Assembly: GCA_910586255.1 (NCBI GenBank)
Contig: CAJUHR010000025.1
Coordinates: forward strand, 5,177 to 69,176
Origin: an uncultured Lachnospiraceae bacterium
Lineage (GTDB): Bacteria; Bacillota; Clostridia; Lachnospirales; Lachnospiraceae
DNA: 64,000 nt
Reading direction: 5' to 3'
In this document: positions 1-64,000 of the stretch, one piece after another
How the letters are laid out: each line of letters begins with the position of its first letter
How positions within the stretch are numbered: the first letter of the stretch is position 1
The notes under the pieces: generated by a model
Database searches by the model: none
The model's input: the letters and a program-made list of their open reading frames with translations, nothing else
Told to the model about the DNA's origin: nothing
Program-made: the position numbers and the translations under genes

Positions 1-1613
<1,613 letters not shown>

Positions 1614-1632
1614 GCAAATTTTTACGGATTCC

Positions 1633-1660
1633 TTATTTTTCCTGTGAGAAAGGCCGATAT
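1633..1660 (+). promoter_or_regulatory. sigma-28 (SigD/FliA)-type promoter candidate
   Basis: An exact GCCGATAT octamer at 1653-1660 lies about 100 nt upstream of ATG 1763. The -35 region is only AT-rich (TTAT), not a clean TAAA. Confidence 0.45.
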
Positions 1661-1762
1661 ATATAATGTATTCTGATTTGTCTTTAAGGTCTAGAGAACT
1701 GCAGCCAGCCTTAAGACAGATTCGGTAAATAAGGTATAGTTATACCAGAAAGGAGAAAAATT

Positions 1763-2668
1763 ATGGCAATTAATGGAGTTTCATCTTACAGCTACAATTA
1801 CGGCGGCTACAGCAGCCTGATTGACAGTGACAGCTGGAAAGATAAGGCGGAGCAGGAGAGCAACAGCATTAAGGAAAGTCTGGGGATCGATACCTCCACT
1901 TCCGGCACCAGCAGCTCGAAGAAAACCACCAGCACTGCCAAGACAGCTACCAGCACCTCTTCTTTCCTTATGGAATATCAGAGCAAGCTGGAGGATCTGG
2001 AAGCGGCGGCGGCAAAGCTGCAGACCAGCAAAAAAGACAATGTGTTTTCCAAATACGATCAGGCTGTTGCCAATGCGTCCAATACCCAGATTGTAGGTGA
2101 GGACGGAAAGCCCGTTCAGGTGGAAGACAAGAAGGTCACAGAAGCCAAGAATGACATTGTGGATGCCACAAAGGATTTCATTGACCAGATAAACGGCACC
2201 ATTGACTTTTTGTCCAAAAACAGCGGCCACAGCGCAACGGTTGCCTTCCAGCTTGCCAGTCTGCAGAGAACGATTCCCTCTGACAAGGCTCTGGCAAAGA
2301 TTGGGATCAGCGTTGATACCAAAGGCAATTTAAAGATGGACGAGGAGAAGTTCAGAGAGGCTCTGGAGAAGGATCCGGAGCTGGTGAAGGATCTTCTGGG
2401 CGGACAGTTTGGCATGGCAGAGCGGGCAGGCGACAAGGCTACCAAGATTCTGGATATGTCAGTTAATGAGATCATGGGAGGCTCTGCTTCTTCCAGTGAT
2501 ACTTCCAGTACCGGCAGCACAGGTAGCGGCACAGCATCTGTCGGCGCGGCTGCTTCTTCCAAATCGGCAATGCCGGATTCCTTCCGCCAGTTCGCCATCT
2601 TTGCAAAAAGCGGCGCATACAATCTGAGCAATTATTACGCTGTTTCTATGTTGAATATTTTGGTCTGA
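1763..2668 (+). CDS. FliD-like (filament-cap family) paralog, short form, 301 aa
   Basis: The segment 'LKMDEEKFREALEKDPELVKDLLGGQFGMAERAG' resembles the FliD C-terminal region. The N-terminus is Ser/Thr-rich and disordered. The C-terminal 'GAYNLSNYYAVSMLNILV' is shared with ORF 37502..38827. A good RBS (AAAGGAGAAAAATT) precedes the ATG. Confidence 0.5.
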   Translation: MAINGVSSYSYNYGGYSSLIDSDSWKDKAEQESNSIKESLGIDTSTSGTSSSKKTTSTAKTATSTSSFLMEYQSKLEDLEAAAAKLQTSKKDNVFSKYDQAVANASNTQIVGEDGKPVQVEDKKVTEAKNDIVDATKDFIDQINGTIDFLSKNSGHSATVAFQLASLQRTIPSDKALAKIGISVDTKGNLKMDEEKFREALEKDPELVKDLLGGQFGMAERAGDKATKILDMSVNEIMGGSASSSDTSSTGSTGSGTASVGAAASSKSAMPDSFRQFAIFAKSGAYNLSNYYAVSMLNILV

Positions 2669-2683
2669 TGATCAAAATACTTT

Positions 2684-2715
2684 GCCGGCAGGTGCGTAGC
2701 CTGCCGGTATTTTTG
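2684..2715 (+). terminator. rho-independent terminator
   Basis: Hairpin GCCGGCAGG-tgcgtag-CCTGCCGG is followed by TATTTTT, 16 nt after the stop codon. Confidence 0.8.
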
Positions 2716-2822
2716 GCATATTTTTATATAATTTTGCTTTTGATGTGCAATGTTTGGATGCTTTTAATAAAAAATATGTTGGGAAGCTCGGAAATGATTT
2801 TTAATAGAATGGGTATAGTTTA

Positions 2823-2851
2823 TTGACAATTTGTATTTGAAGCTATATTCT
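2823..2851 (+). promoter_or_regulatory. possible sigma-A promoter inside the flgB leader
   Basis: TTGACA lies at 2823-2828. TATATT/TATTCT candidates follow 15-17 nt downstream. No annotated gene follows. Confidence 0.3.
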
Positions 2852-2957
2852 ATATTAGTATTAGAGATGGTTTGCGTTATGAAAGCATATATTATAACTT
2901 TGTATAATTGCTGCTACCGTACTACTTAAGAAGACAGATTATTGACGATTATAAAAG

Positions 2958-2988
2958 GTTCTTGGAAATAACTTTCAGGAACTTTTTT
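2958..2988 (+). terminator. orphan terminator-like hairpin plus T6
   Basis: GTTCTTGGAA-ataac-TTTCAGGAAC forms a 10-bp stem with two G.U pairs and is followed by TTTTTT. It does not lie behind any predicted CDS. Confidence 0.4.
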
Positions 2989-3068
2989 AATGCTGTTTTT
3001 ATGTATCGAATTGTTTTGTGTGGTATTATGGTTTGCCGGATTATCTATATGCGGGAGGTTGCGCCGTA

Positions 3069-3100
3069 GTTACTGTTTACAAATACCTGTGAACAGTAAC
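3069..3100. repeat. GTTACTG/CAGTAAC hairpin repeat (type A)
   Basis: GTTACTGTTTAC-aaatacct-GTGAACAGTAAC. A third half-site, CAGTAAC, lies at 3104-3110. Confidence 0.6.
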
Positions 3101-3139
3101 ACGCAGTAACTGTGCAGAAATGAAAAAATGATGAAATCC

Positions 3140-3168
3140 TTGACATGGAAAAAATATTGAGGCATAAT
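3140..3168 (+). promoter_or_regulatory. sigma-A-type promoter candidate for the flgB operon
   Basis: TTGACA (3140-3145), a 17-nt spacer, then CATAAT (3163-3168). This lies about 180 nt upstream of the flgB ATG. Confidence 0.5.
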
Positions 3169-3350
3169 ATACTGTAATTGGGGGGGATTTCCGGTTACTC
3201 AAAGATGCCCTCCTCATTTGGCGTGTTAGCTGTGGCGGAATTTCATTTATCTATTCCTATCCGTGGCTGATCGTCATCCAGGGATTTCCTATTGAAAATT
3301 GTATGCCTGTGACGGAAAATAATAAGAAGATTTAGAAGGAGAACAAAAAC

Positions 3351-3743
3351 ATGGATGGTATGTATGGAAACGGTATTGCACTGTCAGAGAAGGTTTTGGA
3401 CTATCTGTGGGGCAGACAGACTGTATCTCTGAATAATGTGGCAAATGTGGATACTCCGGGATTTAAGTCCCAGTATGTGACATTTGAGGAGGAGATGGCC
3501 AAGCGTCTGTCTGAGGCCAGCAGCCAGAAGAAGGGGACAAAGAAGGCAGTGACCGATGCCATTGATGCATCCCGGTCCCAGCTACATACCACATGGATTG
3601 AGTCCAGCCGTTTGGACGGCAATAATGTAGATATGGATCAGGAACAGGTGGAGATTGTGCGGACAGCATATCAGTACCAGTATGTTCTCAATTCAATCAC
3701 CAATGATATTAACCGCTTGAGAAGCGCGGCAAAGAGCTTTTAA
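3351..3743 (+). CDS. flgB: flagellar basal-body rod protein FlgB
   Basis: 130 aa with the rod-family N-terminal motif 'LNNVANVDTPGFK'. It is the first gene of the operon, behind GAAGGAGAA. Confidence 0.9.
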   Translation: MDGMYGNGIALSEKVLDYLWGRQTVSLNNVANVDTPGFKSQYVTFEEEMAKRLSEASSQKKGTKKAVTDAIDASRSQLHTTWIESSRLDGNNVDMDQEQVEIVRTAYQYQYVLNSITNDINRLRSAAKSF

Positions 3744-3796
3744 TTCTAATTTGATTTAAACTTTAAGTTTATTTGGGAGTGAAAGAGAGGAATGGA

Positions 3797-4123
3797 ATGA
3801 TGGAAGGAGCCGCTTTTATAACACCAATGACCCCATGGGCCAATATTGGGACAGCTACGGATTTAAACCAGGTTCAGAACGCGCCTACAGCCAATGCGGA
3901 GGCATCCTTATTTAAAGATATTTTTAAGAATACGGTAGGTCAGGTCAAGGCGACCCAGGCAGATGTGGAGCATAAGCAGTATCTTTTGTCCACGGGACAG
4001 TTAGATGATGCTCATACGCTTCCCATTGCGGAGGCCAAGGCAGGGCTTGCCGTTGACGTTTTGATTTCCCTGCGCAATAAGACCATAGAATCCTACAATG
4101 AGCTGATAAAGATCAATGTATGA
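3797..4123 (+). CDS. fliE: flagellar hook-basal body complex protein FliE
   Basis: The C-terminus 'DDAHTLPIAEAKAGLAVDVLISLRNKTIESYNELIKINV' is FliE-like. I moved the start to ATG 3797, behind AAAGAGAGG. Confidence 0.85.
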   Translation: MMEGAAFITPMTPWANIGTATDLNQVQNAPTANAEASLFKDIFKNTVGQVKATQADVEHKQYLLSTGQLDDAHTLPIAEAKAGLAVDVLISLRNKTIESYNELIKINV

Positions 4124-4176
4124 TGATTAGCAGGATAAAGATGAGAAATTCGGTTGGATATTAATTATGATAAAGG

Positions 4177-5931
4177 TTGGATAAGAACGTGCAGAATTTG
4201 AAAGAAAGCTGGCAGAATGTGCCTGAGAAAACCCGGACTCTCATTAAGATCATTGCAGGAGGCACTGTGGTCCTGGCTTTGATTGCTATTTTGGCGCTGA
4301 ATCTGGGAAAAAATAAGGATTACAGCACCCTGTTTACAGGGTTGAACCAGGAGGAAGCCCAGCAGGTGGTGAATCTTCTTCAGGATGAGGGGATTGATTA
4401 CCGCTACAACACCAATGATGGAGCCATACGGGTTCCGGCTGCCACGGTGGATCAGACGAGGGCAAATCTTCTTAGCAAGGGATATCCCAAAAGCGGTTTT
4501 ACATACGATATGTATCTTAATAATACCGGCCTGATGACCACGGAGTCGGATAAGGAACAGATCACCCTCTACGATCTGCAGGATCGCCTGGGTGCTCAGA
4601 TCCGGCTTTTTGAGGGAGTCCAGGATGCGAAGGTGACTATTTCCCCTGCAGGGGAGCGGCGCTTTGTGGTGGAGGATCAGGCAGAGATGGATGCTTCCGC
4701 TTCCGTGGTGGTGACGATGCGAAGCGGAAGCAGCCTGACGCCGGAGAAGGCGCAGGCAGTGCGGGGGCTTATTTCCCATGCGGTCCGCGGCCTGAATATG
4801 ACCAATGTGGCGGTATATGATGCGGACACTATGATCGAGGTGGGGGGAGACACGGAGACTTCTGCCGGCGGAGCAACGGACATAGCTAGTCTTACCACCA
4901 TGGTGGAGGCCAATATCGCGGCCAACGTGAGACGGGTTCTGGAGCAGCTTTACGGCTCCGGCAATGTGGCTGTTTCCGTAAAAGGGCGGCTCAACATGGA
5001 GAAGCTGATTCAGGAGAGCACCCAGTACACCACCCCCGACAAGATTGACGAGGAGGATAAAACCGGACTTCTCCAGACCGAGGAGGTGCGGGATGAGAGC
5101 ACCAATTCGGCCACCCAGGCAGCCGGCGGACTGGTAGGCGCCGATGCCAATGCAGACACCCCCCGTTACACCAATAACGATGGCACAGGACAGACCAATG
5201 ACAGCTATGCCAACAGCAGTGCGTCCAGGGTATGGCTTTACAATATGTTAAAGGAACAAAGGCAGATCGAGCCGGGAGTGCTGGAGGACGTTTCCATTGG
5301 TGTTATGATTACCACGGAGGACATGGAGTCGGTGACCCAGGAGAGCCTGCTTCGGCTGGTAGCCAACTCGGCCGGTATTCCGGTGGATACGGTTGATCAG
5401 AAGGTGACCGTGATCCGGGCGCCGGGAGCCAAGGTGGAGGTGCCTGTCCAGAAGCCCGATGTTCCCACAGGCGTGGTAGGTCAGCTTGTTTCGGCTGTTC
5501 CGCTCCCGATTTTGATTGCCATAGTGGCCGGTATTGCTCTTTTGCTTCTTCTGCTTCTCTTGCTTTTGCTTCGCTCAAGACGCAAGAAGCAGGAAGTGGT
5601 CATGGAGGGCGATGAGTTTATCGAAGGAGATCAGGTTCTTGAAGGCGGAATGATGGCAGGCGGAGAAGAAGGCCTGGTGGCAGGCGAGGACGGCATAGAT
5701 ATGCCCGGTATGCCCGGCATGCCGGAGGATGAGGAAGACGAGTTTGCCAAGAATGAGGAGATTCTCAATCTGCGCATGCAGAGAAGCCTGCGCTTAAAGC
5801 AGAATATATCCGAGTTTGTTGATCAAAACCCGCAGATTGCGGCGAAGCTGGTACAGAGCTGGCTGAGAGGGGAGGAAAGCGATGGCAACGATAGAAGAAA
5901 ATCTTCTGGGTCTCGAAAACAGTCCAGATAA
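4177..5931 (+). CDS. fliF: flagellar M-ring protein FliF
   Basis: An N-terminal TM segment is followed by 'LFTGLNQEEAQQVVNLLQDEGIDYRY' (YscJ/FliF ring motif). A second, poly-Leu TM segment lies near the C-terminus. The start is uncertain: TTG 4177 or GTG 4189. Confidence 0.9.
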   Translation: MDKNVQNLKESWQNVPEKTRTLIKIIAGGTVVLALIAILALNLGKNKDYSTLFTGLNQEEAQQVVNLLQDEGIDYRYNTNDGAIRVPAATVDQTRANLLSKGYPKSGFTYDMYLNNTGLMTTESDKEQITLYDLQDRLGAQIRLFEGVQDAKVTISPAGERRFVVEDQAEMDASASVVVTMRSGSSLTPEKAQAVRGLISHAVRGLNMTNVAVYDADTMIEVGGDTETSAGGATDIASLTTMVEANIAANVRRVLEQLYGSGNVAVSVKGRLNMEKLIQESTQYTTPDKIDEEDKTGLLQTEEVRDESTNSATQAAGGLVGADANADTPRYTNNDGTGQTNDSYANSSASRVWLYNMLKEQRQIEPGVLEDVSIGVMITTEDMESVTQESLLRLVANSAGIPVDTVDQKVTVIRAPGAKVEVPVQKPDVPTGVVGQLVSAVPLPILIAIVAGIALLLLLLLLLLLRSRRKKQEVVMEGDEFIEGDQVLEGGMMAGGEEGLVAGEDGIDMPGMPGMPEDEEDEFAKNEEILNLRMQRSLRLKQNISEFVDQNPQIAAKLVQSWLRGEESDGNDRRKSSGSRKQSR

Positions 5932-6949
5932 AGGAGAAGGGGAGAGCATAACCGATCCCAAAAGCAAGGCCGCCCTGGTGGTGGTATCCTTAGGGGCAGA
6001 CAGAGCCTCTCAGATTTATAAATATTTAAATGAGCAGGATATTGAGGATCTTACATATGAGGTGGCAAAGCTGGGAAAGACCGGCAATGCCCAGGTGGAG
6101 TCCGTGCTTGATGAATTTTATAAGCTCTGCCTGACCCACAAGATGATGACGGACGGCGGTCTGGATTACGCCCGCAACGTTTTGGAGAAGGCTTTCGGCG
6201 AATCCACGGCAAGGAATCTTCTGGAAAAGGTCTCCAAGACCCTCCAGTCCAAGCCCTTCAACTTCTTTACCAAAGGAGATCCCAAGGCGCTTTTCTCCTT
6301 GCTGCAGAATGAGCGTCCTCAGGTGATAGCCCTGATTCTTGCCTATATGGATTCCATGCAGGCGGCTCAGGTATTGGAGGAGCTTCCCGATGAGAAGCGT
6401 ATACAGACGGTGGAGAGCATGGCCCGGATGGATAGGGTATCCCCGGAGGCCATTGCCATCGTGGAGGAGGAGATGAAGCGGAAGTTTGCCACCATCATCA
6501 CCAGCGAGGACAATATGAGCCTGGGCGGTATCGACTATGTGGCAGACATGATGAATCATGTGGACCGCAGCAGCGAGCGAAAGATCTTCGAGGAGTTGGG
6601 CAAACGCAATCCGGAGCTGGCCCAGAGCATTCGGGACAAAATGTTCGTGTTCGAGAATATACTGGATATGGACGACCGTTCCGTGCAGCGGTTTGTCCGG
6701 GACTGCGATGCCAAGGATATTGTATTTGCCTTAAAGAATGCATCGGAGGATATGAAGAACGTGTTCTTCAGCAATATGTCCAAACGTATGGTGGAGACGG
6801 TCAAGGGCGACCTGGAAATCACTACCAACGTAAGACTGAAGGATGTGGAAGAGGCTCAGCAGAGAATCGTCAATATTATCCGCAATCTGGAGGAGCAGGG
6901 TGAAGTGATCATAAAGAAGGGAGGCGACAATGACGACATTATCGCCTAA
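5882..6949 (+). CDS. fliG: flagellar motor switch protein FliG
   Basis: 355 aa with FliG-like N, M and C regions ('ALVVVSLGADRASQIYKYL', 'KMFVFENIL'). It overlaps the fliF 3' end by 50 nt. Confidence 0.92.
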   Translation: MATIEENLLGLENSPDKGEGESITDPKSKAALVVVSLGADRASQIYKYLNEQDIEDLTYEVAKLGKTGNAQVESVLDEFYKLCLTHKMMTDGGLDYARNVLEKAFGESTARNLLEKVSKTLQSKPFNFFTKGDPKALFSLLQNERPQVIALILAYMDSMQAAQVLEELPDEKRIQTVESMARMDRVSPEAIAIVEEEMKRKFATIITSEDNMSLGGIDYVADMMNHVDRSSERKIFEELGKRNPELAQSIRDKMFVFENILDMDDRSVQRFVRDCDAKDIVFALKNASEDMKNVFFSNMSKRMVETVKGDLEITTNVRLKDVEEAQQRIVNIIRNLEEQGEVIIKKGGDNDDIIA

Positions 6950-7865
6950 CCGAAGGGTCATCAAGCGCCCGGATACAGTGGAAAACACAGCAATCGAACA
7001 ATATGTCCCTCCCCGGGAGTATTTGGTAAAGGGGGAAGCGGCTATTCCCCACAAGCTGTCCTTTCCCCGGTACGGCAGGGACGGCAAGGAGGCGGGAGAG
7101 TATCACATGGCCTACGGTCTGACGCCTCTGGATGTGGAGGAAAAGCCGAAAAAGCCTCAGCCCCGTGTGGAAGCTCCCCAGGAGGTGAGGGAGATTTCCG
7201 AAGAGGAGCAGCCCGGTCCGGACACAGAGCTTTTTGAGAAGTGGAAGGAAGAGGCGGCCAAGACCTTAGAGGATGCCAAAAAGGAGGCGGCCCGGATCTT
7301 GGAGGAGGCGGCCGACAAGGCCAGACAGGAGCAGGCTTTAGCCCGGGAGACCGGTATGCGGGAGGGCTATGAGACTGGGTACCGGGAGGGCCGGGAGAAG
7401 GCGGAGAGTGAGTGCAGGCAGGAGCTTGACAACACGCTCGCTGATTTCCGGGAGGATATGACCCGGGCCTTAAGATCTGTGGAGCGGGCCAAGGAGAACT
7501 GTCTGCGGACCTATCTGGATGAGCTTAAGGATTGCGCGGTGGCCGTGGGAGAGAAGGTGATTCACATCAGCCTTCGTTCCAGCGGAGAGGTGATCAAGCA
7601 GATGATCATTGCCGCCACCGAGAAGCTTAAAAAAACTGCCTGGGTCAAGATTTATATTGACAAATGTGATTATGACATGATGATACAGGCGGATGCCGAT
7701 ATATTGGATGAGCTGTCCCATCTGTCTGACAATATTAAATTTATTGTCATGGATAAAGAGGACAGGGGCAATTGTATCATAGAGATGCCGGAAGAGATTA
7801 TTGATGTGAGCGTCAATACACAGATGGAGAATATCAAGGATATTCTGGAGAATGTGAGGGTTTAG
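6930..7865 (+). CDS. fliH: flagellar assembly protein FliH
   Basis: It sits between fliG and fliI. The central region is charged coiled-coil. The C-terminal domain is FliH/ATPase-stalk-like ('VAVGEKVIHISLRSSGEVIKQMI'). Confidence 0.8.
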   Translation: MTTLSPNRRVIKRPDTVENTAIEQYVPPREYLVKGEAAIPHKLSFPRYGRDGKEAGEYHMAYGLTPLDVEEKPKKPQPRVEAPQEVREISEEEQPGPDTELFEKWKEEAAKTLEDAKKEAARILEEAADKARQEQALARETGMREGYETGYREGREKAESECRQELDNTLADFREDMTRALRSVERAKENCLRTYLDELKDCAVAVGEKVIHISLRSSGEVIKQMIIAATEKLKKTAWVKIYIDKCDYDMMIQADADILDELSHLSDNIKFIVMDKEDRGNCIIEMPEEIIDVSVNTQMENIKDILENVRV

Positions 7866-7871
7866 GAAGGT

Positions 7872-9173
7872 ATGTATGAGAAGATTCCGTCCCTGATCAG
7901 CAAGTCGGAGACGGTCAGCCATATCGGAAAAATTGAAAATGTGGTGGGAATGTCCATGGAAGCCTCCGGCGGCCGGTCCAGTATTGGAGATATTGTCATG
8001 ATCTACAATGAGGAACAGAATCGTCAGATGCCGGCAGAGGTGGTAGGCTTTAAGGACGGGAAGATCCAGCTGATGACCTATGAGGCTACCAGCGGCATTG
8101 CCTCCGGAAGCTTTGTCCGCAATACCAGGCGAAGGCTGAAGGTGCCGGTAGGAGATTTCTTAAGGGGAAGGATCATCAATGCTTTGGGAGAGCCTATTGA
8201 CGGCGGGGAGAGTTTTCCCGCCAGCCGCCATTATACGGTCAGCAGCCCTTACATCAATCCTCTCAACCGTCCGCCTATTCGTGAACGGCTGGAATTTGGG
8301 GTAAAGGCCATTGACGGTCTTAATACAATCGGCAAGGGACAGAGAATCGGTATTTTTGCCGGATCTGGTGTGGGAAAGAGTACACTGATGGGCATGATCG
8401 CCAAGAATGTCAAGACAGATATTAATGTGATTGCCCTGGTGGGAGAGCGTGGGCGTGAGGTACTTGAGTTTGTCCAGAAGGACCTGGGAGAGGAAGGCAT
8501 GCGGCGTTCTGTTTTGGTTGTGGCCACATCGGATCAACCGGCCATGCTCCGCATGAAATGTCCTTTGGTGGCCACCACAATCGCAGAATATTTCAAGGAT
8601 CAGGGTTATGATGTGCTCCTGATGATGGATTCGCTTACCCGATATGCAATGGCCCAGAGAGAGATCGGCCTTGCTATTGGGGAACCTCCCATTGCCAGGG
8701 GCTATACGCCGTCTATCTATGCAGAGTTTCCTAAGCTTTTGGAGCGAAGCGGCAATTTCGGAAAGGGATCCATCACCGGGGTTTATACGGTGCTGGTGGA
8801 AGGCGATGACACCAACGAGCCAATCTCCGATACGGTCCGCGGTATTCTGGACGGCCACATTGTGCTCAGCAGACAGCTGGCCAACGAGAACCATTTTCCG
8901 GCCATTGACATTGGCGCAAGCATCTCCCGCCTGATGGTGGAGATCGTATCAAAGGATCATCAGAGAGACGCGTCCCGGCTGCGGAACCTTCTGGGCCTTT
9001 ATCAGAAGAACGCGGATCTGATTTCCATCGGCGCTTATAAGAGAGGAAGCAATGCGGCTCTGGATGAAGCTGTTTCAAAGATAAATGAGATCAACCGATT
9101 TTTGCAGCAGGAGATTGACGAGAGCTTCAGCTATGAGGAAACCCTGCAGCTTATAGAGAAGATCGTCAGTTGA
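7872..9173 (+). CDS. fliI: flagellum-specific ATPase FliI
   Basis: Walker A 'GSGVGKST' and Walker B 'VLLMMDSLTRYA'. The protein is F1/T3SS ATPase-like throughout. Confidence 0.97.
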   Translation: MYEKIPSLISKSETVSHIGKIENVVGMSMEASGGRSSIGDIVMIYNEEQNRQMPAEVVGFKDGKIQLMTYEATSGIASGSFVRNTRRRLKVPVGDFLRGRIINALGEPIDGGESFPASRHYTVSSPYINPLNRPPIRERLEFGVKAIDGLNTIGKGQRIGIFAGSGVGKSTLMGMIAKNVKTDINVIALVGERGREVLEFVQKDLGEEGMRRSVLVVATSDQPAMLRMKCPLVATTIAEYFKDQGYDVLLMMDSLTRYAMAQREIGLAIGEPPIARGYTPSIYAEFPKLLERSGNFGKGSITGVYTVLVEGDDTNEPISDTVRGILDGHIVLSRQLANENHFPAIDIGASISRLMVEIVSKDHQRDASRLRNLLGLYQKNADLISIGAYKRGSNAALDEAVSKINEINRFLQQEIDESFSYEETLQLIEKIVS

Positions 9174-9190
9174 TTTCGGAGGAGCAAACG

Positions 9191-9655
9191 GTGAAAAAAT
9201 TTCAATACAGACTGGAGACGGTCCTGGCCTACAAGACGCAGGTGCTGGACAATTTGAAAACCGAACATGCAGCCATTATGCAGAATGTGAACCGGAAGCA
9301 GGAGGAGATCCGGGGGCTCAATCAGGAGCTGGCAGGCTATGAGAGTCAGTTTGATCAGGCCAAGGAGGATGGAATCTCCATTGAGAGTTATCGGTTGTTT
9401 GATATGTGCATCGGGCGTATGGAAGAGATCATTGATGTGGAGAAGACCCGGCTCAAGGCCCTGCGGAAACAGGAAAACGCCAAAAAGCAGGAGGTCATAG
9501 ACGCCAAGGTGGACACGTCCAAATTTGAGAAGCTGAAGGAAAAGAAAATCGGAGAATATCAAAGGGCTGTAATGAAAGCTGATGAGATGTTTGTGGAAGA
9601 ATTTGTTTCCGGGGTAGCCCTGAGACAGAGAAACGGCGGCGGTTTGGGGGCCTGA
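9191..9655 (+). CDS. fliJ: flagellar export chaperone/stalk protein FliJ
   Basis: 'KKFQYRLETVLAYKTQVLDNLKTEHAA' is FliJ-like, and the protein is coiled-coil. I placed the start at GTG 9191, behind GGAGGAGC. Confidence 0.8.
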   Translation: MKKFQYRLETVLAYKTQVLDNLKTEHAAIMQNVNRKQEEIRGLNQELAGYESQFDQAKEDGISIESYRLFDMCIGRMEEIIDVEKTRLKALRKQENAKKQEVIDAKVDTSKFEKLKEKKIGEYQRAVMKADEMFVEEFVSGVALRQRNGGGLGA

Positions 9656-9820
9656 GTTTACTTTGCAAAACTTGTAGTATTTTCTGCTTTTTTATGTTAT
9701 AGTATAGAAGTATGACGATTTTTGTCGCTGGGCGGGTCATTTTTGATGGCATTTTGAATGGGATAATCACGGTCATGCGCCGTTGATTATAGATATAATA
9801 ATATGGAAAGGAGGGATTTG

Positions 9821-10975
9821 GTGGAGACAGCAGTGAAATTGCAGACCATGGCATCGGCAAAAACCCAGATAACCGGGCGGCAGGTATCCCAGAAGGCCTC
9901 TGTGGAGAACGGCGATTTTACCAAGCTTTTGCAGGCCAAGAAGGATTTGGCAGACAGTGCAGAGCAGGCCGGCCAGACACAGGCAAAGAAGCCGGATAAG
10001 AATGATAAGGATACCGTGAAAGAGCCTTCCAAAGAGAATCCTGAGGACTCTAAGGCTCCTGTGAAGGAGGAAGAGAATTTAGGACAGCAGGAAGCATTGC
10101 AGCAGGCAGTTCTCATGCAGGCAGCGGTCCAGGTGGTAGAGGTTTTAAAGGAAGAGCCGGAGACTGTGGAAGGGACGATGACAGAGACGGTGGATTTTGC
10201 AAAACCAGTGGATGGCCTGGCGGAGGCAGGCGAGAATATGCCAGTGCCTCAGGATGAAGTAAAAGGAGAGTCTGTTCTTCAGGAGATGACGCCAGTGGCA
10301 GTGGAGAAACCGCCAGAGGAGAGTCAGCCTAAGCCTGTTGCCAATCAGCCTCAGGAGTCTGTGGCGGGCGAGATGAGGATTTCAGACAGGACAGATGCCA
10401 AAGGCCAGGAGAGAGAGAAGGATCTGACTGGTTCCAAAGAGGGACAGACCCGGGAAGAGCCGAAGGTACAAAATAGCCAGGAGCTATATAGCGGAGCATC
10501 CTTCAGAGCAAGCCAGACAGAACATATATTCCGCGATTCTGGACGGGCAGGGGAGATCCCCTTAAGGACTACTCCTCAGACATTGCCAGAAGATCTGGGA
10601 AAGACTCTTGCAGCCAGGTTTCCCGATACAGGAAAGACTCTGACCGTGGAGTTAGAACCGGCATCTCTTGGAAAGCTTACTATTCACATGACCTATGAGG
10701 CCGGGAGAGCGGCAGTGTCTATTATGGCCACAAATCCAAAAACCTTGGAGCTTCTCAGTGAAAAGGTATCGGAGATTGCAGCGATCTTAGAGGAAAAGAC
10801 AGGACAGAATACAGTGGTTCTCACCCAGCAGCCTCAGGAGCAGGAGCAGTATCAGGAGAACAAGGATGGTACAGCTAATCAGGGAGAGAGCAGACAACAG
10901 GAACAGCATCAAAAAGAAGAAAAGGGACAGCACAGCGATTCCTTTGCTCAGCAGCTAAGGCTTGGGCTGGTCTAA
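9821..10975 (+). CDS. fliK: flagellar hook-length control protein FliK
   Basis: The C-terminal Flg_hook-like segment 'LTVELEPASLGKLTIHMTYEAGRAAVSIMATNPKTLELL' follows a disordered N-terminal half rich in E, P and Q. The start is uncertain: ATG 9803, GTG 9821 behind AAGGAGGG, or ATG 9848. Confidence 0.8.
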   Translation: METAVKLQTMASAKTQITGRQVSQKASVENGDFTKLLQAKKDLADSAEQAGQTQAKKPDKNDKDTVKEPSKENPEDSKAPVKEEENLGQQEALQQAVLMQAAVQVVEVLKEEPETVEGTMTETVDFAKPVDGLAEAGENMPVPQDEVKGESVLQEMTPVAVEKPPEESQPKPVANQPQESVAGEMRISDRTDAKGQEREKDLTGSKEGQTREEPKVQNSQELYSGASFRASQTEHIFRDSGRAGEIPLRTTPQTLPEDLGKTLAARFPDTGKTLTVELEPASLGKLTIHMTYEAGRAAVSIMATNPKTLELLSEKVSEIAAILEEKTGQNTVVLTQQPQEQEQYQENKDGTANQGESRQQEQHQKEEKGQHSDSFAQQLRLGLV

Positions 10976-10987
10976 AAAGGAGAGATT

Positions 10988-11626
10988 ATGGCAGACAATT
11001 TATCAGTCAGCGGAACATCCAATCCGTATCAGACTCAGTACTATACGGCTCAGTCCAATGACAAGAACACAATCAGCATGACCGGATTCTTTCAGCTTCT
11101 GGCTACTCAGCTGCAGAACCAGGATATGAGCAATCCCATGGACAACAGCGAGATCATGGCTCAGATGACTCAGATGGCTATGGTGCAGTCCATGACAGCA
11201 ATGAATGATGCGATGAAGAATTCCACGGCAGTGAATACTCAGACCTATGCAGCCGGACTGGTTGGCCAGGAAGTGACCATGGCAGTGACTACAGAAAATG
11301 CCTATGGACAAGAGACGCCAATCGATGTAAAATATGCAAAGGTGGAGTGGGTTAATTTCACCTCTGGTAATCCTACCATTAAGGTGGAGGGCGATGACAG
11401 GGAGTATCAGCTTACCCATTTGGTTGGTATGGGTCGGGTGCCCAATCCCTTTAAGAACAGCACAGAGGGCGAAGATGTGGATGACAAGGATGATGTAGAT
11501 AACGAGGGCGATGGAGATGAGGGAGAAAAGGTCAAAAGCGTCAGAAGACTGGCAGCCCTTAAGGAGGATGACGAACAGGATTTTGATCGTGATCTGGAAA
11601 ACGATCTTACAGCCGCATTGATCTAA
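10988..11626 (+). CDS. flgD: flagellar hook capping/assembly protein FlgD
   Basis: 'FFQLLATQLQNQDMSNPMDNSEIMAQMTQMAMVQS' is the FlgD N-terminal signature. The protein has an unusual poly-acidic C-terminal tail. Confidence 0.9.
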   Translation: MADNLSVSGTSNPYQTQYYTAQSNDKNTISMTGFFQLLATQLQNQDMSNPMDNSEIMAQMTQMAMVQSMTAMNDAMKNSTAVNTQTYAAGLVGQEVTMAVTTENAYGQETPIDVKYAKVEWVNFTSGNPTIKVEGDDREYQLTHLVGMGRVPNPFKNSTEGEDVDDKDDVDNEGDGDEGEKVKSVRRLAALKEDDEQDFDRDLENDLTAALI

Positions 11627-11658
11627 AACAGTATTGGATTTTGGAAAGAGGAAAGATT

Positions 11659-12039
11659 ATGGATATTCATGGGATGCGTGTTTATGAGAACGGCATGTCC
11701 GGTATCCCCCACCAGAATACTACAACACCTGGGAACGGGGAGTGTCAGCCGGAGTTTGGCCAGCTTCTCCAGGAAAAGGCGAAGGTGGGCCTGAATTTTT
11801 CCAAACATGCTGCAAAAAGACTGGATGAACGGGGAATCACCGTTGACAATCAGCTGATGAGCGATCTGGAGCACGCAGTGGAGGGCGCAAGGAAGAAAGG
11901 CGCTAAGGATGTGGCAGTGATCGGCGCTCAGGGTGTTTTTATTGTGAATGTTCCCAACAATATGGTGGTCACGACTATGGGTCAGCAGGATATGAGGGAA
12001 CGGGTTTTTACGAATATTGACAGCGCCGTTCTGTTATAA
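11659..12039 (+). CDS. small flagellar-operon protein (resembles the TIGR02530-type family found between flgD and flgE)
   Basis: The motif 'FSKHAAKRLDERGITV' and the position between flgD and flgE support the call. The family assignment is from memory and is not verified. Confidence 0.5.
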   Translation: MDIHGMRVYENGMSGIPHQNTTTPGNGECQPEFGQLLQEKAKVGLNFSKHAAKRLDERGITVDNQLMSDLEHAVEGARKKGAKDVAVIGAQGVFIVNVPNNMVVTTMGQQDMRERVFTNIDSAVLL

Positions 12040-12124
12040 GCAGGACCTCGTATGAGGGTGTTTGTCCCGCCTGTGAGACACACAGGCAGGAGGAACGGCA
12101 GCAAGAAGGGAAGGAAAAGAAACT

Positions 12125-13144
12125 ATGTTAAGAGCAATGGATTCAGCAGTGGCAGGCTTGCGGGCCCATCAGAACAAGATGGACGTGGTGGGACATAATA
12201 TTGCAAACGTTAATACATTTGGATTTAAGGCACAGACTTATACTTTTAAGGAAGCAATGTATCAGACATCTACTTCATCTACAGGCGGTACCACTACAGC
12301 TGCCGGTGCTAATGCGGCACAGTATGGTTATGGTTCTTTGATGGGAACTATTGGTGTGGATATGACTGCAAGTACGCCGACTTATGTAGGTGGATTTAAT
12401 GCAAGTATCAGCGGTGACGGCTTTTTTATGGTTAGAAAAATGAAAACAAATGTTGCTGTTGATGGAGGAGATGCTTCTGCGACAACAGAGAGCATTAAAG
12501 GCGGAGACTTTCTATATACCAGAGTAGGGCAGTTTACATTAGACAGTAATGGATATGTGGTAGATGGGGATAAGAACTTTGTTTATGGGTTTATGCCCAA
12601 AGCGGATGATAATACTGCAGTAGATACCACAAAACTGGTGCCGTTGAGAATGCCAATAAAATATGAGAAAGACACTAATGGAAAGATAACCGTTATGTTT
12701 TCTAATAACAATTATGATACTACTGGAATGAATGCTGCACTGCTGTCAAAGGGAGTTGAGATCAACAGCGCTGGCGAGATCACAGTTAAAATTGAGTATG
12801 ATACCGGAAAACCGGATCCAGATGGTAATGGGAACATTATGGACAGTGCGGTGGTTTCCCTTGGAAAGCTTGCCATTGCCACATTCCAGAACCCAAATGG
12901 TTTAAATAAAGCAGGTGGGAACTATTACACTACATCCAGTGGCGATAACTCTGGTGCTGTAAGCGCTACCGTTCCCGGCGGCGCTACTCCGGACCTTATG
13001 ACCGGCTATGTAGAGGCTTCCAATGTGGACCTTGCCAAGGAGTTTTCCGATATGATCACCACACACAGAGGTTTCCAGTCCAACACAAAGATGATTACCG
13101 TTTCGGATGAGATGTTATCCGATCTTGTGGCTATGAAGCGGTAA
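12125..13144 (+). CDS. flgE: flagellar hook protein FlgE
   Basis: N-terminus 'AVAGLRAHQNKMDVVGHNIANVNTFGFK' and C-terminus 'SNVDLAKEFSDMITTHRGFQSNTKMITVSDEML'. It follows flgD. Confidence 0.88.
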   Translation: MLRAMDSAVAGLRAHQNKMDVVGHNIANVNTFGFKAQTYTFKEAMYQTSTSSTGGTTTAAGANAAQYGYGSLMGTIGVDMTASTPTYVGGFNASISGDGFFMVRKMKTNVAVDGGDASATTESIKGGDFLYTRVGQFTLDSNGYVVDGDKNFVYGFMPKADDNTAVDTTKLVPLRMPIKYEKDTNGKITVMFSNNNYDTTGMNAALLSKGVEINSAGEITVKIEYDTGKPDPDGNGNIMDSAVVSLGKLAIATFQNPNGLNKAGGNYYTTSSGDNSGAVSATVPGGATPDLMTGYVEASNVDLAKEFSDMITTHRGFQSNTKMITVSDEMLSDLVAMKR

Positions 13145-13331
13145 TGACAAGAAACAGCATAAAAACAGGTAAGCAAATATGAGAATCAGGCGGCAGAACG
13201 AGAACCAGAAGATTATGGATCGCGCCCGCAAAGCCAGAAAAGAAAGAATATCCGGGGAGAGGAGCCGCCAACGCCGCGGCTACTCTCTGGGTGATGCGGA
13301 GAACCAGGTGGGAGATAAGGAAGGTAAAGGA

Positions 13332-13532
13332 ATGATAAAAGTAGTTCGTTTAAACGGGGAGGAGCTTTATCTGAATGTTCTTCAGATTGAGAGCATGGAG
13401 TCCATACCGGAGACAAAGGTAAAGATGATGAATGGCGACTATTACCTGGTAAAAGATTCCGCGGATTCAGTTATGGATCAGATCAGGGCGTTTATCAAAA
13501 GCTGCTTTGTTTGTGAGGATAAAGGCCAGTAA
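13332..13532 (+). CDS. flbD: flagellar protein FlbD
   Basis: 'MIKVVRLNGEELYLNVLQIESMESIPETKVKMMNGDYYLVKDS' is FlbD-like. It lies directly upstream of motA. I chose the internal ATG at 13332, behind a purine-rich RBS. Confidence 0.8.
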   Translation: MIKVVRLNGEELYLNVLQIESMESIPETKVKMMNGDYYLVKDSADSVMDQIRAFIKSCFVCEDKGQ

Positions 13533-13567
13533 GCGCTTTTGAAGCTTGGATTTAGGAGGAAAAGGAA

Positions 13568-14377
13568 ATGGATTTGACAACGCTCGTTGGTATGATAATG
13601 GCCATTGGTCTGTGTATATGGGGAATCGGAGTGAGTAAGATCGGCAACTTCATTGATCCCCAAAGCCTTGCAATCGTAATTGGCGGTACAATCGCAGCCA
13701 TTACGGCAAGCTATCCTTTAAGGATTCTTTTGGACATTCCCAAGCATATTACAGTATTGTTCAGAGGAAAAAAATATAATATTCCCAAACTGGTGGATCA
13801 ACTGGTGGATCTGGCCATGCTTGCCAGACAGAGCGGCCTTCTGGCTTTGGAAGAAAAGGCGGAGGAGATTAAGGATCCGTTTTTAAAACAGAGTGTTCTG
13901 ATGATTGTGGATGCCAGCGATCCGGATAAAGTCCGGGATATGCTGGAAAAGCAGATGGATGATATGATTGCAAGACATGATGAGGCAGCAGGACTTTATG
14001 AGAAGGCTTCCTCTTATGCTCCTGCATTTGGTATGATCGGTACCCTGATTGGTCTGATCAATATGTTAAAGGGACTGAATCTGGACGGCGGCGGCGGAGC
14101 CAGCAGTCTGGGAGCCGACATGTCTGTGGCATTGATTACCACCTTCTACGGAAGCGGTTTTGCTAATATTTTCTGTCAGCCCATAGCGAAAAAGTTGAGG
14201 GTAAGAGAGGCAGAGGAAGAGCTTTATTGCTCTACGGTTATTGAGGGACTTATGGGAATTCAGGCAGGTGAGAATCCCAAAATGCTCAGAGAGCATCTTC
14301 TTTCCTGTATGAAACAGTCTCAGCAGAAGAAGCTTCTTTTAAAGGCTGAGAAGTCTGGCGGAGGTGGAGAAGGCTGA
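13568..14377 (+). CDS. motA: flagellar stator protein MotA
   Basis: 269 aa with four TM segments and a MotA/TolQ/ExbB-like C-terminal channel region ('APAFGMIGTLIGLINML'). Confidence 0.9.
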   Translation: MDLTTLVGMIMAIGLCIWGIGVSKIGNFIDPQSLAIVIGGTIAAITASYPLRILLDIPKHITVLFRGKKYNIPKLVDQLVDLAMLARQSGLLALEEKAEEIKDPFLKQSVLMIVDASDPDKVRDMLEKQMDDMIARHDEAAGLYEKASSYAPAFGMIGTLIGLINMLKGLNLDGGGGASSLGADMSVALITTFYGSGFANIFCQPIAKKLRVREAEEELYCSTVIEGLMGIQAGENPKMLREHLLSCMKQSQQKKLLLKAEKSGGGGEG

Positions 14378-15330
14378 TGAGCAGGAGAAAAAAAGGCGGC
14401 GGCGGAGGAGAAGACTGCGGAAGCTGGATGGATACATATGGCGACATGGTCACTCTTCTTTTGTGCTTCTTTGTTATGCTGTATTCCATGTCAAGTCTGG
14501 ATCAGCAGAAGTGGGAAATCTTTGTGAAGAGCGTATTTCCCAACTCCAATGACAAGGAGCAGATCGCCATTAATGAAAATATATTAGATGGTGAATTTGA
14601 TGTCTCCGGAAACCTTCAGATGGAGGAGGAGATGGAGATGGACGACTTGGATAAGCTCTGGCTGGCTCTCCAGAAAAAGCTGGAGGAAAGCGGAATGGAC
14701 CAGGGCGTCAGCATGAATAAGGGGGAGGGTTACGCCTTCATCTCCTTTGAGAATCACACGTTCTTCAATGGAAACAGCTCTCAGCTGACCAATGAGGCAA
14801 TTGCCGTGCTGGATGTGTTTTGCGAGGCCATAGAACCTCAGGCAGATGCTTTTTCACAGATCGAGATCATGGGACACACGGCTCAGGGGGACCCAAATCA
14901 TCCCAACAACCCCCGGACAGACCGGCTTTTGTCCTCCATGCGCGCGGCTGAGGTGGCGGCTTATATCCAGGAGAAGAACATTATGGACCCCAGCAAGATC
15001 ATTGGAATCAGCTACGGCCAGTTCCGTCCGGTGGACACCTTTGAGACCAGCGAGGGCAGAGCGAGAAACCGCCGTGTGGAATTTTTGATTATTGACAATG
15101 GGGCGGATATTAAGTCCATGAATGATTTTTATGATGAGATTAATGGTGTAGATGAAGGGGATGCCTCTGCTCCGGACGGATTTTCGGAGATAGGCGGCAG
15201 TATGGAGGGGTCGGCCAGTATGGTCAATCCGGACGGCCCTCCGGATAATGCGGCTGCTTTGGAAGCTGCAGATCCTGCTCAGGCGGGAGCTGAGATTCTG
15301 GATAGCATGATCAATCCCGCAGCGGAATAA
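14377..15330 (+). CDS. motB: flagellar stator protein MotB (OmpA-like C-terminal domain)
   Basis: 'WMDTYGDMVTLLLCFFVML' carries the conserved Asp. The OmpA-like region includes 'NRRVEFLI'. The ATG overlaps the motA TGA by 1 nt. Confidence 0.9.
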   Translation: MSRRKKGGGGGEDCGSWMDTYGDMVTLLLCFFVMLYSMSSLDQQKWEIFVKSVFPNSNDKEQIAINENILDGEFDVSGNLQMEEEMEMDDLDKLWLALQKKLEESGMDQGVSMNKGEGYAFISFENHTFFNGNSSQLTNEAIAVLDVFCEAIEPQADAFSQIEIMGHTAQGDPNHPNNPRTDRLLSSMRAAEVAAYIQEKNIMDPSKIIGISYGQFRPVDTFETSEGRARNRRVEFLIIDNGADIKSMNDFYDEINGVDEGDASAPDGFSEIGGSMEGSASMVNPDGPPDNAAALEAADPAQAGAEILDSMINPAAE

Positions 15331-15357
15331 CTTATTGAGAAAAGGTGGCGTTTTGAA

Positions 15358-16488
15358 ATGGCAGACGTATTATCCCAAAGTCAGATTGATGCTCTTTTGA
15401 AGTCTATGCAGGGCGGCGGAGGCGATGACAGCAGCAGTAGCAGTGCTCCTGTGCAGACCGAGCAAAAGGCGGCTGTGCAGGATGAAAAGAAAAAACCAGA
15501 TACACCCGAGATCAAATACAGTAAGTATGATTTTTACAGTCCCAGGAAATTCACAAAGGATAAGATGAAGATCCTGACCAGTGTGTTTGAGAATTACGCG
15601 CGGATTATCACCTCTCAGGTCAATGGTGTTTTCCGGGTTATGACGGATATCACCGTGATGGAGGTTCAGGAACGGCGTTACTATGAGTTTGTAAACTCTC
15701 TAAATGAAAATGATGTGATTACTCTGGTTAATACCAGCATGGAGAATTATACCCGGAAGCTGGTTCCCTTGATGATGTATGTGACGCCGGGACTGGTGAT
15801 CACGCTCATTGACCGTATGCTTGGCGGGGAGGAGACTGTAGTTAAGGTTAAGGACGGATACCGGTATTCGGATGTGGAGACCGCCCTGTACCGCAGAGTG
15901 CTCTCTCAGCTGATCCATGCTTTAAAGGACGGCTTTGCCAGCTACATAAATGTGAACTTTGAGGCTTTCCGGATTGAGGAAAATCCCACAATGATGCAGG
16001 ATGTGGGCTTGGATGAGACTGTGGCCATTATTCATCTTAATGTGGATGTGACAGGTCTTGCTGTGGAGCGGATCCGGATCTGCATGCCGGGCACGCTTTT
16101 AGAAGCAATGTTTCAGGTTATGGACAGCCACAGACATCTTGCCAAAGGTTACTCCTATGAGGATAACCGGGAGACCATTCTGGAGAATATCCGTCAGTCC
16201 CAGCTTCCTCTCACAGGACAGCTTGGCACTGTATCCCTGGATTTGGATGATATATACCATCTAAAGGTAGGCGATGTGATTGATATGAATAAGCCTAAGG
16301 ACAGGGAAGTGAAGCTTTATGTGGGAAGACAGGCATGGTTTACAGGTAAGATGGGTATCTATAAAAAGAACGTAGCAATTCGGATCAATCGAAGACTTTA
16401 TGATGAGGATGACCCGGAGAAGGATGAGCTCTCGGAGGAGGAGCTGCTGGCCGCCCAGGGAGGGGAGGAACCGGCTCTCGGCGGATGA
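15358..16488 (+). CDS. fliM: flagellar motor switch protein FliM
   Basis: The N-terminal CheY-P docking peptide 'LSQSQIDALL' is followed by FliM middle and C-terminal domains. Confidence 0.93.
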   Translation: MADVLSQSQIDALLKSMQGGGGDDSSSSSAPVQTEQKAAVQDEKKKPDTPEIKYSKYDFYSPRKFTKDKMKILTSVFENYARIITSQVNGVFRVMTDITVMEVQERRYYEFVNSLNENDVITLVNTSMENYTRKLVPLMMYVTPGLVITLIDRMLGGEETVVKVKDGYRYSDVETALYRRVLSQLIHALKDGFASYINVNFEAFRIEENPTMMQDVGLDETVAIIHLNVDVTGLAVERIRICMPGTLLEAMFQVMDSHRHLAKGYSYEDNRETILENIRQSQLPLTGQLGTVSLDLDDIYHLKVGDVIDMNKPKDREVKLYVGRQAWFTGKMGIYKKNVAIRINRRLYDEDDPEKDELSEEELLAAQGGEEPALGG

Positions 16489-16576
16489 CAGCCATACCGT
16501 CAGAACAGGATAAGAGGTTGCTGATTTATCAGTGACATCATATATTATTATTTTTTAAAGAAGAGAGGGGAACACA

Positions 16577-16939
16577 ATGCCTAAAATTATGTTGGTTGAT
16601 GATGCCGCGTTTATGAGAATGATGGTTAAAAATGCCCTGACCAAAAGTGGGTATGATAATTTTGTAGAAGCTCAGGATGGGGCAGAAGCGGTGAAGAAGT
16701 ATGCTGAGGAGAAGCCGGACATGGTATTTATGGATATCACCATGCCCAATATGGACGGTCTTCAGGCTTTGAAGAAAATCAAAGAGGACTATCCGGATGC
16801 AAAGATTGTAATGTGTACGGCAATGGGCCAGGAGGGAATGGTAGTAGACGCAATTAAGTCCGGAGCCAGAGATTTTATTGTAAAGCCGTTTAATGCCGAG
16901 CGTATTGTACAGACCGCGCAGGCGATTTTGGGGAGTTAA
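16577..16939 (+). CDS. cheY: chemotaxis response regulator CheY
   Basis: A 120-aa single REC domain with 'MLVDDAAFMR', 'FMDITMPNMDG' and 'DFIVKPF'. Confidence 0.93.
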   Translation: MPKIMLVDDAAFMRMMVKNALTKSGYDNFVEAQDGAEAVKKYAEEKPDMVFMDITMPNMDGLQALKKIKEDYPDAKIVMCTAMGQEGMVVDAIKSGARDFIVKPFNAERIVQTAQAILGS

Positions 16940-16960
16940 AACAGGCAGGAGGATTTTAAA

Positions 16961-17410
16961 ATGGCATTTTTGAGTTCTTTTGACATCAGTGCATCTGCTT
17001 TGAGTGCCCAGCGTGTCCGGATGGATATAGCGGCAGAGAATATTGCCAATATTGACTCGACCAGAACTGAAGGGGGCGGTGCATACCGCAGAAAAGATGT
17101 GCTTTTTGAGAGCTATGGAGCAGGCTCTTTCAGAGAGGCGCTGCATAATGCCTCCGCGGGAAAAGGATTTTCCGGCAGAAATGCAGGCGTCCGGGTGGCA
17201 GGTATCATTGAGGATGACCGGGAGATGAAGCAGGTCTATAATCCGGGCCATCCCGATGCAGATGAGAATGGATTTGTAACTTTGCCGAATGTGGATCTCT
17301 TAAAGGAGACTGTGGACAGTATGTCTGCCACCAGATCTTATGAGGCCAATGTTACGGCATTGAATGCAATGAAGCTGATGGCGCAGAAGGCGCTGGAAAT
17401 TGGGAAATAA
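16961..17410 (+). CDS. flgC: flagellar basal-body rod protein FlgC (non-canonical position)
   Basis: 'SASALSAQRVRMDIAAENIANIDSTRT' together with 'NVDLLKETVDSMSATRSYEANVTALNAMKLMAQKALEI' are FlgC signatures. Confidence 0.88.
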   Translation: MAFLSSFDISASALSAQRVRMDIAAENIANIDSTRTEGGGAYRRKDVLFESYGAGSFREALHNASAGKGFSGRNAGVRVAGIIEDDREMKQVYNPGHPDADENGFVTLPNVDLLKETVDSMSATRSYEANVTALNAMKLMAQKALEIGK

Positions 17411-17452
17411 TATTCCGCGCATGGAAAAATTTTGATAAAAGGAGATTGAGAA

Positions 17453-18751
17453 ATGGGCGCTAGCAGCTTTAATGAGATGGAATTAGACGCTATAGGCGAG
17501 ATTATGAATATCAGCCTTGGCGCCTCTGCGACGGCAGTTTCCACGATGCTGGGCACAAAGGTGAATATTACAACGCCTGTGGTGCTGGTTCAGACGCGAG
17601 AACAATTTGAGTTCAAACGGCTGGAACCGGCTATTGGCGTTGAGATTGATTATGTGGAAGGCCTGGACGGCAAGAACATCATGATGTTCCGCAAGGAGGA
17701 TATCCGGATTATTGTGGGCACTATGATGGGAGAGGACCTGCCCATGGAGGCTTTCGACCAGATGGATGAGCTGTATATCAGCGCCATCTGCGAGGTCATG
17801 AATCAGATGATGGGATCCTCCGCTACGGCTCTGTCTGAATTTCTGGGCACCGTAGTGAATATATCTACCCCCAAATCCTTTGATGTGGGCGAGCCGGAGG
17901 ATTTCAAGAACAAGTATTTTACGGAAGAAAGCGGTATGGTGATCGTCCGCTTCCGCTTGGAAATTGAGGATAAACTAAACAGTGAATTTATGAATATTAT
18001 GCCGGTAAAACTGGCAAAGAGACTTTTGGAGCCCTTTGCGGACAGCTTAGGCGAACCAGAACCGGCAGCACCTGAGCAGCCATTGGTTGCCGAGCCTGCG
18101 CCTGCACCTGCACCCCAGCCGGCCCCGGTTGCCGAGCCTGCACCGGCGCCTGTACCCCAGCCTGCTCCGGTTGCCGAGCCTGCTCCGGCGCCTCAACCGG
18201 CCCCGACCCCTGCGCCAATGCCTCAACCGGCTCCGATGCCTCAGGTTCCGCCTGTGGCAGATCCGGCAGCCATGCAGGGAATGCAGCAGCCCTATTATCC
18301 CTATCCGTCTGCGGGAATGGATCCCATGATGCTTCAGCTGCTTAATCAGATGCAGCAGACCCAGATGCAGATGATGGAGATGATGAAGTCCACCAAGACC
18401 CGTGAGCCGGCTTCTTCCGCTACGGGCGGCTCTCTTATCCGTCCCTTAAGCTCACCGCAGATGCAGGGCGAGGACGGCACGGGAGAAGAGGACAAGGCCA
18501 ATCAGGAGATGCTGATGAAGGTGCCTCTTGAGATTTCCGTGGAAATCGGAAGAACCAAGAGACTGGTGAAGGATATTCTGGAATTTACTCAGGGCACGTT
18601 GGTGGTTCTTGACAAGATGGCCGGTGAGCAGGTGGATCTATATGTCAACGGACAGTGCATCGCCAAGGGAGACATCGTAGTGGTGGAGGATAACTTCGGT
18701 ATCCGTATTACAGAGATTGTATCAAGGGAACTCCATCCGGAAAGCTTATAA
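17453..18751 (+). CDS. fliY: flagellar switch protein FliY (two CheC-like phosphatase sites plus a FliN C-terminal domain)
   Basis: There are two E-x2-N-x22-P sites ('GEIMNIS...TTP' and 'CEVMNQM...STP'). A Pro/Ala repeat linker follows. The FliN/SpoA C-terminus reads 'LEISVEIGRTKRLVKDILEF...GIRITEIV'. Confidence 0.9.
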   Translation: MGASSFNEMELDAIGEIMNISLGASATAVSTMLGTKVNITTPVVLVQTREQFEFKRLEPAIGVEIDYVEGLDGKNIMMFRKEDIRIIVGTMMGEDLPMEAFDQMDELYISAICEVMNQMMGSSATALSEFLGTVVNISTPKSFDVGEPEDFKNKYFTEESGMVIVRFRLEIEDKLNSEFMNIMPVKLAKRLLEPFADSLGEPEPAAPEQPLVAEPAPAPAPQPAPVAEPAPAPVPQPAPVAEPAPAPQPAPTPAPMPQPAPMPQVPPVADPAAMQGMQQPYYPYPSAGMDPMMLQLLNQMQQTQMQMMEMMKSTKTREPASSATGGSLIRPLSSPQMQGEDGTGEEDKANQEMLMKVPLEISVEIGRTKRLVKDILEFTQGTLVVLDKMAGEQVDLYVNGQCIAKGDIVVVEDNFGIRITEIVSRELHPESL

Positions 18752-18767
18752 GGTGGAAGAATTGACA

Positions 18768-19109
18768 ATGTTTCGCGCAATACTGACGGTTATGATTGTC
18801 CTGGCTATGGCCTGGTGGTGCAGCCGTTTGCTGGGAAGGCAGTGGGTAAGGTCCTCCGGCTCCGGCAATATTGAGCTGATTGATCAGGTGCAGGTAGGAC
18901 AAAATCAGAGAATCCTTCTTATGAAGGCGGGAGAGAAGCATTATCTGATCGGCGTCAGTTCGGCGGGAATCCAGCTTCTCTCAGAGGTGGAGGGAGAGTT
19001 TTGTTCTCCCCGGTCGCCGGAGATGACAGCCGGAACACAGTTTCCCTTCCGGGATTTTCTCAAGGAACGTTTGGAATCATACAGGGATAAAAGGGAGGGA
19101 GAGCAATGA
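18768..19109 (+). CDS. fliO: flagellar biosynthesis protein FliO (FliZ of Bacillus)
   Basis: It has a single N-terminal TM segment ('AILTVMIVLAMAWW') and the motif 'ILLMKAGEKHYLIGVSSAGIQLL'. It lies directly upstream of fliP. The ATG at 18768 follows AAGGTGGAAG. Confidence 0.75.
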   Translation: MFRAILTVMIVLAMAWWCSRLLGRQWVRSSGSGNIELIDQVQVGQNQRILLMKAGEKHYLIGVSSAGIQLLSEVEGEFCSPRSPEMTAGTQFPFRDFLKERLESYRDKREGEQ

Positions 19110-19762
19110 ATGACCTTCTGACACAGTTAAACGGCGGGAGCGTTCCCACCCTGGAAATAATATTTCTTCTTACCTTTGCGGCCCTGCTTCCATCGATTGT
19201 CGTTATGATGACTTCTTTTACGAGAACAATCATCATACTGTCCTTTACAAGAAACGCGATGGGTGTTCAGCAGGCGCCGCCCAATATGGTATTGGTTGGC
19301 ATTGCCCTGTTTTTGACCTTATATATTATGAGTCCGGTGCTGAACCAGATAAATGAGGAGGCGTATCAGCCTTATGTCAGGGAGGAGATCACTCAGGAAG
19401 AGGCCATGGAACGGATGGTGGTTCCCTTAAAGGACTTTATGCTCCGCAACACGGAGCTAAACACCATGAATACCTTCGTCCGCATGGCCGGCATAGAGGT
19501 TCCCGAAAATCCCCAGGACTATCCATTGACGGTAGTGGTTCCGGCGTTTATGACCAGCGAGCTGAAGGCAGGATTTACGGCCGGATTTTTGATTTATCTC
19601 CCGTTTCTTCTGGTGGATATTATTGTGTCTACCACGTTGATGTCCATGGGTATGGTAATGCTGCCTCCAGCTATGATTTCCATGCCGTTTAAGCTGCTGC
19701 TTTTTGTGACGGTGGACGGCTGGGAGCTGTTGTTTTCCAGTATTGTTACCAGCTTTCGCTAG
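19106..19762 (+). CDS. fliP: flagellar export apparatus protein FliP
   Basis: 'TSFTRTIIILSFTRNAMGVQQAPPN' and other segments are FliP-like. The ATG overlaps the fliO stop. Confidence 0.95.
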   Translation: MNDLLTQLNGGSVPTLEIIFLLTFAALLPSIVVMMTSFTRTIIILSFTRNAMGVQQAPPNMVLVGIALFLTLYIMSPVLNQINEEAYQPYVREEITQEEAMERMVVPLKDFMLRNTELNTMNTFVRMAGIEVPENPQDYPLTVVVPAFMTSELKAGFTAGFLIYLPFLLVDIIVSTTLMSMGMVMLPPAMISMPFKLLLFVTVDGWELLFSSIVTSFR

Positions 19763-19810
19763 AACAGGAATATTTTGTCTGAGCGGTTACCGGGAAGGGA
19801 GTGAGAAGCC

Positions 19811-20071
19811 GTGTCCGAACTGCAGATTATGGATATTTTATACCAGACCTTTCAGCTGGCAGTGCGGCTGACCATGCCGTTTCTGCTGGTGAGTATGGTG
19901 GTGGGTGTGCTGATTGCCATTTTTCAGGCAGCAACCCAGATCAATGAGCAGACGTTGACCTTTGTGCCCAAATTTTTGTCGATCTTGGCAGTGATGGGAT
20001 TTTTGGGAAGCTCGATTCTGACAATGCTTCAGGATTTCGTCAGACAGATGATGTCCCTGATGGGGGGCTGA
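19811..20071 (+). CDS. fliQ: flagellar export apparatus protein FliQ
   Basis: 86 aa with 'IAIFQAATQINEQTLTFVPK'. The GTG start follows GGGAGTGAG. Confidence 0.92.
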   Translation: MSELQIMDILYQTFQLAVRLTMPFLLVSMVVGVLIAIFQAATQINEQTLTFVPKFLSILAVMGFLGSSILTMLQDFVRQMMSLMGG

Positions 20072-20077
20072 TGATCC

Positions 20078-20830
20078 GTGTTTATTCTCTTTGCGTTGAT
20101 CGTCATGCGGATGAGCGGCGCCATTGCCTTTAATCCCATATTCGGCAGAACCAATTATCCCAGAGTGGCTAAGGGAGCCCTTATTTTTCTTCTTTCCCTG
20201 ATGCTGTATTTGGGGGTGGACGGGACTCTTGTCCATCAGCCGGCTAATATGATTGAGTACGGCGTAATGCTGGTTAAGGAATTGATGGTGGGTTTTGTAC
20301 TGGGCTTTTCCATGGAGCTTACCTTCGCCATTGTCCGGTTTGCCTCGTCAATTATGGATCACACCATGGGACTTTCCATGGCGCAGGTATATGATCCCCA
20401 GTACAACACCCAGATGACCATTACCTCCGGTATCTTTTATGCTTTTCTGGCCCTGATCTTTTTGGCTACGGACGGGCATGTAAGGCTGATTGCCCTGTTT
20501 TTTTCATCAGCCAGACTGATTCCCTTCGGGCAGGTGGCCATTCGCCCGGAGCTGTCAGAGCTTATGCTGGAGATCTTCCGCACTTGTATTCAGACAGGAT
20601 TCCAGTTTGCGTTTCCCCTGATAGCCATGGAGCTGGTGACGGAGGCGGCGGTGGGAATTTTGATGCGGATGATTCCGCAGATCAATGTGTTTGCCATTAA
20701 TTTCCAGATTAAAATCATAGTTGGACTCATGATGCTGGTATATCTCTTCAGCCCTATGGCTTCGCGGCTGTATGTGATGATTGACGACATGTTTATGAAT
20801 ATGCAGCGTCTGCTTTCCCTGATGGTATAG
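20078..20830 (+). CDS. fliR: flagellar export apparatus protein FliR
   Basis: A 250-aa polytopic protein positioned between fliQ and flhB. It has a GTG start. Confidence 0.88.
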   Translation: MFILFALIVMRMSGAIAFNPIFGRTNYPRVAKGALIFLLSLMLYLGVDGTLVHQPANMIEYGVMLVKELMVGFVLGFSMELTFAIVRFASSIMDHTMGLSMAQVYDPQYNTQMTITSGIFYAFLALIFLATDGHVRLIALFFSSARLIPFGQVAIRPELSELMLEIFRTCIQTGFQFAFPLIAMELVTEAAVGILMRMIPQINVFAINFQIKIIVGLMMLVYLFSPMASRLYVMIDDMFMNMQRLLSLMV

Positions 20831-20912
20831 GAAAGAGACAAAAAGCCGTCTGTGGCGGCTAAAGTGAGGGAGAAGCAAAAAGCAGGGACTTCAGGCCGAA
20901 CGACAGAAGGGA

Positions 20913-21995
20913 GTGGTGAGCTTGGCAGAGTCTGGCGGACAGGAAAAGACCGAGAAACCAACCAGTAAACGGCGGAAGGACGCCCGGAAGGAAGGAAATG
21001 TATTCCAGAGCAGAGATGCCGTGACGGTTGTGATGCTGTTCGGGGTTTTCTATATCCTCAAGCTGGTATTGCCTCTCCTGTATGAGACCATACGGGATTG
21101 TATGGTTTATTTTTTTCGCGCGGTGGGGACTGAGAATCCTTTGGGCTCCTCGCCTCATATTTATGTGTATATGGTGGTGGCGGTATTAAAATGTGCTATG
21201 CCGGTTCTGCTGGCGTCTGTGGTGCTGGGAATCATTGCCCATGGTATACAGACCCGGTTCAATATCAGCTTTCAGGTGCTCCGCCCCAAGTTCAGCAAGT
21301 TAAATCCTATCAGCGGAATCAAGCGCATGTTTGGCATTAAGAAGCTGGTGGATTTGGCAAAGAATCTGATAAAGATTGCACTTTTGATTGCCTTGTTATA
21401 TAATTTATTGAGGACCGATCTGGATGAGATATCCCGGATGTTGGATATGCAGATATATCCATCGACTATCCGGATGCTGGAGATGGTGTTTGAGCTGGTT
21501 CTCAAGGTCTGTGTGGCTTTTACAGTGGTTGCTTTTTTTGATTACCTTTACCAGCGGTGGGATTATGAGAATAATCTGAAGATGACCAAGCAGGAGGTAA
21601 AGGACGAGTACAAGAATACAGAAGGAAATCCGGAGATTAAGGGACGAATCCGGAGAATCCAGCGGCAGATGGCTATGAGCCGCATGATGCAGAAGGTTCC
21701 GGAGGCAGATGTGATTGTGAGAAACCCGACACATTTTGCCGTGGCGCTGAAATACGACCCGGATAAATATGGGGCCCCGGTGGTTCTTGCCAAAGGGCAG
21801 GATGAGCTGGCACTGCGGATTGTGCGTGTCGGTGAGGAACACGGGGTATATGTGATAGAGAACCGGCCGCTGGCCAGGGCTCTCTATGCTTCCTGTGAAC
21901 TGGACCGGGAGATCCCGGCAGAGTTTTATGGGGCAGTGGCAGAGATTCTGGTATATATATACCGGCAAAGCCACAGGGAGGATATGCTCCGGTAG
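20913..21995 (+). CDS. flhB: flagellar export switch protein FlhB
   Basis: N-terminus 'EKTEKPTSKRRKDARKEGNV', four TM segments, and the autocleavage site 'NPTHFAVALKY'. Confidence 0.95.
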   Translation: MVSLAESGGQEKTEKPTSKRRKDARKEGNVFQSRDAVTVVMLFGVFYILKLVLPLLYETIRDCMVYFFRAVGTENPLGSSPHIYVYMVVAVLKCAMPVLLASVVLGIIAHGIQTRFNISFQVLRPKFSKLNPISGIKRMFGIKKLVDLAKNLIKIALLIALLYNLLRTDLDEISRMLDMQIYPSTIRMLEMVFELVLKVCVAFTVVAFFDYLYQRWDYENNLKMTKQEVKDEYKNTEGNPEIKGRIRRIQRQMAMSRMMQKVPEADVIVRNPTHFAVALKYDPDKYGAPVVLAKGQDELALRIVRVGEEHGVYVIENRPLARALYASCELDREIPAEFYGAVAEILVYIYRQSHREDMLR

Positions 21996-22076
21996 GAGAG
22001 AGGACTTTATTGCGAAGTATCCAAAAATGCAGGAATATGCGTTTTATGGAATTCATATTAATGGATGGAGCTTTTC

Positions 22077-24221
22077 ATGAAGAGAATACTGAGTTATTCG
22101 GTGGTACTGTTTGTGCTGACCGTAATCCTGTTATTGATTATACCACTGCCTGCGGCCCTGGTGGATGTGGCCATTATCATCAACATGTCACTTTCCATGA
22201 TGATACTGGTCACTACAATGACTATCCGGGAACCGCTGGAGTTTTCTATATTTCCGTCATTGCTGCTGATCACCACATTGTTCCGTCTGGGAATCAATGT
22301 GTCCACCACCAGGAATATTTTGAGCAACTCCGGTTCCTCAGGACAGATCATCAAGGCCTTTGGCGACTTTGTTCTCCAGGGGAATGTGGTGGTCGGTATG
22401 ATCATCTATATGATCATTGTGCTGATGCAGTTTATCGTTATCACCAAGGGCGCGGAGCGTGTGTCTGAGGTAGCGGCAAGATTTACTCTGGACGCCATGC
22501 CAGGTAAGCAGATGGCCATTGACGCGGACTTAAATTCCGGCCTGATCAATGAGCAGCAGGCAAAGATCCGGCGTGAAAAGATCCAGAGAGAGGCTGACTT
22601 CTACGGCTCCATGGACGGTGCCACCAAGATCGTAAAGGGCGATTCGGTGATGTCTTTGATCACCACGGCCATCAATCTGATCGGAGGAAGCATCATTGGT
22701 ATTGTCCAGTCGGGACAGGATATCGGAACCGTGCTAAACACCTATTCCATCGCCACCGTAGGCGATGGTCTGGTTGGGCAGATCCCTTCGCTTCTGATCT
22801 CCACGGCCACAGGCATGATCGTAACCCGCGCCGTATCGGAGGGCAGTCTGAACGAGGACGTGTCCAAGCAGTTTATGGGGCAGCCCACGGCCATTATGAT
22901 CAGCGGCATTGTGATTGCGGTGCTGACCGTGATTCCGGGGATGCCGGTGATTCAGCTTCTGATCATCTCCGTGGGACTGATCGGCGGAGGATATTATCTG
23001 TCCAGACGGCTCCAGGCAGAGCCGGGCCTGGCTGCGGCAGGTGCCTTTGGAGGCGGAGGGGAAGCCAGCATGGCGCCCGAGGCCCAGGAGGAGGAAGCTC
23101 AGGAGGAGGCGGCCAGACCGGTCAGCGAGGAGGAATACTTCAAGGATGTGAACAATGTTTATACCCTGCTTTCCGTGGAGGCTATTGAGATGGAGTTCGG
23201 ATACAGTCTGATTCCTCTGGTGGATGAGACAGTGGGAGGACGGCTGATCAACCGGATTATCATATTCCGGAGACAGTATGCACAGGACATGGGATTTGTC
23301 ATTCCATCCATCCGGCTGAGAGACAGCTCTGGTCTGAATACCAACCAGTATTGTATCAAGATCAAGGGCGAGGAAGTGGCCAAGGGGGAGATTCTGGTGG
23401 ATTATTACCTGGCCTTAGAGCCGGAGAATCCGGAAAAGGAGATTGATGGTATTGAGACCATTGAGCCGGCCTATGGTATTCCGAGCCGCTGGATCCGGCC
23501 GGAGGACAGGGAGCTGGCAGAGATCTACGGCTACACGGTCATTGACCCGCTGTCCGTGCTGGTGACCCACTTGTCGGAGGTAGTCAAGCAGCATGCTCAT
23601 GAGCTGATCACCAGACAGGAAGTGATTCATCTGGTGGAGAATATCAAAAAGACCTCCCCGGAGCTGGTGGAGGAAGCGTTCCCCAATGTGGTCAGCTATG
23701 GACTGTTCCAGAAGATTCTGACCAGCCTTTTGAAGGAAGGGGTTCCCATCAAGGATTTGGAGACGATTATAGAGACGATCATGGAGACCATCTCGGACAC
23801 GGGCCTTCCGGTCAAGGATGTGGACAGCATGATCGAGAATATCCGTGCCGCATTAAAGCGAACCATTACCCGCATGTACTGCGAGGATGGCAGCATGAAG
23901 GTGATCACCATGGATGCGGAGCTGGAGAGAACTATGGTAGGGTGCCTTTCCAAGGGGGAGAGAGGCTATTATCTGGCCTTAAGCCCGGATGTGCTTCAGA
24001 GCCTGGTCAATCAGGTAACGGTTCAGCTGAAAAAATTCAGCGGGCTTTCCCAAAGCCCGGTTATATTGACTTCCCAGGTAATGCGGGTTCATTTTTACCG
24101 GTTGATTGATCAGTTTTATCCCAATGTCAGGGTACTCTCTTTTAATGAGATATCCAACAATGTCCAGATTCAGTCCATTGGCAGCCTGACTCTCGATAAT
24201 ACAGGGAGAAAGGGCGCTTGA
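22077..24221 (+). CDS. flhA: flagellar export gate protein FlhA
   Basis: 'FGDFVLQGNVVVGMIIYMIIVLMQFIVITKGAERVSEVAARFTLDAMPGKQMAIDADL' is the FHIPEP signature. I set the start at ATG 22077, behind GGATGGAG. Confidence 0.96.
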   Translation: MKRILSYSVVLFVLTVILLLIIPLPAALVDVAIIINMSLSMMILVTTMTIREPLEFSIFPSLLLITTLFRLGINVSTTRNILSNSGSSGQIIKAFGDFVLQGNVVVGMIIYMIIVLMQFIVITKGAERVSEVAARFTLDAMPGKQMAIDADLNSGLINEQQAKIRREKIQREADFYGSMDGATKIVKGDSVMSLITTAINLIGGSIIGIVQSGQDIGTVLNTYSIATVGDGLVGQIPSLLISTATGMIVTRAVSEGSLNEDVSKQFMGQPTAIMISGIVIAVLTVIPGMPVIQLLIISVGLIGGGYYLSRRLQAEPGLAAAGAFGGGGEASMAPEAQEEEAQEEAARPVSEEEYFKDVNNVYTLLSVEAIEMEFGYSLIPLVDETVGGRLINRIIIFRRQYAQDMGFVIPSIRLRDSSGLNTNQYCIKIKGEEVAKGEILVDYYLALEPENPEKEIDGIETIEPAYGIPSRWIRPEDRELAEIYGYTVIDPLSVLVTHLSEVVKQHAHELITRQEVIHLVENIKKTSPELVEEAFPNVVSYGLFQKILTSLLKEGVPIKDLETIIETIMETISDTGLPVKDVDSMIENIRAALKRTITRMYCEDGSMKVITMDAELERTMVGCLSKGERGYYLALSPDVLQSLVNQVTVQLKKFSGLSQSPVILTSQVMRVHFYRLIDQFYPNVRVLSFNEISNNVQIQSIGSLTLDNTGRKGA

Positions 24222-24246
24222 ATGATCCAAAGGAGGTGACGAGAGA

Positions 24247-25017
24247 ATGCTGCCCACGGATTACCTGGAGGAAAAGACCAACGAAGAGCTTTTAGAGATG
24301 TATCGGAAGGAAGGAAAGCTGGAGGTAAAGCAGGCATTGACTCTCCGTCATCTCTACATAGTAAAAACCATTGCCCTTCAGATGCGCAGTGTCTATGCAG
24401 GAACCCTTCAGATGGAAGATATTATCAATGAAGGCGTCATTGCTATTATGAAGGGTATTGACAGATATGACCCGGAGCGGGATAATAAGTTTGAGACCTT
24501 TATATCCCGGAGAATCCGTGGCATGATTATTGATCTGGTCCGCAAAAACGACTGGATGCCCAGAGATTTCCGCAAGCAGGTAAAGTCCATTGAGGATGCC
24601 CGAACGGCCTTGGATCGGGAGCTGGGCCATCCCCCTTCTGATGAGGAGCTGGCGGCTTATGTGGGAATGGATGTCCGCAAATACCGGAAGCTTCAGCGGA
24701 TGAGCGTGATGATGAATGTGCTTTCTCTTGACATGATTACAGATGATGAGGGAGAACACCAGTCATTGCAGCTATCCAGCGGGGATCTGGATTCCCAGCC
24801 GGAGAAAGCCTTTCTTAAGGGAGAGTCCCGTCAGATTCTGGCGGAAGCTATTGAAAGCCTGAAAGAGAAGGAGAAGCTGGTGATCTCCCTGTACTATGTG
24901 GAGGAGCTGAACATGGGCCAGATTGCCCAGATTTTAAAGGTCAGCGAGCCGCGAATTTCCCAGATCCACAGCTCGGCAATCAGAAAGCTCAAGGCATATA
25001 TGAGTAATTATCGCTAG
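24247..25017 (+). CDS. fliA: flagellar sigma factor sigma-28 (FliA/SigD)
   Basis: The sigma-70 family regions 2-4 are present ('YIVKTIALQM', 'FETFISRRIRGMIID', 'MGQIAQILKVSEPRISQIHSSAIRKLK'). It begins 25 nt after flhA. Confidence 0.9.
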   Translation: MLPTDYLEEKTNEELLEMYRKEGKLEVKQALTLRHLYIVKTIALQMRSVYAGTLQMEDIINEGVIAIMKGIDRYDPERDNKFETFISRRIRGMIIDLVRKNDWMPRDFRKQVKSIEDARTALDRELGHPPSDEELAAYVGMDVRKYRKLQRMSVMMNVLSLDMITDDEGEHQSLQLSSGDLDSQPEKAFLKGESRQILAEAIESLKEKEKLVISLYYVEELNMGQIAQILKVSEPRISQIHSSAIRKLKAYMSNYR

Positions 25018-25067
25018 TATTGCGATATATTGAAATATACAGACAGAATCAAAAGGAGGAGACAGGC

Positions 25068-25862
25068 ATGTATCAGGGATTTTATAATCTGGCATCTGGT
25101 ATGCTTACACAGAGCAGAAATCTCAACGTAATCAGTAATAACATGGTAAACATCCAGACTCCAGGCTATAAGCGGGATAAGATGGTCAGCACCACTTTCC
25201 AGGAGGAGATGCTTTACCGGACAGGAAAACGCTATAAGGAGGATCCGGAGCCTCTTGCCACTACCTCCAAGATTCGGACAGCAGAGAGAACCTATGTGAA
25301 CTATGAGCAGGGGAGCTTTGATGTGACCGATGGGATCTTTGATTTTGCCCTGGCAGACAGGGGATTTTTCTGCATTGACACTCCCATGGGGGTTCGATAT
25401 ACCCGCAATGGTTCCTTCGCTGTGGACAGTGAAGGATATCTGTCGTTAAACGGTATGGGCCGCGTTCAGGGAACCGATGGACAGCCGATCCGTATTGACA
25501 ATGAGAACTTTACTGTGGACGGGAGAGGGACAATTCGCGTCACAGAAACCAGCGGCGGTGGCGGCGAGGATGAGGAGACCACAACAGAGACCCGCGAGAT
25601 GGGAACCTTAAGGGTCGTGGATTTTGAGGACTATGAGCAGCTTCATAAGGAGGACTATGGTCTGTACTCCACCGGCCAGGGGGCTCAGGATGTGGAGAAC
25701 CCCTCGATAGTGTGGCAGAGCTTAGAAAAGTCCAATGTGGATATGGTGGAAGAAATGGTTTCCATGATGACATCCCAGAGGGCTTTACAGAGTGCTGCAC
25801 AGGTGCTCAAAATGTATGACCAGGTTATGAATAAAGCGGCCACGGATGTGGGACGGCTGTAA
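25068..25862 (+). CDS. flagellar rod protein, FlgF-like
   Basis: N-terminus 'ASGMLTQSRNLNVISNNMVNIQTPGYK' and C-terminus 'SNVDMVEEMVSMMTSQRALQSAAQVLKMYDQV'. The ATG at 25068 follows AAAAGGAGGAG. Confidence 0.8.
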   Translation: MYQGFYNLASGMLTQSRNLNVISNNMVNIQTPGYKRDKMVSTTFQEEMLYRTGKRYKEDPEPLATTSKIRTAERTYVNYEQGSFDVTDGIFDFALADRGFFCIDTPMGVRYTRNGSFAVDSEGYLSLNGMGRVQGTDGQPIRIDNENFTVDGRGTIRVTETSGGGGEDEETTTETREMGTLRVVDFEDYEQLHKEDYGLYSTGQGAQDVENPSIVWQSLEKSNVDMVEEMVSMMTSQRALQSAAQVLKMYDQVMNKAATDVGRL

Positions 25863-25878
25863 TAGGGGAGGATAAATT

Positions 25879-26673
25879 ATGTATCAGTCATTTTATACAG
25901 GTGCCTTAGGCGCAGGGAGCTGTATGGCAAGGATGGGGGTGATTGCCAACAATCTGGCCAACATTAACAATGATGGATTTAAACCAAAGACAGCGGCATT
26001 TTCCGATCTTCTCAATTATAATCTGAATGATTCCGAGGGAGCGGTCACAGAGCTGATGGCAGGCAACGGTGTGCGGATGCAGCGCACCTATACCGGCTAT
26101 GGCACAGGCGCCATTGTTCAGACAACCAGCGATTGTGATTTTGCCATTATGGAGGACAATGCCTTTTTTATGGTTCAGGATCCGGCTACCGGGGAGATTA
26201 CCTACACCAGAAGCGGAAATTTTCACAAAGGGCAGATGGAGGACGGGTATTACCTGACCACAGCCAACGGAAAGCTGGTTTTGGACCAGAACGGAGAACC
26301 GCTTAAGGTGGATGTGGCGGATGTGGATGAGATGCAGGCGGAGATGGACGAGGACTATGAGCCGGAGGAAGTGGATGAGGATGAGGAGGACGAGGAGGAG
26401 GATGAAGATAAGCCCCGTCTCAGTGTGTATACGTTTTCCAATCCCAGCTGGCTGATGAGTGTGGGGGACAATGAATATGCTGCTCCTGCCGGCATGGAGC
26501 CTCAGCTGGTGGAGAATCCCAGAATTGTATCCAGCGCCTTAGAGCGTTCCGGGACGGATCTTTCCAAGGAAATGGTGCGTGTGATTGAGTGTCAGCGTGC
26601 TTATTCCTATGCGCTTAAGATGGTAACTACATCGGATGAGATTGAATCTACGATTAATTCCCTTAGAGGGTAA
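25879..26673 (+). CDS. flgG: flagellar distal rod protein, FlgG-like
   Basis: 'MGVIANNLANINNDGFKPKTAAFSDLL' and 'LSKEMVRVIECQRAYSYALKMVTTSDEI'. The protein contains a poly-acidic insertion. Confidence 0.75.
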   Translation: MYQSFYTGALGAGSCMARMGVIANNLANINNDGFKPKTAAFSDLLNYNLNDSEGAVTELMAGNGVRMQRTYTGYGTGAIVQTTSDCDFAIMEDNAFFMVQDPATGEITYTRSGNFHKGQMEDGYYLTTANGKLVLDQNGEPLKVDVADVDEMQAEMDEDYEPEEVDEDEEDEEEDEDKPRLSVYTFSNPSWLMSVGDNEYAAPAGMEPQLVENPRIVSSALERSGTDLSKEMVRVIECQRAYSYALKMVTTSDEIESTINSLRG

Positions 26674-26696
26674 TCGAATAAACGGGAGGGCATACA

Positions 26697-27323
26697 GTGA
26701 CTAAGAAATTGACGAGCTATGAAGACATGAATCTTCAGGAGCTGGATGTGATGAAGGAGATCAGCAGCATTGGTACCAGCCATGCCGCCACGGCTCTGTC
26801 TAAGCTTCTGCAGAAGGAGGTGCGGATCTCGATTCCGGAGGTCAGTGTCCTTGGCTATGACGAGACGGTGAGCCGGATTGGTGATATTGAGGAGCTTGTG
26901 ACAGCTACTTTAGTGCGGATGTCCAATGAGGTAGACGGACTGATGCTGTTTATCTTTAAGCAGGATCTGGCCAATGTGGTGTTAGAGAAGTTGATTGGCA
27001 GAGGCTATGATTCCTTTGATCAGATGGATGAGCTGGCTTATTCGGCTTTGGAAGAGGTAGGCAATATTATTATCTGCTCCTATGTCAATGCCTTCACTCA
27101 GCTGGTTGGGGTGGAGATCGATTTGTCGGTTCCCAGCTCTACCTTAAATATGCTGGGGGGGATTTTGACGGTTCCCATGGCGGAATATGGTTACGAGACG
27201 GATAAGCTGATGTATATCAATGCAGAGTTTATTATGGATGGCAAAAAGTTGTCGGATGGGCTTTTGATGCTTCCGGATATTGCCTCCCTCAATAGTATTT
27301 TAGGGAAATTAGGAGTTTTGTGA
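26697..27323 (+). CDS. cheC: CheY-P phosphatase CheC
   Basis: It has two CheC-type repeats. The second fits S-x3-E-x2-N-x22-P exactly ('SALEEVGN...SVP'). The first has Ser in place of Asn ('DVMKEISS...SIP'). Confidence 0.85.
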   Translation: MTKKLTSYEDMNLQELDVMKEISSIGTSHAATALSKLLQKEVRISIPEVSVLGYDETVSRIGDIEELVTATLVRMSNEVDGLMLFIFKQDLANVVLEKLIGRGYDSFDQMDELAYSALEEVGNIIICSYVNAFTQLVGVEIDLSVPSSTLNMLGGILTVPMAEYGYETDKLMYINAEFIMDGKKLSDGLLMLPDIASLNSILGKLGVL

Positions 27324-27808
27324 TGGCAGACAAGGACATAAAAGTAGGAATCGGTGATATGAAATTCACCAGGGGAAACGGTACAATTATTACATATGCC
27401 CTTGGTTCCTGCATCGGGATAACTGTGTATGATCCGGCGATTAAGCTGGGAGGACTTCTGCACATTATGCTGCCGTCCAGAAGCGATCCCAATGATATCA
27501 AGGTGTTTAAATATGCGGACAGCGGAATCCATGAGATGATCCGCAAGCTCACCGCATTTGGAATGGTAAAAAGCAGGGCCATTGTAAAGATTGCAGGCGG
27601 GGCAAAAATGTTCGATATTAAAGGAAATACTGATTTTGGCAATATCGGACAGAGAAATGCATCAATGGTGAAGAAAATATTGACGGAAGAGAGATTGCGC
27701 ATTTCAGCAGAGGATACCGGCGGGGCCTACGCCCGGACCATGCTATTAAATGTGGCTACCGGGGATGTATTCATCCGCACGGTGGGGAAACCGGAGAAGA
27801 AGCTGTAA
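27323..27808 (+). CDS. cheD: chemoreceptor glutamine deamidase CheD
   Basis: 'ALGSCIGITVYDPAIKLGGLLHIMLP' is the CheD signature. The start is a TGATG overlap with cheC. Confidence 0.9.
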   Translation: MADKDIKVGIGDMKFTRGNGTIITYALGSCIGITVYDPAIKLGGLLHIMLPSRSDPNDIKVFKYADSGIHEMIRKLTAFGMVKSRAIVKIAGGAKMFDIKGNTDFGNIGQRNASMVKKILTEERLRISAEDTGGAYARTMLLNVATGDVFIRTVGKPEKKL

Positions 27809-27826
27809 GGGCTTAGAGAGGAGCGT

Positions 27827-28771
27827 ATGAACATGGAGAAAGAAAAAGAAGGTATCCTGCTGGAATCGGGTACGAATGAGATTGAAATCATGAAGTTTAC
27901 GATCCAGGGAGAGTTTTACGGGATCAATGTGGCAAAGGTCAAGGAGATCATGATGGCGGAAAAGGTCAAAGCCATGCCTCATGCGCATCCGGCTGTGGAG
28001 GGGATTTTTAAGCCCAGGGATATTTTGATCACAGTGATCGATCTTGGATTTTATCTGACCGGCGAGCGTCTGGATCATAAGGCGAGGGAACTGTTTATTG
28101 TGACTAATTTCAACAAGATGACAGTGGCTTTCCGGGTGCAGAGCATAGAGGGGATCAGCCGGATCTCCTGGAAGGATATCCAGAAGCCGGATAAGACTCT
28201 GACAAATGGAGATGACGGGGTGGCCACGGGGATTGCCCAGTGTGCCGGGGAGCTGGTGACAATCCTTGACTTTGAGAAGATTGTGGCGGAGATTGCTCCT
28301 GAAACCAGTATCCAGCTTTCAGAGGTGGATCAGATGGGCGACCGGCCAATCTGCAATAATCCGCTGGTGATTGCTGAGGATTCTATTCTTTTGCAGAAGA
28401 TGATTGACGAGGCGCTGCAGCGGGCAGGCTTCACCAATGTTAAGAACTTTAATAATGGTCAGGAGGCCTGGGATTATCTTCACTCTATCAGCGAGGCCGA
28501 GGATCTCTATGAGAAGGTGAATCTGGTTATTACGGATATTGAGATGCCCAAGATGGACGGACACAGGCTGACGAAGCTGATCAAGGATGATCCCAGGCTA
28601 AAGCATTTGCCGGTGGTAATCTTCTCTTCCCTCATTGATGATCAGATGCGGATCAAGGGCCAGACACTGGGAGCAGACGAACAGCTGACCAAGCCGGAGA
28701 TAGGAAATCTTGTCCATGTGATTGATCGTTTGCTGGTTCGGTTTGAGAGAACGATTCGGGATATGGAGTAG
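27827..28771 (+). CDS. cheV: chemotaxis coupling protein CheV (CheW domain plus REC domain)
   Basis: The N-terminal CheW-like domain ('EIEIMKFTIQGEFYGINVAKVKEI') is followed by a C-terminal receiver ('LVIAEDSILL', 'VITDIEMPKMDG'). Confidence 0.88.
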   Translation: MNMEKEKEGILLESGTNEIEIMKFTIQGEFYGINVAKVKEIMMAEKVKAMPHAHPAVEGIFKPRDILITVIDLGFYLTGERLDHKARELFIVTNFNKMTVAFRVQSIEGISRISWKDIQKPDKTLTNGDDGVATGIAQCAGELVTILDFEKIVAEIAPETSIQLSEVDQMGDRPICNNPLVIAEDSILLQKMIDEALQRAGFTNVKNFNNGQEAWDYLHSISEAEDLYEKVNLVITDIEMPKMDGHRLTKLIKDDPRLKHLPVVIFSSLIDDQMRIKGQTLGADEQLTKPEIGNLVHVIDRLLVRFERTIRDME

Positions 28772-28781
28772 TTTGATTGAC

Positions 28782-28812
28782 GTAACAGTTCAGGGGTTAT
28801 CCGAACTGTTAC
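28782..28812. repeat. GTAACAG/CTGTTAC hairpin repeat (type B), copy 1
   Basis: GTAACAGTT-caggggttatccg-AACTGTTAC has a perfect 9-bp stem. It lies 11 nt after the cheV stop. It matches the copy at 37439 at 28 of 31 positions. Confidence 0.7.
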
Positions 28813-28845
28813 TGATTGACGGAGGTTGATGGCTTGAAAAAATGT

Positions 28846-29766
28846 ATGCGGGTTGTATGCACAGGCCTGATCTTGGGCCTGATGACAGCTTTTCCGGTTT
28901 TGGCGGGAGAGTGGGAGCGGTCAGAGGACGGAAAGTACTGGACTTATTGTGAGTCTCCCGGAACACCGATTGAGGACGAGTGGATCGAGGATGACGGAAA
29001 AACCTATTATGTGGATTCCAAGGGCAGAATGAAAACCGGATGGGTGACCAACAAGGATACAGGTGACAAGTACTTTATGGGCGAGGACGGAGCTATGTGC
29101 TTTGATACCTTTACCAAAGACAACAAATATGTAGGGCCGGACGGGCTTTGTGTAGAGCGGTATGATACCTACCGGAAGGCAGTCCGCTCTCAGATAAAAA
29201 AGGCCGCCAGAAAAAAGAACACAAAGAAAAATACCGGGAGTCTGGGGGCCGCCGGGGAGACATGGCAGCAATATTTTCTCATGACGGATCTGAATCTGGA
29301 TGAATACCTGGATTTGGTGGTGATGGAAGGCACGGAGACAAACAAGAGCCTTGTGGAGATCGCTATCTGGGATCCGGAGGAGGATAAATTTCAGCTGACA
29401 GCAGAGTTTGATGAGCCGGAGGAGGGCGGAGCCCGCAGCAATCTGTATCTGGATCCTTACGGGGAGACCATATGGCTGGAGATAGCAGAGCCAAACGGGG
29501 ATTTCCGCTTGTTTCAGATGGAGGATCAGGATGCAGGCTTTAAAGGGGTTTGGAGCTTTGTCATGGAGTTAGATGACTGGGGCGGTCCGGAATATCTGGT
29601 CAACGGACAGGCGGAGGATAAAGATGAGTGGGATCAGGATATGGCAGAGGCCCTGCGAATGCGGGGAGATGCGGTTCTGACCGGTTATCTTCCGGCTACC
29701 GAGGAAAACATCCAGTCGCAAGTGGATCGGGTGTTGACGGAGGACGAGCTGGAAAAGTGGAGCTGA
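28846..29766 (+). CDS. secreted protein with cell-wall-binding (choline-binding-type) repeats and an unknown acidic C-terminal domain
   Basis: It has a signal-peptide-like N-terminus ('MRVVCTGLILGLMTAFPVLAG') and repeats 'DGKTYYVDSKGRMKTGWV' and 'DKYFMGEDGAM'. The start was moved to ATG 28846. Confidence 0.6.
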   Translation: MRVVCTGLILGLMTAFPVLAGEWERSEDGKYWTYCESPGTPIEDEWIEDDGKTYYVDSKGRMKTGWVTNKDTGDKYFMGEDGAMCFDTFTKDNKYVGPDGLCVERYDTYRKAVRSQIKKAARKKNTKKNTGSLGAAGETWQQYFLMTDLNLDEYLDLVVMEGTETNKSLVEIAIWDPEEDKFQLTAEFDEPEEGGARSNLYLDPYGETIWLEIAEPNGDFRLFQMEDQDAGFKGVWSFVMELDDWGGPEYLVNGQAEDKDEWDQDMAEALRMRGDAVLTGYLPATEENIQSQVDRVLTEDELEKWS

Positions 29767-29772
29767 ATTATT

Positions 29773-29819
29773 GTAACAGCTCAGAGGGGGATCTTCTTGC
29801 CTGTTGTCTGAGCTGCTAC
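29773..29819. repeat. GTAACAG/CTGTTAC hairpin repeat (type B), copy 2
   Basis: GTAACAGCTCAGA-(21 nt)-TCTGAGCTGCTAC forms a 13-bp stem with one mismatch. It lies 7 nt after the preceding stop. Confidence 0.65.
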
Positions 29820-29893
29820 GAATTATTAAGGATCAGAGATCACATGATTTCTGGTCTTTTTTACAATGTTTTAAGGATGTTATCTTGTTTTGC

Positions 29894-29922
29894 TTGACAA
29901 AGGGTTATGGTCCCTATATACT
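29894..29922 (+). promoter_or_regulatory. sigma-A-type promoter candidate upstream of the Rpn-family gene
   Basis: TTGACA (29894-29899), a 17-nt spacer, then TATACT (29917-29922). Confidence 0.45.
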
Positions 29923-30109
29923 TAACATAATCATCGCCGGGAGTTCTTCCATGGCAATGGTCAATGCAGATTCTGCAGGAGTTCCATATAAAAAATTCAT
30001 GAAATTGGTTTAAAAAAAGAAAACAGAGTTGTGGTACAGCAGAATATTTTGTATAATGATATAAGAATATCATTTGTCAGTCATTCTGCTGTGGAGAGGG
30101 GGCTGAAAG

Positions 30110-30997
30110 ATGATAATATCGCCAAAGTATGATTATTTTATGAAAGAAATGTTCCATAATTCCGTGGTGCTACGCTATTTTATCGGAGATGTGCTGAAAA
30201 TACCGCAGGAACAGATTCTCAATATCCGTTTGAGAGACACATTTCTCAGGAAACGTTTGAAAAAGCAGAAGCTTGGAATCCTGGATGTGGTTGTGGAACT
30301 GAATGATGACATTAAAATCAATATAGAGTTGCGGGTAAAAGTGTTTGAGTACTGGGATCGGAGACAGCTTTTCTATCTTTCAAAGCTATATACAGAAGAT
30401 ATTGTGTCCGGAGAGAATTATTCCTGTTTGAAAAAGACCATAGGAATCAGTATATTAAATTTCAACTTAAGTGAGCACAATTCTTATCACACGATATACC
30501 GTCTTAGAGATAAGGGGGGACATGAATTTTCCGATCAGCTGGAAATCCATGTTATAGAGCTGAACAAGGAACTGACCGGTCAGGGAGAGATCGATGACTG
30601 GATACGATTTTTTAATGTGAAGACAGAGGAGGATATAGAAATGATAAAGACAAATAATCCGGGGATCAGGGAAGCGATTCGTGAGCTTAGGCGGATGAGC
30701 CTGAACAATCCGTTGCGGGTATTACATGAGGCCCATTTAAAGCAAATACGGGATGAAAAGGCGCGGGAATCGTATGTGAGGAAGCAGGGAATAGCGGAAG
30801 GGATAGCCGAAGGAAAAGCGGAAGGGATAGCCGAAGGAAAAGCAGAAGCTATAATATATCTTTTAGAGATGAAAGGCCCTGTTGGGGAAGAACTACAGAC
30901 CCAGATACGATCCGAGAAGAATATAGCTCAACTGGATCAATGGGTCAGGCTTGCAGCCCAAAGCAGGTCTGTGGAGGAATTTCAGAATAAGAAGTAA
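30110..30997 (+). CDS. Rpn/YhgA-like PD-(D/E)XK nuclease family protein ('putative transposase' family)
   Basis: The N-terminus 'DYFMKEMFHNSVVLRYFIGDVL...LGILDVVVELNDDIKINIELRV...RQLFYLSKLY' fits the family pattern. The C-terminus carries a 'GIAEGIAEGKAEGIAEGKAE' repeat. The gene is visibly more AT-rich than its flanks. Confidence 0.7.
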   Translation: MIISPKYDYFMKEMFHNSVVLRYFIGDVLKIPQEQILNIRLRDTFLRKRLKKQKLGILDVVVELNDDIKINIELRVKVFEYWDRRQLFYLSKLYTEDIVSGENYSCLKKTIGISILNFNLSEHNSYHTIYRLRDKGGHEFSDQLEIHVIELNKELTGQGEIDDWIRFFNVKTEEDIEMIKTNNPGIREAIRELRRMSLNNPLRVLHEAHLKQIRDEKARESYVRKQGIAEGIAEGKAEGIAEGKAEAIIYLLEMKGPVGEELQTQIRSEKNIAQLDQWVRLAAQSRSVEEFQNKK

Positions 30998-31026
30998 TAT
31001 AGAAGGCTATGGAAAAATGAAGTAAA

Positions 31027-31089
31027 GAAAAAAGCAGAGGGTGTGGCAAAATCATCAAAAGCAGATGATTGAGTGACACCCTCTTTTTA
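31027..31089. terminator. bidirectional terminator between the Rpn gene (+) and the ComFB-domain gene (-)
   Basis: AGAGGGTGT...ACACCCTCT forms a 9-bp outer stem, with an inner AATCATC/GATGATT stem. An A-run lies on the left and a T-run on the right. Confidence 0.65.
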
Positions 31090-31107
31090 TCTCTGTGGAA
31101 ATTCAGA

Positions 31108-32259
31108 TCATTTTTTGTGGCGGGGATTCTCCCGAACCTTGTTGCAGGCCTTGATCAGCTCTGTCAGCATATAGATTCTGTACTTGCTCTCATAATAGCT
31201 GAGAATCGGTGAGAGAGAATCCTTACTGGTTACAACATATTTGGAAGGAAGCCCGGAGAGAGCCAGTGCGCATACATCGGACACACACCGTCTGCATTTG
31301 CATACATTATATTGCTCCAGGAAATTGTCAATATCCTGACGGAGAATCAGCTGCTCCATAACATTGACGAAATGATACTGGTCATCTGTAAGGTTGCTGC
31401 TGATCTGGCTCTTGGGGATTACCATTTGCGGGGTAATCTTTGTAGGCCCACTGGTCGGAGTAGAAGCCGCCGCATGTTGTGGATTCGGAGCAGACTGAGG
31501 AGCTTCGGAGACCGTGGCAGCCGGGGCCGTGGCCTCAGCTGCGGGCTGCTGAGCACTTGCAAAGGCAGCGGCGATCTCATCCGGGCTCATGGTGCGGCTG
31601 GAGGTCTCGGGAGCCAGGGCCGTCTCAGGGGCCGTGGCCTCAGTTGCGGGCTGCTGAGCACTTGCAAAGGCAGCAGCGATCTCATCTGGACTCATGGTGC
31701 GGTTGGAAGTCTCGGGAGCCGTGGCCGCTTCAGAGGCCAGGGTAGCCTCAGGGGTCGTGGCTGCCGTAGCCGCAGGTTGCTGAGCCGCAGCAAAGGCGGC
31801 GGCGATTTCATCCGGGCTCATGGTGCGGTTGGAGGTCTCGGGAGCCGTGGCCGCTTCAGAGGCCAAGGCGGCCTCAGGGGCCGTGTCTGCCGGAGCCGCG
31901 GGCTGCTGAGCCGCAGCAAAGGCGGCGGCGATTTCATCCGGACTCATGGTCCGGTTGGAAGTTTCGGATGATGTCTGTGCGCTCATAGATGGTGATGCCT
32001 CCTCTTTAGTCTCTGCTTTCAATTCCTGTGCGAGATTGTTTAAAATCTCCTGGGAAACCCGGTCATTTCTGCTTCCCTCATCCACGACCGTGACTTTTTT
32101 GGGAGTGACGGAATGGGACTGAACATCGGTCTTTTTCTCCTGTCCGGTCGCGGCGTCCTGGGAGGGCGTTGCAGGTTCACTGGCCGGCGTGGAATCACCG
32201 GAAGCGCCGTTGGTCAGAAGATCCATTACATGTGAAGTTTTATTTGTTTTTTTAGCCAT
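31108..32259 (-). CDS. ComFB-domain protein with a Lys-rich N-terminal peptide and four tandem 'SNRTMSPDEIAAAFA' repeats
   Basis: The C-terminal ~90 aa, 'VMEQLILRQ...YNVCKCRRCVSDVCALALSGLPSKYVV...', match the Cys-containing ComFB pattern. The middle of the protein is an Ala/Pro/Thr/Glu-rich repeat region. A strong RBS (AAGGAGGTAGCAGACA) precedes the ATG. Confidence 0.65.
   Translation of the reverse strand: MAKKTNKTSHVMDLLTNGASGDSTPASEPATPSQDAATGQEKKTDVQSHSVTPKKVTVVDEGSRNDRVSQEILNNLAQELKAETKEEASPSMSAQTSSETSNRTMSPDEIAAAFAAAQQPAAPADTAPEAALASEAATAPETSNRTMSPDEIAAAFAAAQQPAATAATTPEATLASEAATAPETSNRTMSPDEIAAAFASAQQPATEATAPETALAPETSSRTMSPDEIAAAFASAQQPAAEATAPAATVSEAPQSAPNPQHAAASTPTSGPTKITPQMVIPKSQISSNLTDDQYHFVNVMEQLILRQDIDNFLEQYNVCKCRRCVSDVCALALSGLPSKYVVTSKDSLSPILSYYESKYRIYMLTELIKACNKVRENPRHKK
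31520..31970 (-). repeat. in-frame tandem DNA repeat inside the ComFB-domain gene
   Basis: The core 'gcaaaggc(a/g)gc(g/a)gcgat(c/t)tcatc(c/t)gg(g/a)ctcatggt(g/c)cgg' recurs at about 31559, 31664, 31790 and 31916. The spacings are 105, 126 and 126 bp. Confidence 0.9.
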
Positions 32260-33037
32260 TGTCTGCTACCTCCTTTAAATGGATCTCTGGTGCAATCTCG
32301 TCAAGAAATGCCAGATAATCCTTCACCGCCGATGAGCGGGGATTATATGAAAAGATACTTTCGCCGTGGGCCGGAGCCTCTGCAACCGCAACACCGGATC
32401 GGATCTTTGTGTCAAACACACGGGAGCTGATCTGGTTAGCCAGCTGTTGAGCCATCTCAAGAACATCCCGGGACAAAAGAGTGCGTGCATTGAACCGGGT
32501 AAGCAGGATACCCAGAACATTTAAGCTGGGGTTAAATGTTTCACGAACCGTATCAATGGTCTCTTTTAACTGAGCAAGCCCCACCAGGCTTAAGATGTCG
32601 GATGCCATGGGGATAATCAGAAAATCGGAAACAGAGTAGGCATTGACTGTCAGCAGGTTCAGCGCCGGGGGCGTATCTATGATAATATAATCATACTGGT
32701 CGATAACCGGCTTAATAGCATCCCTGAGAATATACTCCCGCCTGCCCTTGATGGATTCCAGGCCGCTGCTGCTCAGGGTGATATCCGATACCAGAAGATC
32801 GCCGTAATCGCTCTTAAAGAGGGCCTCCTGGACCGGCACAGTGCCCTTTAGCACATCCAGAACGGTGTACGGGTTATCCATTCCCGCTCCAAGACAAAAT
32901 CCCAGGTTGCCCTGAGGGTCTAAATCAATTCCCAGAACCCTTTTGCCTGCAAGGAAAATCCCGGAGGCTATGGCTGCGGATGTAGTAGTTTTGCCGACTC
33001 CGCCTTTCTGATTGGAAACTGTAATAATGATAGACAA
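32252..33037 (-). CDS. orphan ParA/Soj-family (deviant Walker A) ATPase
   Basis: 'VSNQKGGVGKTTTSAAIA', 'IIIDTPPALNLLT' and 'LGILLTRFN' are ParA/Soj signatures. A TTG start follows GGAGGTACCGTT. No ParB-like gene is adjacent. Its stop overlaps the downstream ATG (AATGGCTAA). Confidence 0.85.
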   Translation of the reverse strand: MSIIITVSNQKGGVGKTTTSAAIASGIFLAGKRVLGIDLDPQGNLGFCLGAGMDNPYTVLDVLKGTVPVQEALFKSDYGDLLVSDITLSSSGLESIKGRREYILRDAIKPVIDQYDYIIIDTPPALNLLTVNAYSVSDFLIIPMASDILSLVGLAQLKETIDTVRETFNPSLNVLGILLTRFNARTLLSRDVLEMAQQLANQISSRVFDTKIRSGVAVAEAPAHGESIFSYNPRSSAVKDYLAFLDEIAPEIHLKEVADNG

Positions 33038-33070
33038 AACGGTACCTCCAATGATAGAATAGTAAATGGT

Positions 33071-33151
33071 AAAAATGATTTTTTTAGTTCAGATATTATT
33101 TTTATTATATAACATGTCGATAAATAAGTATAGATTAAAAATGATTTTTTT
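33071..33151. repeat. two perfect 15-nt direct repeats (AAAAATGATTTTTTT) in the divergent parA-like/fliD control region
   Basis: The copies lie at 33071-33085 and 33137-33151, 66 bp apart. A TAGTTCAGA motif also recurs, at about 33085 and 33209. Confidence 0.85.
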
Positions 33152-33242
33152 CTGTGCATTAGGCCCGGAGATAACAGAAATTGGGTTGTTCAATGGGTAG
33201 TTCAGAAGATGAAGGAGATTGGAAGAGAAAGGAGATATAAAA

Positions 33243-36200
33243 ATGGCGAGTATAACATCGACAAGCAGCCTGGGCAATACATCTTTGAGAGGATATGGCG
33301 GTATGGCCTCCGGTATCGACCGGGATGAGATCATAGAGCAGATGACTCTTGGCACTACCACCAAGATTACCAATCAGGAGAAGGATATTACCAAGCTGGA
33401 ATGGAAGCAGGAGGCATACAGAAGCATCAGCGATAAGATTCTGGATCTGTATGACAATTATTCCAGCTACACTTCACCCACCAGTTTAAAAGATCCCAAT
33501 ACTTTTGCCAAGAATTTGATCAGTGTTTTAGGAAAGGAAGAAGCCACCCGGTTTATCACTGCCACGGGAAGCTCGGAGCTGGTGAACAGCGTTTCCGTCC
33601 AGGCCGTTCGGCAGCTGGCTACATCTAGTGTGTATAAGTCGGATGCGAAGCAGGGAGCGCTGACCACCAACTTAAAGGACTTGGAAGGGGCATTTATGTA
33701 CGAGTCCAAGTTGATGGAACGACAGCTTAGGTTTGGCATTGCAAATGGAGATGGAACATATTCTAATACGCAGACCTTTACTTTTCCTACCACCTACAAG
33801 GATAAGGATGAGAACGGAAATGAAGTAACGAAGAAGATTGATTATTTCCTTGGCGAGATAAGGCTGGCAGACGGCACCACAAGACTTGAAACAGAGGAGG
33901 AATATGGAGCGCGTCTGGCAGGGGAGCTGAACAAAGCCCTTGAGCAGTCTGAGGTTACTTTTGGCACAACTGGAGCAGACGGAGCCACAAAAGGTGATAA
34001 GATCGGAGATGTCCTTAAATTTGAATATAAAGACGGTAAGATGAATCTTGTCCAGAAAGACGGCAAAAGTATGGGTAATTACGTCATCCAGGGCAACTCC
34101 ACGGCATTGGGAGCTTTAGGCTTTAAGGGAGAGGTGGGGAATACTGGTCTTAACCTGACGGATTATGAAGCTGGTTTGGATAGTTTTAAGGATTCCGCAT
34201 TAGTACAGACAAGTGCGCTTGATTATCTGGCCGGGAAGAAGCTTACATTTAACTATGACGGCAACAAAAAGGATATTGAGCTGATAACGTCTGAGGAGGC
34301 AAAAAAGCTTTTAGAGATTGGTCTGACTCCTGAGAAGGAAAAGGAGATTAGGGATCAGTTTGCTAAGGACTATGCAGAAGGTTCGGCTCTGAGGAATCAG
34401 GTAATAGAAGATGTCAAAAAAGATTTGGCAAATACGATCAAGGCAGACCTTAGTAAAGAGCTTGAGAAAAAGATAAGAGATCAATTAAAAGACGAATTAA
34501 GACCAGAGATTACTCAAAAAGTTAAAGATAATCCGGATTACAAAGATCTTCCAGAGGAAGAACAAAACAGGATAATCGAGGCAGAGTTAGAAGCGGCTCT
34601 GGGTACTGATGAAAATAAAAAGAAAATACAGGATAGACTGAAGACACAGCTGGAAGCTGAGCTGGCAAAGCCGGAAAATACAGTAGATGGCAAGTATACG
34701 CAAGACCAGATAGATGGTTTTGTTGAAAACAGACTGGATAAAGAACTGGAAAGCCGCATAACTGAGGCTAAGGATGCAAATCGGATGGAACAAATTGCAT
34801 CAAATGTTCAGGAGCGTTTGGACCGGGCTTTTGGTAAGAATGTGGTTTTGGCAGAAGTGACAGACGGAAAATTGTCATTCAGGACGCCAGAGAAATCTTC
34901 TACCACAGCCACCTCCACAATATCCATCACTAGCAATGATCCGGCTGTGCTGTATAACCTTGGCATTGTCAATGGCGCGTCAAATAAAGTAAACTTAGAT
35001 GGGAAATTAAATCAGTCAAGCATTGGCATTGATATGTACAGTGAGGATTATAAGGACGGCCTTGTAATCAATGGTGTGACAATTGGCGGAATTGATGCAA
35101 ACACCAGTATTAGCAGTATTTTGTCCAAGATCAATTCCAATGAAGATGTGGGTGTTAAGGCAACTTATGTAGATGCTACCGGTCAGTTTATGCTTGTGTC
35201 CAATGAGACAGGTGCAGCCAGGGAGATTACTCTGGATTCCCAACTGGCGAAGGACCTTTTTGGTATGCATAAGAAGGACGCAACAGGAGAGTATGAAAAA
35301 GACGCTAACGGAAAGCTTGTGCTTGACAATGAGGCTGGTCTTGTCAAGGGACAGGATGCCATTATTGATGTCAGCTACGGAAACGGTGTGACTGTAACTC
35401 TTGAGAGGGCTTCCAACACCTTCAACTTAGAGGGCATGGAAGTTACCGTATCCGGTACCTTTGGCGGTGAATACAAAGAGACAGGAGCGCTTGATGCGGA
35501 TGGTAACAAGATAAAAGAATGGGAAGCCGACACCTCCGAAGCCGTAAAATTCAGCGCCAAAGCCGATGTAGACAAGGTAGTAGAGAAGGTGAAGAAATTC
35601 TTCGAGGATTTCAACGCCATTGTAACCGAGGTCAACACTCAGGTGACCTCTCGTCCCGACAGCTCCTACGGCCCGCTGACCGATGAGCAGAAGGACGAGA
35701 TGAGCGAGACCTCCATTGAGAACTGGGAGAAGAAAGCCAAGACAGGACTGCTCTTTAACGATTCCACCATGCGGAGCCTGAGCATGGACATTCAGTCCGT
35801 ATATACCAAGCTGATGCGGGAGACCGGCCTAAGCTACGAGGATCTGAAGGAGATGGGTATTACCTACTCCGACAACGAGAAGGACGGCGGTGTGATTGCC
35901 TTTGATGAGACCGCATTCCGCACTGCTATGGAGAGCAAGCCGGAGAAGGTGTCGGCCCTGTTTACCGGAGGAAGCGGTATGGGCAACGGACTGGTGAAGA
36001 TTGTGGAGGATACTTTCACTCCTTACGCCACCCGTTTTGCCAGCAGAAACGGCAATTCTTACGGACGTTTGATTGAGGAGGCCGGCTCGGAGAAGATACC
36101 TACCTCCATCATGAAGAATCAGATTTACAAGGAGATCAAGAATAAGCAGGATTTGATTGAGCAGCTTCGGGCTAAGCTGAAGACAGAGCAGGATCGTTAT

Positions 36201-36281
36201 ATTTCCCAGTTTACAACGATGGAGACAATGATCAACAAGATGAATTCCCAGGCCAGCTATCTCTCACAGATCATGGCCTAA
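33243..36281 (+). CDS. fliD: flagellar filament capping protein FliD (unusually long, ~1012 aa)
   Basis: N-terminus 'GGMASGIDRDEIIEQMTLGTTTKITNQEKDITKLEWKQEAYRSISDKI' and C-terminus 'RYISQFTTMETMINKMNSQASYLSQIMA'. The ATG at 33243 follows AGGAGATATAAAA. Confidence 0.88.
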   Translation: MASITSTSSLGNTSLRGYGGMASGIDRDEIIEQMTLGTTTKITNQEKDITKLEWKQEAYRSISDKILDLYDNYSSYTSPTSLKDPNTFAKNLISVLGKEEATRFITATGSSELVNSVSVQAVRQLATSSVYKSDAKQGALTTNLKDLEGAFMYESKLMERQLRFGIANGDGTYSNTQTFTFPTTYKDKDENGNEVTKKIDYFLGEIRLADGTTRLETEEEYGARLAGELNKALEQSEVTFGTTGADGATKGDKIGDVLKFEYKDGKMNLVQKDGKSMGNYVIQGNSTALGALGFKGEVGNTGLNLTDYEAGLDSFKDSALVQTSALDYLAGKKLTFNYDGNKKDIELITSEEAKKLLEIGLTPEKEKEIRDQFAKDYAEGSALRNQVIEDVKKDLANTIKADLSKELEKKIRDQLKDELRPEITQKVKDNPDYKDLPEEEQNRIIEAELEAALGTDENKKKIQDRLKTQLEAELAKPENTVDGKYTQDQIDGFVENRLDKELESRITEAKDANRMEQIASNVQERLDRAFGKNVVLAEVTDGKLSFRTPEKSSTTATSTISITSNDPAVLYNLGIVNGASNKVNLDGKLNQSSIGIDMYSEDYKDGLVINGVTIGGIDANTSISSILSKINSNEDVGVKATYVDATGQFMLVSNETGAAREITLDSQLAKDLFGMHKKDATGEYEKDANGKLVLDNEAGLVKGQDAIIDVSYGNGVTVTLERASNTFNLEGMEVTVSGTFGGEYKETGALDADGNKIKEWEADTSEAVKFSAKADVDKVVEKVKKFFEDFNAIVTEVNTQVTSRPDSSYGPLTDEQKDEMSETSIENWEKKAKTGLLFNDSTMRSLSMDIQSVYTKLMRETGLSYEDLKEMGITYSDNEKDGGVIAFDETAFRTAMESKPEKVSALFTGGSGMGNGLVKIVEDTFTPYATRFASRNGNSYGRLIEEAGSEKIPTSIMKNQIYKEIKNKQDLIEQLRAKLKTEQDRYISQFTTMETMINKMNSQASYLSQIMA

Positions 36282-36301
36282 GGGAGATAGAAGGGGATCG
36301 G

Positions 36302-36706
36302 ATGAACGGATATAGTCGTTACAAAGAAAAAACTATTTATTCCATGTCAAGTTCAGAGCAGCTTCTGCTGCTCTTTGATGAGGCGATCAGTCGGCTGAAC
36401 CGGGCGGAATACTCTCTGAATGATAAGAATTACCCGGATTTTGAGGACTGTGTCACCAGAACCAGCCGGATTGTCCGCTATCTCATGGACATTCTGGATA
36501 TGAGCCAGCCGATCAGTATGGATCTGAGGAGAATTTACAATTATCTGGTGTATGATCTCAGTATCGTGAAGGCAGGCAGAGAGAGAAGGCAGGATGAGAT
36601 CGGACGTATTCGCCATATCCTTTCCGAGTTGAGGGAAGCCTTTGACGAGGCCAGCAGGAAAGTCAATGATATGCATATGCTTAAGGAAAGCAATATCCGG
36701 GGATAG
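36302..36706 (+). CDS. fliS: flagellin-specific chaperone FliS
   Basis: 134 aa with 'SSEQLLLLFDEAISRLNRAE' and 'RIYNYLVYDL', which are FliS-like. It follows fliD. Confidence 0.88.
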   Translation: MNGYSRYKEKTIYSMSSSEQLLLLFDEAISRLNRAEYSLNDKNYPDFEDCVTRTSRIVRYLMDILDMSQPISMDLRRIYNYLVYDLSIVKAGRERRQDEIGRIRHILSELREAFDEASRKVNDMHMLKESNIRG

Positions 36707-36717
36707 GAAAGGAATTG

Positions 36718-37149
36718 ATGCAGATGGAATTGGACATGACAAAGCTAATGATTCTTCTTCAGAGGAAATACAGTTCCATCCGGGAGATTGACCGATTGAC
36801 AAAGGAGCTGGAAGATGCTTTTGCCAGAAATGACGATGTCTCCGCTGCCATGCTTCTGGAAATGCGAGCGGAGGAGATGGCCAAGGTAGATAATTGCGTG
36901 GGAGAAATCTGGCAGCAGGGGGAGAGCGACAGAAGAGCTCTCCAGAAGCTGAAGGTACTGATGACATCGGATCCGGCCAGAGCAGCTGGGGAAAGTCCTG
37001 AGGAGGAGAAGATTTATGAGATCCGCCGTAAGACACAGACCCTTCTGGAGAAGCTGCGAAAGGCAGATGAGAAGCTGAATCGAAGCGTGACCAGAGACAA
37101 ATCTTTCTATGGACCCGGAGTGAAGGCGAGACAGCCGGTAAGCTTGTAA
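36718..37149 (+). CDS. FliT-like helical protein (putative FliD chaperone)
   Basis: The call rests on its position after fliD-fliS, its ~143-aa size and its helical, charged composition. There is no strong sequence motif. Confidence 0.4.
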   Translation: MQMELDMTKLMILLQRKYSSIREIDRLTKELEDAFARNDDVSAAMLLEMRAEEMAKVDNCVGEIWQQGESDRRALQKLKVLMTSDPARAAGESPEEEKIYEIRRKTQTLLEKLRKADEKLNRSVTRDKSFYGPGVKARQPVSL

Positions 37150-37180
37150 GTGATAAAATCCGTTCCGGAACGAAATATTT

Positions 37181-37227
37181 GGTACTCGGGCTGCACCTTG
37201 CAGCCCCGGTACCTTTCGTTGCTTTTT
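37181..37227 (+). terminator. rho-independent terminator of the fliD-fliS-fliT-like unit
   Basis: GGTAC-tc-GGGCTGCA-cct-TGCAGCCC-c-GGTACC is followed by TTTCGTTGCTTTTT. Confidence 0.75.
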
Positions 37228-37314
37228 CCACTTGGATGAATCGGCAGGGTTTTTAAAATTTGAAATCGCCTGCGGCGATGGGGCATATGCTTTGGCCCCA
37301 TAACTGTACTGGCT

Positions 37315-37344
37315 CATGACTAATCAGCGGAGTGATTAGTCATG
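37315..37344. repeat. perfect 12-bp inverted repeat
   Basis: CATGACTAATCA-gcggag-TGATTAGTCATG. Confidence 0.85.
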
Positions 37345-37362
37345 GTGTGAACAGTAACTATT

Positions 37363-37390
37363 TAAACACACTTTGACCTGGAACCGATGG
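37363..37390 (+). promoter_or_regulatory. sigma-28-type promoter candidate for the second FliD-like gene
   Basis: TAAA (37363-37366), a 16-nt spacer, then ACCGATGG. The core CCGAT is conserved, but the match is imperfect. Confidence 0.35.
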
Positions 37391-37438
37391 ATTATAGTTT
37401 ATTTTGACTGGCAGAAGAATCAAAAATGTTATAAAATG

Positions 37439-37469
37439 GTAAGAGTTCAGGGGTTATCTGAGCTGTTAC
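37439..37469. repeat. GTAACAG/CTGTTAC hairpin repeat (type B), copy 3
   Basis: GTAAGAGTTCAGGGGTTATCTGAGCTGTTAC matches copy 1 at 28 of 31 positions. It lies in the predicted 5' UTR of ORF 37502. Confidence 0.65.
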
Positions 37470-37501
37470 ATAAAATGATCAATGAGAAAGAAGGTGTACA
37501 C

Positions 37502-38827
37502 ATGTCATTGAGAGTATCCGGAAATAATTATTCTAATTATGAGAGCATGTATCAGATGATGCGCACTCTGCAGGCATCCCGGACAGCGGCAGCTTCCAGG
37601 CTGAATCAGGGACAGGCGGTTGCTCCTATTAACCGGGTTCCCCGGGTTAAGTCAGGTTCGACTCAGTATGCAGACACCTTGAAGTTTGTTCAGAACTATG
37701 GAAAAGGGATGGCCGATGTAAAGCTGAGCGCTTTCCGGCTTCAGGCGGGCAATTCGTCCGGTGTATTTTCCGGCCTGGATATCCAAAGCTCTGATACATC
37801 GGTGGCGTCTGTGGATAAGACCTTCCGTCCCAGAAAGGGCACGGAGATTGATTTGGAGGTTAAGTCCTTAGCGCAGGCCCAGCAGAATCAGAGTCAGGCG
37901 CTGGGGGCCTCAGAGAAGGCGGCAGATGATTCTGCCATGGATTTTGAGGTGACATCAGCCAGAGGGAGAAGTGTCCGGGTCAATGTAAGTGATATGGGGG
38001 TTGACGGCGCCAAAAAGACCAATGAACAGATGATGCAGGAGGCGGCAGACCAGATTAACGGCAGCCGTACAGGAGTCCGTGCCTCTGTGGCAAAGGAGGA
38101 CGGCAAGGTGTCTCTGGTGCTTTCTTCCGAAAAGACCGGGGAGAGCAACAGCTTTACGGTTCAGGGCCGGATGGGAGCGGCAGAGGGCGCTCAGAATGTG
38201 GCTGCGGAGGGGCAAAATGCCCGATATACGGTCACACAGAACGGCAACACGGTTTCCCGCAGCTCTGAGTCCAACAAGATCTCCCTGGATTACGGCAGGG
38301 TGGAGGCCACGCTTACCGGTACAGGCTCTGCCAAGGTACAGTCAGGAGTGGATTCCGACCAAGTGGTATCGGCAGTGAAGGAACTGGTGTCCAGCTACAA
38401 TGAGGCCACGGATTTTCTAAAGTCCAATTCCTCCAGAGGACAGGGGACAAAGGATCAGTATGACAGCTTCAGCAGGGACATTGCAAATGAGAGAACCTTA
38501 AAGGCCGTAGGTCTTAGCTATGACAAGAGCGGCAAGCTGCAGGTAGACGAGAAGGCCCTTAAAAAGGCGCTGAAGGATGATTTTGAAGGAACAAAGGAGA
38601 TTCTGGGCGGACAGTTCGGGCTTGCGGACCGGATCACTCAGCGGGTTGATTCAGCCATGTCCACATCCTCCGGAAAACTGGTGGATCAGGATATTTCCGC
38701 GGGAATGGACAGAAATCAGGAAAGCACCTTTTCTTCCTTCCGCTATTTGTCGAACTTTTCCGGTACCGGGCCTTACAGCCTGGGGAATTATTACACTGTT
38801 GGATTGCTTTTGAATACTTTGGGCTGA
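37502..38827 (+). CDS. FliD-like (filament-cap family) paralog lacking the canonical FliD termini, 441 aa
   Basis: It has FliD-core-like segments: 'EIDLEVKSLAQAQQNQSQAL', 'NARYTVTQNGNTVSRSSESNKISLDYGRVEATLTG', 'VVSAVKELVSSYNEATDFLK' and 'LQVDEKALKKALKDDFEGTKEILGG'. The C-terminal 'GPYSLGNYYTVGLLLNTLG' is shared with ORF 1763. The internal ATG at 37502 follows AGAAAGAAGGTG. Confidence 0.6.
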   Translation: MSLRVSGNNYSNYESMYQMMRTLQASRTAAASRLNQGQAVAPINRVPRVKSGSTQYADTLKFVQNYGKGMADVKLSAFRLQAGNSSGVFSGLDIQSSDTSVASVDKTFRPRKGTEIDLEVKSLAQAQQNQSQALGASEKAADDSAMDFEVTSARGRSVRVNVSDMGVDGAKKTNEQMMQEAADQINGSRTGVRASVAKEDGKVSLVLSSEKTGESNSFTVQGRMGAAEGAQNVAAEGQNARYTVTQNGNTVSRSSESNKISLDYGRVEATLTGTGSAKVQSGVDSDQVVSAVKELVSSYNEATDFLKSNSSRGQGTKDQYDSFSRDIANERTLKAVGLSYDKSGKLQVDEKALKKALKDDFEGTKEILGGQFGLADRITQRVDSAMSTSSGKLVDQDISAGMDRNQESTFSSFRYLSNFSGTGPYSLGNYYTVGLLLNTLG

Positions 38828-38840
38828 CAGAGAGAGATGT

Positions 38841-40013
38841 ATGAACCAATTATTGTATGAAGGGCGCACCCTGGTGGGAATGGTCTCCTCCATCATCCGC
38901 CAGGATGCCATGCATGTATTATATAATCGGCTGGATTGGGAGAGAATGTTCCGTCTGGCAGATTATCACCGGGTAGCCAATGTGGTATACTTAAGCGTCC
39001 TCGGTAAAGGGGACGCTTTGCCGAGTCGGTGGAGGGACCGCTTTTTTGAGCGGTATCAGGAAGCTTTGCTTTTTGGTGAGAATTGTGACGAGTCCTTTCG
39101 GGAGCTTTTGATGTGGCTGGATATGCGGGAGGTTTCCTGCACATTGCTCACATCGGTTTCCATGCGGGAGCTGTATAAGCTGCCGGAGACAGCGGAGAAC
39201 ACCCCAGTGCAGATCCTGTTGGATGAGGAAAATTATCTTTTGGCCAAGGGGTATCTGGTAGATCTGGGATATGAGACGGATCAGACTTATAAGGGATATG
39301 GAGAGCGAATGAGACGGATATCCGGAGTATCGGTGATCCTGTATCACAAGCTTCCTTTCCGCACATCCGGATATATCAAAAATATGCAGAGACTTCTGGA
39401 GGATTCCTACATTAAGGAACCGTATTTGAATATTCGTGAGCTGCCTGCGGAAAGTGAGTTTATCTATCGCATGGCAAAGGCTGTCTATGGATATGTAACC
39501 GATGAGCTAAGGCTTCGTGAGGTTTTGGATCTGCAGATCTTCCATCGAGCCTGGCGGGAGGAGATCAACTGGGAAGCCGTTCAGAAAAGACTGGAGGATT
39601 TCCAGATAGATGAGCTGGCAGAAAAGCTTTTGAGAATCGCTTATATGTGGTTTGGAGATAAAAAGGATAATTATTTTACAGACCAGCCGGAGGATGTGAG
39701 TGTCTATGATATTCTGGAGGATCGGCTTTTAACCCAGGGGACTATCAATCGGGAGAGCGATATGCAGGCCTTAAGGTTGGAGAAGGCGATTCAGAAGGAG
39801 ATAGAAAAAGAGAAGAGGGGAGAAGGACGGGAGCTGTTCTGGGAGAAAATCATGGATTCCTTCCGGGCATTCAGGAAAAAGCTTCGCTGGATTTTCCCCG
39901 ATTACCACTATATGAGCTCTATCTATCCTGCCGTGGAGAAGCTTCCTGTTTTGCTTCCTGTGTTTTGGGGAGTGCGGGGGTTGCGGTTTTTTTTCAGACT
40001 TTTTATCAAATAG
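38841..40013 (+). CDS. NTP_transf_5-like ('uncharacterised nucleotidyltransferase' family) protein, possibly inactive
   Basis: The overall pattern is '...RLADYHRVANVVY...' then 'VQILLDEENYLLAKGYLVDLGY...VILYHKL'. This resembles the family, but the expected D-x-D position reads V-Q-I. The assignment is from memory of the family pattern. Confidence 0.4.
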   Translation: MNQLLYEGRTLVGMVSSIIRQDAMHVLYNRLDWERMFRLADYHRVANVVYLSVLGKGDALPSRWRDRFFERYQEALLFGENCDESFRELLMWLDMREVSCTLLTSVSMRELYKLPETAENTPVQILLDEENYLLAKGYLVDLGYETDQTYKGYGERMRRISGVSVILYHKLPFRTSGYIKNMQRLLEDSYIKEPYLNIRELPAESEFIYRMAKAVYGYVTDELRLREVLDLQIFHRAWREEINWEAVQKRLEDFQIDELAEKLLRIAYMWFGDKKDNYFTDQPEDVSVYDILEDRLLTQGTINRESDMQALRLEKAIQKEIEKEKRGEGRELFWEKIMDSFRAFRKKLRWIFPDYHYMSSIYPAVEKLPVLLPVFWGVRGLRFFFRLFIK

Positions 40014-40055
40014 AAAAATCCCACAAAATAATATGCTTATTTTGTGGGATTTTTT
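40014..40055. terminator. bidirectional terminator between convergent genes
   Basis: AAAAATCCCACAAAAT-aatatgctt-ATTTTGTGGGATTTTT. Confidence 0.85.
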
Positions 40056-40059
40056 GTTC

Positions 40060-40311
40060 TTACTTTTCGGAATTTTCCGAGTCGATCTGCTTTTTAAACA
40101 GAGACTGAAACATCCGCACAGAATTCATATCCGGAGTCAAGGCGTTCTTGTTGGTCTGCTCCGCCTCCGAAAGCTCCTCGCGCAGGATGGATATCTGTTT
40201 TGGCGCGTCAATAGCTACCCGGACACCGTCCGATGCACATTCAATGATAGTGATACGAATGTTATCCCCTATTAAAATACTCTCATTTTTTTTACGTCTC
40301 AGTATCAGCAT
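40060..40311 (-). CDS. csrA: carbon storage regulator CsrA (flagellar type)
   Basis: 'MLILRRKKNESILIGDNIRITIIECASDGVRVAIDAPKQISILREEL' is a CsrA signature. The start was moved to the internal ATG at 40311. Confidence 0.92.
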   Translation of the reverse strand: MLILRRKKNESILIGDNIRITIIECASDGVRVAIDAPKQISILREELSEAEQTNKNALTPDMNSVRMFQSLFKKQIDSENSEK

Positions 40312-40771
40312 GACCGTCACTCCCATTTGCTGAACCGGCTACCGTTGGAAAAGAACGCAGCTCATGACGATATCCATAAGGGGAATTTTCCAAAATAACC
40401 TGTATTCCATGGCGCGTCTGCGGATTCACTACCAGAGGACATTTCAGATTGACTGTATTTTCCAGATAATTGTTCCGCACGACACAGATTGAATAGTACG
40501 AAAGCTCTCCCGCATCCTGTACTCCCAGGCAGGCAAGCTCCTCAGAGGACAGAACAGGCAAGTAGTCAGGACAAAGGAGGAAAGGATTGATCAATACAAA
40601 TCCCACCTTGCTCTCCTCCACTGACAGAAGCAAAAGCATAGAATCATCATCTTCGTTCAAATACAGGAGGAGATATTTTGTCAGCTTCGGAAAACCAAAG
40701 AGACCATCGGAGAATATAAGCAGATCTTTCTCTTCATATTCTACGACACCATAATCCGTTTGTATTGTCAT
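40292..40771 (-). CDS. fliW: flagellar assembly factor FliW
   Basis: 'EEKDLLIFSDGLFGFPKLTKYLLL' and 'FVLINPFLLCPDY' are FliW signatures. It lies immediately upstream of csrA. Confidence 0.9.
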   Translation of the reverse strand: MTIQTDYGVVEYEEKDLLIFSDGLFGFPKLTKYLLLYLNEDDDSMLLLLSVEESKVGFVLINPFLLCPDYLPVLSSEELACLGVQDAGELSYYSICVVRNNYLENTVNLKCPLVVNPQTRHGIQVILENSPYGYRHELRSFPTVAGSANGSDGHADTET

Positions 40772-40786
40772 ATCGAATCAACACTC

Positions 40787-41380
40787 CTATGTGAATAGAT
40801 TAATATTACTTCCCGGATTGCCGTCCCGGGGAGGAACATAGTTGAAACCACCCAGATACTCCACATGTACCTGCGGCCTTTGCGTGATAACCGTCATAAC
40901 CAGAGGCGGCAAATAGGTAAGATCACCCCGGGCAACCCGCATCTCAAAGGCGCCTCTCTGTGCCGTATAGGATGTACTTGGATTTACAATCGGATCCGGA
41001 ACAGATGAGGCGGCAGAGGCTGTCACAGCAGGAGCTGAATAAATCTCTGAGGAAGAGGCGGCTGCTGCGACTGTGGCAGACTGTTTCATAACCGGGACAG
41101 AAGGCTGCTGTGCCTTTCTGGAAGCAAGTTGCTGAAACGACACTTCCTGAGCTTGCGGCGTCACATTTGCATTGGCATGGGAGAAGGTCTGATTGATCCT
41201 TGTAAGATCTCCCATAGGAACAGAACCCTGGGTATGAGGGTTGCTCCGATGCATGGATATATGGCGGGCAATTGCTTTTCTTCTTTCAATGTCTACAGAG
41301 TCTGAGCTTACCAGTTTGGCATTCTGGGTAAATCGAACCATCTGTATCGGTTCGGTTGTGATTCTTATTAACGGTCCCAT
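40787..41380 (-). CDS. YviE-like protein (DUF6470-type) between flgL and fliW
   Basis: Its position is identical to B. subtilis yviE. The C-terminus 'GDLTYLPPLVMTVITQRPQVHVEYLGGFNYVPP' fits my recollection of that family. Confidence 0.4.
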   Translation of the reverse strand: MGPLIRITTEPIQMVRFTQNAKLVSSDSVDIERRKAIARHISMHRSNPHTQGSVPMGDLTRINQTFSHANANVTPQAQEVSFQQLASRKAQQPSVPVMKQSATVAAAASSSEIYSAPAVTASAASSVPDPIVNPSTSYTAQRGAFEMRVARGDLTYLPPLVMTVITQRPQVHVEYLGGFNYVPPRDGNPGSNINLFT

Positions 41381-41426
41381 AAAAAGCCTCCTTTCTTTAA
41401 AATTATAACAATTACCAATAAAAATT

Positions 41427-42605
41427 TTATCTTACAAAGTCAAAAAGTGATGAGTTCATCAGCTTGGAGCCTACCTGGAGAGCAGCATTGTAAGAATACT
41501 GATGGTTGAACATCTCCATAATCGCCTCATAGGGATCCGCTCCTAAAGCATCCTTATACTGCTCAGTCAGGGAATCCTCGATGGAATCAAGACGCTTTGA
41601 GGTGTCCTCCAAAAGCTTGTATTTGTTGCCTAAGTCAGAGTAGACGGTGCTGATAGTGTGCTCCGTAACAGCCATTCGGTCCATGGTAGAGCCCAGGCGG
41701 TCGTCCAACACGTCCTTGTCACCAGTGGTCTGGTAGTCATTGATGGAGAGAATGGCGCGGCCGATGAGGGCTATGGGGCTTTCGTTCAGAGCTTCCTCAA
41801 ACTTTGCATCGGCGCCGTTCGGATTATTACCATTGTTGGTTAATGTACGGATAGCATCCGAGTTCAAACCGGTCAACACATTCATACCGCCTGTATACGT
41901 ATCAACCAATGTGCTGTGGTCACTGATGTCTCCGTAACCCAGATCCATACGGCCTTGCTCAGACATTGCCTTTATCAGCTTTTCCTGATCTCCAAGAGGA
42001 TTACCATTGGAATCCGTACCAGACATAAGCTCAAATTCAAAATCACCCTTTCCATCAGAATGATATTTCATCTGAAATTCTGTTACATCTGTTTCACCAG
42101 GAAACACATGACGGTAGGTCAGTGTTACATTGGCCTGATCATTGGGTTCCAGACTGATATCTAAGCTAAAGGGGGTGGTAGATACATCATTACCGCCATA
42201 TACATAGAAATCCTGATACTGGGTATTCAGATCATTGGCAATGGTCCGTACCTTCTGCATCAGATCCTCTTTGATAGTCTGAATATCGTGCTCTCCGGTG
42301 GTAGTGGCTGTCTTGGCATACTCTACCTGGACCTTTGCCTTGGAAAGAGTATCCTGAATATCCCGCGCGCCCAATTCCTGCTGGTAAAGACGGTTTTTAA
42401 CATCTGTAATCAGCGTGTTTTTTGCTTTGGTATCCAGATATTGCTGATCAATTTTCTTGCCTGTATAGTAGGCCAAAGGATTCTCAGCGGCAGTCTCATA
42501 GGCGGCTCCGCTGGTGATCTTGTTCATGCTTTTGTTGAGTTTAAGGTGAACATTATTGACAGAAGATGTAAACTTTCTGTAGGTTGACGCATTGGTTACG
42601 CGCAT
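41427..42605 (-). CDS. flgL: flagellar hook-filament junction protein FlgL
   Basis: It has a flagellin-type N-terminus ('MRVTNASTYRKFTSSVNNVHLKLNKSMNKITSG') and a conserved C-terminal helix. It follows flgK. Confidence 0.8.
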   Translation of the reverse strand: MRVTNASTYRKFTSSVNNVHLKLNKSMNKITSGAAYETAAENPLAYYTGKKIDQQYLDTKAKNTLITDVKNRLYQQELGARDIQDTLSKAKVQVEYAKTATTTGEHDIQTIKEDLMQKVRTIANDLNTQYQDFYVYGGNDVSTTPFSLDISLEPNDQANVTLTYRHVFPGETDVTEFQMKYHSDGKGDFEFELMSGTDSNGNPLGDQEKLIKAMSEQGRMDLGYGDISDHSTLVDTYTGGMNVLTGLNSDAIRTLTNNGNNPNGADAKFEEALNESPIALIGRAILSINDYQTTGDKDVLDDRLGSTMDRMAVTEHTISTVYSDLGNKYKLLEDTSKRLDSIEDSLTEQYKDALGADPYEAIMEMFNHQYSYNAALQVGSKLMNSSLFDFVR

Positions 42606-42685
42606 TGTAATACCTCCATAATTCGTTATAGTTATACACTTAGCGGCTGGATGGTCAACCGCTAAATGATTGCTCTATAGTTTCA

Positions 42686-44452
42686 TTAACGCCCTACAAG
42701 GCCGGTGTTATTGATCAGAACATTGAGTGCCTCGTCAAGGGTAGTCATAAGCCGGGATGCTGCATTGTACGCGGACATATATGCCATCATGCTGGCTGCC
42801 TCTTCATCTAAGCTGACACCGGATATGGAATCCCTGGAGCTCTGAATGCCGTTTAATACCGTCACATTGGTCTTTAAGGACTGGGTGTTGGTGTAGGAAT
42901 CATTGGCCAGGATAGTAGCAGTGTAGTTCATATAATCGGCAAAGGAGTTATTCTCCAAATCGATAGGGTCAAAATTAATTGTAGTGCCGTCTGCACCTAC
43001 AAAAGTATTCTTTGATAAAGGCCAGGAAGCAGACATAGCCCCCAAAAGATTAAGCACAGTCATATTAGCGCTTTCTCCTGCAGTGCCTACATGGACATCA
43101 CCGCTGCTCCACTTAGTATTGATAGAAATATTACCAGCAGTGATACCAGCTTCAGCGGAGGTGTCTTTATTGACAAGCAAAAAGGCGTTATTCTTATCAG
43201 GACCCGCTGTTCCAGCCTTATTGATCTCATTGATCACATGGGCAAAGGAAGAAGCAAGAGTGTCCAATTGTCCCCGGTAAAACTCATAGCCTTTTATACT
43301 TCCATTTGATCCGTCTTTCCATAACATATCCAAACTGGCCTGGACAGAACCGCCGTTTACCGGAAGGTGGGGATCCGTATTATTGGGACCTAATTTGACT
43401 GTATTCGGGTTAGGCTGTGTGATCTGCACACTGTTGTTTGCAGCTGTGGTATATTTATATGCAGAGCCGGTAAAAGTAATCTGAATACTGGTTGGGTCAT
43501 CGGGATTCTGTAGAGAAATATCAACATTTCCCATATTCTCATATCCACTTCCCACCGTTCCCTCTATAAGAGTAAGACGCTGGGGTGCACCCTGATCATC
43601 CACATAAAGCATTTCAACCCGCAAATCATCCGGCCAATTCTTCTTTTCAAAAGGATGGCCATTGGCATCCAGATGATAGGTCTCGCTCAGATCTTCATTT
43701 CCATTGGCATCCACCCCGTCATGGGCAAAATCCTTATAATAGCTGACCTCAATGGGAATATAGCTGGCCAGCTCATCCAACAGCAAATTCCGCTCATCCA
43801 TCAGCTCCAAGCTGGGCTGACCAAAGATCTGATTGTCCTTGATCTGCCGGTTCAGGGTGCTGATCTGCTTTAAGATGTCATTGATTTCTTGTTCAGCGCC
43901 GTTCTGGGTAGAGCTGGAGCCGTCCAAACGGGTGTATTCGGCCTTCTCTGCCTCAGTAATCTGCCGGTCCGCGTCATTAAGAAGGTTGGTCAGCGCCTGC
44001 ATCCGGGCCCGCAGCTCGGATTCATAAATCGGGTCATTGACTTTGGATACATCCTGCATGTTGTCTAAGCAGGTCTGAATCTCATTGAACGCCATATGGA
44101 TTCCGTTGATGGTGCTCTCGTCAAGCACTCTGGACAGACGGTCAAGGGAGGTCTGGAAAGCATCTGCATATCCGGACTTTTTGATCTGGTCCCGGTACTG
44201 GGCATCCAGATAGGGGTCCCGAAGCTGAGTGACCGTATCCATATGCACGCCAAAACCCACTACCGTCTCGGAGCCGTTGGTGTAGTGGGCAACGGGGTGT
44301 GTATAGTTCAGGCTGGATGTCTTAAGCGCCTGTCTTGTGTATCCTGGTGTATTCATGTTAGCAAGGTTCTGGCCGACAATATCCAACCGCTTCTGATTCG
44401 CCTGCAGGGCGGAATAGGCAGTGGTAAATCCGGCGAAGGTTGCTCGCAGCAT
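42686..44452 (-). CDS. flgK: flagellar hook-filament junction protein FlgK
   Basis: N-terminus 'TAYSALQANQKRLDIVGQNLANMNTPGYTRQ' and C-terminus 'GVSLDEEAASMMAYMSAYNAASRLMTTLDEALNVLIN'. The ATG at 44452 follows GGAGGAAGATATT. Confidence 0.9.
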   Translation of the reverse strand: MLRATFAGFTTAYSALQANQKRLDIVGQNLANMNTPGYTRQALKTSSLNYTHPVAHYTNGSETVVGFGVHMDTVTQLRDPYLDAQYRDQIKKSGYADAFQTSLDRLSRVLDESTINGIHMAFNEIQTCLDNMQDVSKVNDPIYESELRARMQALTNLLNDADRQITEAEKAEYTRLDGSSSTQNGAEQEINDILKQISTLNRQIKDNQIFGQPSLELMDERNLLLDELASYIPIEVSYYKDFAHDGVDANGNEDLSETYHLDANGHPFEKKNWPDDLRVEMLYVDDQGAPQRLTLIEGTVGSGYENMGNVDISLQNPDDPTSIQITFTGSAYKYTTAANNSVQITQPNPNTVKLGPNNTDPHLPVNGGSVQASLDMLWKDGSNGSIKGYEFYRGQLDTLASSFAHVINEINKAGTAGPDKNNAFLLVNKDTSAEAGITAGNISINTKWSSGDVHVGTAGESANMTVLNLLGAMSASWPLSKNTFVGADGTTINFDPIDLENNSFADYMNYTATILANDSYTNTQSLKTNVTVLNGIQSSRDSISGVSLDEEAASMMAYMSAYNAASRLMTTLDEALNVLINNTGLVGR

Positions 44453-44523
44453 AATATCTTCCTCCAAGTATTTCTTTCTATATTATAATGAATTGCGCAA
44501 ACGCGCGTCAAAAGGCTTCGGAT

Positions 44524-45006
44524 TTACACATATTTGGTGTGCAGCTTTGAAGGGCCGGGGGAGGTCTGACTGAGATTGCCCGTGTTGTCATAGGAGCTGC
44601 CCTGCTGCCTTCCAATGGCTATCTGAAGCTCATGGATTCTCGTGTTAAGAATCTGTTCTGAGGCGTCACGGGCAGAGCCAAGCCTTTTTAGCTGCCGTTC
44701 CAGATCCTGGAACAAAGGGGACAAAAGTGAATGTCCGGCCGGGTCAGCCTTCTCAAGAATCTGGCGGAAGGTAAGGGACTTCCATCCCAGAGAGTCCGCC
44801 AGGCGAAGCCTGCGCTGCTCCAAACCCCGCAGCTTTAAGATGGCGGCCTGCTCCTCCTGGATAAAGCTGTCCATGAGATAATGCCGTCTGTCTGTAGCGG
44901 CTGAAGCCTTCTCCTCCTCAATGCGGGCAATATCCTCTGCCGCGGCAATCAGCTGCTTAATGACAGAGGCAAATTCTTCCAAGGTCTGTTGTGTGTTTTG
45001 ATCCAT
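44524..45006 (-). CDS. flgN: FlgN-family export chaperone
   Basis: A helical 160-aa protein between flgM and flgK. The segment 'LEEFASVIKQLIAAAEDIARIEEEK...EQAAILKLRGLEQRR' is FlgN-like. Confidence 0.6.
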   Translation of the reverse strand: MDQNTQQTLEEFASVIKQLIAAAEDIARIEEEKASAATDRRHYLMDSFIQEEQAAILKLRGLEQRRLRLADSLGWKSLTFRQILEKADPAGHSLLSPLFQDLERQLKRLGSARDASEQILNTRIHELQIAIGRQQGSSYDNTGNLSQTSPGPSKLHTKYV

Positions 45007-45055
45007 AAATATTTAGTAAACTCCCTTCTGTTCCCCTTCGGGGTGCCGGCGTCTG

Positions 45056-45358
45056 TCAGCCTAAGCCAAGCATCCGTCCGGCTATTCTCTGGGCATCGGG
45101 CTGATAAGTTCCATCGGCAATCCTGCGGCCTAACTCCTGCACACGTTCCGGACTGGGGCCGCTGCCAAGCTGGGCAGTGGCTCTGCGGGCTAATATGCGG
45201 GCAAAGCTTTCATCATCGTCCTGGGAAATACGCGTTCTCTGGATATTTACCGTATCATAATCGCCCTTTACCGCTGCCGGCTGAGCCGCCCGCTTGCGCG
45301 GTGTGGAGACCGGCGCGCGATACGGGGTGTTGTTCGTGGTCTGAAATATAACGTTCAT
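45056..45358 (-). CDS. flgM: anti-sigma-28 factor FlgM
   Basis: About 100 aa, with the C-terminus 'RVQELGRRIADGTYQPDAQRIAGRMLG' typical of FlgM. The ATG at 45358 follows AGGGAGGTAGCT. Confidence 0.8.
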   Translation of the reverse strand: MNVIFQTTNNTPYRAPVSTPRKRAAQPAAVKGDYDTVNIQRTRISQDDDESFARILARRATAQLGSGPSPERVQELGRRIADGTYQPDAQRIAGRMLGLG

Positions 45359-45403
45359 AGCTACCTCCCTTCTATGGATGCAGGTAAATCCTATATGTTC
45401 TAA

Positions 45404-45411
45404 ATATCGGC
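45404..45411 (-). promoter_or_regulatory. sigma-28-type -10 box for the flgM operon
   Basis: The minus strand reads GCCGATAT exactly, about 45 nt upstream of the flgM ATG. Confidence 0.5.
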
Positions 45412-45642
45412 AGATTTTCAAAAGACATAACATTGGCTGGGTTTTTTTTGCACAAAATTATAACAAAAACATTTACAACATTTACAAATTTCCAAATATC
45501 GATTTTACCATCTTGTACAAAAAGGGAAAAACGAATATAATACATCTATGGATAAAGAGCGCAATCTGTATCAACAGTCTGTATCAATAGGAAGCGGAAA
45601 AAGAGCTTTTGACGCTTCTGTCATTAATATTAGCCAAAACGC

Positions 45643-45650
45643 GCCGATAT
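45643..45650 (+). promoter_or_regulatory. sigma-28-type -10 box upstream of the FliK-like gene
   Basis: An exact GCCGATAT lies on the plus strand. An AT-rich TTAA/TAAT lies about 15 nt upstream. The box is about 275 nt before ATG 45925. Confidence 0.4.
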
Positions 45651-45924
45651 ATAAAAGATAAGTCTGCGGATATATGATATTAATGTCTGCTCTCAAATCT
45701 TATAAAATCAGGCAATATGTACCCGTGAGCCAAATGATTTGTCAACACGGTTCCTTATTTCAAGATAAGTCACCCAATCATTTGGCAAATAAGTATGCTC
45801 ATGAGTATAAAAATAAATAAAAAGTATTATTTTAAGAGACAGAAGCGACAGGGAAGATTTTCCCGATGGGAATGATGCAGGATCGGTGCCATCGGAACTG
45901 TTGCAGACGGAAGCTGGAGGACAT

Positions 45925-47355
45925 ATGTCAAATATTTTACAGGTGACCACGCCGAATCTGAATACGGACAACCGGAATATATTGAATCCTCAGGATCCCA
46001 GGCAGGCAGGCCAGGCTATCCACAATCCGGTGGATCCCACCCGTGTGGTTCGTGCTGATGGCCGGGACGGGGAACAGACAGGGAACAGTACCCAGGACGA
46101 TCTGTTCAGCGCGATTAATTATGACAGCAATTACGGCGCCTTTGTCAAGGGACTGGGGGAGAACAGTAATCTATCCGGTGTGATGGAGCGTCTCCTGTTT
46201 GGCGATATGGCAGGCCTTAAGGGGGCCGAGCAGGCAGAGGTGAGCGCTCTGGTGGAGCGTTTCCTCATGTCCATGCGTATGGATTCCCCTCAGGATCTTT
46301 TAGAGTATCTCCAGGGGCAGGGGGAGCTGCAGGCCAGATTTTCCGGAGACTTTTTCAGCAAGCTTCGGTCCCTGCTGTCGCAGAATCCCTCTGAGCGTCT
46401 TAAGGAGGCTGTGCTGAACTTTATAAAAGGGTACAACAGCTACTCCTCCGGAGCCCATCTTTTGCAGCAGATGAAGGCTCTGACCGATGATATCGAGCAT
46501 CTTCTCCTGCGGGCTTACCGGGAGGAATTCAGAGGACTGGCCAATTCTATGAACTGGGACGCGGCCAACGGCGACACGGAGGAAAATGCCGGTGTTCTCA
46601 ATCAGAGGCTGATTCCGTTTCTTTCTTCCTATGTATCAAGAACTCATGATTACGGGGCGGTCCGGGAGGCGGCTATGCTCCTGATTTTCCATGCTGTCCG
46701 CTATCAGAACGGAGGGAAGGGCCGGCTGTTTGCCTTATTTGACAGTCTTTTGGGCAACCGGGATTTCGGGAGGCTTTTTAAGGGGGACGCGGAGGCGGAT
46801 ATGGAGCAGCTTCTGATGGCAGGCGCCAAGGAGACTCAGCCGCCCTTGTCGGAATTTGCCGACAATCTTGCCGCTCTTCTTCTAAGGGGGGCCAACGGCC
46901 ACGGCGGCTTGGAGAATGTCCAGCAGTTTTATAATATTATGAACGGTATGCTCATTAATGAGAGCGTTTACATGCCACTTCTCCATTTTATTCTGCCCTT
47001 CCAGTACGAGGACAACAATGTGATGTCGGAGATGTGGGTGGATCCGGACGCCAAAAAGGACAGCGAGGATGAGCCCAGAAAGATCAAGCTTTTTTTGAAG
47101 TTTGATATTCAGACTTTGGGAAAGTTTGAGATGGTGATGACCTTGCAGGATAGGCAGTCCAGGGTTCAGCTTTTTGTGCCGCCGCAGCTAGCCAGACAGA
47201 ATAAACAGATTCAGGCAGAGGTGACGGAGATTCTTAAGAAGAATGGATTCCGGTTCAGCCAGCTTCTGATTCGGGAGCGGATCCGCGACAGGCGGGTGGA
47301 CGAGGTTTTTCCGGAAATTCGGGAGAAGGAGAGAACGATCAATGTCAGAATTTGA
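45925..47355 (+). CDS. FliK-like protein (C-terminal hook-length-control-type domain), 476 aa
   Basis: The C-terminus 'KLFLKFDIQTLGKFEMVMTLQDRQSRVQLFVPPQLARQNKQIQAEVTEILKKNGF' follows the same pattern as the FliK C-terminal domain at 9821..10975. The N-terminus is disordered. The ATG at 45925 follows GGAGGACAT. Confidence 0.45.
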   Translation: MSNILQVTTPNLNTDNRNILNPQDPRQAGQAIHNPVDPTRVVRADGRDGEQTGNSTQDDLFSAINYDSNYGAFVKGLGENSNLSGVMERLLFGDMAGLKGAEQAEVSALVERFLMSMRMDSPQDLLEYLQGQGELQARFSGDFFSKLRSLLSQNPSERLKEAVLNFIKGYNSYSSGAHLLQQMKALTDDIEHLLLRAYREEFRGLANSMNWDAANGDTEENAGVLNQRLIPFLSSYVSRTHDYGAVREAAMLLIFHAVRYQNGGKGRLFALFDSLLGNRDFGRLFKGDAEADMEQLLMAGAKETQPPLSEFADNLAALLLRGANGHGGLENVQQFYNIMNGMLINESVYMPLLHFILPFQYEDNNVMSEMWVDPDAKKDSEDEPRKIKLFLKFDIQTLGKFEMVMTLQDRQSRVQLFVPPQLARQNKQIQAEVTEILKKNGFRFSQLLIRERIRDRRVDEVFPEIREKERTINVRI

Positions 47356-47698
47356 TGATCTGATGCGGCAGAAGGCAGTTGCCCTGAAATATAATCCGGA
47401 CAAGAACGGAGCTCCGGTTATTGTTGCCTCGGGTATGGGATACCTGGCAGAGAAGATTACGGAGACAGCCATGGAGGCAGGGGTGCCGGTCTATGAGGAT
47501 GATTCCCTGGCCACACTTCTGACTCAGCTGCAGCTGGGAGCAGAGATTCCCAGGGAATTGTATCAGGCGATTGTTGATATTTATATCTATTTTTTGGGAT
47601 ATGTACCGGAAAAGAGCGAGATGCCAAAGGAAGAGCAGGAAGAGGAAGAGATGCCTGCCGCCGGGGACGGGGATATTTCTGAAAATACAGGCGGCTGA
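47342..47698 (+). CDS. free-standing FlhB C-terminal subdomain homolog (YlqH/FhlB-like)
   Basis: 'KAVALKYNPDKNGAPVIVASGMGYLAEKI...IPRELYQAIVDIYIYF' aligns with the in-window FlhB segment 'HFAVALKYDPDKYGAPVVLAKGQDELALRI...IPAEFYGAVAEILVYIY'. It overlaps the upstream gene by 14 nt. Confidence 0.8.
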   Translation: MSEFDDLMRQKAVALKYNPDKNGAPVIVASGMGYLAEKITETAMEAGVPVYEDDSLATLLTQLQLGAEIPRELYQAIVDIYIYFLGYVPEKSEMPKEEQEEEEMPAAGDGDISENTGG

Positions 47699-47759
47699 TC
47701 CGGCATGAAGGCTTATGAAATGCCGGAAAGGCCAGAGAGTGATAAGTCAGGAGGATTTT

Positions 47760-49133
47760 ATGGTTCAAAAAATAAAGAGAGCAATGGGGCTTTTGCTGGC
47801 GCTCTGCCTTTTGGCCATGCCCATGGAGGCGCTGGCGGCCACAAAGCCCATCAACAGTGTAAGCGTGAGAGTGTCCTCTAAGCTGGAGGCGGGAAAGAGC
47901 CTGCCGGATATCCAGATTGGTTCGGAGACGGCCGAGGACGGACAGGTGGTGGTGGGAACAAGCAGCGGTTCCTACACCTTGACGGAGGCGGAGTGGGTGG
48001 ACGGCAACACAAAGGAGATAAAGCCCTCCGATGAGCCCAGAATCAAGGTGACCCTTGAGCCGACCGATGTGAGCGAGCATTATTTTCTTGCCAGCTATAA
48101 GTCGTCCAATGTAAAGATCAGCGGCGGATCCTTTGTCTCGGCAAGGCGGGACGGAGATTCCCTGATCGTCACCCTGCGTGTAAAGCCGGTGAAGGGGGAG
48201 TATGATCCGCCCACGGAGGCATACTGGAACGAGAAGAATCTGGGGGAGGCCCGGTGGGAGAAGCCGGAGAATGATTCCGGATATTATGAGCTGCAGCTTT
48301 ACCGGGACGGGAAGAGCGTGCAGAAGGTGGCAAAGACCTCAGCCAAAAGCTACAATTTTTATCCTTATATGACTAAGGAAGGGGATTACAGCTTTAAGGT
48401 GCGGACGATTCCGGGAACGGATGCCCAGAACAAATTCGGGAAAAAGAGCGACTGGATAGAGTCTGGGGAATTGGAGATTACGGACCGGTACGTGTCTGAC
48501 GGAAAGGGACAGCAGTCGGGCAAGCCTTCGGTGGTGAAGGGAACCACGGACACGGTTGGCTGGTTTAAGGAAAATGACCGATGGGGATACCGCTATCCGG
48601 ACGGAAGCCTGTCAAAAGACGGGTGGTCGGAGATTGACGGCTTGTGGTATTATTTTAATGAGGACGGGGTCATGTGCACCGGCTGGAGACCGGTGGGAGG
48701 ACAACAGTATTATCTGTATGACAACGGACAGATGGCAGTGGGCTGGTCAAAAATCGGCGGCTCCTGGTATTATTTCCGGCCGGAGACGGAGGGGACATTC
48801 TTAAAAGGCTCCATGATGACTCCCGGATGGCATGTGATCGGACCTTATTATTATTATTTTAATGGAGACGGAAGCTTGTATACCGGGTGGCTTAAGGAAA
48901 ACGGCAAGACCTATTATCTCAATGAGCTGGACAACAGTCTTCAGGGCACCATGTTTACGGGATGGATCCGCAGAGAGGAAAAGACGTATTTTGCCGATTC
49001 CAACGGGGAGATTTTGGAAGGCTGGAATCAGATAGACGGAAGCTGGTATTATTTTTACCCCGGCTCCGGAGAGATGGCCCGCAACACCCAGGTAGATGGG
49101 TTTACCGTTGATTCGGACGGAATATGGAGATAG
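47760..49133 (+). CDS. secreted protein with an unknown N-terminal domain and C-terminal cell-wall-binding repeats (paralog 1)
   Basis: The signal peptide is 'MGLLLALCLLAMPMEALAA'. There are at least seven 'GW..(I)DG.WYYF...G.M..GW' repeats. The ATG at 47760 follows AGGAGGATTTT. Confidence 0.7.
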   Translation: MVQKIKRAMGLLLALCLLAMPMEALAATKPINSVSVRVSSKLEAGKSLPDIQIGSETAEDGQVVVGTSSGSYTLTEAEWVDGNTKEIKPSDEPRIKVTLEPTDVSEHYFLASYKSSNVKISGGSFVSARRDGDSLIVTLRVKPVKGEYDPPTEAYWNEKNLGEARWEKPENDSGYYELQLYRDGKSVQKVAKTSAKSYNFYPYMTKEGDYSFKVRTIPGTDAQNKFGKKSDWIESGELEITDRYVSDGKGQQSGKPSVVKGTTDTVGWFKENDRWGYRYPDGSLSKDGWSEIDGLWYYFNEDGVMCTGWRPVGGQQYYLYDNGQMAVGWSKIGGSWYYFRPETEGTFLKGSMMTPGWHVIGPYYYYFNGDGSLYTGWLKENGKTYYLNELDNSLQGTMFTGWIRREEKTYFADSNGEILEGWNQIDGSWYYFYPGSGEMARNTQVDGFTVDSDGIWR

Positions 49134-49154
49134 AGCAGAGAGAAAGGACTTGGC

Positions 49155-50453
49155 ATGCAGAGAGTGATAAAGGCTGGCCGGAGAGGGATTTTGTTTCGGT
49201 CAGGTATATGGATGATGGCGGCCCTTCTTCTGACAGCGGGGAGGGGAGAAGTGAGCTATGGGGCTGAATCCAGCGTCATAGAGAGCCTGAGTGTGACTCT
49301 TAAGAGTACATACGGAGAGCCTGAGGAGATTCCGGAGCCGGAGATTACAATAAGTGGCACCGGCTGTTCTCTGGGAGATGTGCAGTTTCGCACGGATTAT
49401 GATAAGTGGAAGCCTGGCAAGAAAGTCCGGGTGGAGATTACGGTCAATGCAGATGACGGAAAGGTGTTTCCCGCCTCCTTAAACCGCTCCAAATGTAAAA
49501 TATCGGGAGCGGATTTTGTGTCAGCCAAGGCGTTGGATGACGATACACTTCAGGTGAAGGTGGATTACAAGCCGGTGACGGTTTTGGGGGACACGACAGA
49601 GGCCGGCTGGAGTTCATCAAGAAGGCGCGCGGTATGGAAGCCGGTGGACTATGCCCCCGGATATTCTGTGGTTCTGTACGGCAATGACAAGGTGGTCAAA
49701 CGGATGACGGTCACAGGGGCCCACTCGGTCAATCTGACGGAATTCATGGATGATGTGGACAAAACCTACTATTATGAGGTGAAGGCCATTCCGGTTACCT
49801 CCGATGAGAAGAAATATCTAAAGGAAGGGTCTTTTGTCACATCCACGGACCAGGAGTTTGACTGGGAGGACTGGGAGAACTGGAACAGCTCCGGAACCGG
49901 CACAAGCAGCAGTCCGGGAGGCAGCAGCGGGCCGGGAGGAAGCGGCAGCGCGGGCCCGGGAGCCGGGGCCGGAGACGGAGGCTCGGTCAAGGGAAACAAT
50001 TACATCATGCCGGACGGAAGCAAGGCGGTCAACACCTGGAAGAAGATCTCAAACCGCTGGTACTATTTTGACCAGAACGGCAATATGGCAAGAGGCTGGC
50101 AGTATGTAAACGGTTTTTGGTATTATATGGATGGAAACGGGATTATGCAGACCGGATGGATCAACCCTTACGGGGACACCTGGTATTATCTCAACGGCAA
50201 CGGGGATATGTGTGTGGGCTGGATTCAGCCGATTCCGGGTGAGTGGTATTATCTGGACGGCTCAGGGGCCATGCAGAGGTACTGGGTTTTGGTAAACGGC
50301 AAATGGTATTTCATGAACCAGAGCGGCCGGATGCAGACCGGATGGATTCAGGCGGACGGCAAATGGTATTTTCTTAACAGCGATGGCAGCATGGCGGCCA
50401 ACACGGAGGTCAGCGGCCGCAGGCTGGGGCCTGACGGAGCAGAGATTCGGTGA
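49155..50453 (+). CDS. secreted protein with an unknown N-terminal domain and C-terminal cell-wall-binding repeats (paralog 2)
   Basis: It has a hydrophobic N-terminus. Its N-terminal domain is collinear with paralog 1 ('ISGADFVSAKALDDDTLQVKVDYKPV' versus 'ISGGSFVSARRDGDSLIVTLRVKPV'). A Gly/Ser/Pro linker precedes the cell-wall-binding repeats. Confidence 0.7.
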   Translation: MQRVIKAGRRGILFRSGIWMMAALLLTAGRGEVSYGAESSVIESLSVTLKSTYGEPEEIPEPEITISGTGCSLGDVQFRTDYDKWKPGKKVRVEITVNADDGKVFPASLNRSKCKISGADFVSAKALDDDTLQVKVDYKPVTVLGDTTEAGWSSSRRRAVWKPVDYAPGYSVVLYGNDKVVKRMTVTGAHSVNLTEFMDDVDKTYYYEVKAIPVTSDEKKYLKEGSFVTSTDQEFDWEDWENWNSSGTGTSSSPGGSSGPGGSGSAGPGAGAGDGGSVKGNNYIMPDGSKAVNTWKKISNRWYYFDQNGNMARGWQYVNGFWYYMDGNGIMQTGWINPYGDTWYYLNGNGDMCVGWIQPIPGEWYYLDGSGAMQRYWVLVNGKWYFMNQSGRMQTGWIQADGKWYFLNSDGSMAANTEVSGRRLGPDGAEIR

Positions 50454-50535
50454 GAAAATACAGACATCGGATAAACGATTGCTGTAGTAACGACAAATAA
50501 GTTTCCTAATAATAATAGAAAGAGGAACAGACACA

Positions 50536-51456
50536 ATGGGATTGGTGACGTTGGAAGCACTGAATACGCAGAGTGCACAGAACATACAGGGCGGATATAC
50601 GGTCCGCCCGGAGGAGGTAAAGGAGAGCTTTCAGTCCGTATTTAGGGACATCAGTCAGGGGGCTCCGGAAAGTATGGATAAGATTTTTGAGGAGGCGTCC
50701 TCCCGGTACGGGGTTCCTCTCAATCTGGTGAAGGCGGTGGCCAAGGCAGAGTCTAATTTTAATGCCAGCGCGGTCTCCAAGGCCGGGGCTATCGGAGTTA
50801 TGCAGCTGATGCCTGCCACAGCCCGGTCTTTGGGGGTGACGGATCCTTATGATGCCCGGCAGAATATTATGGGCGGCACCAAATACCTAAGAGAAAATCT
50901 GGACCGGTTCGGGGGAAATGTGAGCCTGGCTCTGGCTGCTTACAATGCAGGGCCCAACAGCGTCCAGAAGTATGGGGGGATTCCTCCCTACAAGGAGACC
51001 CAGAATTATGTAAAAACGGTTACTTCCTATATGAACGGCTCTCCGATCTACGCAGGGAAGCTTGTAAATACGAGCAGCAAAAGCCGCCTCTCGGGACTTT
51101 ACGGTTCCGGGGCCTACGGGCTGACCTCCGATCAGCTTTTGGGGCTTTATGGCAGCGCGTCCGGCGGAATCGGAGATCTTTACGGAAACGGCTCCGATCA
51201 GCTGACCGGGCTTTCGGGAACCTCCTCCTACAATCAGCTGGCCGGTCTTTATGGTACTTCCTACAATCAGCTGGCCGGTCTTTACGGCCTCTCGGCCGGT
51301 GGGGCCGGTACCTTGGGGATGGGGCTTTTGGGCACAGCCTCGGAGGATGGGGAGACTATAACCATGGATAAGGAAAGCTATGCCAGCCTGATTCAGCTTT
51401 TGCGCCTGCAGATGATGATGAATGCCAGCAGAGAGGTTGGAAGTATTACCTTGTAG
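50536..51456 (+). CDS. SLT-domain lytic transglycosylase with C-terminal 'QL.GLYG' repeats
   Basis: 'AVAKAESNFNASAVSKAGAIGVMQLMPATA...AAYNAGPNSVQKYGGIPPYKETQNYV' is the SLT catalytic signature. I see no N-terminal hydrophobic signal. Confidence 0.8.
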   Translation: MGLVTLEALNTQSAQNIQGGYTVRPEEVKESFQSVFRDISQGAPESMDKIFEEASSRYGVPLNLVKAVAKAESNFNASAVSKAGAIGVMQLMPATARSLGVTDPYDARQNIMGGTKYLRENLDRFGGNVSLALAAYNAGPNSVQKYGGIPPYKETQNYVKTVTSYMNGSPIYAGKLVNTSSKSRLSGLYGSGAYGLTSDQLLGLYGSASGGIGDLYGNGSDQLTGLSGTSSYNQLAGLYGTSYNQLAGLYGLSAGGAGTLGMGLLGTASEDGETITMDKESYASLIQLLRLQMMMNASREVGSITL

Positions 51457-51513
51457 TTCAGGCGGCGGGAGTTTTTATGTGATTTCATTAAAGGGGGAGG
51501 ATGAGCCTGTATT

Positions 51514-52137
51514 ATGAGATTGAAGGATTGCGATGGTTGCCTGGTATACGGCACCGATAACCGGCCCCTGTCTAGGGCCCGGGTGGAGACGGATGCGGAG
51601 GGGAGGATTCGCATGTATTTTCGGAATCCCAAGCTGCGCAGTGTCCGGTTTAAGACGATTGTGGATTTTTATGACCGGTCTCAGGGGGTGGTTCGTAGCC
51701 AGTGCGAGCTGGTGATTCAGCGGAATGTGCTGCCGGATAGGATGAAGGAGCCATGGATGGCCACCTGCGAGATTCTGGATGTCCATGAGGTGTTTCAGAG
51801 GCAGAAGGATCTGCGGGTGGATGTGGACCTGAGAACGGAGTTTATGACAGGCAAGGGATGGTTCTTTTCCGGGGCTATCCGCAACATCAGCGCGGGAGGG
51901 ATTTTTCTTGTGACGCCTCAGGTTCTAAAGAAGGGGGAGTATTTTTCCTTCCGATATCGCTTCGGCCAGGAGAACTGTGAGGTGGAGGCAAAGGTGCTGA
52001 GGGTGGGAGGACTGATACAGGGCGAATATGGCTATGGATGTCAGTTTGTGGGCCTTTCCATGGAGACGGAGGCAGCCATAAGGAAATTTGTCTTTACCAG
52101 ACAGATGAAAAAGCAGAATAATAAGGGAAGAGAATAA
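51514..52137 (+). CDS. PilZ-domain protein (YcgR/MotI-like architecture)
   Basis: A C-terminal PilZ beta-barrel carries the 'NISAGG' (D/N-x-S-x-x-G) motif. The upstream 'QRQKDLRV' stands where RRxxxR is expected. Confidence 0.7.
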   Translation: MRLKDCDGCLVYGTDNRPLSRARVETDAEGRIRMYFRNPKLRSVRFKTIVDFYDRSQGVVRSQCELVIQRNVLPDRMKEPWMATCEILDVHEVFQRQKDLRVDVDLRTEFMTGKGWFFSGAIRNISAGGIFLVTPQVLKKGEYFSFRYRFGQENCEVEAKVLRVGGLIQGEYGYGCQFVGLSMETEAAIRKFVFTRQMKKQNNKGRE

Positions 52138-52139
52138 TT

Positions 52140-53222
52140 TTGAAAATAAATCTGGTAATGATCGTTAAAAATGAGGAGCGGTCCCTCAGACGGTGCCTTC
52201 GGTCTGTGAACGGTCTGGTGGACGAGATGATCGTGGTGGATACAGGTTCCACAGACAGAACCGTGGAGATTGCTGAAAAGATGGGGGCAAAGGTATTTTC
52301 CTTTACCTGGATAAATGATTTTTCGGCTGCCCGGAACTATGGGCTGGGCCGGTCCGATGGGGACTGGAATCTGATTCTTGACGGAGACGAGTACTTAAGA
52401 GAGGCGGACAGAGAGAAGCTGGAGACAGAGCTAAGTAGCCGGCAGGGGCTGTGGCTGGGCTGTATCACCAGATACGATGCCTTTCAGGACGAGGAGGGCT
52501 TAAGCGTCAGCACAGCCCTGCTTCCCAGGCTGCTTCCCAAAGGGGTTCTTTATGAGGGAATCATCCATGAGCAGCCAGCGGGGAACCATCCCTCTTACAG
52601 GGTTGATCTGCAGGCAGACCATGACGGCTATTTGTATCAGGATAAGGGTGAGAGGAATCTTCCCTATCTGGAAAAGGCCGTGAAAGCTCACCCGGGAGAC
52701 GGGTACTATCTCTTTCAGATGGCTTATACCTTAAGAAATCTGAAAAGATACCGGGAAAGCCTTCCCTTTTTCAGGAAGTTTTACCGGCTGGCCGGCAAAA
52801 GAGAGGGATACCGGTCCGGCGGTGTGGTGCTTTATCTGTATACGCTTCTGGATTTGGGCGGCGGTGAGCATTTGGATGAAGCCGCCGCGATTATTGAGAA
52901 GGAGGAACCGGCTCTGGGAGGCTGGACGGATTTCTGCTTTGTGTGCGGGCTTTTTTATATGAAGCGGGTGCTTTCCGATGTGGAGCGCTATATCAGCCTG
53001 CTGCCCGGGATTGAGGGCTCTTATTTGCGGTGTCTTAAGCTGGGAGAGCAGCCAGAGCTTGGCGGTGTGGTGGGAACCGGTTCTTTCCGGGCCGCCTACA
53101 ATCTGGGCGCCTGGTACGAGGTGTCGGGCCAGACGGATAAGGCAAAATATTTTTATGAGAAGGCAGCCGGGGAGGGCTATGGCCCTGCCGTAAAGAGGCT
53201 GGGAGAAAACTGGAAAAAATAA
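52140..53222 (+). CDS. family-2 glycosyltransferase fused to TPR/Sel1-like repeats
   Basis: 'MIVKNEERSLRRCLRSV...VVDTGSTDRT...ILDGDEYL' is a GT2 signature. The C-terminus 'AAYNLGAWYEVSGQTDKAKYFYEKAAGEGYGPA' is Sel1-like. The start is TTG 52140 or ATG 52158. Confidence 0.75.
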   Translation: MKINLVMIVKNEERSLRRCLRSVNGLVDEMIVVDTGSTDRTVEIAEKMGAKVFSFTWINDFSAARNYGLGRSDGDWNLILDGDEYLREADREKLETELSSRQGLWLGCITRYDAFQDEEGLSVSTALLPRLLPKGVLYEGIIHEQPAGNHPSYRVDLQADHDGYLYQDKGERNLPYLEKAVKAHPGDGYYLFQMAYTLRNLKRYRESLPFFRKFYRLAGKREGYRSGGVVLYLYTLLDLGGGEHLDEAAAIIEKEEPALGGWTDFCFVCGLFYMKRVLSDVERYISLLPGIEGSYLRCLKLGEQPELGGVVGTGSFRAAYNLGAWYEVSGQTDKAKYFYEKAAGEGYGPAVKRLGENWKK

Positions 53223-53312
53223 GGAGAACGGCAGTCATTTTATTCCTGAAGAGGGAGTGGAACGGCTGTTTCTTTTTAATCGCCTGTTTCAATATTTAAT
53301 CAGAAAATGTGT

Positions 53313-53341
53313 TTGACAAGCGTACAAAAATTTGCTACACT
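53313..53341 (+). promoter_or_regulatory. sigma-A-type promoter candidate for guaB
   Basis: TTGACA (53313-53318), a 17-nt spacer, then TACACT (53336-53341). Confidence 0.55.
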
Positions 53342-53367
53342 AAGAAACTAATAAGCGGATGTAATAA

Positions 53368-54860
<1,493 letters not shown>

Positions 54861-54861
<1 letters not shown>

Positions 54862-54888
54862 TTACTGACATTGTCTGAGAACAGTAAC
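54861..54888. repeat. GTTACTG/CAGTAAC hairpin repeat (type A)
   Basis: GTTACTG-acattgtctgagaa-CAGTAAC starts at the last base of the guaB stop codon. The loop contains TCTGAG, as do the type B copies. Confidence 0.55.
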
Positions 54889-54962
54889 GATGAATAAGCA
54901 TATCTGACGGTTACAAAAAATAAAAAGAGACAAAAAACGTAATATTTTGACGATAAAATCAC

Positions 54963-54994
54963 GTCCGCCATGTTTTACATGGCGGACATTTTGT
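54963..54994 (+). terminator. rho-independent terminator after guaB
   Basis: GTCCGCCATG-tttta-CATGGCGGAC is followed by ATTTTGTG. Confidence 0.75.
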
Positions 54995-55079
54995 GATATA
55001 CTGTCTATATGGGAAAAAATAGTGCGGGAAGTGTAGCCTAATCAGGGAAAATATGGTATACTAAACTGATAATTTATGG

Positions 55080-55541
55080 ATGGTGAAGAAAAATATGCTG
55101 AATGAGGACAAGATTAAGTTAATGACTGGAATTGCTATATTTGAAAAACAGGAAGGGAAGCGGATTTTTCCTGTTAACCGTTATTTTCAGAGCGATTACA
55201 TCAGCAGGTACATGTTCCGTTCGTTTTTTTCTTACACGATCTGTTATCTGTTGTGTGCCATGACCTGGATCTTATATCACATGGAACAGCTTCTCAATAC
55301 CCTGGATATTGGAGAGATGGTTGAGACGGGAAAGTATGCGGTGTTTTTCTATATATCGGGGTTGATTTTATATCTCATCATTACCTGGCTGGTGTACCGC
55401 AGGCGGTATGAGTATGCCAGACGCGGCATGAAGGTTTATGTGGCCAAGCTTAAGCGTCTGGAGAAAAGGTACGAGTTCCAGAATCGTGCCAGAGAATTGT
55501 CAAAGGAGGGCGGCCGCCATGATCGTACTTCTCGAAATTAA
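55080..55541 (+). CDS. small membrane protein of unknown function (two predicted TM segments, basic C-terminal tail)
   Basis: The hydrophobic segments are 'FFSYTICYLLCAMTWILY' and 'AVFFYISGLILYLIITWLVY'. It is the first gene of an apparently coupled four-gene unit ending with cdaA-cdaR. Confidence 0.5.
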   Translation: MVKKNMLNEDKIKLMTGIAIFEKQEGKRIFPVNRYFQSDYISRYMFRSFFSYTICYLLCAMTWILYHMEQLLNTLDIGEMVETGKYAVFFYISGLILYLIITWLVYRRRYEYARRGMKVYVAKLKRLEKRYEFQNRARELSKEGGRHDRTSRN

Positions 55542-56493
55542 GGAGAGGCTAAAATCATTTTATGGAAGATTTGCGGTGCCGGTGGATGTGCTGATTAAGT
55601 TTCTTGTCAGTCTGACGGCGCTTGTTGTAATGAATGGAAACCTGGGATATCTGACACAGATGAAGAACCCTCTGATGATGACGGCCCTCTCTCTGGTATG
55701 CGGCTTTGTGCCCTACGGGGCGATCAGTTTTCTCTTGGGGGCAGTGTTTTTAGGCCACATTTATTCCGTGTCCATGGAGTTTGCGCTTCTGGCGGGGATA
55801 TTTCTGGTGCTGGTGGCCCTTTTATATTATGGGCTGCAGCCCCGGGACAGCTACTGGCTGATTTTGACGCCGCTGGCCTTTGCCTTTAAGATTCCCTTTG
55901 TCATTCCTCTGCTGGCGGGCTTGTCCGGCGGGCTGGCCGGGGTGATTCCGGTGGGCTGCGGGGTGGCCGTGTACTATATTATGATTTATGTGAAGCAGAA
56001 TGCCGGTATTCTCACCAATGACGCGGCGGTGGACATTACGGAGAAATATGTGCAGATGATCCGGGCCATGCTGTCCAACCAGACCATGATGGTGATGATT
56101 GCCGCCTGCGCAGCAGGGATTCTGGTGGTATATCTGATTCATCTTCTCTCTGTGGATTATTCCTGGATTCTGGCAATCGTGTTCGGCTCCGTAATCCAGA
56201 TGGGAGTGGTGTTTGCAGGGGATTATCTTTTTGATGTGCAGACGTCCTTGGAGGAGCTGATGTTGGGGATTCTTATATCCCTGATAGTGGCAGGCATTTA
56301 TCACTTTTTTGTGTTTGCGGTGGATTACAGCAGGACCGAGTATACGCAGTTTGAAGATGACGAGTATGTGTATTATGTAAAGGCAGTGCCAAAGGTTGTG
56401 GTATCCAGGCCGGACGTCCGCGTACAGCGGATTAACGACCCGAAGAAAACGACACGCAAAAACGGACGCAGGGAAAGAGAGGTCAGACCATGA
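55519..56493 (+). CDS. polytopic membrane protein of unknown function (about 8 TM segments)
   Basis: The ATG at 55519 follows CAAAGGAGGG and overlaps the upstream ORF by 23 nt. Its stop overlaps the cdaA ATG (ATGA). Confidence 0.55.
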   Translation: MIVLLEIKERLKSFYGRFAVPVDVLIKFLVSLTALVVMNGNLGYLTQMKNPLMMTALSLVCGFVPYGAISFLLGAVFLGHIYSVSMEFALLAGIFLVLVALLYYGLQPRDSYWLILTPLAFAFKIPFVIPLLAGLSGGLAGVIPVGCGVAVYYIMIYVKQNAGILTNDAAVDITEKYVQMIRAMLSNQTMMVMIAACAAGILVVYLIHLLSVDYSWILAIVFGSVIQMGVVFAGDYLFDVQTSLEELMLGILISLIVAGIYHFFVFAVDYSRTEYTQFEDDEYVYYVKAVPKVVVSRPDVRVQRINDPKKTTRKNGRREREVRP

Positions 56494-57377
56494 CCGATGT
56501 TTTTCAGGTGGAAAATATATGGCGCGGTATCCAGTCCTGGTTTTCTTTATTGCCGAGAATCACACTCACCAATATTTTTGAGATCATCATAATTGCTTTT
56601 CTTGTGTATGAGATTCTGTTCTGGATCATGAACACAAGAGCGTGGACTCTTCTGAGAGGACTTTTGGTGATTGGTCTTTTTGCCGTGATGGCAGCGATTT
56701 TTAAGCTGACTACGATTCTATGGCTGTTAGAAAAGACCACAACGATTGCAGTGACTGCCCTTGTGATCATATTTCAGCCGGAGCTTCGGAAGGCTTTGGA
56801 GCAGTTGGGAAGCCAGAACCTTTTTGCAGGGATCCTGGCCTTTGATGACGGGAAGGAGACGGCGTTTACGGAAAGGACGGCCAATGAGATCGTGAAGGCG
56901 GTCTTTGAGATGGCCAAGGTAAAGACAGGGGCTTTGATTGTTCTGGAAAGAAATGTGCCTTTAAAGGAGATAGAGCGCACTGGCATCGAGATCAACGGAC
57001 TTGTCACCAGCCAGCTGCTTATCAATATTTTTGAACATAATACGCCTCTTCACGATGGGGCCGTGGTGGTCCGGGGGAACCGGGTGGCAGCGGCTACCTG
57101 CTATCTGCCTCTGTCGGACAATATGATGATAAGCAAGGAACTGGGAACCCGGCATCGGGCGGCAGTGGGCATCAGCGAGGTGACGGACAGTTTGACCATC
57201 GTGGTGTCGGAGGAAACAGGACGGGTGTCTTTGGTGGAAGGCGGTATGCTGCGGCGTATCAGTGACGGGGAGAGCCTGCGCAAGGCCTTAGAGCAGATGG
57301 AGAAGCAGGAGGAGACAGGCAGCAACCGGTTTAAGCTTTGGAAGGGAATAAAGAAGAATGAAGGAAAGGCTGATTAG
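56490..57377 (+). CDS. cdaA: diadenylate cyclase CdaA (DisA_N domain, three N-terminal TM segments)
   Basis: 'GALIVLERN', 'HNTPLHDGAVVVRGNRVAAATCYLPLS' and 'LGTRHRAAVGISEVTDSLTIVVSEETG' are DAC-domain signatures. Confidence 0.93.
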   Translation: MTDVFQVENIWRGIQSWFSLLPRITLTNIFEIIIIAFLVYEILFWIMNTRAWTLLRGLLVIGLFAVMAAIFKLTTILWLLEKTTTIAVTALVIIFQPELRKALEQLGSQNLFAGILAFDDGKETAFTERTANEIVKAVFEMAKVKTGALIVLERNVPLKEIERTGIEINGLVTSQLLINIFEHNTPLHDGAVVVRGNRVAAATCYLPLSDNMMISKELGTRHRAAVGISEVTDSLTIVVSEETGRVSLVEGGMLRRISDGESLRKALEQMEKQEETGSNRFKLWKGIKKNEGKAD

Positions 57378-58758
57378 TAATCTGGGATTGAAGATTCTTT
57401 CTCTCTTTTTGGCATTTATCATCTGGCTGGTGGTTGTGAATGTGTCCAATCCTTTAGTCAACCGCCGCAGGGAGGTGACTCTGGATATTGAGAACAGCCA
57501 GGTGCTGACAGCGGCCAGAAGGGCTTATGAGATAAGCGGAAAAAACACGGTTACCGTAAGCTTTGACATTCATACGAGAGATGAATATAAGATTCAGCTG
57601 TCCGATTTCCGGGCTTATATTGACCTGTCAGAGCTCTATGACGTGACAGGTTCCGTGCCTGTGAAGGTGGAGGTGCTGAAAAATGATGACATATACAGTA
57701 ATGTAACTGCCAAGCCCGGAGTTGTGCGGGTGAGGACGGAGGAGCTGCAGACTAAGCCCTTTGAGATTCGGGCGGATCTTTTGGGAAAAGCGGCAGATGG
57801 GTATCATGTGGACCATGTGGAGCTGTCTCCGGATACGGTGACTGTGGAGGGCCCGGTCTCCGAGGTGGGGCATATCAGCTATGTGGGAGTGAAGATCCCA
57901 GAGGACGGCATGACCGGTGACATTACCGGCCACACGGTGCTGGTATTTTATGATGCCAATGGCAATGAGATGGAGGTGGACGACCGGGTTCACACTAATG
58001 TGGATGACACGGGAATCGACTATACGGTATTTATCAATAAGGCAAAGGCCCTTTCCCTGGAGTACGGCGTGACGGGAAGCGTGGCCAACGGATACCGCTT
58101 TATTGGGGCAGAGGCTCCTAAAGAGACGGTGATGGTGACAGGGGAGCGGTCGGTTCTGGCTCCTTTAAGCAAGCTGACCATACCGCCGGAGCTTCTGGAT
58201 TTAAGCGGAGCCACAGAGGACCGGATAGTGTCGGTGGATCTGCGGGAGCTTTTGCCTGCTGGCATAGAGCTTGCGGATTCGGAGACTCCTGTCATGGAGA
58301 TCCGGCTGAGGGTGGAGGCTTTAGTGACCAGAACCTTTGAGCTGACGGAGCGGGATATTTCCATGGAAGGTCAGAATGAGGATCGGAATTACCGCCTTGT
58401 GCCTTCCCGGGTGGAGGTGACAGTTCAGGGACTTGATTCGGATCTGGAGGGACTGACCGAGGAGGATTTAGGAGCAGTCATTAAGCTGGAGGGACTGGGT
58501 GCAGGAACCCATCCAGGGAATATGGAGTTTAAGGAAAGCGGTGTGTATACGATTGTTTCCAAACCGGAGTTCCAGATAGAGGTGACATTGCGCGGCGGCG
58601 TGGTGGAGCAGGGGACGGAAGCATTAGAGTCCCAGGAAACGGCAGGAGAGAGTACAGAAGGCCAGGAGGCGGCCCATGAGCCGGGACTGACGGAGCCGGC
58701 TTTTGAGGCGGGAGCCAAGCCGGGGACTGCGGTCGGGGGCGCATCGGAGGAGCCTTAA
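57358..58758 (+). CDS. cdaR: CdaA regulatory protein CdaR (YbbR-like repeats)
   Basis: An N-terminal TM segment ('LKILSLFLAFIIWLVVVN') is followed by repeated YbbR-type beta domains. It overlaps the cdaA 3' end by 20 nt. The C-terminal tail is acidic and low in complexity. Confidence 0.8.
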   Translation: MKERLISNLGLKILSLFLAFIIWLVVVNVSNPLVNRRREVTLDIENSQVLTAARRAYEISGKNTVTVSFDIHTRDEYKIQLSDFRAYIDLSELYDVTGSVPVKVEVLKNDDIYSNVTAKPGVVRVRTEELQTKPFEIRADLLGKAADGYHVDHVELSPDTVTVEGPVSEVGHISYVGVKIPEDGMTGDITGHTVLVFYDANGNEMEVDDRVHTNVDDTGIDYTVFINKAKALSLEYGVTGSVANGYRFIGAEAPKETVMVTGERSVLAPLSKLTIPPELLDLSGATEDRIVSVDLRELLPAGIELADSETPVMEIRLRVEALVTRTFELTERDISMEGQNEDRNYRLVPSRVEVTVQGLDSDLEGLTEEDLGAVIKLEGLGAGTHPGNMEFKESGVYTIVSKPEFQIEVTLRGGVVEQGTEALESQETAGESTEGQEAAHEPGLTEPAFEAGAKPGTAVGGASEEP

Positions 58759-58829
58759 AGGTTTGCAGAGAACTGCATGAAGATACAGTGGCTATAGGGT
58801 ATAGAGCAGACAAGGAAAAGAGGGATAGA

Positions 58830-59093
58830 GTGGTTAGCAAAAACGTGACGATAAAAAACGCTTCCGGCCTGCACCTGCGTCCGACCGGAATGTTGTGCAA
58901 CGAGGCAATGAAGTATCAGTGTTCTGTTAAATTTAAGTCCCGCAACAATATAACCAATGCCAAAAGCGTGCTGAGTGTGCTGGGGGCCTGTATCAAATGC
59001 GGAGATGAAATCGAATTTGTCTGTGAGGGAGAGGACGAAAAGGAGGCGTTGGCCGCTATGGTTATGCTGGTGGAGAGCGGTTTGGGTGAGTGA
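58830..59093 (+). CDS. ptsH: phosphocarrier protein HPr
   Basis: 'NASGLHLRPTG' carries the His15 site and 'NAKSVLSVLGA' the Ser46 region. I chose GTG 58830, behind AAGAGGGATAGA; the start is uncertain. Confidence 0.85.
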   Translation: MVSKNVTIKNASGLHLRPTGMLCNEAMKYQCSVKFKSRNNITNAKSVLSVLGACIKCGDEIEFVCEGEDEKEALAAMVMLVESGLGE

Positions 59094-59154
59094 AGACACT
59101 GCCGGCAGCCGGCGGGTGTTTCACATAAATAATTAATAAGGAGGAGTTTTAGGC

Positions 59155-60870
59155 ATGTATAAGGGAACAAATGCTTCTTCGGGCATCGGGATCGGAACAG
59201 CTGTGATTGTGGAGGAAACAGAGCTTGTTATCGAGAAGAAGGCCGTTGCGGATGCAGAGGCAGAGGTCCTGCGTTTTAAGGGGGCGCTGGACAAGACAAT
59301 GAAAGATACGGAGGCGCTGGCAGCGGATCTGGCTACCCGTGTAGGGGAGAAGGAAGCGGAGATCCTGCAGGGACACATGATGCTTTTGATGGATCCCATG
59401 CTGACGGGAGAGATTGAGAATACCATCAAGGGAGAGAACATCTGCAGTGAGTTTGCCATTGAGATGGTCTGCACTATGTATGCCAATGTGTTTGCAGGTA
59501 TGGATGATGAGCTGATGCAGCAGAGAGCCACCGATATGCGGGATATTAAGACCCGGATGCAGAGAGTGCTTTTGGGTGTGGAGTCGGTGGATATTGCTTC
59601 TCTGCCAGAGGGAAGTATTCTGGTGGCAAAGGATTTGACTCCCTCCATGACAGCAGGTATCAATCCGAAGAATGTGGCAGGTATTGTCACGGAGCTGGGA
59701 GGAAAGACATCCCACAGCGCGATTCTGGCCCGGGCTTTGGAAATCCCGGCGGTGGTTGCGGTAAATGATTTCTTAAGTCAGGTGAAAAACGGAGACAAGG
59801 TGGTTCTGGACGGGGATACCGGAGCAGTGTATGTGAATCCGGAGTCATCGGTGGAAGCGGAATATACGGCAAAGAGAGAGGCTTTTCTGGCAGAGAAGAA
59901 GGAGCTGGAGAAATATATCGGCAAGCCCACCATCACCAAGGACGGGGTGACAGTGGAGCTGGTGGCCAATATCGGAAAGCCCAAGGACGTGGAAAAGGTT
60001 ATTCAGTATGACGGGGAGGGAGTCGGCCTGTTTAGGACGGAATTTCTCTTTATGGACCGGGATTCCATGCCAACGGAGGAGGAGCAGTTTGAGGCCTACA
60101 AGAAGGTGGCGGAGGTCCTTGCCGGCAAGCCGGTGATCATCCGTACTCTGGATATCGGCGGAGACAAGGAGATTCCCTACATGGGTCTTGAGAAGGATGA
60201 GAATCCGTTTTTGGGATATCGGGCCATCCGTCTCTGTCTGGACAGGAAGGAGGATATTTATAAGCCGCAGCTTCGGGCGCTGCTGCGGGCCAGCGCTTAC
60301 GGAAATATCAAGATCATGATTCCTCTTGTCACCTGTATTGACGAGTACCGGGAGGCAAAGATGCTGATCGATGAGTTAAAGCTGGAATTGGACCGTCAGG
60401 ATATCGCTTACAATAAGGATATCCAGGTGGGAATCATGGTGGAGACGGCAGCAGCTTCCCTGATTGCGGATATCTTTGCAAAGGAAGTGGATTTCTTCAG
60501 CATCGGAACTAATGATCTGACCCAGTATACCATGTCGGTGGATCGGGGCAATGATAAGATTTCCTACCTTTATTCCACCTTTAATCCGGCAGTGCTGCGG
60601 AGCATCCGGCGGATCATCACCTGTGCCCGGGAGGCCGGGATCATGGTGGGCATGTGCGGTGAGGCGGCCAGCGATCCGATGATGATCCCTCTTCTTCTGG
60701 CATTCGGTCTTAATGAGTTCAGCATGAGCGCATCGGCGATTCTGTATTCCAGAAAGCTGATTACCAGTCTGAGCACTGAGGAGCTTCAGGCGGTGGCGGA
60801 CAAGGCCATGAGCTTTGCCACCACAAAGGAAGTTGAAGATTATATGCGCGGGTTTGTCGCAGGGCTGTGA
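59155..60870 (+). CDS. ptsI: PTS enzyme I (phosphoenolpyruvate-protein phosphotransferase)
   Basis: 'GGKTSHSAILARALEIPAVV' carries the active-site His. 'GLFRTEFLFM' and 'FFSIGTNDLTQY' are also present. Confidence 0.97.
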   Translation: MYKGTNASSGIGIGTAVIVEETELVIEKKAVADAEAEVLRFKGALDKTMKDTEALAADLATRVGEKEAEILQGHMMLLMDPMLTGEIENTIKGENICSEFAIEMVCTMYANVFAGMDDELMQQRATDMRDIKTRMQRVLLGVESVDIASLPEGSILVAKDLTPSMTAGINPKNVAGIVTELGGKTSHSAILARALEIPAVVAVNDFLSQVKNGDKVVLDGDTGAVYVNPESSVEAEYTAKREAFLAEKKELEKYIGKPTITKDGVTVELVANIGKPKDVEKVIQYDGEGVGLFRTEFLFMDRDSMPTEEEQFEAYKKVAEVLAGKPVIIRTLDIGGDKEIPYMGLEKDENPFLGYRAIRLCLDRKEDIYKPQLRALLRASAYGNIKIMIPLVTCIDEYREAKMLIDELKLELDRQDIAYNKDIQVGIMVETAAASLIADIFAKEVDFFSIGTNDLTQYTMSVDRGNDKISYLYSTFNPAVLRSIRRIITCAREAGIMVGMCGEAASDPMMIPLLLAFGLNEFSMSASAILYSRKLITSLSTEELQAVADKAMSFATTKEVEDYMRGFVAGL

Positions 60871-60891
60871 TAGACAGGGAAGGACAGATAT

Positions 60892-60923
60892 TGGCTGCCA
60901 CATGAGTGTGTGGCAGCCATTTC
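60892..60923 (+). terminator. terminator hairpin after ptsI
   Basis: TGGCTGCCACA-tgagtg-TGTGGCAGCCA is followed by a weak T tract (TTTCC). Confidence 0.6.
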
Positions 60924-60982
60924 CACAGTAGGACCGCCGGTGGGAATATGCGGGGGTTGCGGGACAAAGGACGCAGGATAGG

Positions 60983-62284
60983 ATGGTTCATGGTATGATC
61001 GTTTATCTGATTTGTTATACAAGCAGTTTTTTTCTGGCGCGGGGAGAGCATTATTTTCTGTCAGGAGCTCTTCTTCTGGCAGCGGCCTTGTGGCTGTATT
61101 TCCGGGATTACCGCCATTCAGGGAATCTGATTCATCTAAGGGGGATCTTTTCTCTGTTCTGGGTGGGAGGACAGGGACTGGCCTGCTTAAAGCTGAGCCG
61201 CCTGCAGGGAGACTGGCGGGCTATGACGTGGCTTTGCATGGCTTTGGCCTTTGCAGGCTTTTGGGCTGTGTTTGAAGTCTTAAGCAGGACCTACGGCACG
61301 GGATATGACAGCCATAGCCGATGGAGAAGATTTACGGGAGATCCAAAGCCGGTATACCATATGGTGTGCGGTGTGACTATTATTTCCCTGACGGCCTTTC
61401 TTGTGGAAGCGGTTGTGTTGGGATATGTGCCGCTCTTTTTGCGGGGGGTTCCCCATGCCTATTCGGAGTTTCATCTGACAGGCATTCATTATATAACGGT
61501 ATCCTGTGTTCTGGTGCCGTCTCTTGCGATTCTTCACGCTCATTTGGAGCGGGGAAGGGGCAGCGAGCAGAGAATGGTGACATCGATTGTTATGACGGGA
61601 ATCTCACTGCTTATTCCGATTCTGTGCGTGTCCCGGTTCCAGTTTGTATTTGCGGTGCTGCTGGCGGGATTTACCTATATATCTCTGCAAAAACAGTTTA
61701 ATCCGGCCTATGCGGCGGCGCCGGCGGTGATAATTCTTCCGGTATACCTGATTCTCACGGTGGCGAGAAGTCATGATGTGGAATATCTCAACGGAATTTT
61801 TGAGATGAAAAATGCTGCCATGCCGATTTTTATCACCCAGCCCTATATGTACATAGCCAATAACTATGACAATTTTAACTGTCTGGTGGAGGTGCTTCCG
61901 GAACATTCCTTCGGGCTTCGGGGACTGTTTCCTCTGTGGGCTCTGACGGGCCTGAAATTTGCCTTTCCCCAGCTGATTAATTATCCCATTTATGTGAATA
62001 AGAAGGAGCTGACCACGCTGACCTTATTTTATGATGCTTATTATGATTTCGGATGGGTGGGGGTTTTGATATTTTCTTGTCTTTTGGGGGTGGCGGCATA
62101 CCTTTTGACCATCAAGCTGCGGGAGATGCGCAATCCTATGGGATATCTTTTGTATGCCCAGCTGGGGGTGTATCTGATGTTGTCCTTTTTTACCACTTGG
62201 TTCAGCAATACGACTACCTGGTTTTATCTGATTCTGACAGGGATCCTGGCGCTGTATTATCATTGGAGGGAAAGGCGAAGGTGA
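60983..62284 (+). CDS. polytopic membrane protein, possibly an oligosaccharide-repeat-unit (Wzy-type) polymerase
   Basis: 433 aa with at least ten hydrophobic segments. 'ANNYDNFNCL' and 'YDAYYDFGWVG' are reminiscent of Wzy-like proteins. The call is weak and from memory. Confidence 0.35.
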   Translation: MVHGMIVYLICYTSSFFLARGEHYFLSGALLLAAALWLYFRDYRHSGNLIHLRGIFSLFWVGGQGLACLKLSRLQGDWRAMTWLCMALAFAGFWAVFEVLSRTYGTGYDSHSRWRRFTGDPKPVYHMVCGVTIISLTAFLVEAVVLGYVPLFLRGVPHAYSEFHLTGIHYITVSCVLVPSLAILHAHLERGRGSEQRMVTSIVMTGISLLIPILCVSRFQFVFAVLLAGFTYISLQKQFNPAYAAAPAVIILPVYLILTVARSHDVEYLNGIFEMKNAAMPIFITQPYMYIANNYDNFNCLVEVLPEHSFGLRGLFPLWALTGLKFAFPQLINYPIYVNKKELTTLTLFYDAYYDFGWVGVLIFSCLLGVAAYLLTIKLREMRNPMGYLLYAQLGVYLMLSFFTTWFSNTTTWFYLILTGILALYYHWRERRR

Positions 62285-62353
62285 AGGAAGAGGCGAGAGG
62301 AATCAGGGACGGAGAATGAGATGAAAGAGGGACTTTGATAGGAGGACAATGAC

Positions 62354-63556
62354 ATGATTTCAGAAAAAATGAGACCCTTGGTGGACAACAATTCGGTGAT
62401 CCGGGTAATGTTTGAGGAGGGGAAGCGGCTTGCTGCCATTTATGGGGCGGAGAATGTTTATGATTTCAGCCTGGGCAATCCCAACGTGCCGGCGCCTGAT
62501 GAGGTGAAGGAGGCGATTCTGGAGATTCTTGATGAGGAGGAGTCCACCTTTGTCCACGGATATATGAGCAATGCAGGGTATGAGGATGTGCGAAAGACCA
62601 TAGCCCAGTCTTTAAACGACCGGTTTCAGACCAATTTTGGCGGGGATAATATTCTCATGACCGTAGGCGCTGCCAGCGGCCTGAATGTTATTTTAAAGAC
62701 AATTTTAAATCCCGGGGAAGAGGTGATTGCCATTGCCCCTTACTTTGTGGAGTACGGCAATTACGTGGCCAATTATGACGGCAGGCTGGTGGTGGTTCCG
62801 CCTAACACGGTGGATTTTCAGCCGGATTTGGAAGGCCTGGAAAGCCGGATTACCGCAAAAACGAAAGCGGTGATCATTAACACCCCCAACAATCCCACGG
62901 GAGTGGTATACTCGGACGCCACTCTGCGGCGAATGGCGGAGATTCTAAAGAAAAAGGAGCAGGAGTTTGGCTCCATGATTGTTCTCATCTCGGATGAGCC
63001 ATACCGGGAGCTGGCATATGACGGGGTGGAGGTTCCCTATGTGACAAAATATTACCGGGACACGGTGGTGTGTTATTCCTACAGCAAATCTCTTTCTCTT
63101 CCAGGAGAACGGATCGGGTATCTGGTGATTCCGGATGAGCTTTCGGGCAGCAGGGAGATCTTTACGGCGGCTTCCATTGCCAACCGGGTGCTGGGAAGCG
63201 TCAATGCTCCGTCTCTGATGCAGAGGGTGGTGAAGCGGTGTATTGAGAAGGGGGCTACGGTAAATCTGGCGGCCTATGACCGGAACCGGAACCGTCTGTA
63301 TGATGGATTGAAGGAGTGTGGTTTCTCCTGTATTCGTCCGGAAGGGGCCTTCTATCTTTTTGTCAAGTCCCCGGTGGAGGATGAGAAGGAATTTTGCAGC
63401 AGGGCTTCCTCCCACAATCTTTTGCTGGTGCCCGGAAGCTCCTTTGCCTGTCCCGGGTATGTGAGGATTGCTTACTGCGTATCCTATGAGCAGATTGAGC
63501 GGTCTATGCCGGCCTTTCGGGCGCTGGCCCGGGAGTATGGGCTTGTGGGGGAGTGA
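62354..63556 (+). CDS. class I/II PLP-dependent aminotransferase (aspartate/alanine type)
   Basis: 'FSLGNPNVP', 'INTPNNPTG' and the PLP-lysine motif 'YSYSKSLSLPGERIGY'. Confidence 0.88.
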   Translation: MISEKMRPLVDNNSVIRVMFEEGKRLAAIYGAENVYDFSLGNPNVPAPDEVKEAILEILDEEESTFVHGYMSNAGYEDVRKTIAQSLNDRFQTNFGGDNILMTVGAASGLNVILKTILNPGEEVIAIAPYFVEYGNYVANYDGRLVVVPPNTVDFQPDLEGLESRITAKTKAVIINTPNNPTGVVYSDATLRRMAEILKKKEQEFGSMIVLISDEPYRELAYDGVEVPYVTKYYRDTVVCYSYSKSLSLPGERIGYLVIPDELSGSREIFTAASIANRVLGSVNAPSLMQRVVKRCIEKGATVNLAAYDRNRNRLYDGLKECGFSCIRPEGAFYLFVKSPVEDEKEFCSRASSHNLLLVPGSSFACPGYVRIAYCVSYEQIERSMPAFRALAREYGLVGE

Positions 63557-63726
63557 GGATGCCGGTCGGGGTGCAGGATGAAAGAAGAGTGAGGATGTAG
63601 GGTCAGGGTGCAGGATGGCAGGAGAGTGATAAGAGGCGGGCCGAGGGTGCAGAATGGCAGAAGAGTGGGGAGAGCCGGGCCGAGGGTGTGGGCCGGCAGA
63701 AAAGTGAGGGGACCCGAGGGTATCGG
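63551..63726. repeat. degenerate tandem repeat, about 36-41 bp in about 4.5 units
   Basis: Units begin with GAGTGAGG/GAGTGATA/GAGTGGGG at 63551, 63587, 63624 and 63663, with a partial unit at 63704. Each contains a (G)GGTGCAGGATG-like core. Confidence 0.8.
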
Positions 63727-63766
63727 TTGATAGGAAAAAGCTGAAAACGACAACGGAGGATGGAAC

Positions 63767-64000
63767 ATGAAAGCGTGGGAAAAAAATATCAGAAGGGTGG
63801 TTCCCTATGTGCCAGGGGACCAGCCTGCGGGCGACAGACTGATCAAGCTAAACACCAACGAGAACCCTTATCCCCCGGCGCCCGGAGTGAGGCGGGCCTT
63901 AGGGGAGATGGACTATGACCGGCTGAGAAAATATCCGGATCCAGCAGCATCGGTTCTGACCGAATGCCTTGCCGGGTACTATGGGGTGGATAAAAATCAG
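63767..64000 (+). CDS. hisC: histidinol-phosphate aminotransferase, N-terminal fragment (runs off the window)
   Basis: I translated this by hand: 'MKAWEKNIRRVVPYVPGDQP...IKLNTNENPYPPAPGV...LRKYPDP'. This is the HisC N-terminal signature. The ATG follows ACGGAGGATGGAAC. Confidence 0.8.
   Translation, partial: MKAWEKNIRRVVPYVPGDQPAGDRLIKLNTNENPYPPAPGVRRALGEMDYDRLRKYPDPAASVLTECLAGYYGVDKNQ

Follow-up and report, generated by a model that had tools for sequence, protein, structure and literature searches.

The window that we analyzed, the whole stretch of 64,000 nt, carries within its flagellar region two overlapping minus-strand genes, one encoding a ParA-like ATPase and the other a ComFB-domain protein, referred to here as the partner. 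The features of this locus are as follows.

31026 to 31094, no strand assigned: hairpin with T-runs on both strands (inverted repeat and sequence), likely a bidirectional terminator
31108 to 32259, minus strand: partner gene, 383 aa, with N-terminal peptide, linker, motif M2, repeat linker and ComFB domain
31123 to 31368, minus strand: ComFB domain, aa 298–379, with the CxCxxC Zn-type triad C320/C322/C325 and the invariant C372 / PRH381 tail
31523 to 31967, minus strand: four tandem repeats of ETSNRTMSPDEIAAAFA[AS]AQQPA plus spacer, in a low-complexity linker (TRF and protein copies)
32002 to 32118, minus strand: motif M2, codons 48–86 (..PKKVTVVDEGSRNDRVSQEILNNLAQEL..), defined by family-wide conservation
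32206 to 32259, minus strand: codons 1–18, MAKKTNKTSHVMDLLTNG, basic and amphipathic, a putative ParA-docking peptide (conservation)
32252 to 32259, minus strand: 8-nt overlap ATGGCTAA of the partner start codon and the ParA stop codon (sequence)
32252 to 33037, minus strand: parA-like gene, 261 aa, encoding a deviant Walker A ATPase of the Soj type; start codon TTG (open reading frame, Pfam)
33038 to 33218, no strand assigned: AT-rich spacer of 181 nt common to parA and the divergent fliD, the presumed promoter region for the pair here
33044 to 33049, minus strand: Shine-Dalgarno sequence GGAGGT, 6 nt 5' of the ParA TTG (read from the sequence)

The ParA reading frame is intact, and its deviant-Walker-A stretch reads SNQKGGVGKTTT. 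The signature lysine is present in NQKGGVGKTTT (K11/K16), which fits KGGxxK[ST]; the Motif 2 residues D38/D40/N44 align to D58/D60/N64 of M. xanthus ParA, and Walker B reads DYIIIDTPP (D121). These catalytic motifs are all intact, and they are invariant among orthologs that are 67–98% identical. Membership of the ParA/MinD (deviant Walker A) ATPase superfamily is also shown by Pfam matches to AAA_31 (1e-46; 159.6 bits, cut-off 27) and to CbiA (2.5e-24; 86 bits, cut-off 25.4). Its top PDB match was M. xanthus ParA (8RAY, E 1.3e-48), and in this comparison it was closest to chromosomal Soj-type ParAs; the NCBIfam ParA_partition equivalog NF041546 scored 108.9 bits, below its cut-off of 180. The TTG start recurs in 69 of 72 orthologs and the Shine-Dalgarno sequence in 68 of the same 72. 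Around parA lie the ComFB-domain gene, fliD, and a PDDEXK_2 or choline-binding-repeat gene. No ParB or HTH gene adjoins the pair, no ParB was found in the window or in 80 surveyed loci, and there is no parS context. The sequence-only reading had described a 261-aa deviant-Walker-A ATPase without a ParB or HTH partner, and motifs, profiles and neighbors all agree with that description.

The partner ends in a genuine ComFB domain, as Pfam PF10719 (E 4.2e-15; 56 bits, cut-off 25), phmmer matches to 4WAI and 8HJA, and an AF2 model (domain pLDDT about 90) that Foldseek matched to 4WAI (TM 0.72, rmsd 2.4 Å, prob 1.0) and to 8HJA (TM 0.53) all show. The Cys-containing ComFB domain proposed earlier is thereby established, and the ParA/CbiA-type and ComFB profiles that had been suggested as a check all scored above cut-off. 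The residues of the dimer interface, N299/E302/D328/Y341, are invariant and correspond to N4/E7/D33/Y46 of B. subtilis ComFB (BsComFB), and N299/E302/Y341 also correspond to the CdgR dimer residues N64/E67/Y106; N40 of BsComFB, which contributes to the dimer as well, is replaced by S335. Residues D328/A331/L332/Y341/V342 are conserved as well. C320/C322/C325 are invariant and match the Zn-binding triad C25/C27/C30 of Bacillota members; a fourth Zn ligand might be supplied by C372 or H381, which are invariant too.

At the other end of the protein, the Lys-rich N-terminus MAKKTNKTSHV, noted earlier from the sequence, proved to be near-invariant in relatives and part of the most conserved segment of the partner. 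Its consensus is [KR]KTNKTSHV[ML]xL[LI]TNG; among residues 1–18, 15 of 18 are invariant in 21 sequences and near-invariant in 74. In a search among 1.84 billion proteins the peptide turned up in 45 representative clusters and was N-terminal in every one; these clusters belong exclusively to the partner family and share the same tripartite design. The peptide MAKKTNKTSHVMDLLTNG has a net charge of +2 and a pI of 9.7, a helix is predicted by AF2 at aa 7–17, and the spacing of V11-x-x-L14-L15 is that of L15-x-x-L18-I19 in ParB. That the peptide might be a flagellar type III export signal was judged unlikely, since such signals are not sequence-conserved and the peptide is nearly invariant. No natural ParA-partner fusion occurred among long homologs, in which the extra residues reflect mis-called upstream ATG starts. 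Mutual information between the partner variants M12L/D13N/L15I and ParA had its top columns in the variable loops 51–57, 79–83 and 95–99, and was dominated by phylogeny.

The roughly 230 aa between these modules had been described as disordered with four tandem repeats. The repeats are present, both by TRF (periods of 105 and 126 nt over 31523–31967, 88–90% matches, scores 355 and 498) and as four protein copies of ETS[NS]RTMSPDEIAAAFA[AS]AQQPA. AF2 models each unit as a short helix surrounded by residues of low pLDDT, and copy number among relatives ranges from 0 to 5. The description as disordered does not hold for aa 53–86, where a strand-like motif precedes a conserved, confidently predicted helix. 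This strand-helix motif, M2, spans aa 53–82 (to 86 in the AF2 helix, aa 61–86, pLDDT 70–83) and is a third conserved module that the sequence-only reading had missed. PF26343 is pre-assigned to some repeat-rich homologs and gave no match in our Pfam scan.

To place the pair in its genomic context, we surveyed 80 loci, one genome per GTDB species, together with four divergent metagenome loci. ParA lies directly upstream of the partner and co-oriented with it in all 77 genome loci (of the 80) with enough upstream sequence, and in the four metagenome loci. Of the 80 genome loci, 77 carry flagellar or chemotaxis genes, as do the most divergent family members, in agreement with the flagellar linkage that a survey of neighborhoods had been expected to reveal. 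The two genes are a cognate pair, a fixed two-gene module in the flagellar cluster. Its hosts form a Lachnospiraceae clade that includes Enterocloster, Hungatella, and many mouse and human gut isolates and MAGs. The pair always lies between a flhA-sigD-rod-cheC-cheD-cheV block and fliD-fliS, and fliD-fliS is the constant neighbor in two arrangements. Divergence from fliD, cited earlier as supporting context, is true of the window arrangement but not of the other clade, in which the pair is co-directional, ends the flhA-sigD-cheCDV operon and lies upstream of fliD; at one such locus (L082), 16 nt separate the upstream gene from parA. We considered whether the opposite orientations in the two clades reflect an invertible switch, and rejected this because no inverted repeats bracket the pair, pointing to an old fixed inversion.

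The conservation of the orthologs points to clear purifying selection on both proteins. This observation, the absence of ParB and parS, and an adjacency and flagellar synteny held across roughly 80 genomes and two gene orders effectively refute the very improbable view that the linkage is incidental, with a ParA left over from plasmid or chromosome partitioning beside an unrelated ComFB protein, in spite of the similarity to chromosomal Soj-type ParAs and of the PDDEXK_2 transposase-like gene that adjoins the pair in the window and is absent at nearly all other loci.

The overlap described in the earlier reading is present at the junction of the two genes: the partner ATG, within ...AATGGCTAA, overlaps the ParA stop by 8 nt. 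Relatives show this 8-nt form more often than any other (31 loci); overlaps of 8 or 20 nt make up the majority of junctions, and most of those other than the 8-nt form fall within about 20 nt. The partner's Shine-Dalgarno sequence, AAGGAGG, falls in the conserved C-terminal LKEV codons of ParA. In the spacer shared with fliD, a sigma-70-like minus-strand match (TCGACA-16-TAATAT, 33120–33093) is weak and a consensus match only, and no sigma-28-type promoter or -10 element faces parA in its 181 nt. Downstream, the hairpin at 31026–31094, which was absent from the list of a simple terminator scan, likely closes both the pair and the convergent PDDEXK_2 gene. No Rfam family matched at the gathering threshold across the whole window, that is, no riboswitch or other RNA.

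On balance, we consider it moderately probable that the pair consists of a dedicated ParA/MinD-family ATPase and its cognate adaptor, built into the flagellar/chemotaxis cluster of a Lachnospiraceae clade, and that the N-terminal peptide of the adaptor docks on the ParA dimer. ParA/MinD partners generally dock via a positively charged, disordered N-terminus (PMC10241942), and the partner fits this rule in that no other part of it is as well conserved as the N-terminal peptide. According to this proposal, ATP-bound ParA dimers would present two symmetric partner pockets, and the partner would dimerize via its ComFB domain, carrying two N-terminal helices on long flexible linkers. V11/L14/L15, together with K3/K4/K7, would dock in the pocket L93/L126/L128/V131/F168 and tune the ATP cycle of ParA. 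The ComFB domain and/or M2 would bind a flagellar or chemotaxis component, and the nucleotide cycle of ParA would set the place, number or activity of flagella, elsewhere the job of FlhF/FlhG. ParA is activated far better by paired than by single peptides, and flagellar motility is under ComFB control in B. subtilis and Shewanella. The cargo may be flagella or, as discussed below, chemoreceptor arrays.

Alignment with M. xanthus ParA suggests which parts of a docking mechanism could operate here. The ParB-binding hydrophobic pocket V116/L150/L152/L155/L192 corresponds to L93/L126/L128/V131/F168 and is retained, with most of it conserved. The basic-residue docking site Y81/E82/D110/E117 is L60/D61/S89/E94 in the window protein, and Leu60, at the place of the invariant Tyr of chromosomal ParAs, is itself invariant in the family. 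In M. xanthus, Y81L still binds ParB and loses stimulated hydrolysis; because Leu60 replaces this Tyr, it is doubtful that the ATPase is stimulated in the canonical ParB fashion, and any activation would have to work in another way. Of the earlier suggestion that a basic N-terminal peptide stimulates the ATPase, the conserved, charged N-terminus is borne out, and stimulation of the ParB type is weakened by Leu60. The DNA-binding R238 of M. xanthus, where R238E abolishes non-specific DNA binding, aligns with Ala217. Since this key Arg is missing, a nucleoid-gradient mechanism cannot be assumed. R185, which we take to be the equivalent of R189 in B. subtilis Soj, is retained and invariant, as are the further basic residues R181, R190 and R213.

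The earlier reading had also proposed cyclic-dinucleotide input to the partner, and this is now doubtful, because the Asn-Lys/Arg dyad that contacts c-di-GMP (N40/K41 in BsComFB, N100/R101 in CdgR) is Ser335-Gly336 and CdgR T108, Y115 and Q116 have no equivalents in the alignment. The dyad position is Ser/Thr-Gly across the partner family, with the Gly invariant; CdgR T108 and S109 fall on V343 and T344, and, by ungapped extension, Y115/Q116 on S350/P351. The ligand contact D33 of BsComFB, D93 of CdgR, is retained as D328. Mutations at these positions are consequential in the characterized proteins: N40A strongly impairs and D33A+K41A abolishes binding in BsComFB, and N100A, R101A, T108A, Y115A and Q116A each reduce the affinity of CdgR. 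Some small molecule might feed into the ComFB dimer, though nothing in the sequence indicates one.

These substitutions bear directly on a different and rather unlikely account, in which the partner mainly brakes motility under second-messenger control, as ComFB does in B. subtilis: the dimer, bound to c-di-GMP (or c-di-AMP), would inhibit the motor, and ParA would sequester, release or localize the brake. The conservation of the fold, the dimer residues and D328/A331/L332/Y341/V342 is consistent with such a role, as is the finding that BsComFB with c-di-GMP blocks flagellar function rather than synthesis, and the invariant basic residues R307/R324/K340/R376/R380 could make an alternative pocket. 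The organism carries c-di-GMP and c-di-AMP signaling genes, PilZ at 51514–52137 and CdaA at 56490–57377. Their proximity had been offered as support for a cyclic-dinucleotide link, but they lie 18–24 kb from the pair and cdaA-cdaR is of a housekeeping type, so this adds little and is not meaningful evidence. Against a brake stand the residues S, G, V, S and P at CdgR N100/R101/T108/Y115/Q116, and such a role leaves unexplained why a catalytically intact ParA under strong purifying selection sits beside the partner.

Two further accounts seem improbable to us. In the first, the pair positions or partitions chemoreceptor arrays instead of flagella, in the manner of ParC/ParP or PpfA/TlpT. Orphan ParAs encoded in che operons place chemosensory arrays in Vibrio and Rhodobacter (reviewed in PMC10241942), a precedent that this account fits, and in the co-directional arrangement the pair comes right after cheC-cheD-cheV. 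However, fliD-fliS rather than che genes is the constant neighbor, the 34 loci of arrangement A have no che genes within 10 kb downstream, no chemoreceptor gene adjoins the pair, and the Pfam scan found no CheW-like or MCP domain in the partner. The second, to which we give a similarly small chance, holds that late flagellar genes are regulated by the pair, at the transcriptional or post-transcriptional level and in the manner of FleN-FleQ or Soj; ParA-ATP and the ComFB protein would tune fliD, fliS and flagellin. The pair does lie at the boundary of the sigD operon and the late fliD-fliS operon, with its 181-nt control region shared with fliD; FleN, a ParA/MinD ATPase, acts with the c-di-GMP-binding FleQ and provides a precedent; and cyanobacterial ComFB/CdgR is reported to work via transcription factors. 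Nevertheless, Pfam and NCBIfam scans found no DNA-binding domain in either protein, no conserved transcription-factor gene lies beside the pair, and the Arg missing from ParA is one of those key to non-specific DNA binding.

Comparison with known systems is instructive for the adaptor proposal. Like FlhF/FlhG, the pair combines a ParA/MinD-family ATPase in a flagellar cluster with a partner that would control its cycle. FlhG has as ligands short helical motifs at the N-termini of flagellar proteins, namely EIDAL in FliM/FliY (10.1101/2022.04.21.489128). Loci with the pair lack flhF/flhG after flhA. In the window, flhA (22065–24221) is followed directly by a sigma-28-type gene at 24247, with no flhF/flhG in the flagellar operon, and neither gene lies between flhA and sigD in any locus that shows both; at the level of the locus, the earlier claim of missing flhF/flhG thus stands for their usual place, and no paper that joins FlhF and FlhG with Lachnospiraceae was found in the literature searched. 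The window ATPase differs from FlhG in being Soj-like rather than MinD-like, with no FlhG structure among its 18 PDB matches at E <= 1e-10, and in the absence of a C-terminal amphipathic membrane helix: on inspection, the C-terminus (...LDEIAPEIHLKEVADNG) is acidic and shows no clear amphipathic or membrane-targeting helix. In place of an SRP-type GTPase, its partner is a ComFB-domain protein, and the gene follows cheV or lies beside fliD, unlike flhG, which is downstream of flhF after flhA.

The partner shares with ComFB/CdgR (B. subtilis ComFB 4WAI; Synechocystis CdgR 8HJA) its fold, Pfam family, dimer residues, the CxCxxC triad of Bacillota members, and the motility link (PMC12448109). Unlike them, it has Ser/Thr-Gly for the Asn-Lys/Arg dyad, an N-terminal extension of about 280 aa bearing the invariant peptide and a second conserved motif, and an obligate ParA neighbor. 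Neither ParA nor Soj is named anywhere in the ComFB family survey, and a pairing of ParA with ComFB was not found in the literature searched. Like ParA/ParB, McdA/McdB, ParC/ParP and PpfA/TlpT, the pair is a two-gene unit, and its ParA retains the hydrophobic pocket. The partner is especially McdB-like in layout, with a charged N-terminal peptide, disordered low-complexity sequence and a C-terminal oligomerizing domain; it differs from these systems in that its cargo domain is ComFB and the basic-residue docking site has diverged. Pseudomonas FleN-FleQ similarly joins a ParA/MinD-type ATPase to a protein of a c-di-GMP-receptor family in flagellar control, but FleQ is an AAA+ enhancer-binding transcription factor, and the proteins of the pair lack DNA-binding and AAA+ domains.

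ComFB proteins were recognized only in 2023–2025 as widespread c-di-GMP/c-di-AMP receptors that slow flagellar motility, with a target that is explicitly unknown (10.1101/2025.07.11.664319), and ParA/MinD ATPases are general bacterial positioning machines, many of which count as orphans, since the diversity of their partners defies recognition (PMC10241942). The clade-wide overlapping pair ties these two families together within a flagellar locus from which the usual FlhF/FlhG pattern regulators are missing, in hosts that are abundant gut Lachnospiraceae. It gives the ComFB motility regulators a concrete, testable candidate for what their domains act on, and bears on what sets the number and placement of flagella when FlhF/FlhG are missing and on how a ParA may be rewired away from ParB, by Tyr to Leu at the activator-sensing site. 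We can postulate a more far-reaching scenario, which we regard as quite unlikely: in a large gut Lachnospiraceae clade the pair would stand in for FlhF/FlhG as a signal-gated ParA switch, in which ComFB dimerization or ligand/Zn/redox state would juxtapose two peptides, like the CTP-driven closure of the ParB clamp, and control the rewired ParA, setting flagellar number, placement or activity. If this were true, ComFB motility regulators in general would act on an ATPase of the ParA/MinD type, which in B. subtilis could be, for instance, FlhG, MinD or Soj. It is also conceivable that the EIDAL-like repeats in the window linker, TMSPDEIAAAF, could serve as decoys or extra sites for the ATPase or CheY-P.

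The two minus-strand genes described in the sequence-only reading, a deviant Walker A ATPase (ParA) and a ComFB-domain partner, were confirmed with Pfam and Foldseek. Homologs of the partner form 354 clusters at 90% identity; where a source is named, it is a Lachnospiraceae or 'Clostridiaceae bacterium' isolate. When one genome for each GTDB species was scanned with a sequence pattern, 80 loci were obtained, belonging to Enterocloster, Hungatella, Lachnoclostridium and numerous Lachnospiraceae of the mouse and human gut; their neighbouring genes were identified by local tblastn with the window proteins. In each of the 77 loci with enough upstream sequence (the other three reach a contig end within 460 nt), a ParA ortholog (67–98% identical) lay directly 5' of the partner gene, and flagellar or chemotaxis genes were present in 77 of the 80. 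ParA and its partner are a cognate, co-inherited pair that forms part of the flagellar cluster. When the first 85 partner residues were searched with phmmer against 1.84 billion representative proteins, only 45 clusters were returned, all 45 matching at their own N-terminus; those inspected all had the same partner design, and the most divergent relatives again lay between a ParA gene and fliD. The pair and the features around it are as follows.

28816-29766: choline-binding-repeat gene, conserved at the end of the flhA-sigD-cheCDV operon
30110-30997: PDDEXK_2 'transposase-like' gene, separating the che operon from the pair, on which it converges
31026-31094: hairpin with 31-nt arms and flanking T-runs on both strands
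31108-32259, minus strand: partner gene, 383 aa, ATG within ...AATGGCTAA
31523-31967, minus strand: tandem repeats of 105 and 126 nt (Tandem Repeats Finder), partner aa 101-240
32252-33037, minus strand: parA-like gene, 261 aa, TTG start, deviant Walker A 'NQKGGVGKTTT'
51514-52137: PilZ gene
56490-58758: cdaA-cdaR

As had been read from the window sequence, the partner ATG overlaps the ParA stop, by 8 nt; the overlap is 8 nt in 31 loci and 20 nt in 15, with most others within a few nt, and the two genes are probably co-translated. The conserved 'LKEV' codons at the ParA C-terminus contain the partner Shine-Dalgarno sequence AAGGAGG (32260-32275), which probably explains the conservation of the ParA tail. 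The TTG start of parA (33035-33037), with GGAGGT 6 nt 5' of it in the window, recurs in 69 of 72 orthologs, and a strong Shine-Dalgarno sequence in 68 of 72; spurious upstream ATGs are often taken as the start by gene callers (for example in P0213, 350 aa). The hairpin, missed by a simple terminator scan, is by its sequence probably a terminator that acts in both directions, serving the partner gene and the PDDEXK_2 gene that converges on it. In the PDDEXK_2 gene a 24-nt tandem repeat (30786-30848) encodes (GIAEGKAE)n. Hardly any related locus has this gene; in locus L024 a homolog is located between fliD and parA.

A plus-strand flagellar operon in the window (fliF, fliI, fliK, flgE-like, motA, fliM, fliY, fliP, fliR, flhB, flhA) continues after flhA (22065-24221) with a sigma-28-type gene (24247), two rod genes, cheC, cheD, cheV and the choline-binding-repeat gene. 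It contains no SRP-type GTPase or MinD-like gene, flhA being directly 5' of the sigma gene, and flhA abuts sigD in every locus showing both genes; the sequence-only reading had already noted that the canonical flhF and flhG are missing. On the other side, parA is divergent from fliD (33219-36281, 1020 aa) over a 181-nt AT-rich spacer; fliD, fliS, an unknown gene, a FliD-like gene and an NTP_transf_5 gene run together away from parA, followed by minus-strand fliW, flgK and flgN. The divergence from fliD, which the sequence-only reading had treated as supporting context, is found in 52 loci including the window, but 23 loci, including Enterocloster, have the entirely co-directional order flhA, sigD, rod, rod, cheC, cheD, cheV, (choline-binding gene), parA, partner, fliD, fliS, with a gap of only 16 nt between parA and its upstream gene in locus L082. 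In the window no inverted repeats bracket the cassette, and the two orders therefore look like the result of an old inversion, not of an invertible switch. PilZ and CdaA had been cited as neighbours as well; the genes are real but lie 18–24 kb from the pair.

ParA matches AAA_31 (1e-46) and CbiA (2.5e-24) in Pfam, and neither it nor the partner reaches an NCBIfam equivalog cut-off in the profile search. Among PDB matches its closest solved relative is the chromosomal ParA of M. xanthus (8RAY, E 1.3e-48). Soj structures from Thermus and Helicobacter come next, MinD scores far lower, and FlhG is absent among the 18 matches with E <= 1e-10. R185, which we take to correspond to B. subtilis Soj R189, is retained, and sequence inspection revealed no MinD/FlhG-type C-terminal amphipathic helix. 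In M. xanthus ParA, Y81L retains ParB binding and almost abolishes ParB-stimulated hydrolysis, and R238E abolishes non-specific DNA binding (PMC12462528). We mapped the window ParA onto the functional map from that study.

Functional residues of M. xanthus ParA and their counterparts in the window ParA
Catalytic Motif 2: D58/D60/N64; window D38/D40/N44; intact
Hydrophobic ParB pocket: V116/L150/L152/L155/L187/L192; window L93/L126/L128/V131/T163/F168; largely retained
Site for the central Arg/Lys of the ParB motif: Y81/E82/D110/E117; window L60/D61/S89/E94; diverged
Non-specific DNA binding: R238; window A217 (invariant Ala); lost

Judged by these motifs, the protein is a catalytically competent, Soj-derived ParA, and on the residue mapping its partner-sensing site and matrix-binding surface are both remodelled, which would fit a dedicated partner without cross-talk to chromosomal ParB. 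It falls outside the partition-ParA class, with no ParB, no counterpart of Tyr81 or R238 (although R185 is retained) and an NCBIfam score below the cut-off, and outside the FlhG class, with no membrane-targeting helix and no flhF.

The partner has three conserved modules: an N-terminal peptide ([KR]KTN[KR]TSH[VI][ML]x L[LI]TNG), a strand-helix motif, M2 (aa 53-82; P-x-K-V-[TI]-V-V-[DN]-E-x-S-x-N-[DE]-x-[LI]-S-x-x-I-x-N-x-L), which the sequence-only reading overlooked, and the ComFB domain. The N-terminus is the part under strongest constraint, 15 of the first 18 residues being invariant in the alignment of 21 partner sequences. The linkers joining the modules are free to differ in both length and sequence and have often evolved tandem repeats of their own; the smallest family member has 160 aa. 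An AlphaFold2 model based on 21 homologs gives a C-terminal domain of high confidence (pLDDT about 90), a short N-terminal helix (aa 7-17), a fairly confident helix (aa 61-86) and low-confidence linkers.

The profile match, the fold, the dimer residues and the Zn triad all show the partner to be a true ComFB member. Residues 298-379 score 56 bits with the ComFB profile (PF10719), whose gathering score is 25, and Foldseek aligned the model with B. subtilis ComFB (4WAI; TM 0.72, rmsd 2.4 Å, probability 1.0) and also with the Synechocystis CdgR-c-di-GMP complex (8HJA). The dimer-interface residues N299, E302, D328 and Y341 (CdgR N64, E67, D93, Y106) and the Zn-type triad C320/C322/C325 are kept, and C372 is invariant and accompanied by a C-terminal PRH motif. 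Ligand-contact residues are mostly lost, and the partner does not carry those expected of a ComFB receptor: S335/G336 ('LSGLP'; family consensus L[ST]GLP, Gly invariant) stand where BsComFB N40/K41 ('LNKV') and CdgR N100/R101 ('LNRLP') hold the c-di-GMP sugar-phosphate ring, a Val aligns with CdgR T108, and Y115 and Q116 have no obvious counterparts. Alanine at these positions cripples binding in both BsComFB and CdgR. Ligand binding in the canonical pocket is therefore unlikely on these residues, although an altered site is conceivable, given a group of basic residues that are invariant; overall, cyclic-dinucleotide input is doubtful. The same missing dyad weakens a rival reading, improbable in our view, in which the pair is a second-messenger brake of the ComFB type and ParA has an accessory role.

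Partners of ParA/MinD proteins have a charged, disordered N-terminus with which they contact the ATP-dimer, and they bind cargo with the remainder (PMC10241942), and paired peptides on a dimeric partner activate ParA much better than single ones (PMC12462528). By analogy, a dimerised ComFB domain would present two N-terminal peptides, whose V11-x-x-L14-L15 face, spaced like L15-x-x-L18-I19 of ParB, could insert into the retained ParA pocket. The Lys cluster K3, K4, K7 is located differently from the central Arg of ParB, a placement that would match the diverged acidic/Tyr site; covariation between peptide and ParA columns was confounded by phylogeny. Through the ComFB domain and/or M2 the complex would be tethered to some part of the flagellar apparatus. 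In B. subtilis, ComFB acts as an inhibitor of flagellar function, and in Shewanella ComFB proteins influence swimming. The most economical reading, towards which we lean somewhat, is that this ParA-adaptor module controls flagellar number, placement or activity, because ComFB proteins affect flagellar function and the loci lack flhF and flhG at the locus level; that a cognate ParA-adaptor pair serves the flagellar system is likely, and positioning specifically is a tentative proposal.

Positioning of chemoreceptor arrays is quite improbable, since the partner has no CheW or MCP domain and the constant neighbour of the pair is fliD, not che genes; a FleN/FleQ-like regulator of late flagellar genes is equally so, given the lack of a DNA-binding domain. 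Incidental linkage of parA, partner and flagellar genes is refuted by the synteny survey and is extremely improbable.

In its presumed working, the flagellar module resembles the ParA-partner systems ParAB, McdAB, ParC/ParP and PpfA/TlpT; it would occupy the niche of FlhF/FlhG, but without a membrane-targeting helix or flhF. A 2025 survey of the ComFB family described neighbourhoods with flagellar or pilus genes, as well as several domain fusions. That survey nowhere mentions ParA or Soj, and full-text literature searches for the combination returned nothing.

The four tandem repeats noted earlier in the linker, found by Tandem Repeats Finder, are four protein-level copies of ETS[NS]RTMSPDEIAAAFA[AS]AQQPA, with the repeat peptide TMSPDEIAAAFAAA. 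The window-type SNRTMSPDEIAAAF repeat occurs in 0–5 copies among close relatives, and other family members have AALRD- or AALKE-type repeats instead. The unit TMSPDEIAAAF is loosely similar to EIDAL, a motif of FliM, whose window copy begins MADVLSQSQIDALLKS (15358-15405), the common pattern being [LM]S[QP]x[EQ]I[DA]A[LA][LF]. EIDAL ligands are CheY-P and the MinD/ParA-type ATPase FlhG. The resemblance is a speculative link, because the repeats are confined to one subclade. PF26343.1 is precomputed for the repeat-rich homologs P0007, P0008, P0010-P0013, P0020-P0025 and P0059, and our Pfam scan found no match to it among them.

Rfam families were not detected within the window. The choline-binding (cell-wall-binding) repeat gene, an unusual flagellar operon member, lies directly 5' of parA in the co-directional arrangement. 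FliD_C-type domains occur in three window genes (1763-2668, 33219-36281 and 37373-38827), among them the 1020-aa FliD, whose central region bears a large insertion, and a FliD-like protein with a Flagellin_IN motif. The NTP_transf_5 ('uncharacterised nucleotidyltransferase') gene (38841-40013) is conserved in the clade-wide fliD-fliS late operon. In loci L056, L058, L067 and L069 (Enterocloster and related), unlike the remaining co-directional loci, no fliD/fliS was detected between the pair and this gene, which may reflect local loss. Locus L062 (JAWZDV010000052.1), by label a Bacteroides thetaiotaomicron MAG, carries a Lachnospiraceae-type flagellar locus and is probably mis-binned.

Follow-up and report, generated by a model that had tools for sequence, protein, structure and literature searches.

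FlhX, a name that dates from 2005, has been tested in Helicobacter pylori, and FlhX and its FliK-like partners, which occur in several bacterial phyla, are now routinely counted among the components of flagellar export. Proteins of this type, including FlhX of H. pylori (HP1575) and Campylobacter jejuni (Cj0848c), YlqH of Bacillus and members of NCBIfam TIGR00789 ('FlhB-like flagellar biosynthesis protein'), are about 90-120 aa long and are homologous only to the FlhB-CC subdomain, the piece of FlhB that stays non-covalently held after cleavage. Their N-terminus lies a few residues ahead of the AVALKY strand, which in FlhB comes after the NPTH site, and they lack the transmembrane (TM) region, the CN subdomain and NPTH itself. 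To our knowledge, functional data on FlhX modules consist of the 'spare part' result in H. pylori, where we know of no fliK-like gene adjoining flhX, and the FliA dependence of the pair in Pseudomonas putida. The description of HP1575/FlhX as a 'spare part' for FlhB-CC goes back to Wand et al (2006), as cited in PMC3040844 and summarised in bioRxiv 10.1101/2021.08.29.457346. In P. putida, fliK2 and flhX (PP_4328-PP_4329) form one FliA-dependent operon, in which the FlhX partner carries a FliK C-terminal domain, InterPro IPR021136 (bioRxiv 10.1101/2021.08.29.457346). Nitratiruptor has an flhX-fliK pair as well (PMC9321776).

The window analysed here, a stretch of 64,000 nt from an uncultured Lachnospiraceae bacterium, carries two genes on the forward strand that very probably represent the Lachnospiraceae version of this 'FliK-like protein plus FlhX' module, known as ylqG-ylqH in Bacillus and fliK2-flhX in Pseudomonas. 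The larger, ORF A (45925..47355, +), encodes 476 aa, which we read as three parts: an N-terminus that is disordered yet conserved, a helical domain, and a T3S4/FliK_C-like C-terminal domain with a conserved tail. The smaller, ORF B (47342..47698, +), encodes 118 aa and corresponds to a soluble, free-standing FlhB-CC subdomain. As the initial annotation had it, the two reading frames overlap by 14 nt (47342..47355, +; ATGTCAGAATTTGA), an arrangement that suggests translational coupling. A Shine-Dalgarno sequence, GGAGG (45916..45920, +), lies 4 nt 5' of the ORF A start codon; an alternative start upstream, GTG at 45886, would give a protein of 489 aa, but we prefer the ATG at 45925 because the homologues all begin at the methionine of MxNIL.

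The pairing of FlhX with its partner is real and widely conserved. Homologues of ORF A and ORF B are adjacent in all 80 of 80 Lachnospiraceae loci, where the 14-nt overlap is the commonest arrangement; the same overlap recurs in the distant loci L081, L094, L095 and L096. Co-occurrence of the two genes, which had been proposed as a check, also extends beyond close relatives, with the pair adjacent in four of five informative distant loci (L081, L094/L095, L096 and L098); in the distant locus L097, a member of the ORF A family stands without an adjoining flhX. The partner lies immediately upstream of flhX on the same strand, abutting or overlapping it, and the two genes are arranged in this way in Bacillus and Acetoanaerobium too. 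For each of the two proteins, 120 homologues were listed, and their precomputed Pfam annotations show no ORF A-FlhX fusion. The initial annotation knew of no functional characterisation of such pairs; they are not undescribed, given the history of FlhX and its test in H. pylori, the FliA-dependent fliK2-flhX of P. putida and the matching ylqG-ylqH of Bacillus. With published analogues in P. putida, H. pylori and Nitratiruptor, the pair adds a new and divergent member to a kind already known.

The counterpart here of the co-transcription and FliA dependence seen in P. putida is a conserved sigma-28-type motif. A candidate sigma-28 (FliA/SigD)-type promoter at 45624..45650 (+), some 275 nt ahead of the start codon of ORF A, consists of TTAAT (45624-45628), a 14-nt spacer and GCCGATAT (45643-45650), the last being the -10 box that the initial annotation had pointed out. 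At the level of sequence, the 450 nt preceding the orthologous gene contain GCCGATAT with cTAAT or tTAAT 15-16 nt upstream in 49 of 78 related loci; when the site in this window is included, TAAT lies 14-16 nt upstream. Neither the window nor the 5' leader of ORF A, which is unusually long, gave a match when scanned against Rfam. A second copy of GCCGATAT on the opposite strand (45404..45411, -) could serve the divergent flgM-flgN-flgK-flgL genes as a sigma-28 -10 box; this block contains a FlgM family match, and flgM/flgN/flgK are conserved there in about 75 of the 80 loci. Conservation of the sigma-28 motif in both Firmicutes and Pseudomonas would place the module after hook completion.

The window also encodes a FliA/WhiG sigma factor (24247-25017) and both canonical switch proteins. 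FlhB (20913..21995, +) matches Bac_export_2 over its full length (E 1.8e-129), with NPTH at residues 271-274, and the canonical FliK (9803..10975, +) matches Flg_hook at residues 270-344 (E 3.4e-9) and has FliJ, FlgD and FlgE as neighbours. The hook-operon site (fliJ-fliK-flgD-flgE) is thus held by the canonical FliK, and ORF A lies 35 kb away, adjoining flgM.

Taking identity and mechanism together, our best explanation of the locus is likely to be right; the mechanism as a whole, in which a late-expressed, coupled pair forms a soluble complex acting on the export gate, we put forward tentatively, as possible rather than probable. FliA would be released on completion of the hook-basal body, and the pair would be transcribed only thereafter, with ORF A and ORF B produced at roughly 1:1 through translational coupling. 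The two proteins would form a soluble complex that copies the FliK_C-FlhB_C contact of the specificity switch, and this complex, or FlhX freed from it, would work on the late-state export gate. There it might lock or stabilise export of the filament type, change places with the FlhB-CC piece that FlhB holds non-covalently, or titrate hook-type substrates that are left over. As the initial annotation suggested, the pair may be a soluble mimic, a decoy or a second-stage switch, the present data favouring none of these over the others. The domain types involved, T3S4 and the FlhB-CC subdomain, are those of the canonical FliK-FlhB_C and YscP/PscP-YscU switches. In contrast to these switches, both partners here are soluble, are encoded together and have no autocleavage site, and their predicted time of expression is late, not that of the hook genes.

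ORF A belongs to an unannotated family of Clostridia. It has 562 close homologues, those listed all being named 'hypothetical protein' and carrying no Pfam domain, and 539 clusters at 50% identity were matched at E<=1e-3. ORF A itself has no match among the Pfam and NCBIfam profiles, and searches of PDB sequences with profiles of its family, built from two alignments, returned chance-level helical matches only (STU2 and others). Residues 1-67 (46125 being the last nucleotide of the segment 45925..46125, +) were called disordered in the initial annotation. Indeed, they are predicted to be so, with pLDDT below 50 in the AF2 model, yet in an alignment of homologues few parts of the protein are as well conserved, with the motif M[AS]NILQVTTPN...VDPTRVVR.DG, which is retained in 113 family representatives. 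In that alignment, the columns M1, N3-T8, P10, N16, R17, D37, P38, R40-R43 and D45 are invariant. The label therefore needs qualifying. Residues 69-344 (46129..46956, +) are predicted to form an all-helical folded domain (pLDDT 65-94 in AF2 model 2). Comparison of this helical domain with PDB structures gave no significant match. Its loop at about residues 208-220 is a hot spot for insertion: matches split by long insertions near this position were seen in 13 of 150 family representatives, and the inserts are P/G-rich repeats of 100-390 residues and variable length.

A segment that is predicted to be disordered and is nevertheless conserved is what one would expect of an export signal or a partner-binding peptide, and ORF A could accordingly be imagined as a secreted second ruler or late substrate, exported via its N-terminus, with FlhX as a cytoplasmic chaperone or mask that keeps the T3S4 domain off nascent gates. 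The variable P/G-rich inserts recall the length variation of rulers, and coupled translation would suit a chaperone and its substrate. We consider this reading unlikely. The confidently folded helical domain, in the place where canonical FliK has its ruler, is unlike the extended FliK ruler, and we found no long unstructured segment of the FliK ruler type in ORF A, where disorder predicted by AF2 is confined to residues 1-67. Moreover, the FlhB-CC subdomain is no known chaperone fold, and the conservation of the ORF A N-terminus is far above that of the usual type III signals.

The small protein bears out the claim that it is a free-standing FlhB-CC. Its Pfam match to Bac_export_2 (E 8e-20) covers only profile positions 262-334 of 335, and it therefore has no TM region, CN subdomain or NPTH. 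Residues 12-83 align with residues 276-348 of the FlhB in the window at 48% identity (E 1e-16); in FlhB, NPTH is followed by FAVALKYDPDKYGAPV, and the corresponding sequence in ORF B is MSEFDDLMRQKAVALKYNPDKNGAPV. In ORF B, the N-terminal MSEFDDLMRQK stands directly before AVALKY, and the VIVxNPTH segment is missing when the protein is aligned with four other FlhX and two FlhB proteins. The core of FlhB-CC is kept, GAP motif and C-terminal helix included. The best NCBIfam model, TIGR00789 (flhB_rel), scores 88.0 bits, below its curated cutoff of 117.35; as it is nevertheless the top-scoring model, we regard ORF B as a divergent member rather than a non-member. On these sequence comparisons, ORF B, with 1641 homologues, belongs to the known FlhX/YlqH family. 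Residues 85-118 (47594..47695, +) form an acidic, low-complexity C-terminal tail whose length varies among homologues; these 34 residues are absent from the FlhX proteins of Bacillus and Acetoanaerobium, and in related loci the homologous reading frames range from 96 to 244 aa.

Given that ORF B retains the FlhB-CC core with its GAP motif and C-terminal helix, and that FlhB-CC is held non-covalently after cleavage, FlhX might simply dock on the TM-CN part of FlhB, replacing or supplementing the autocleaved FlhB-CC as in H. pylori, with ORF A doing no more than delivering or stabilising it. The effect in H. pylori reportedly appeared only when FlhB-CC was deleted, which speaks against such a role here. 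The FlhB in the window is complete and its NPTH is intact, so a replacement for FlhB-CC is not needed. This reading, for which the finding of Wand et al (2006), as relayed in PMC3040844 and the P. putida preprint, is the precedent, also leaves unexplained both the T3S4-like domain of the partner and the predicted sigma-28 dependence of the pair, and we think it quite improbable.

In ORF A, residues 353-451 (46981..47277, +) are modelled as a beta-hairpin followed by a beta-beta-beta-alpha-beta domain (pLDDT 74-93; the AF2 model has a pLDDT of 73.7), and the order of elements predicted for residues 386-451 is that of Flg_hook. When two independently built models were compared by Foldseek with 350,542 PDB chains, the best match of both was 5cuk, the substrate-switch domain of PscP, with probability 1.00 and non-significant E-values of 0.07 and 0.1; FliK_C (2rrl) was matched with probability 0.90 and E 1.1. 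The CTD of MamM and other small alpha/beta domains are also in the list of structural matches.

Profile comparisons bridge ORF A to proteins of the same setting. By hhalign, its C-terminus is similar to that of the Flg_hook-bearing family of FlhX partners from Peptostreptococcales (P 0.0018 over 92 columns, with 0 of 200 shuffles as good) and to Bacillus YlqG (P 0.0029 over 124 columns, 0 of 60 shuffles as good). Of the two profile searches that had been proposed, the one for Bac_export_2 succeeded with ORF B, whereas ORF A shows no Pfam match to Flg_hook (PF02120) at E<=1. Flg_hook is weakly matched by 4 of 36 members of the ORF A family (best E 0.012) and is the commonest weak Pfam match there.

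The initial annotation had likened this C-terminus to that of the FliK in the window. Pairwise, the likeness is not significant by BLASTP (E 1.7) or by hhalign with two family profiles (E 0.42 in one comparison); when the C-terminus alone was compared, hhalign gave P 0.18, and 5 of 60 shuffles scored equally well. What stands is the register: two profile alignments both set ORF A residues 389-439 on FliK residues 280-331, inside the Pfam Flg_hook match. The comparison has little power, since the Flg_hook-positive Peptostreptococcales family failed against the same single FliK too. Taken together, structure prediction and bridging homology, rather than a direct profile match, suggest that a FliK_C/T3S4-type domain most likely forms the end of ORF A. 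The description 'FliK-like' applies to about 100 residues only, because the N-terminal two thirds are unrelated to FliK, YlqG or the Peptostreptococcales family; with its 275-residue helical domain and its failure to match Flg_hook, ORF A as a whole does not qualify as the FliK paralogue that had been suggested. That ORF A is unrelated to FliK, having a generic small alpha/beta fold and some other role, such as scaffold or regulator, for which FlhX is simply needed, would fit the lack of a Pfam match, the Foldseek E-values, the matches to MamM CTD and the like, and the non-significant comparison with FliK, but it is very unlikely given that a single T3S4 structure tops the search for both models, that Flg_hook leads the weak Pfam matches of the family, that the similarity to Flg_hook-carrying FlhX partners is significant, and that the P. 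putida partner likewise carries a FliK C-terminal domain.

The module is put together in a similar way in other lineages, with marked differences in the partner. The P. putida pair has the same gene order, a FliK_C-domain protein and then FlhX, and differs in phylum and in N-terminal architecture; PP_4328 is recognised by IPR021136, whereas ORF A fails Pfam Flg_hook, and the likeness is drawn from the published description of PP_4328. In Bacillus (ylqG-ylqH) and in Peptostreptococcales, a protein of 500-570 aa is encoded immediately upstream of FlhX, with the genes overlapping by 4 nt in Bacillus and lying 3 nt apart in Acetoanaerobium. The C-terminal ~125 residues of YlqG and of the Peptostreptococcales partner are homologous to ORF A, in contrast to their N-terminal two thirds; hhalign detected no similarity between the N-terminal parts of the Peptostreptococcales family and the N-terminal segment plus helical domain of ORF A. 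The Acetoanaerobium partner combines DUF6240 (30.2 bits) with Flg_hook, while DUF6240 (PF19753) is absent from ORF A and is not among the 25 families most often matched by 36 members of its family.

The surroundings differ as well. The Bacillus and Acetoanaerobium pairs are placed after ylqF-rnhB, away from flagellar genes, and the setting in Bacillus is a housekeeping one (ylqF-rnhB...sucCD), an observation that runs against our best explanation.

Because the T3S4-like C-terminal domain and the tail are all that partners across lineages have in common, the functional question narrows to the contact between T3S4 and FlhB-CC. What is gained is an annotation and a hypothesis rather than a system of a new kind: a family of Clostridia proteins that had no annotation (539 clusters) is identified as the FlhX partner in these bacteria, and the results offer a testable entry to the handling of the export gate once specificity has switched.

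The tail itself (EKERTINVRI; residues 469-476, 47329..47352, +) is unpacked in the monomer model, with a pLDDT of 27. It ends in the C-terminal pentapeptide [IV]-[ND]-V-x-[VI]-COOH, these being the dominant residues of a hydrophobic-polar-hydrophobic-x-hydrophobic pattern found in 106 of 113 family representatives. The tail resembles the beta1 strand of FlhB-CN (A-[DT]-V-[VI]-[VI]-x-NPTH), a strand that FlhX is without, and the gene boundary could thus mimic the FlhB autocleavage site, with the tail inserting into FlhX by strand complementation. Were this true, the pair would amount to a 'pre-cleaved' FlhB-C with a T3S4 switch domain in place of the membrane anchor, a constitutively 'switched' soluble module; we regard it as rather doubtful. 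A family-level profile test of the tail against the FlhB strand gave p = 0.054, over 4-5 residues only. In a chimera made with the window sequence, the last 28 residues of ORF A aligned to Bac_export_2 positions 228-256, as if they mimicked the whole helix and strand of FlhB-CN; the helix part was rejected as compositional, since the family-level similarity is confined to the last 4-5 residues. Chimeras joining tail, NPTH and FlhX core scored 87.3 bits against Bac_export_2, compared with at most 85.3 for shuffled tails, and 90.4 bits, compared with at most 88.7. At the corresponding C-terminal ends, Bacillus YlqG reads VDVKI and ORF A reads INVRI.

The two genes lie at the positions originally assigned to them: ORF A, a 476-aa protein with an ATG start, spans 45925-47355 (+) and overlaps the 118-aa ORF B (47342-47698, +) by 14 nt, ATGTCAGAATTTGA. 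GGAGG at 45916-45920 (+) precedes the ATG at 45925; starting instead at an in-frame GTG (45886) would lengthen the protein by 13 residues, but the MxNIL methionine is the start in every homologue. The window also contains a complete flagellar operon with the canonical FliK (9803-10975; Flg_hook, E 3.4e-9), FlhB (20913-21995; Bac_export_2, E 1.8e-129), FlhA, and a FliA/WhiG sigma factor (24247-25017; 222 bits for TIGR02479, whose cutoff is 190), and flgM, flgN, flgK, flgL, and fliW are transcribed divergently relative to ORF A. A 197-aa ORF between fliW and flgL (40787-41380, -) has no Pfam or NCBIfam match.

ORF B begins with MSEFDDLMRQKAVALKY, and the in-window FlhB carries NPTH at residues 271-274 followed by FAVALKY. 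In a Pfam profile search, residues 12-83 of ORF B cover only positions 262-334 of the 335 in Bac_export_2 (E 8e-20), and BLASTP aligns the protein with FlhB residues 276-348 at 48% identity (E 1e-16). Since the match is limited to the part of FlhB after NPTH, ORF B is, on sequence grounds, FlhX: it is the counterpart of the post-cleavage CC subdomain, as the initial annotation had claimed, and lacks the TM, CN, and NPTH portions. Aligned homologues from Bacillus, Acetoanaerobium, and a distant metagenomic lineage all begin 8-10 residues before the same strand. The best NCBIfam model, TIGR00789 ('FlhB-like flagellar biosynthesis protein'), scores 88 bits where its cutoff is 117, and the 1641 homologues carry source names such as 'type III secretion protein' or 'EscU/YscU/HrcU ... 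switch protein'.

The two genes are co-conserved. Across genomes of different Lachnospiraceae species (43-94% identity; Hungatella, Enterocloster, Oribacterium, Hominisplanchenecus, and others), the ORF A homologue has an FlhX ORF directly after it in 80/80 loci, most commonly with the 14-nt overlap, and the divergent flgM-flgN-flgK genes are kept in about 75 of them. At only 21-25% identity, the pair persists in the distant loci L081, L094/L095, L096, and L098, with overlaps of 14 nt in three and 23 nt in L098; here it adjoins cheA-cheR-cheB, PilZ, and fliD genes. The module moves between different motility neighborhoods. flhX is absent at L097, another distant family member, and L082 is too short to show whether it is present. 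In L081, L096, and L098, a PilZ-domain (YcgR-like) gene follows the pair, with cheA-cheR-cheB and fliD flanking. In the L098 FlhX homologue (5553-5852), a 99-aa protein with 39% identity, the N-terminal AVALKY strand is missing and no Pfam match is precomputed, yet the gene overlaps its upstream neighbor all the same. One locus (L054, JAWZDV010000052.1) is labeled 'MAG: Bacteroides thetaiotaomicron', probably a binning error: it is a Lachnospiraceae-type flagellar locus with 51% identity to ORF A, and has flgM/N/K and flhX. Two PLSDB 'plasmids' resemble chromosomes or chromosome fragments: the 807-kb B. velezensis L083 (NZ_CP083716.1), with rplS-ylqF-rnhB-sucCD-topA, and the 2.6-Mb Acetoanaerobium L084 (NZ_CP154629.1).

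ORF A itself matches no Pfam or NCBIfam model. Its named homologues are all from Lachnospiraceae and all 'hypothetical protein'; an exhaustive profile search recovered 539 clusters at 50% identity, so the family is sizeable and unannotated. An AlphaFold model built from a diverse 36-sequence alignment (mean pLDDT 73.7, pTM 0.61) predicts disorder at residues 1-67, an all-helical region at 69-344, a beta-hairpin followed by beta-beta-beta-alpha-beta at 353-451, and an unpacked final 8 residues. The disordered N-terminus noted initially is therefore predicted here too, with the qualification that it ranks among the most conserved segments in the family.

The likeness of the ORF A C-terminus to the in-window FliK, claimed from the sequence pattern, is not significant in any direct comparison, although two of the profile alignments place ORF A 389-439 on FliK 280-331, within the FliK Flg_hook match. 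Three indirect lines point the same way. First, among 350,542 PDB chains, the top match to both of two independently built ORF A models is 5cuk, the T3S4 domain of the substrate-specificity switch PscP (probability 1.00; E 0.07 and 0.1; TM 0.58 and 0.48), and the FliK C-terminal domain 2rrl is also among the matches (probability 0.90). Second, Flg_hook is the commonest weak Pfam match in the family (4/36 members, best E 0.012). Third, the Acetoanaerobium noterae protein directly upstream of FlhX has DUF6240 and scores 29.4 bits for Flg_hook (cutoff 29.8), and PF02120 is already annotated in its relatives; over the C-terminal 130 columns, this Peptostreptococcales partner family is colinear with the ORF A family (hhalign P 0.0018, score 24.3; the best of 200 column shuffles reached 21.9), and the two share an LPFQ motif. 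The C-terminus of B. velezensis YlqG, encoded upstream of YlqH, can likewise be aligned along 124 columns, right up to its final residue (P 0.0029; 0/60 shuffles as good). The YlqG homologue in L083 is labeled 'glycosyl transferase', for which its sequence gives no support, just a weak Tex55 match. From the PDB matches, the weak Flg_hook matches, and the partner homology, we conclude that ORF A probably ends in a divergent T3S4/FliK_C-type domain. The YlqG alignment is confined to this region, and similarity to the Peptostreptococcales partners is undetectable in the N-terminal two thirds; as a whole, ORF A is not a FliK paralogue.

The sigma-28-type -10 box reported before the pair is present as GCCGATAT at 45643-45650 (+), with TTAAT 14 nt further upstream; by established consensus, we take the octamer to be the -10 element of sigma-28/SigD promoters. 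In 49/78 loci with otherwise diverged flanking sequence, the identical octamer, preceded at 15-16 nt by cTAAT/tTAAT, lies no more than 450 nt upstream of the orthologue. GCCGATA occurs at seven sites in the window, only three of them intergenic, and each of these three sits ahead of a late flagellar gene: ORF A, flgM, or a FliD_C ORF. Together, these observations make late, FliA-dependent expression of ORF A-flhX likely. The third intergenic site, GCCGATAT at 1653-1660 (+), upstream of the 301-aa FliD_C ORF (1763-2668), is likely another sigma-28 promoter. The true start of the listed flgM ORF (45056-45433, -) is probably codon 26 (ATG at 45358), and a minus-strand GCCGATAT (45404-45411) lies inside the extra 5' part of the ORF, so that two divergent sigma-28-type promoters seem to share the spacer 45359-45924. 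The leader between box and ORF A (45651-45924) is ~275 nt, compared with 40-160 nt in most related loci and 122 nt in L001, which is 94% identical, and matches no Rfam family.

Downstream lie genes for two secreted paralogues (47715-49133 and 49155-50453, +) that carry choline/cell-wall-binding repeats at the C-terminus and N-terminal regions of ~270 aa without a family match. Because the first begins 17 nt past flhX with no intervening terminator, and homologues follow flhX in 48/80 related loci, Oribacterium among them, they may form one late operon with ORF A-flhX.

The initial annotation knew of no functional characterization of such pairs; the pairing itself has been described before. The name FlhX was reportedly given to the small protein by Pallen et al in 2005. 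In P. putida, a gene with a FliK C-terminal domain (PP_4328, fliK2) and flhX (PP_4329) form a single operon under a FliA-dependent promoter, and the authors describe the function of this operon as uncharacterized (bioRxiv 10.1101/2021.08.29.457346). An flhX-fliK pair is mentioned in Nitratiruptor (PMC9321776), FlhX serves as a standard query for the export apparatus (PMC10746217), and ylqG is 'rarely reported' (PMC9018123). The pair, which we identify with high confidence as a Lachnospiraceae FliK-like plus FlhX module, therefore adds a new, lineage-specific member to an already described, functionally unsolved module. The initial observation is confirmed and its interpretation supported in part; the annotation link for ORF A, together with the conservation of the sigma-28 motif, brings an old question about FlhX into sharper focus.

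In Salmonella FliK-FlhB and in YscP-YscU, contact between the T3S4 domain and FlhB-C flips export specificity. Beyond the observed domain content, coupling, co-inheritance, and promoter motif of the pair, we tentatively propose that ORF A and ORF B would be synthesized together once the hook is complete and form a soluble complex reproducing this contact, which could act on the late-state gate as a lock, an exchangeable CC piece, or a sink for leftover hook-type substrates; this is possible, though we would not bet on it as a whole. It is unlikely that ORF A is instead a second ruler that is secreted and that FlhX masks. Proline/glycine-rich MPDG[ST] repeats of 100-390 residues are inserted in 13/150 listed family representatives, such as P0185 (846 aa) and P0221 (650 aa), between the halves of the helical domain (ORF A residues ~208-220, 46546-46584; closer to residue 300 in P0185), and this variability in length is reminiscent of ruler proteins. 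A purely spare-part role for FlhX, the phrase used of H. pylori FlhX and FlhB-CC in the title of Wand et al, 2006 (in the reference list of PMC3040844), seems improbable. That ORF A is unrelated to FliK, despite the PscP and Flg_hook matches, is very unlikely.

FlhX lacks the beta1 strand, which FlhB-CN supplies in FlhB. A C-terminal hydrophobic-polar-hydrophobic-x-hydrophobic pattern, dominated by [IV]-[ND]-V-x-[VI], is found in 106/113 ORF A family representatives and resembles A-[DT]-V-[VI]-[VI]-x-NPTH of FlhB; YlqG, too, has such an end, VDVKI. That the tail stands in for the missing strand is a speculative and rather doubtful idea, useful as a lead only. Chimeras of ORF A tail, NPTH, and FlhX core outscored all shuffled-tail controls against Bac_export_2 (87.3 vs 83.9-85.3 bits and 90.4 vs 84.2-88.7); at the family level, comparing 106 tails with 10 FlhB sequences, similarity was confined to the last 4-5 residues (p = 0.054). 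The final 14 nt of ORF A are dual-coding, which could add constraint on the tail, though Bacillus keeps the motif with just a 4-nt gene overlap.
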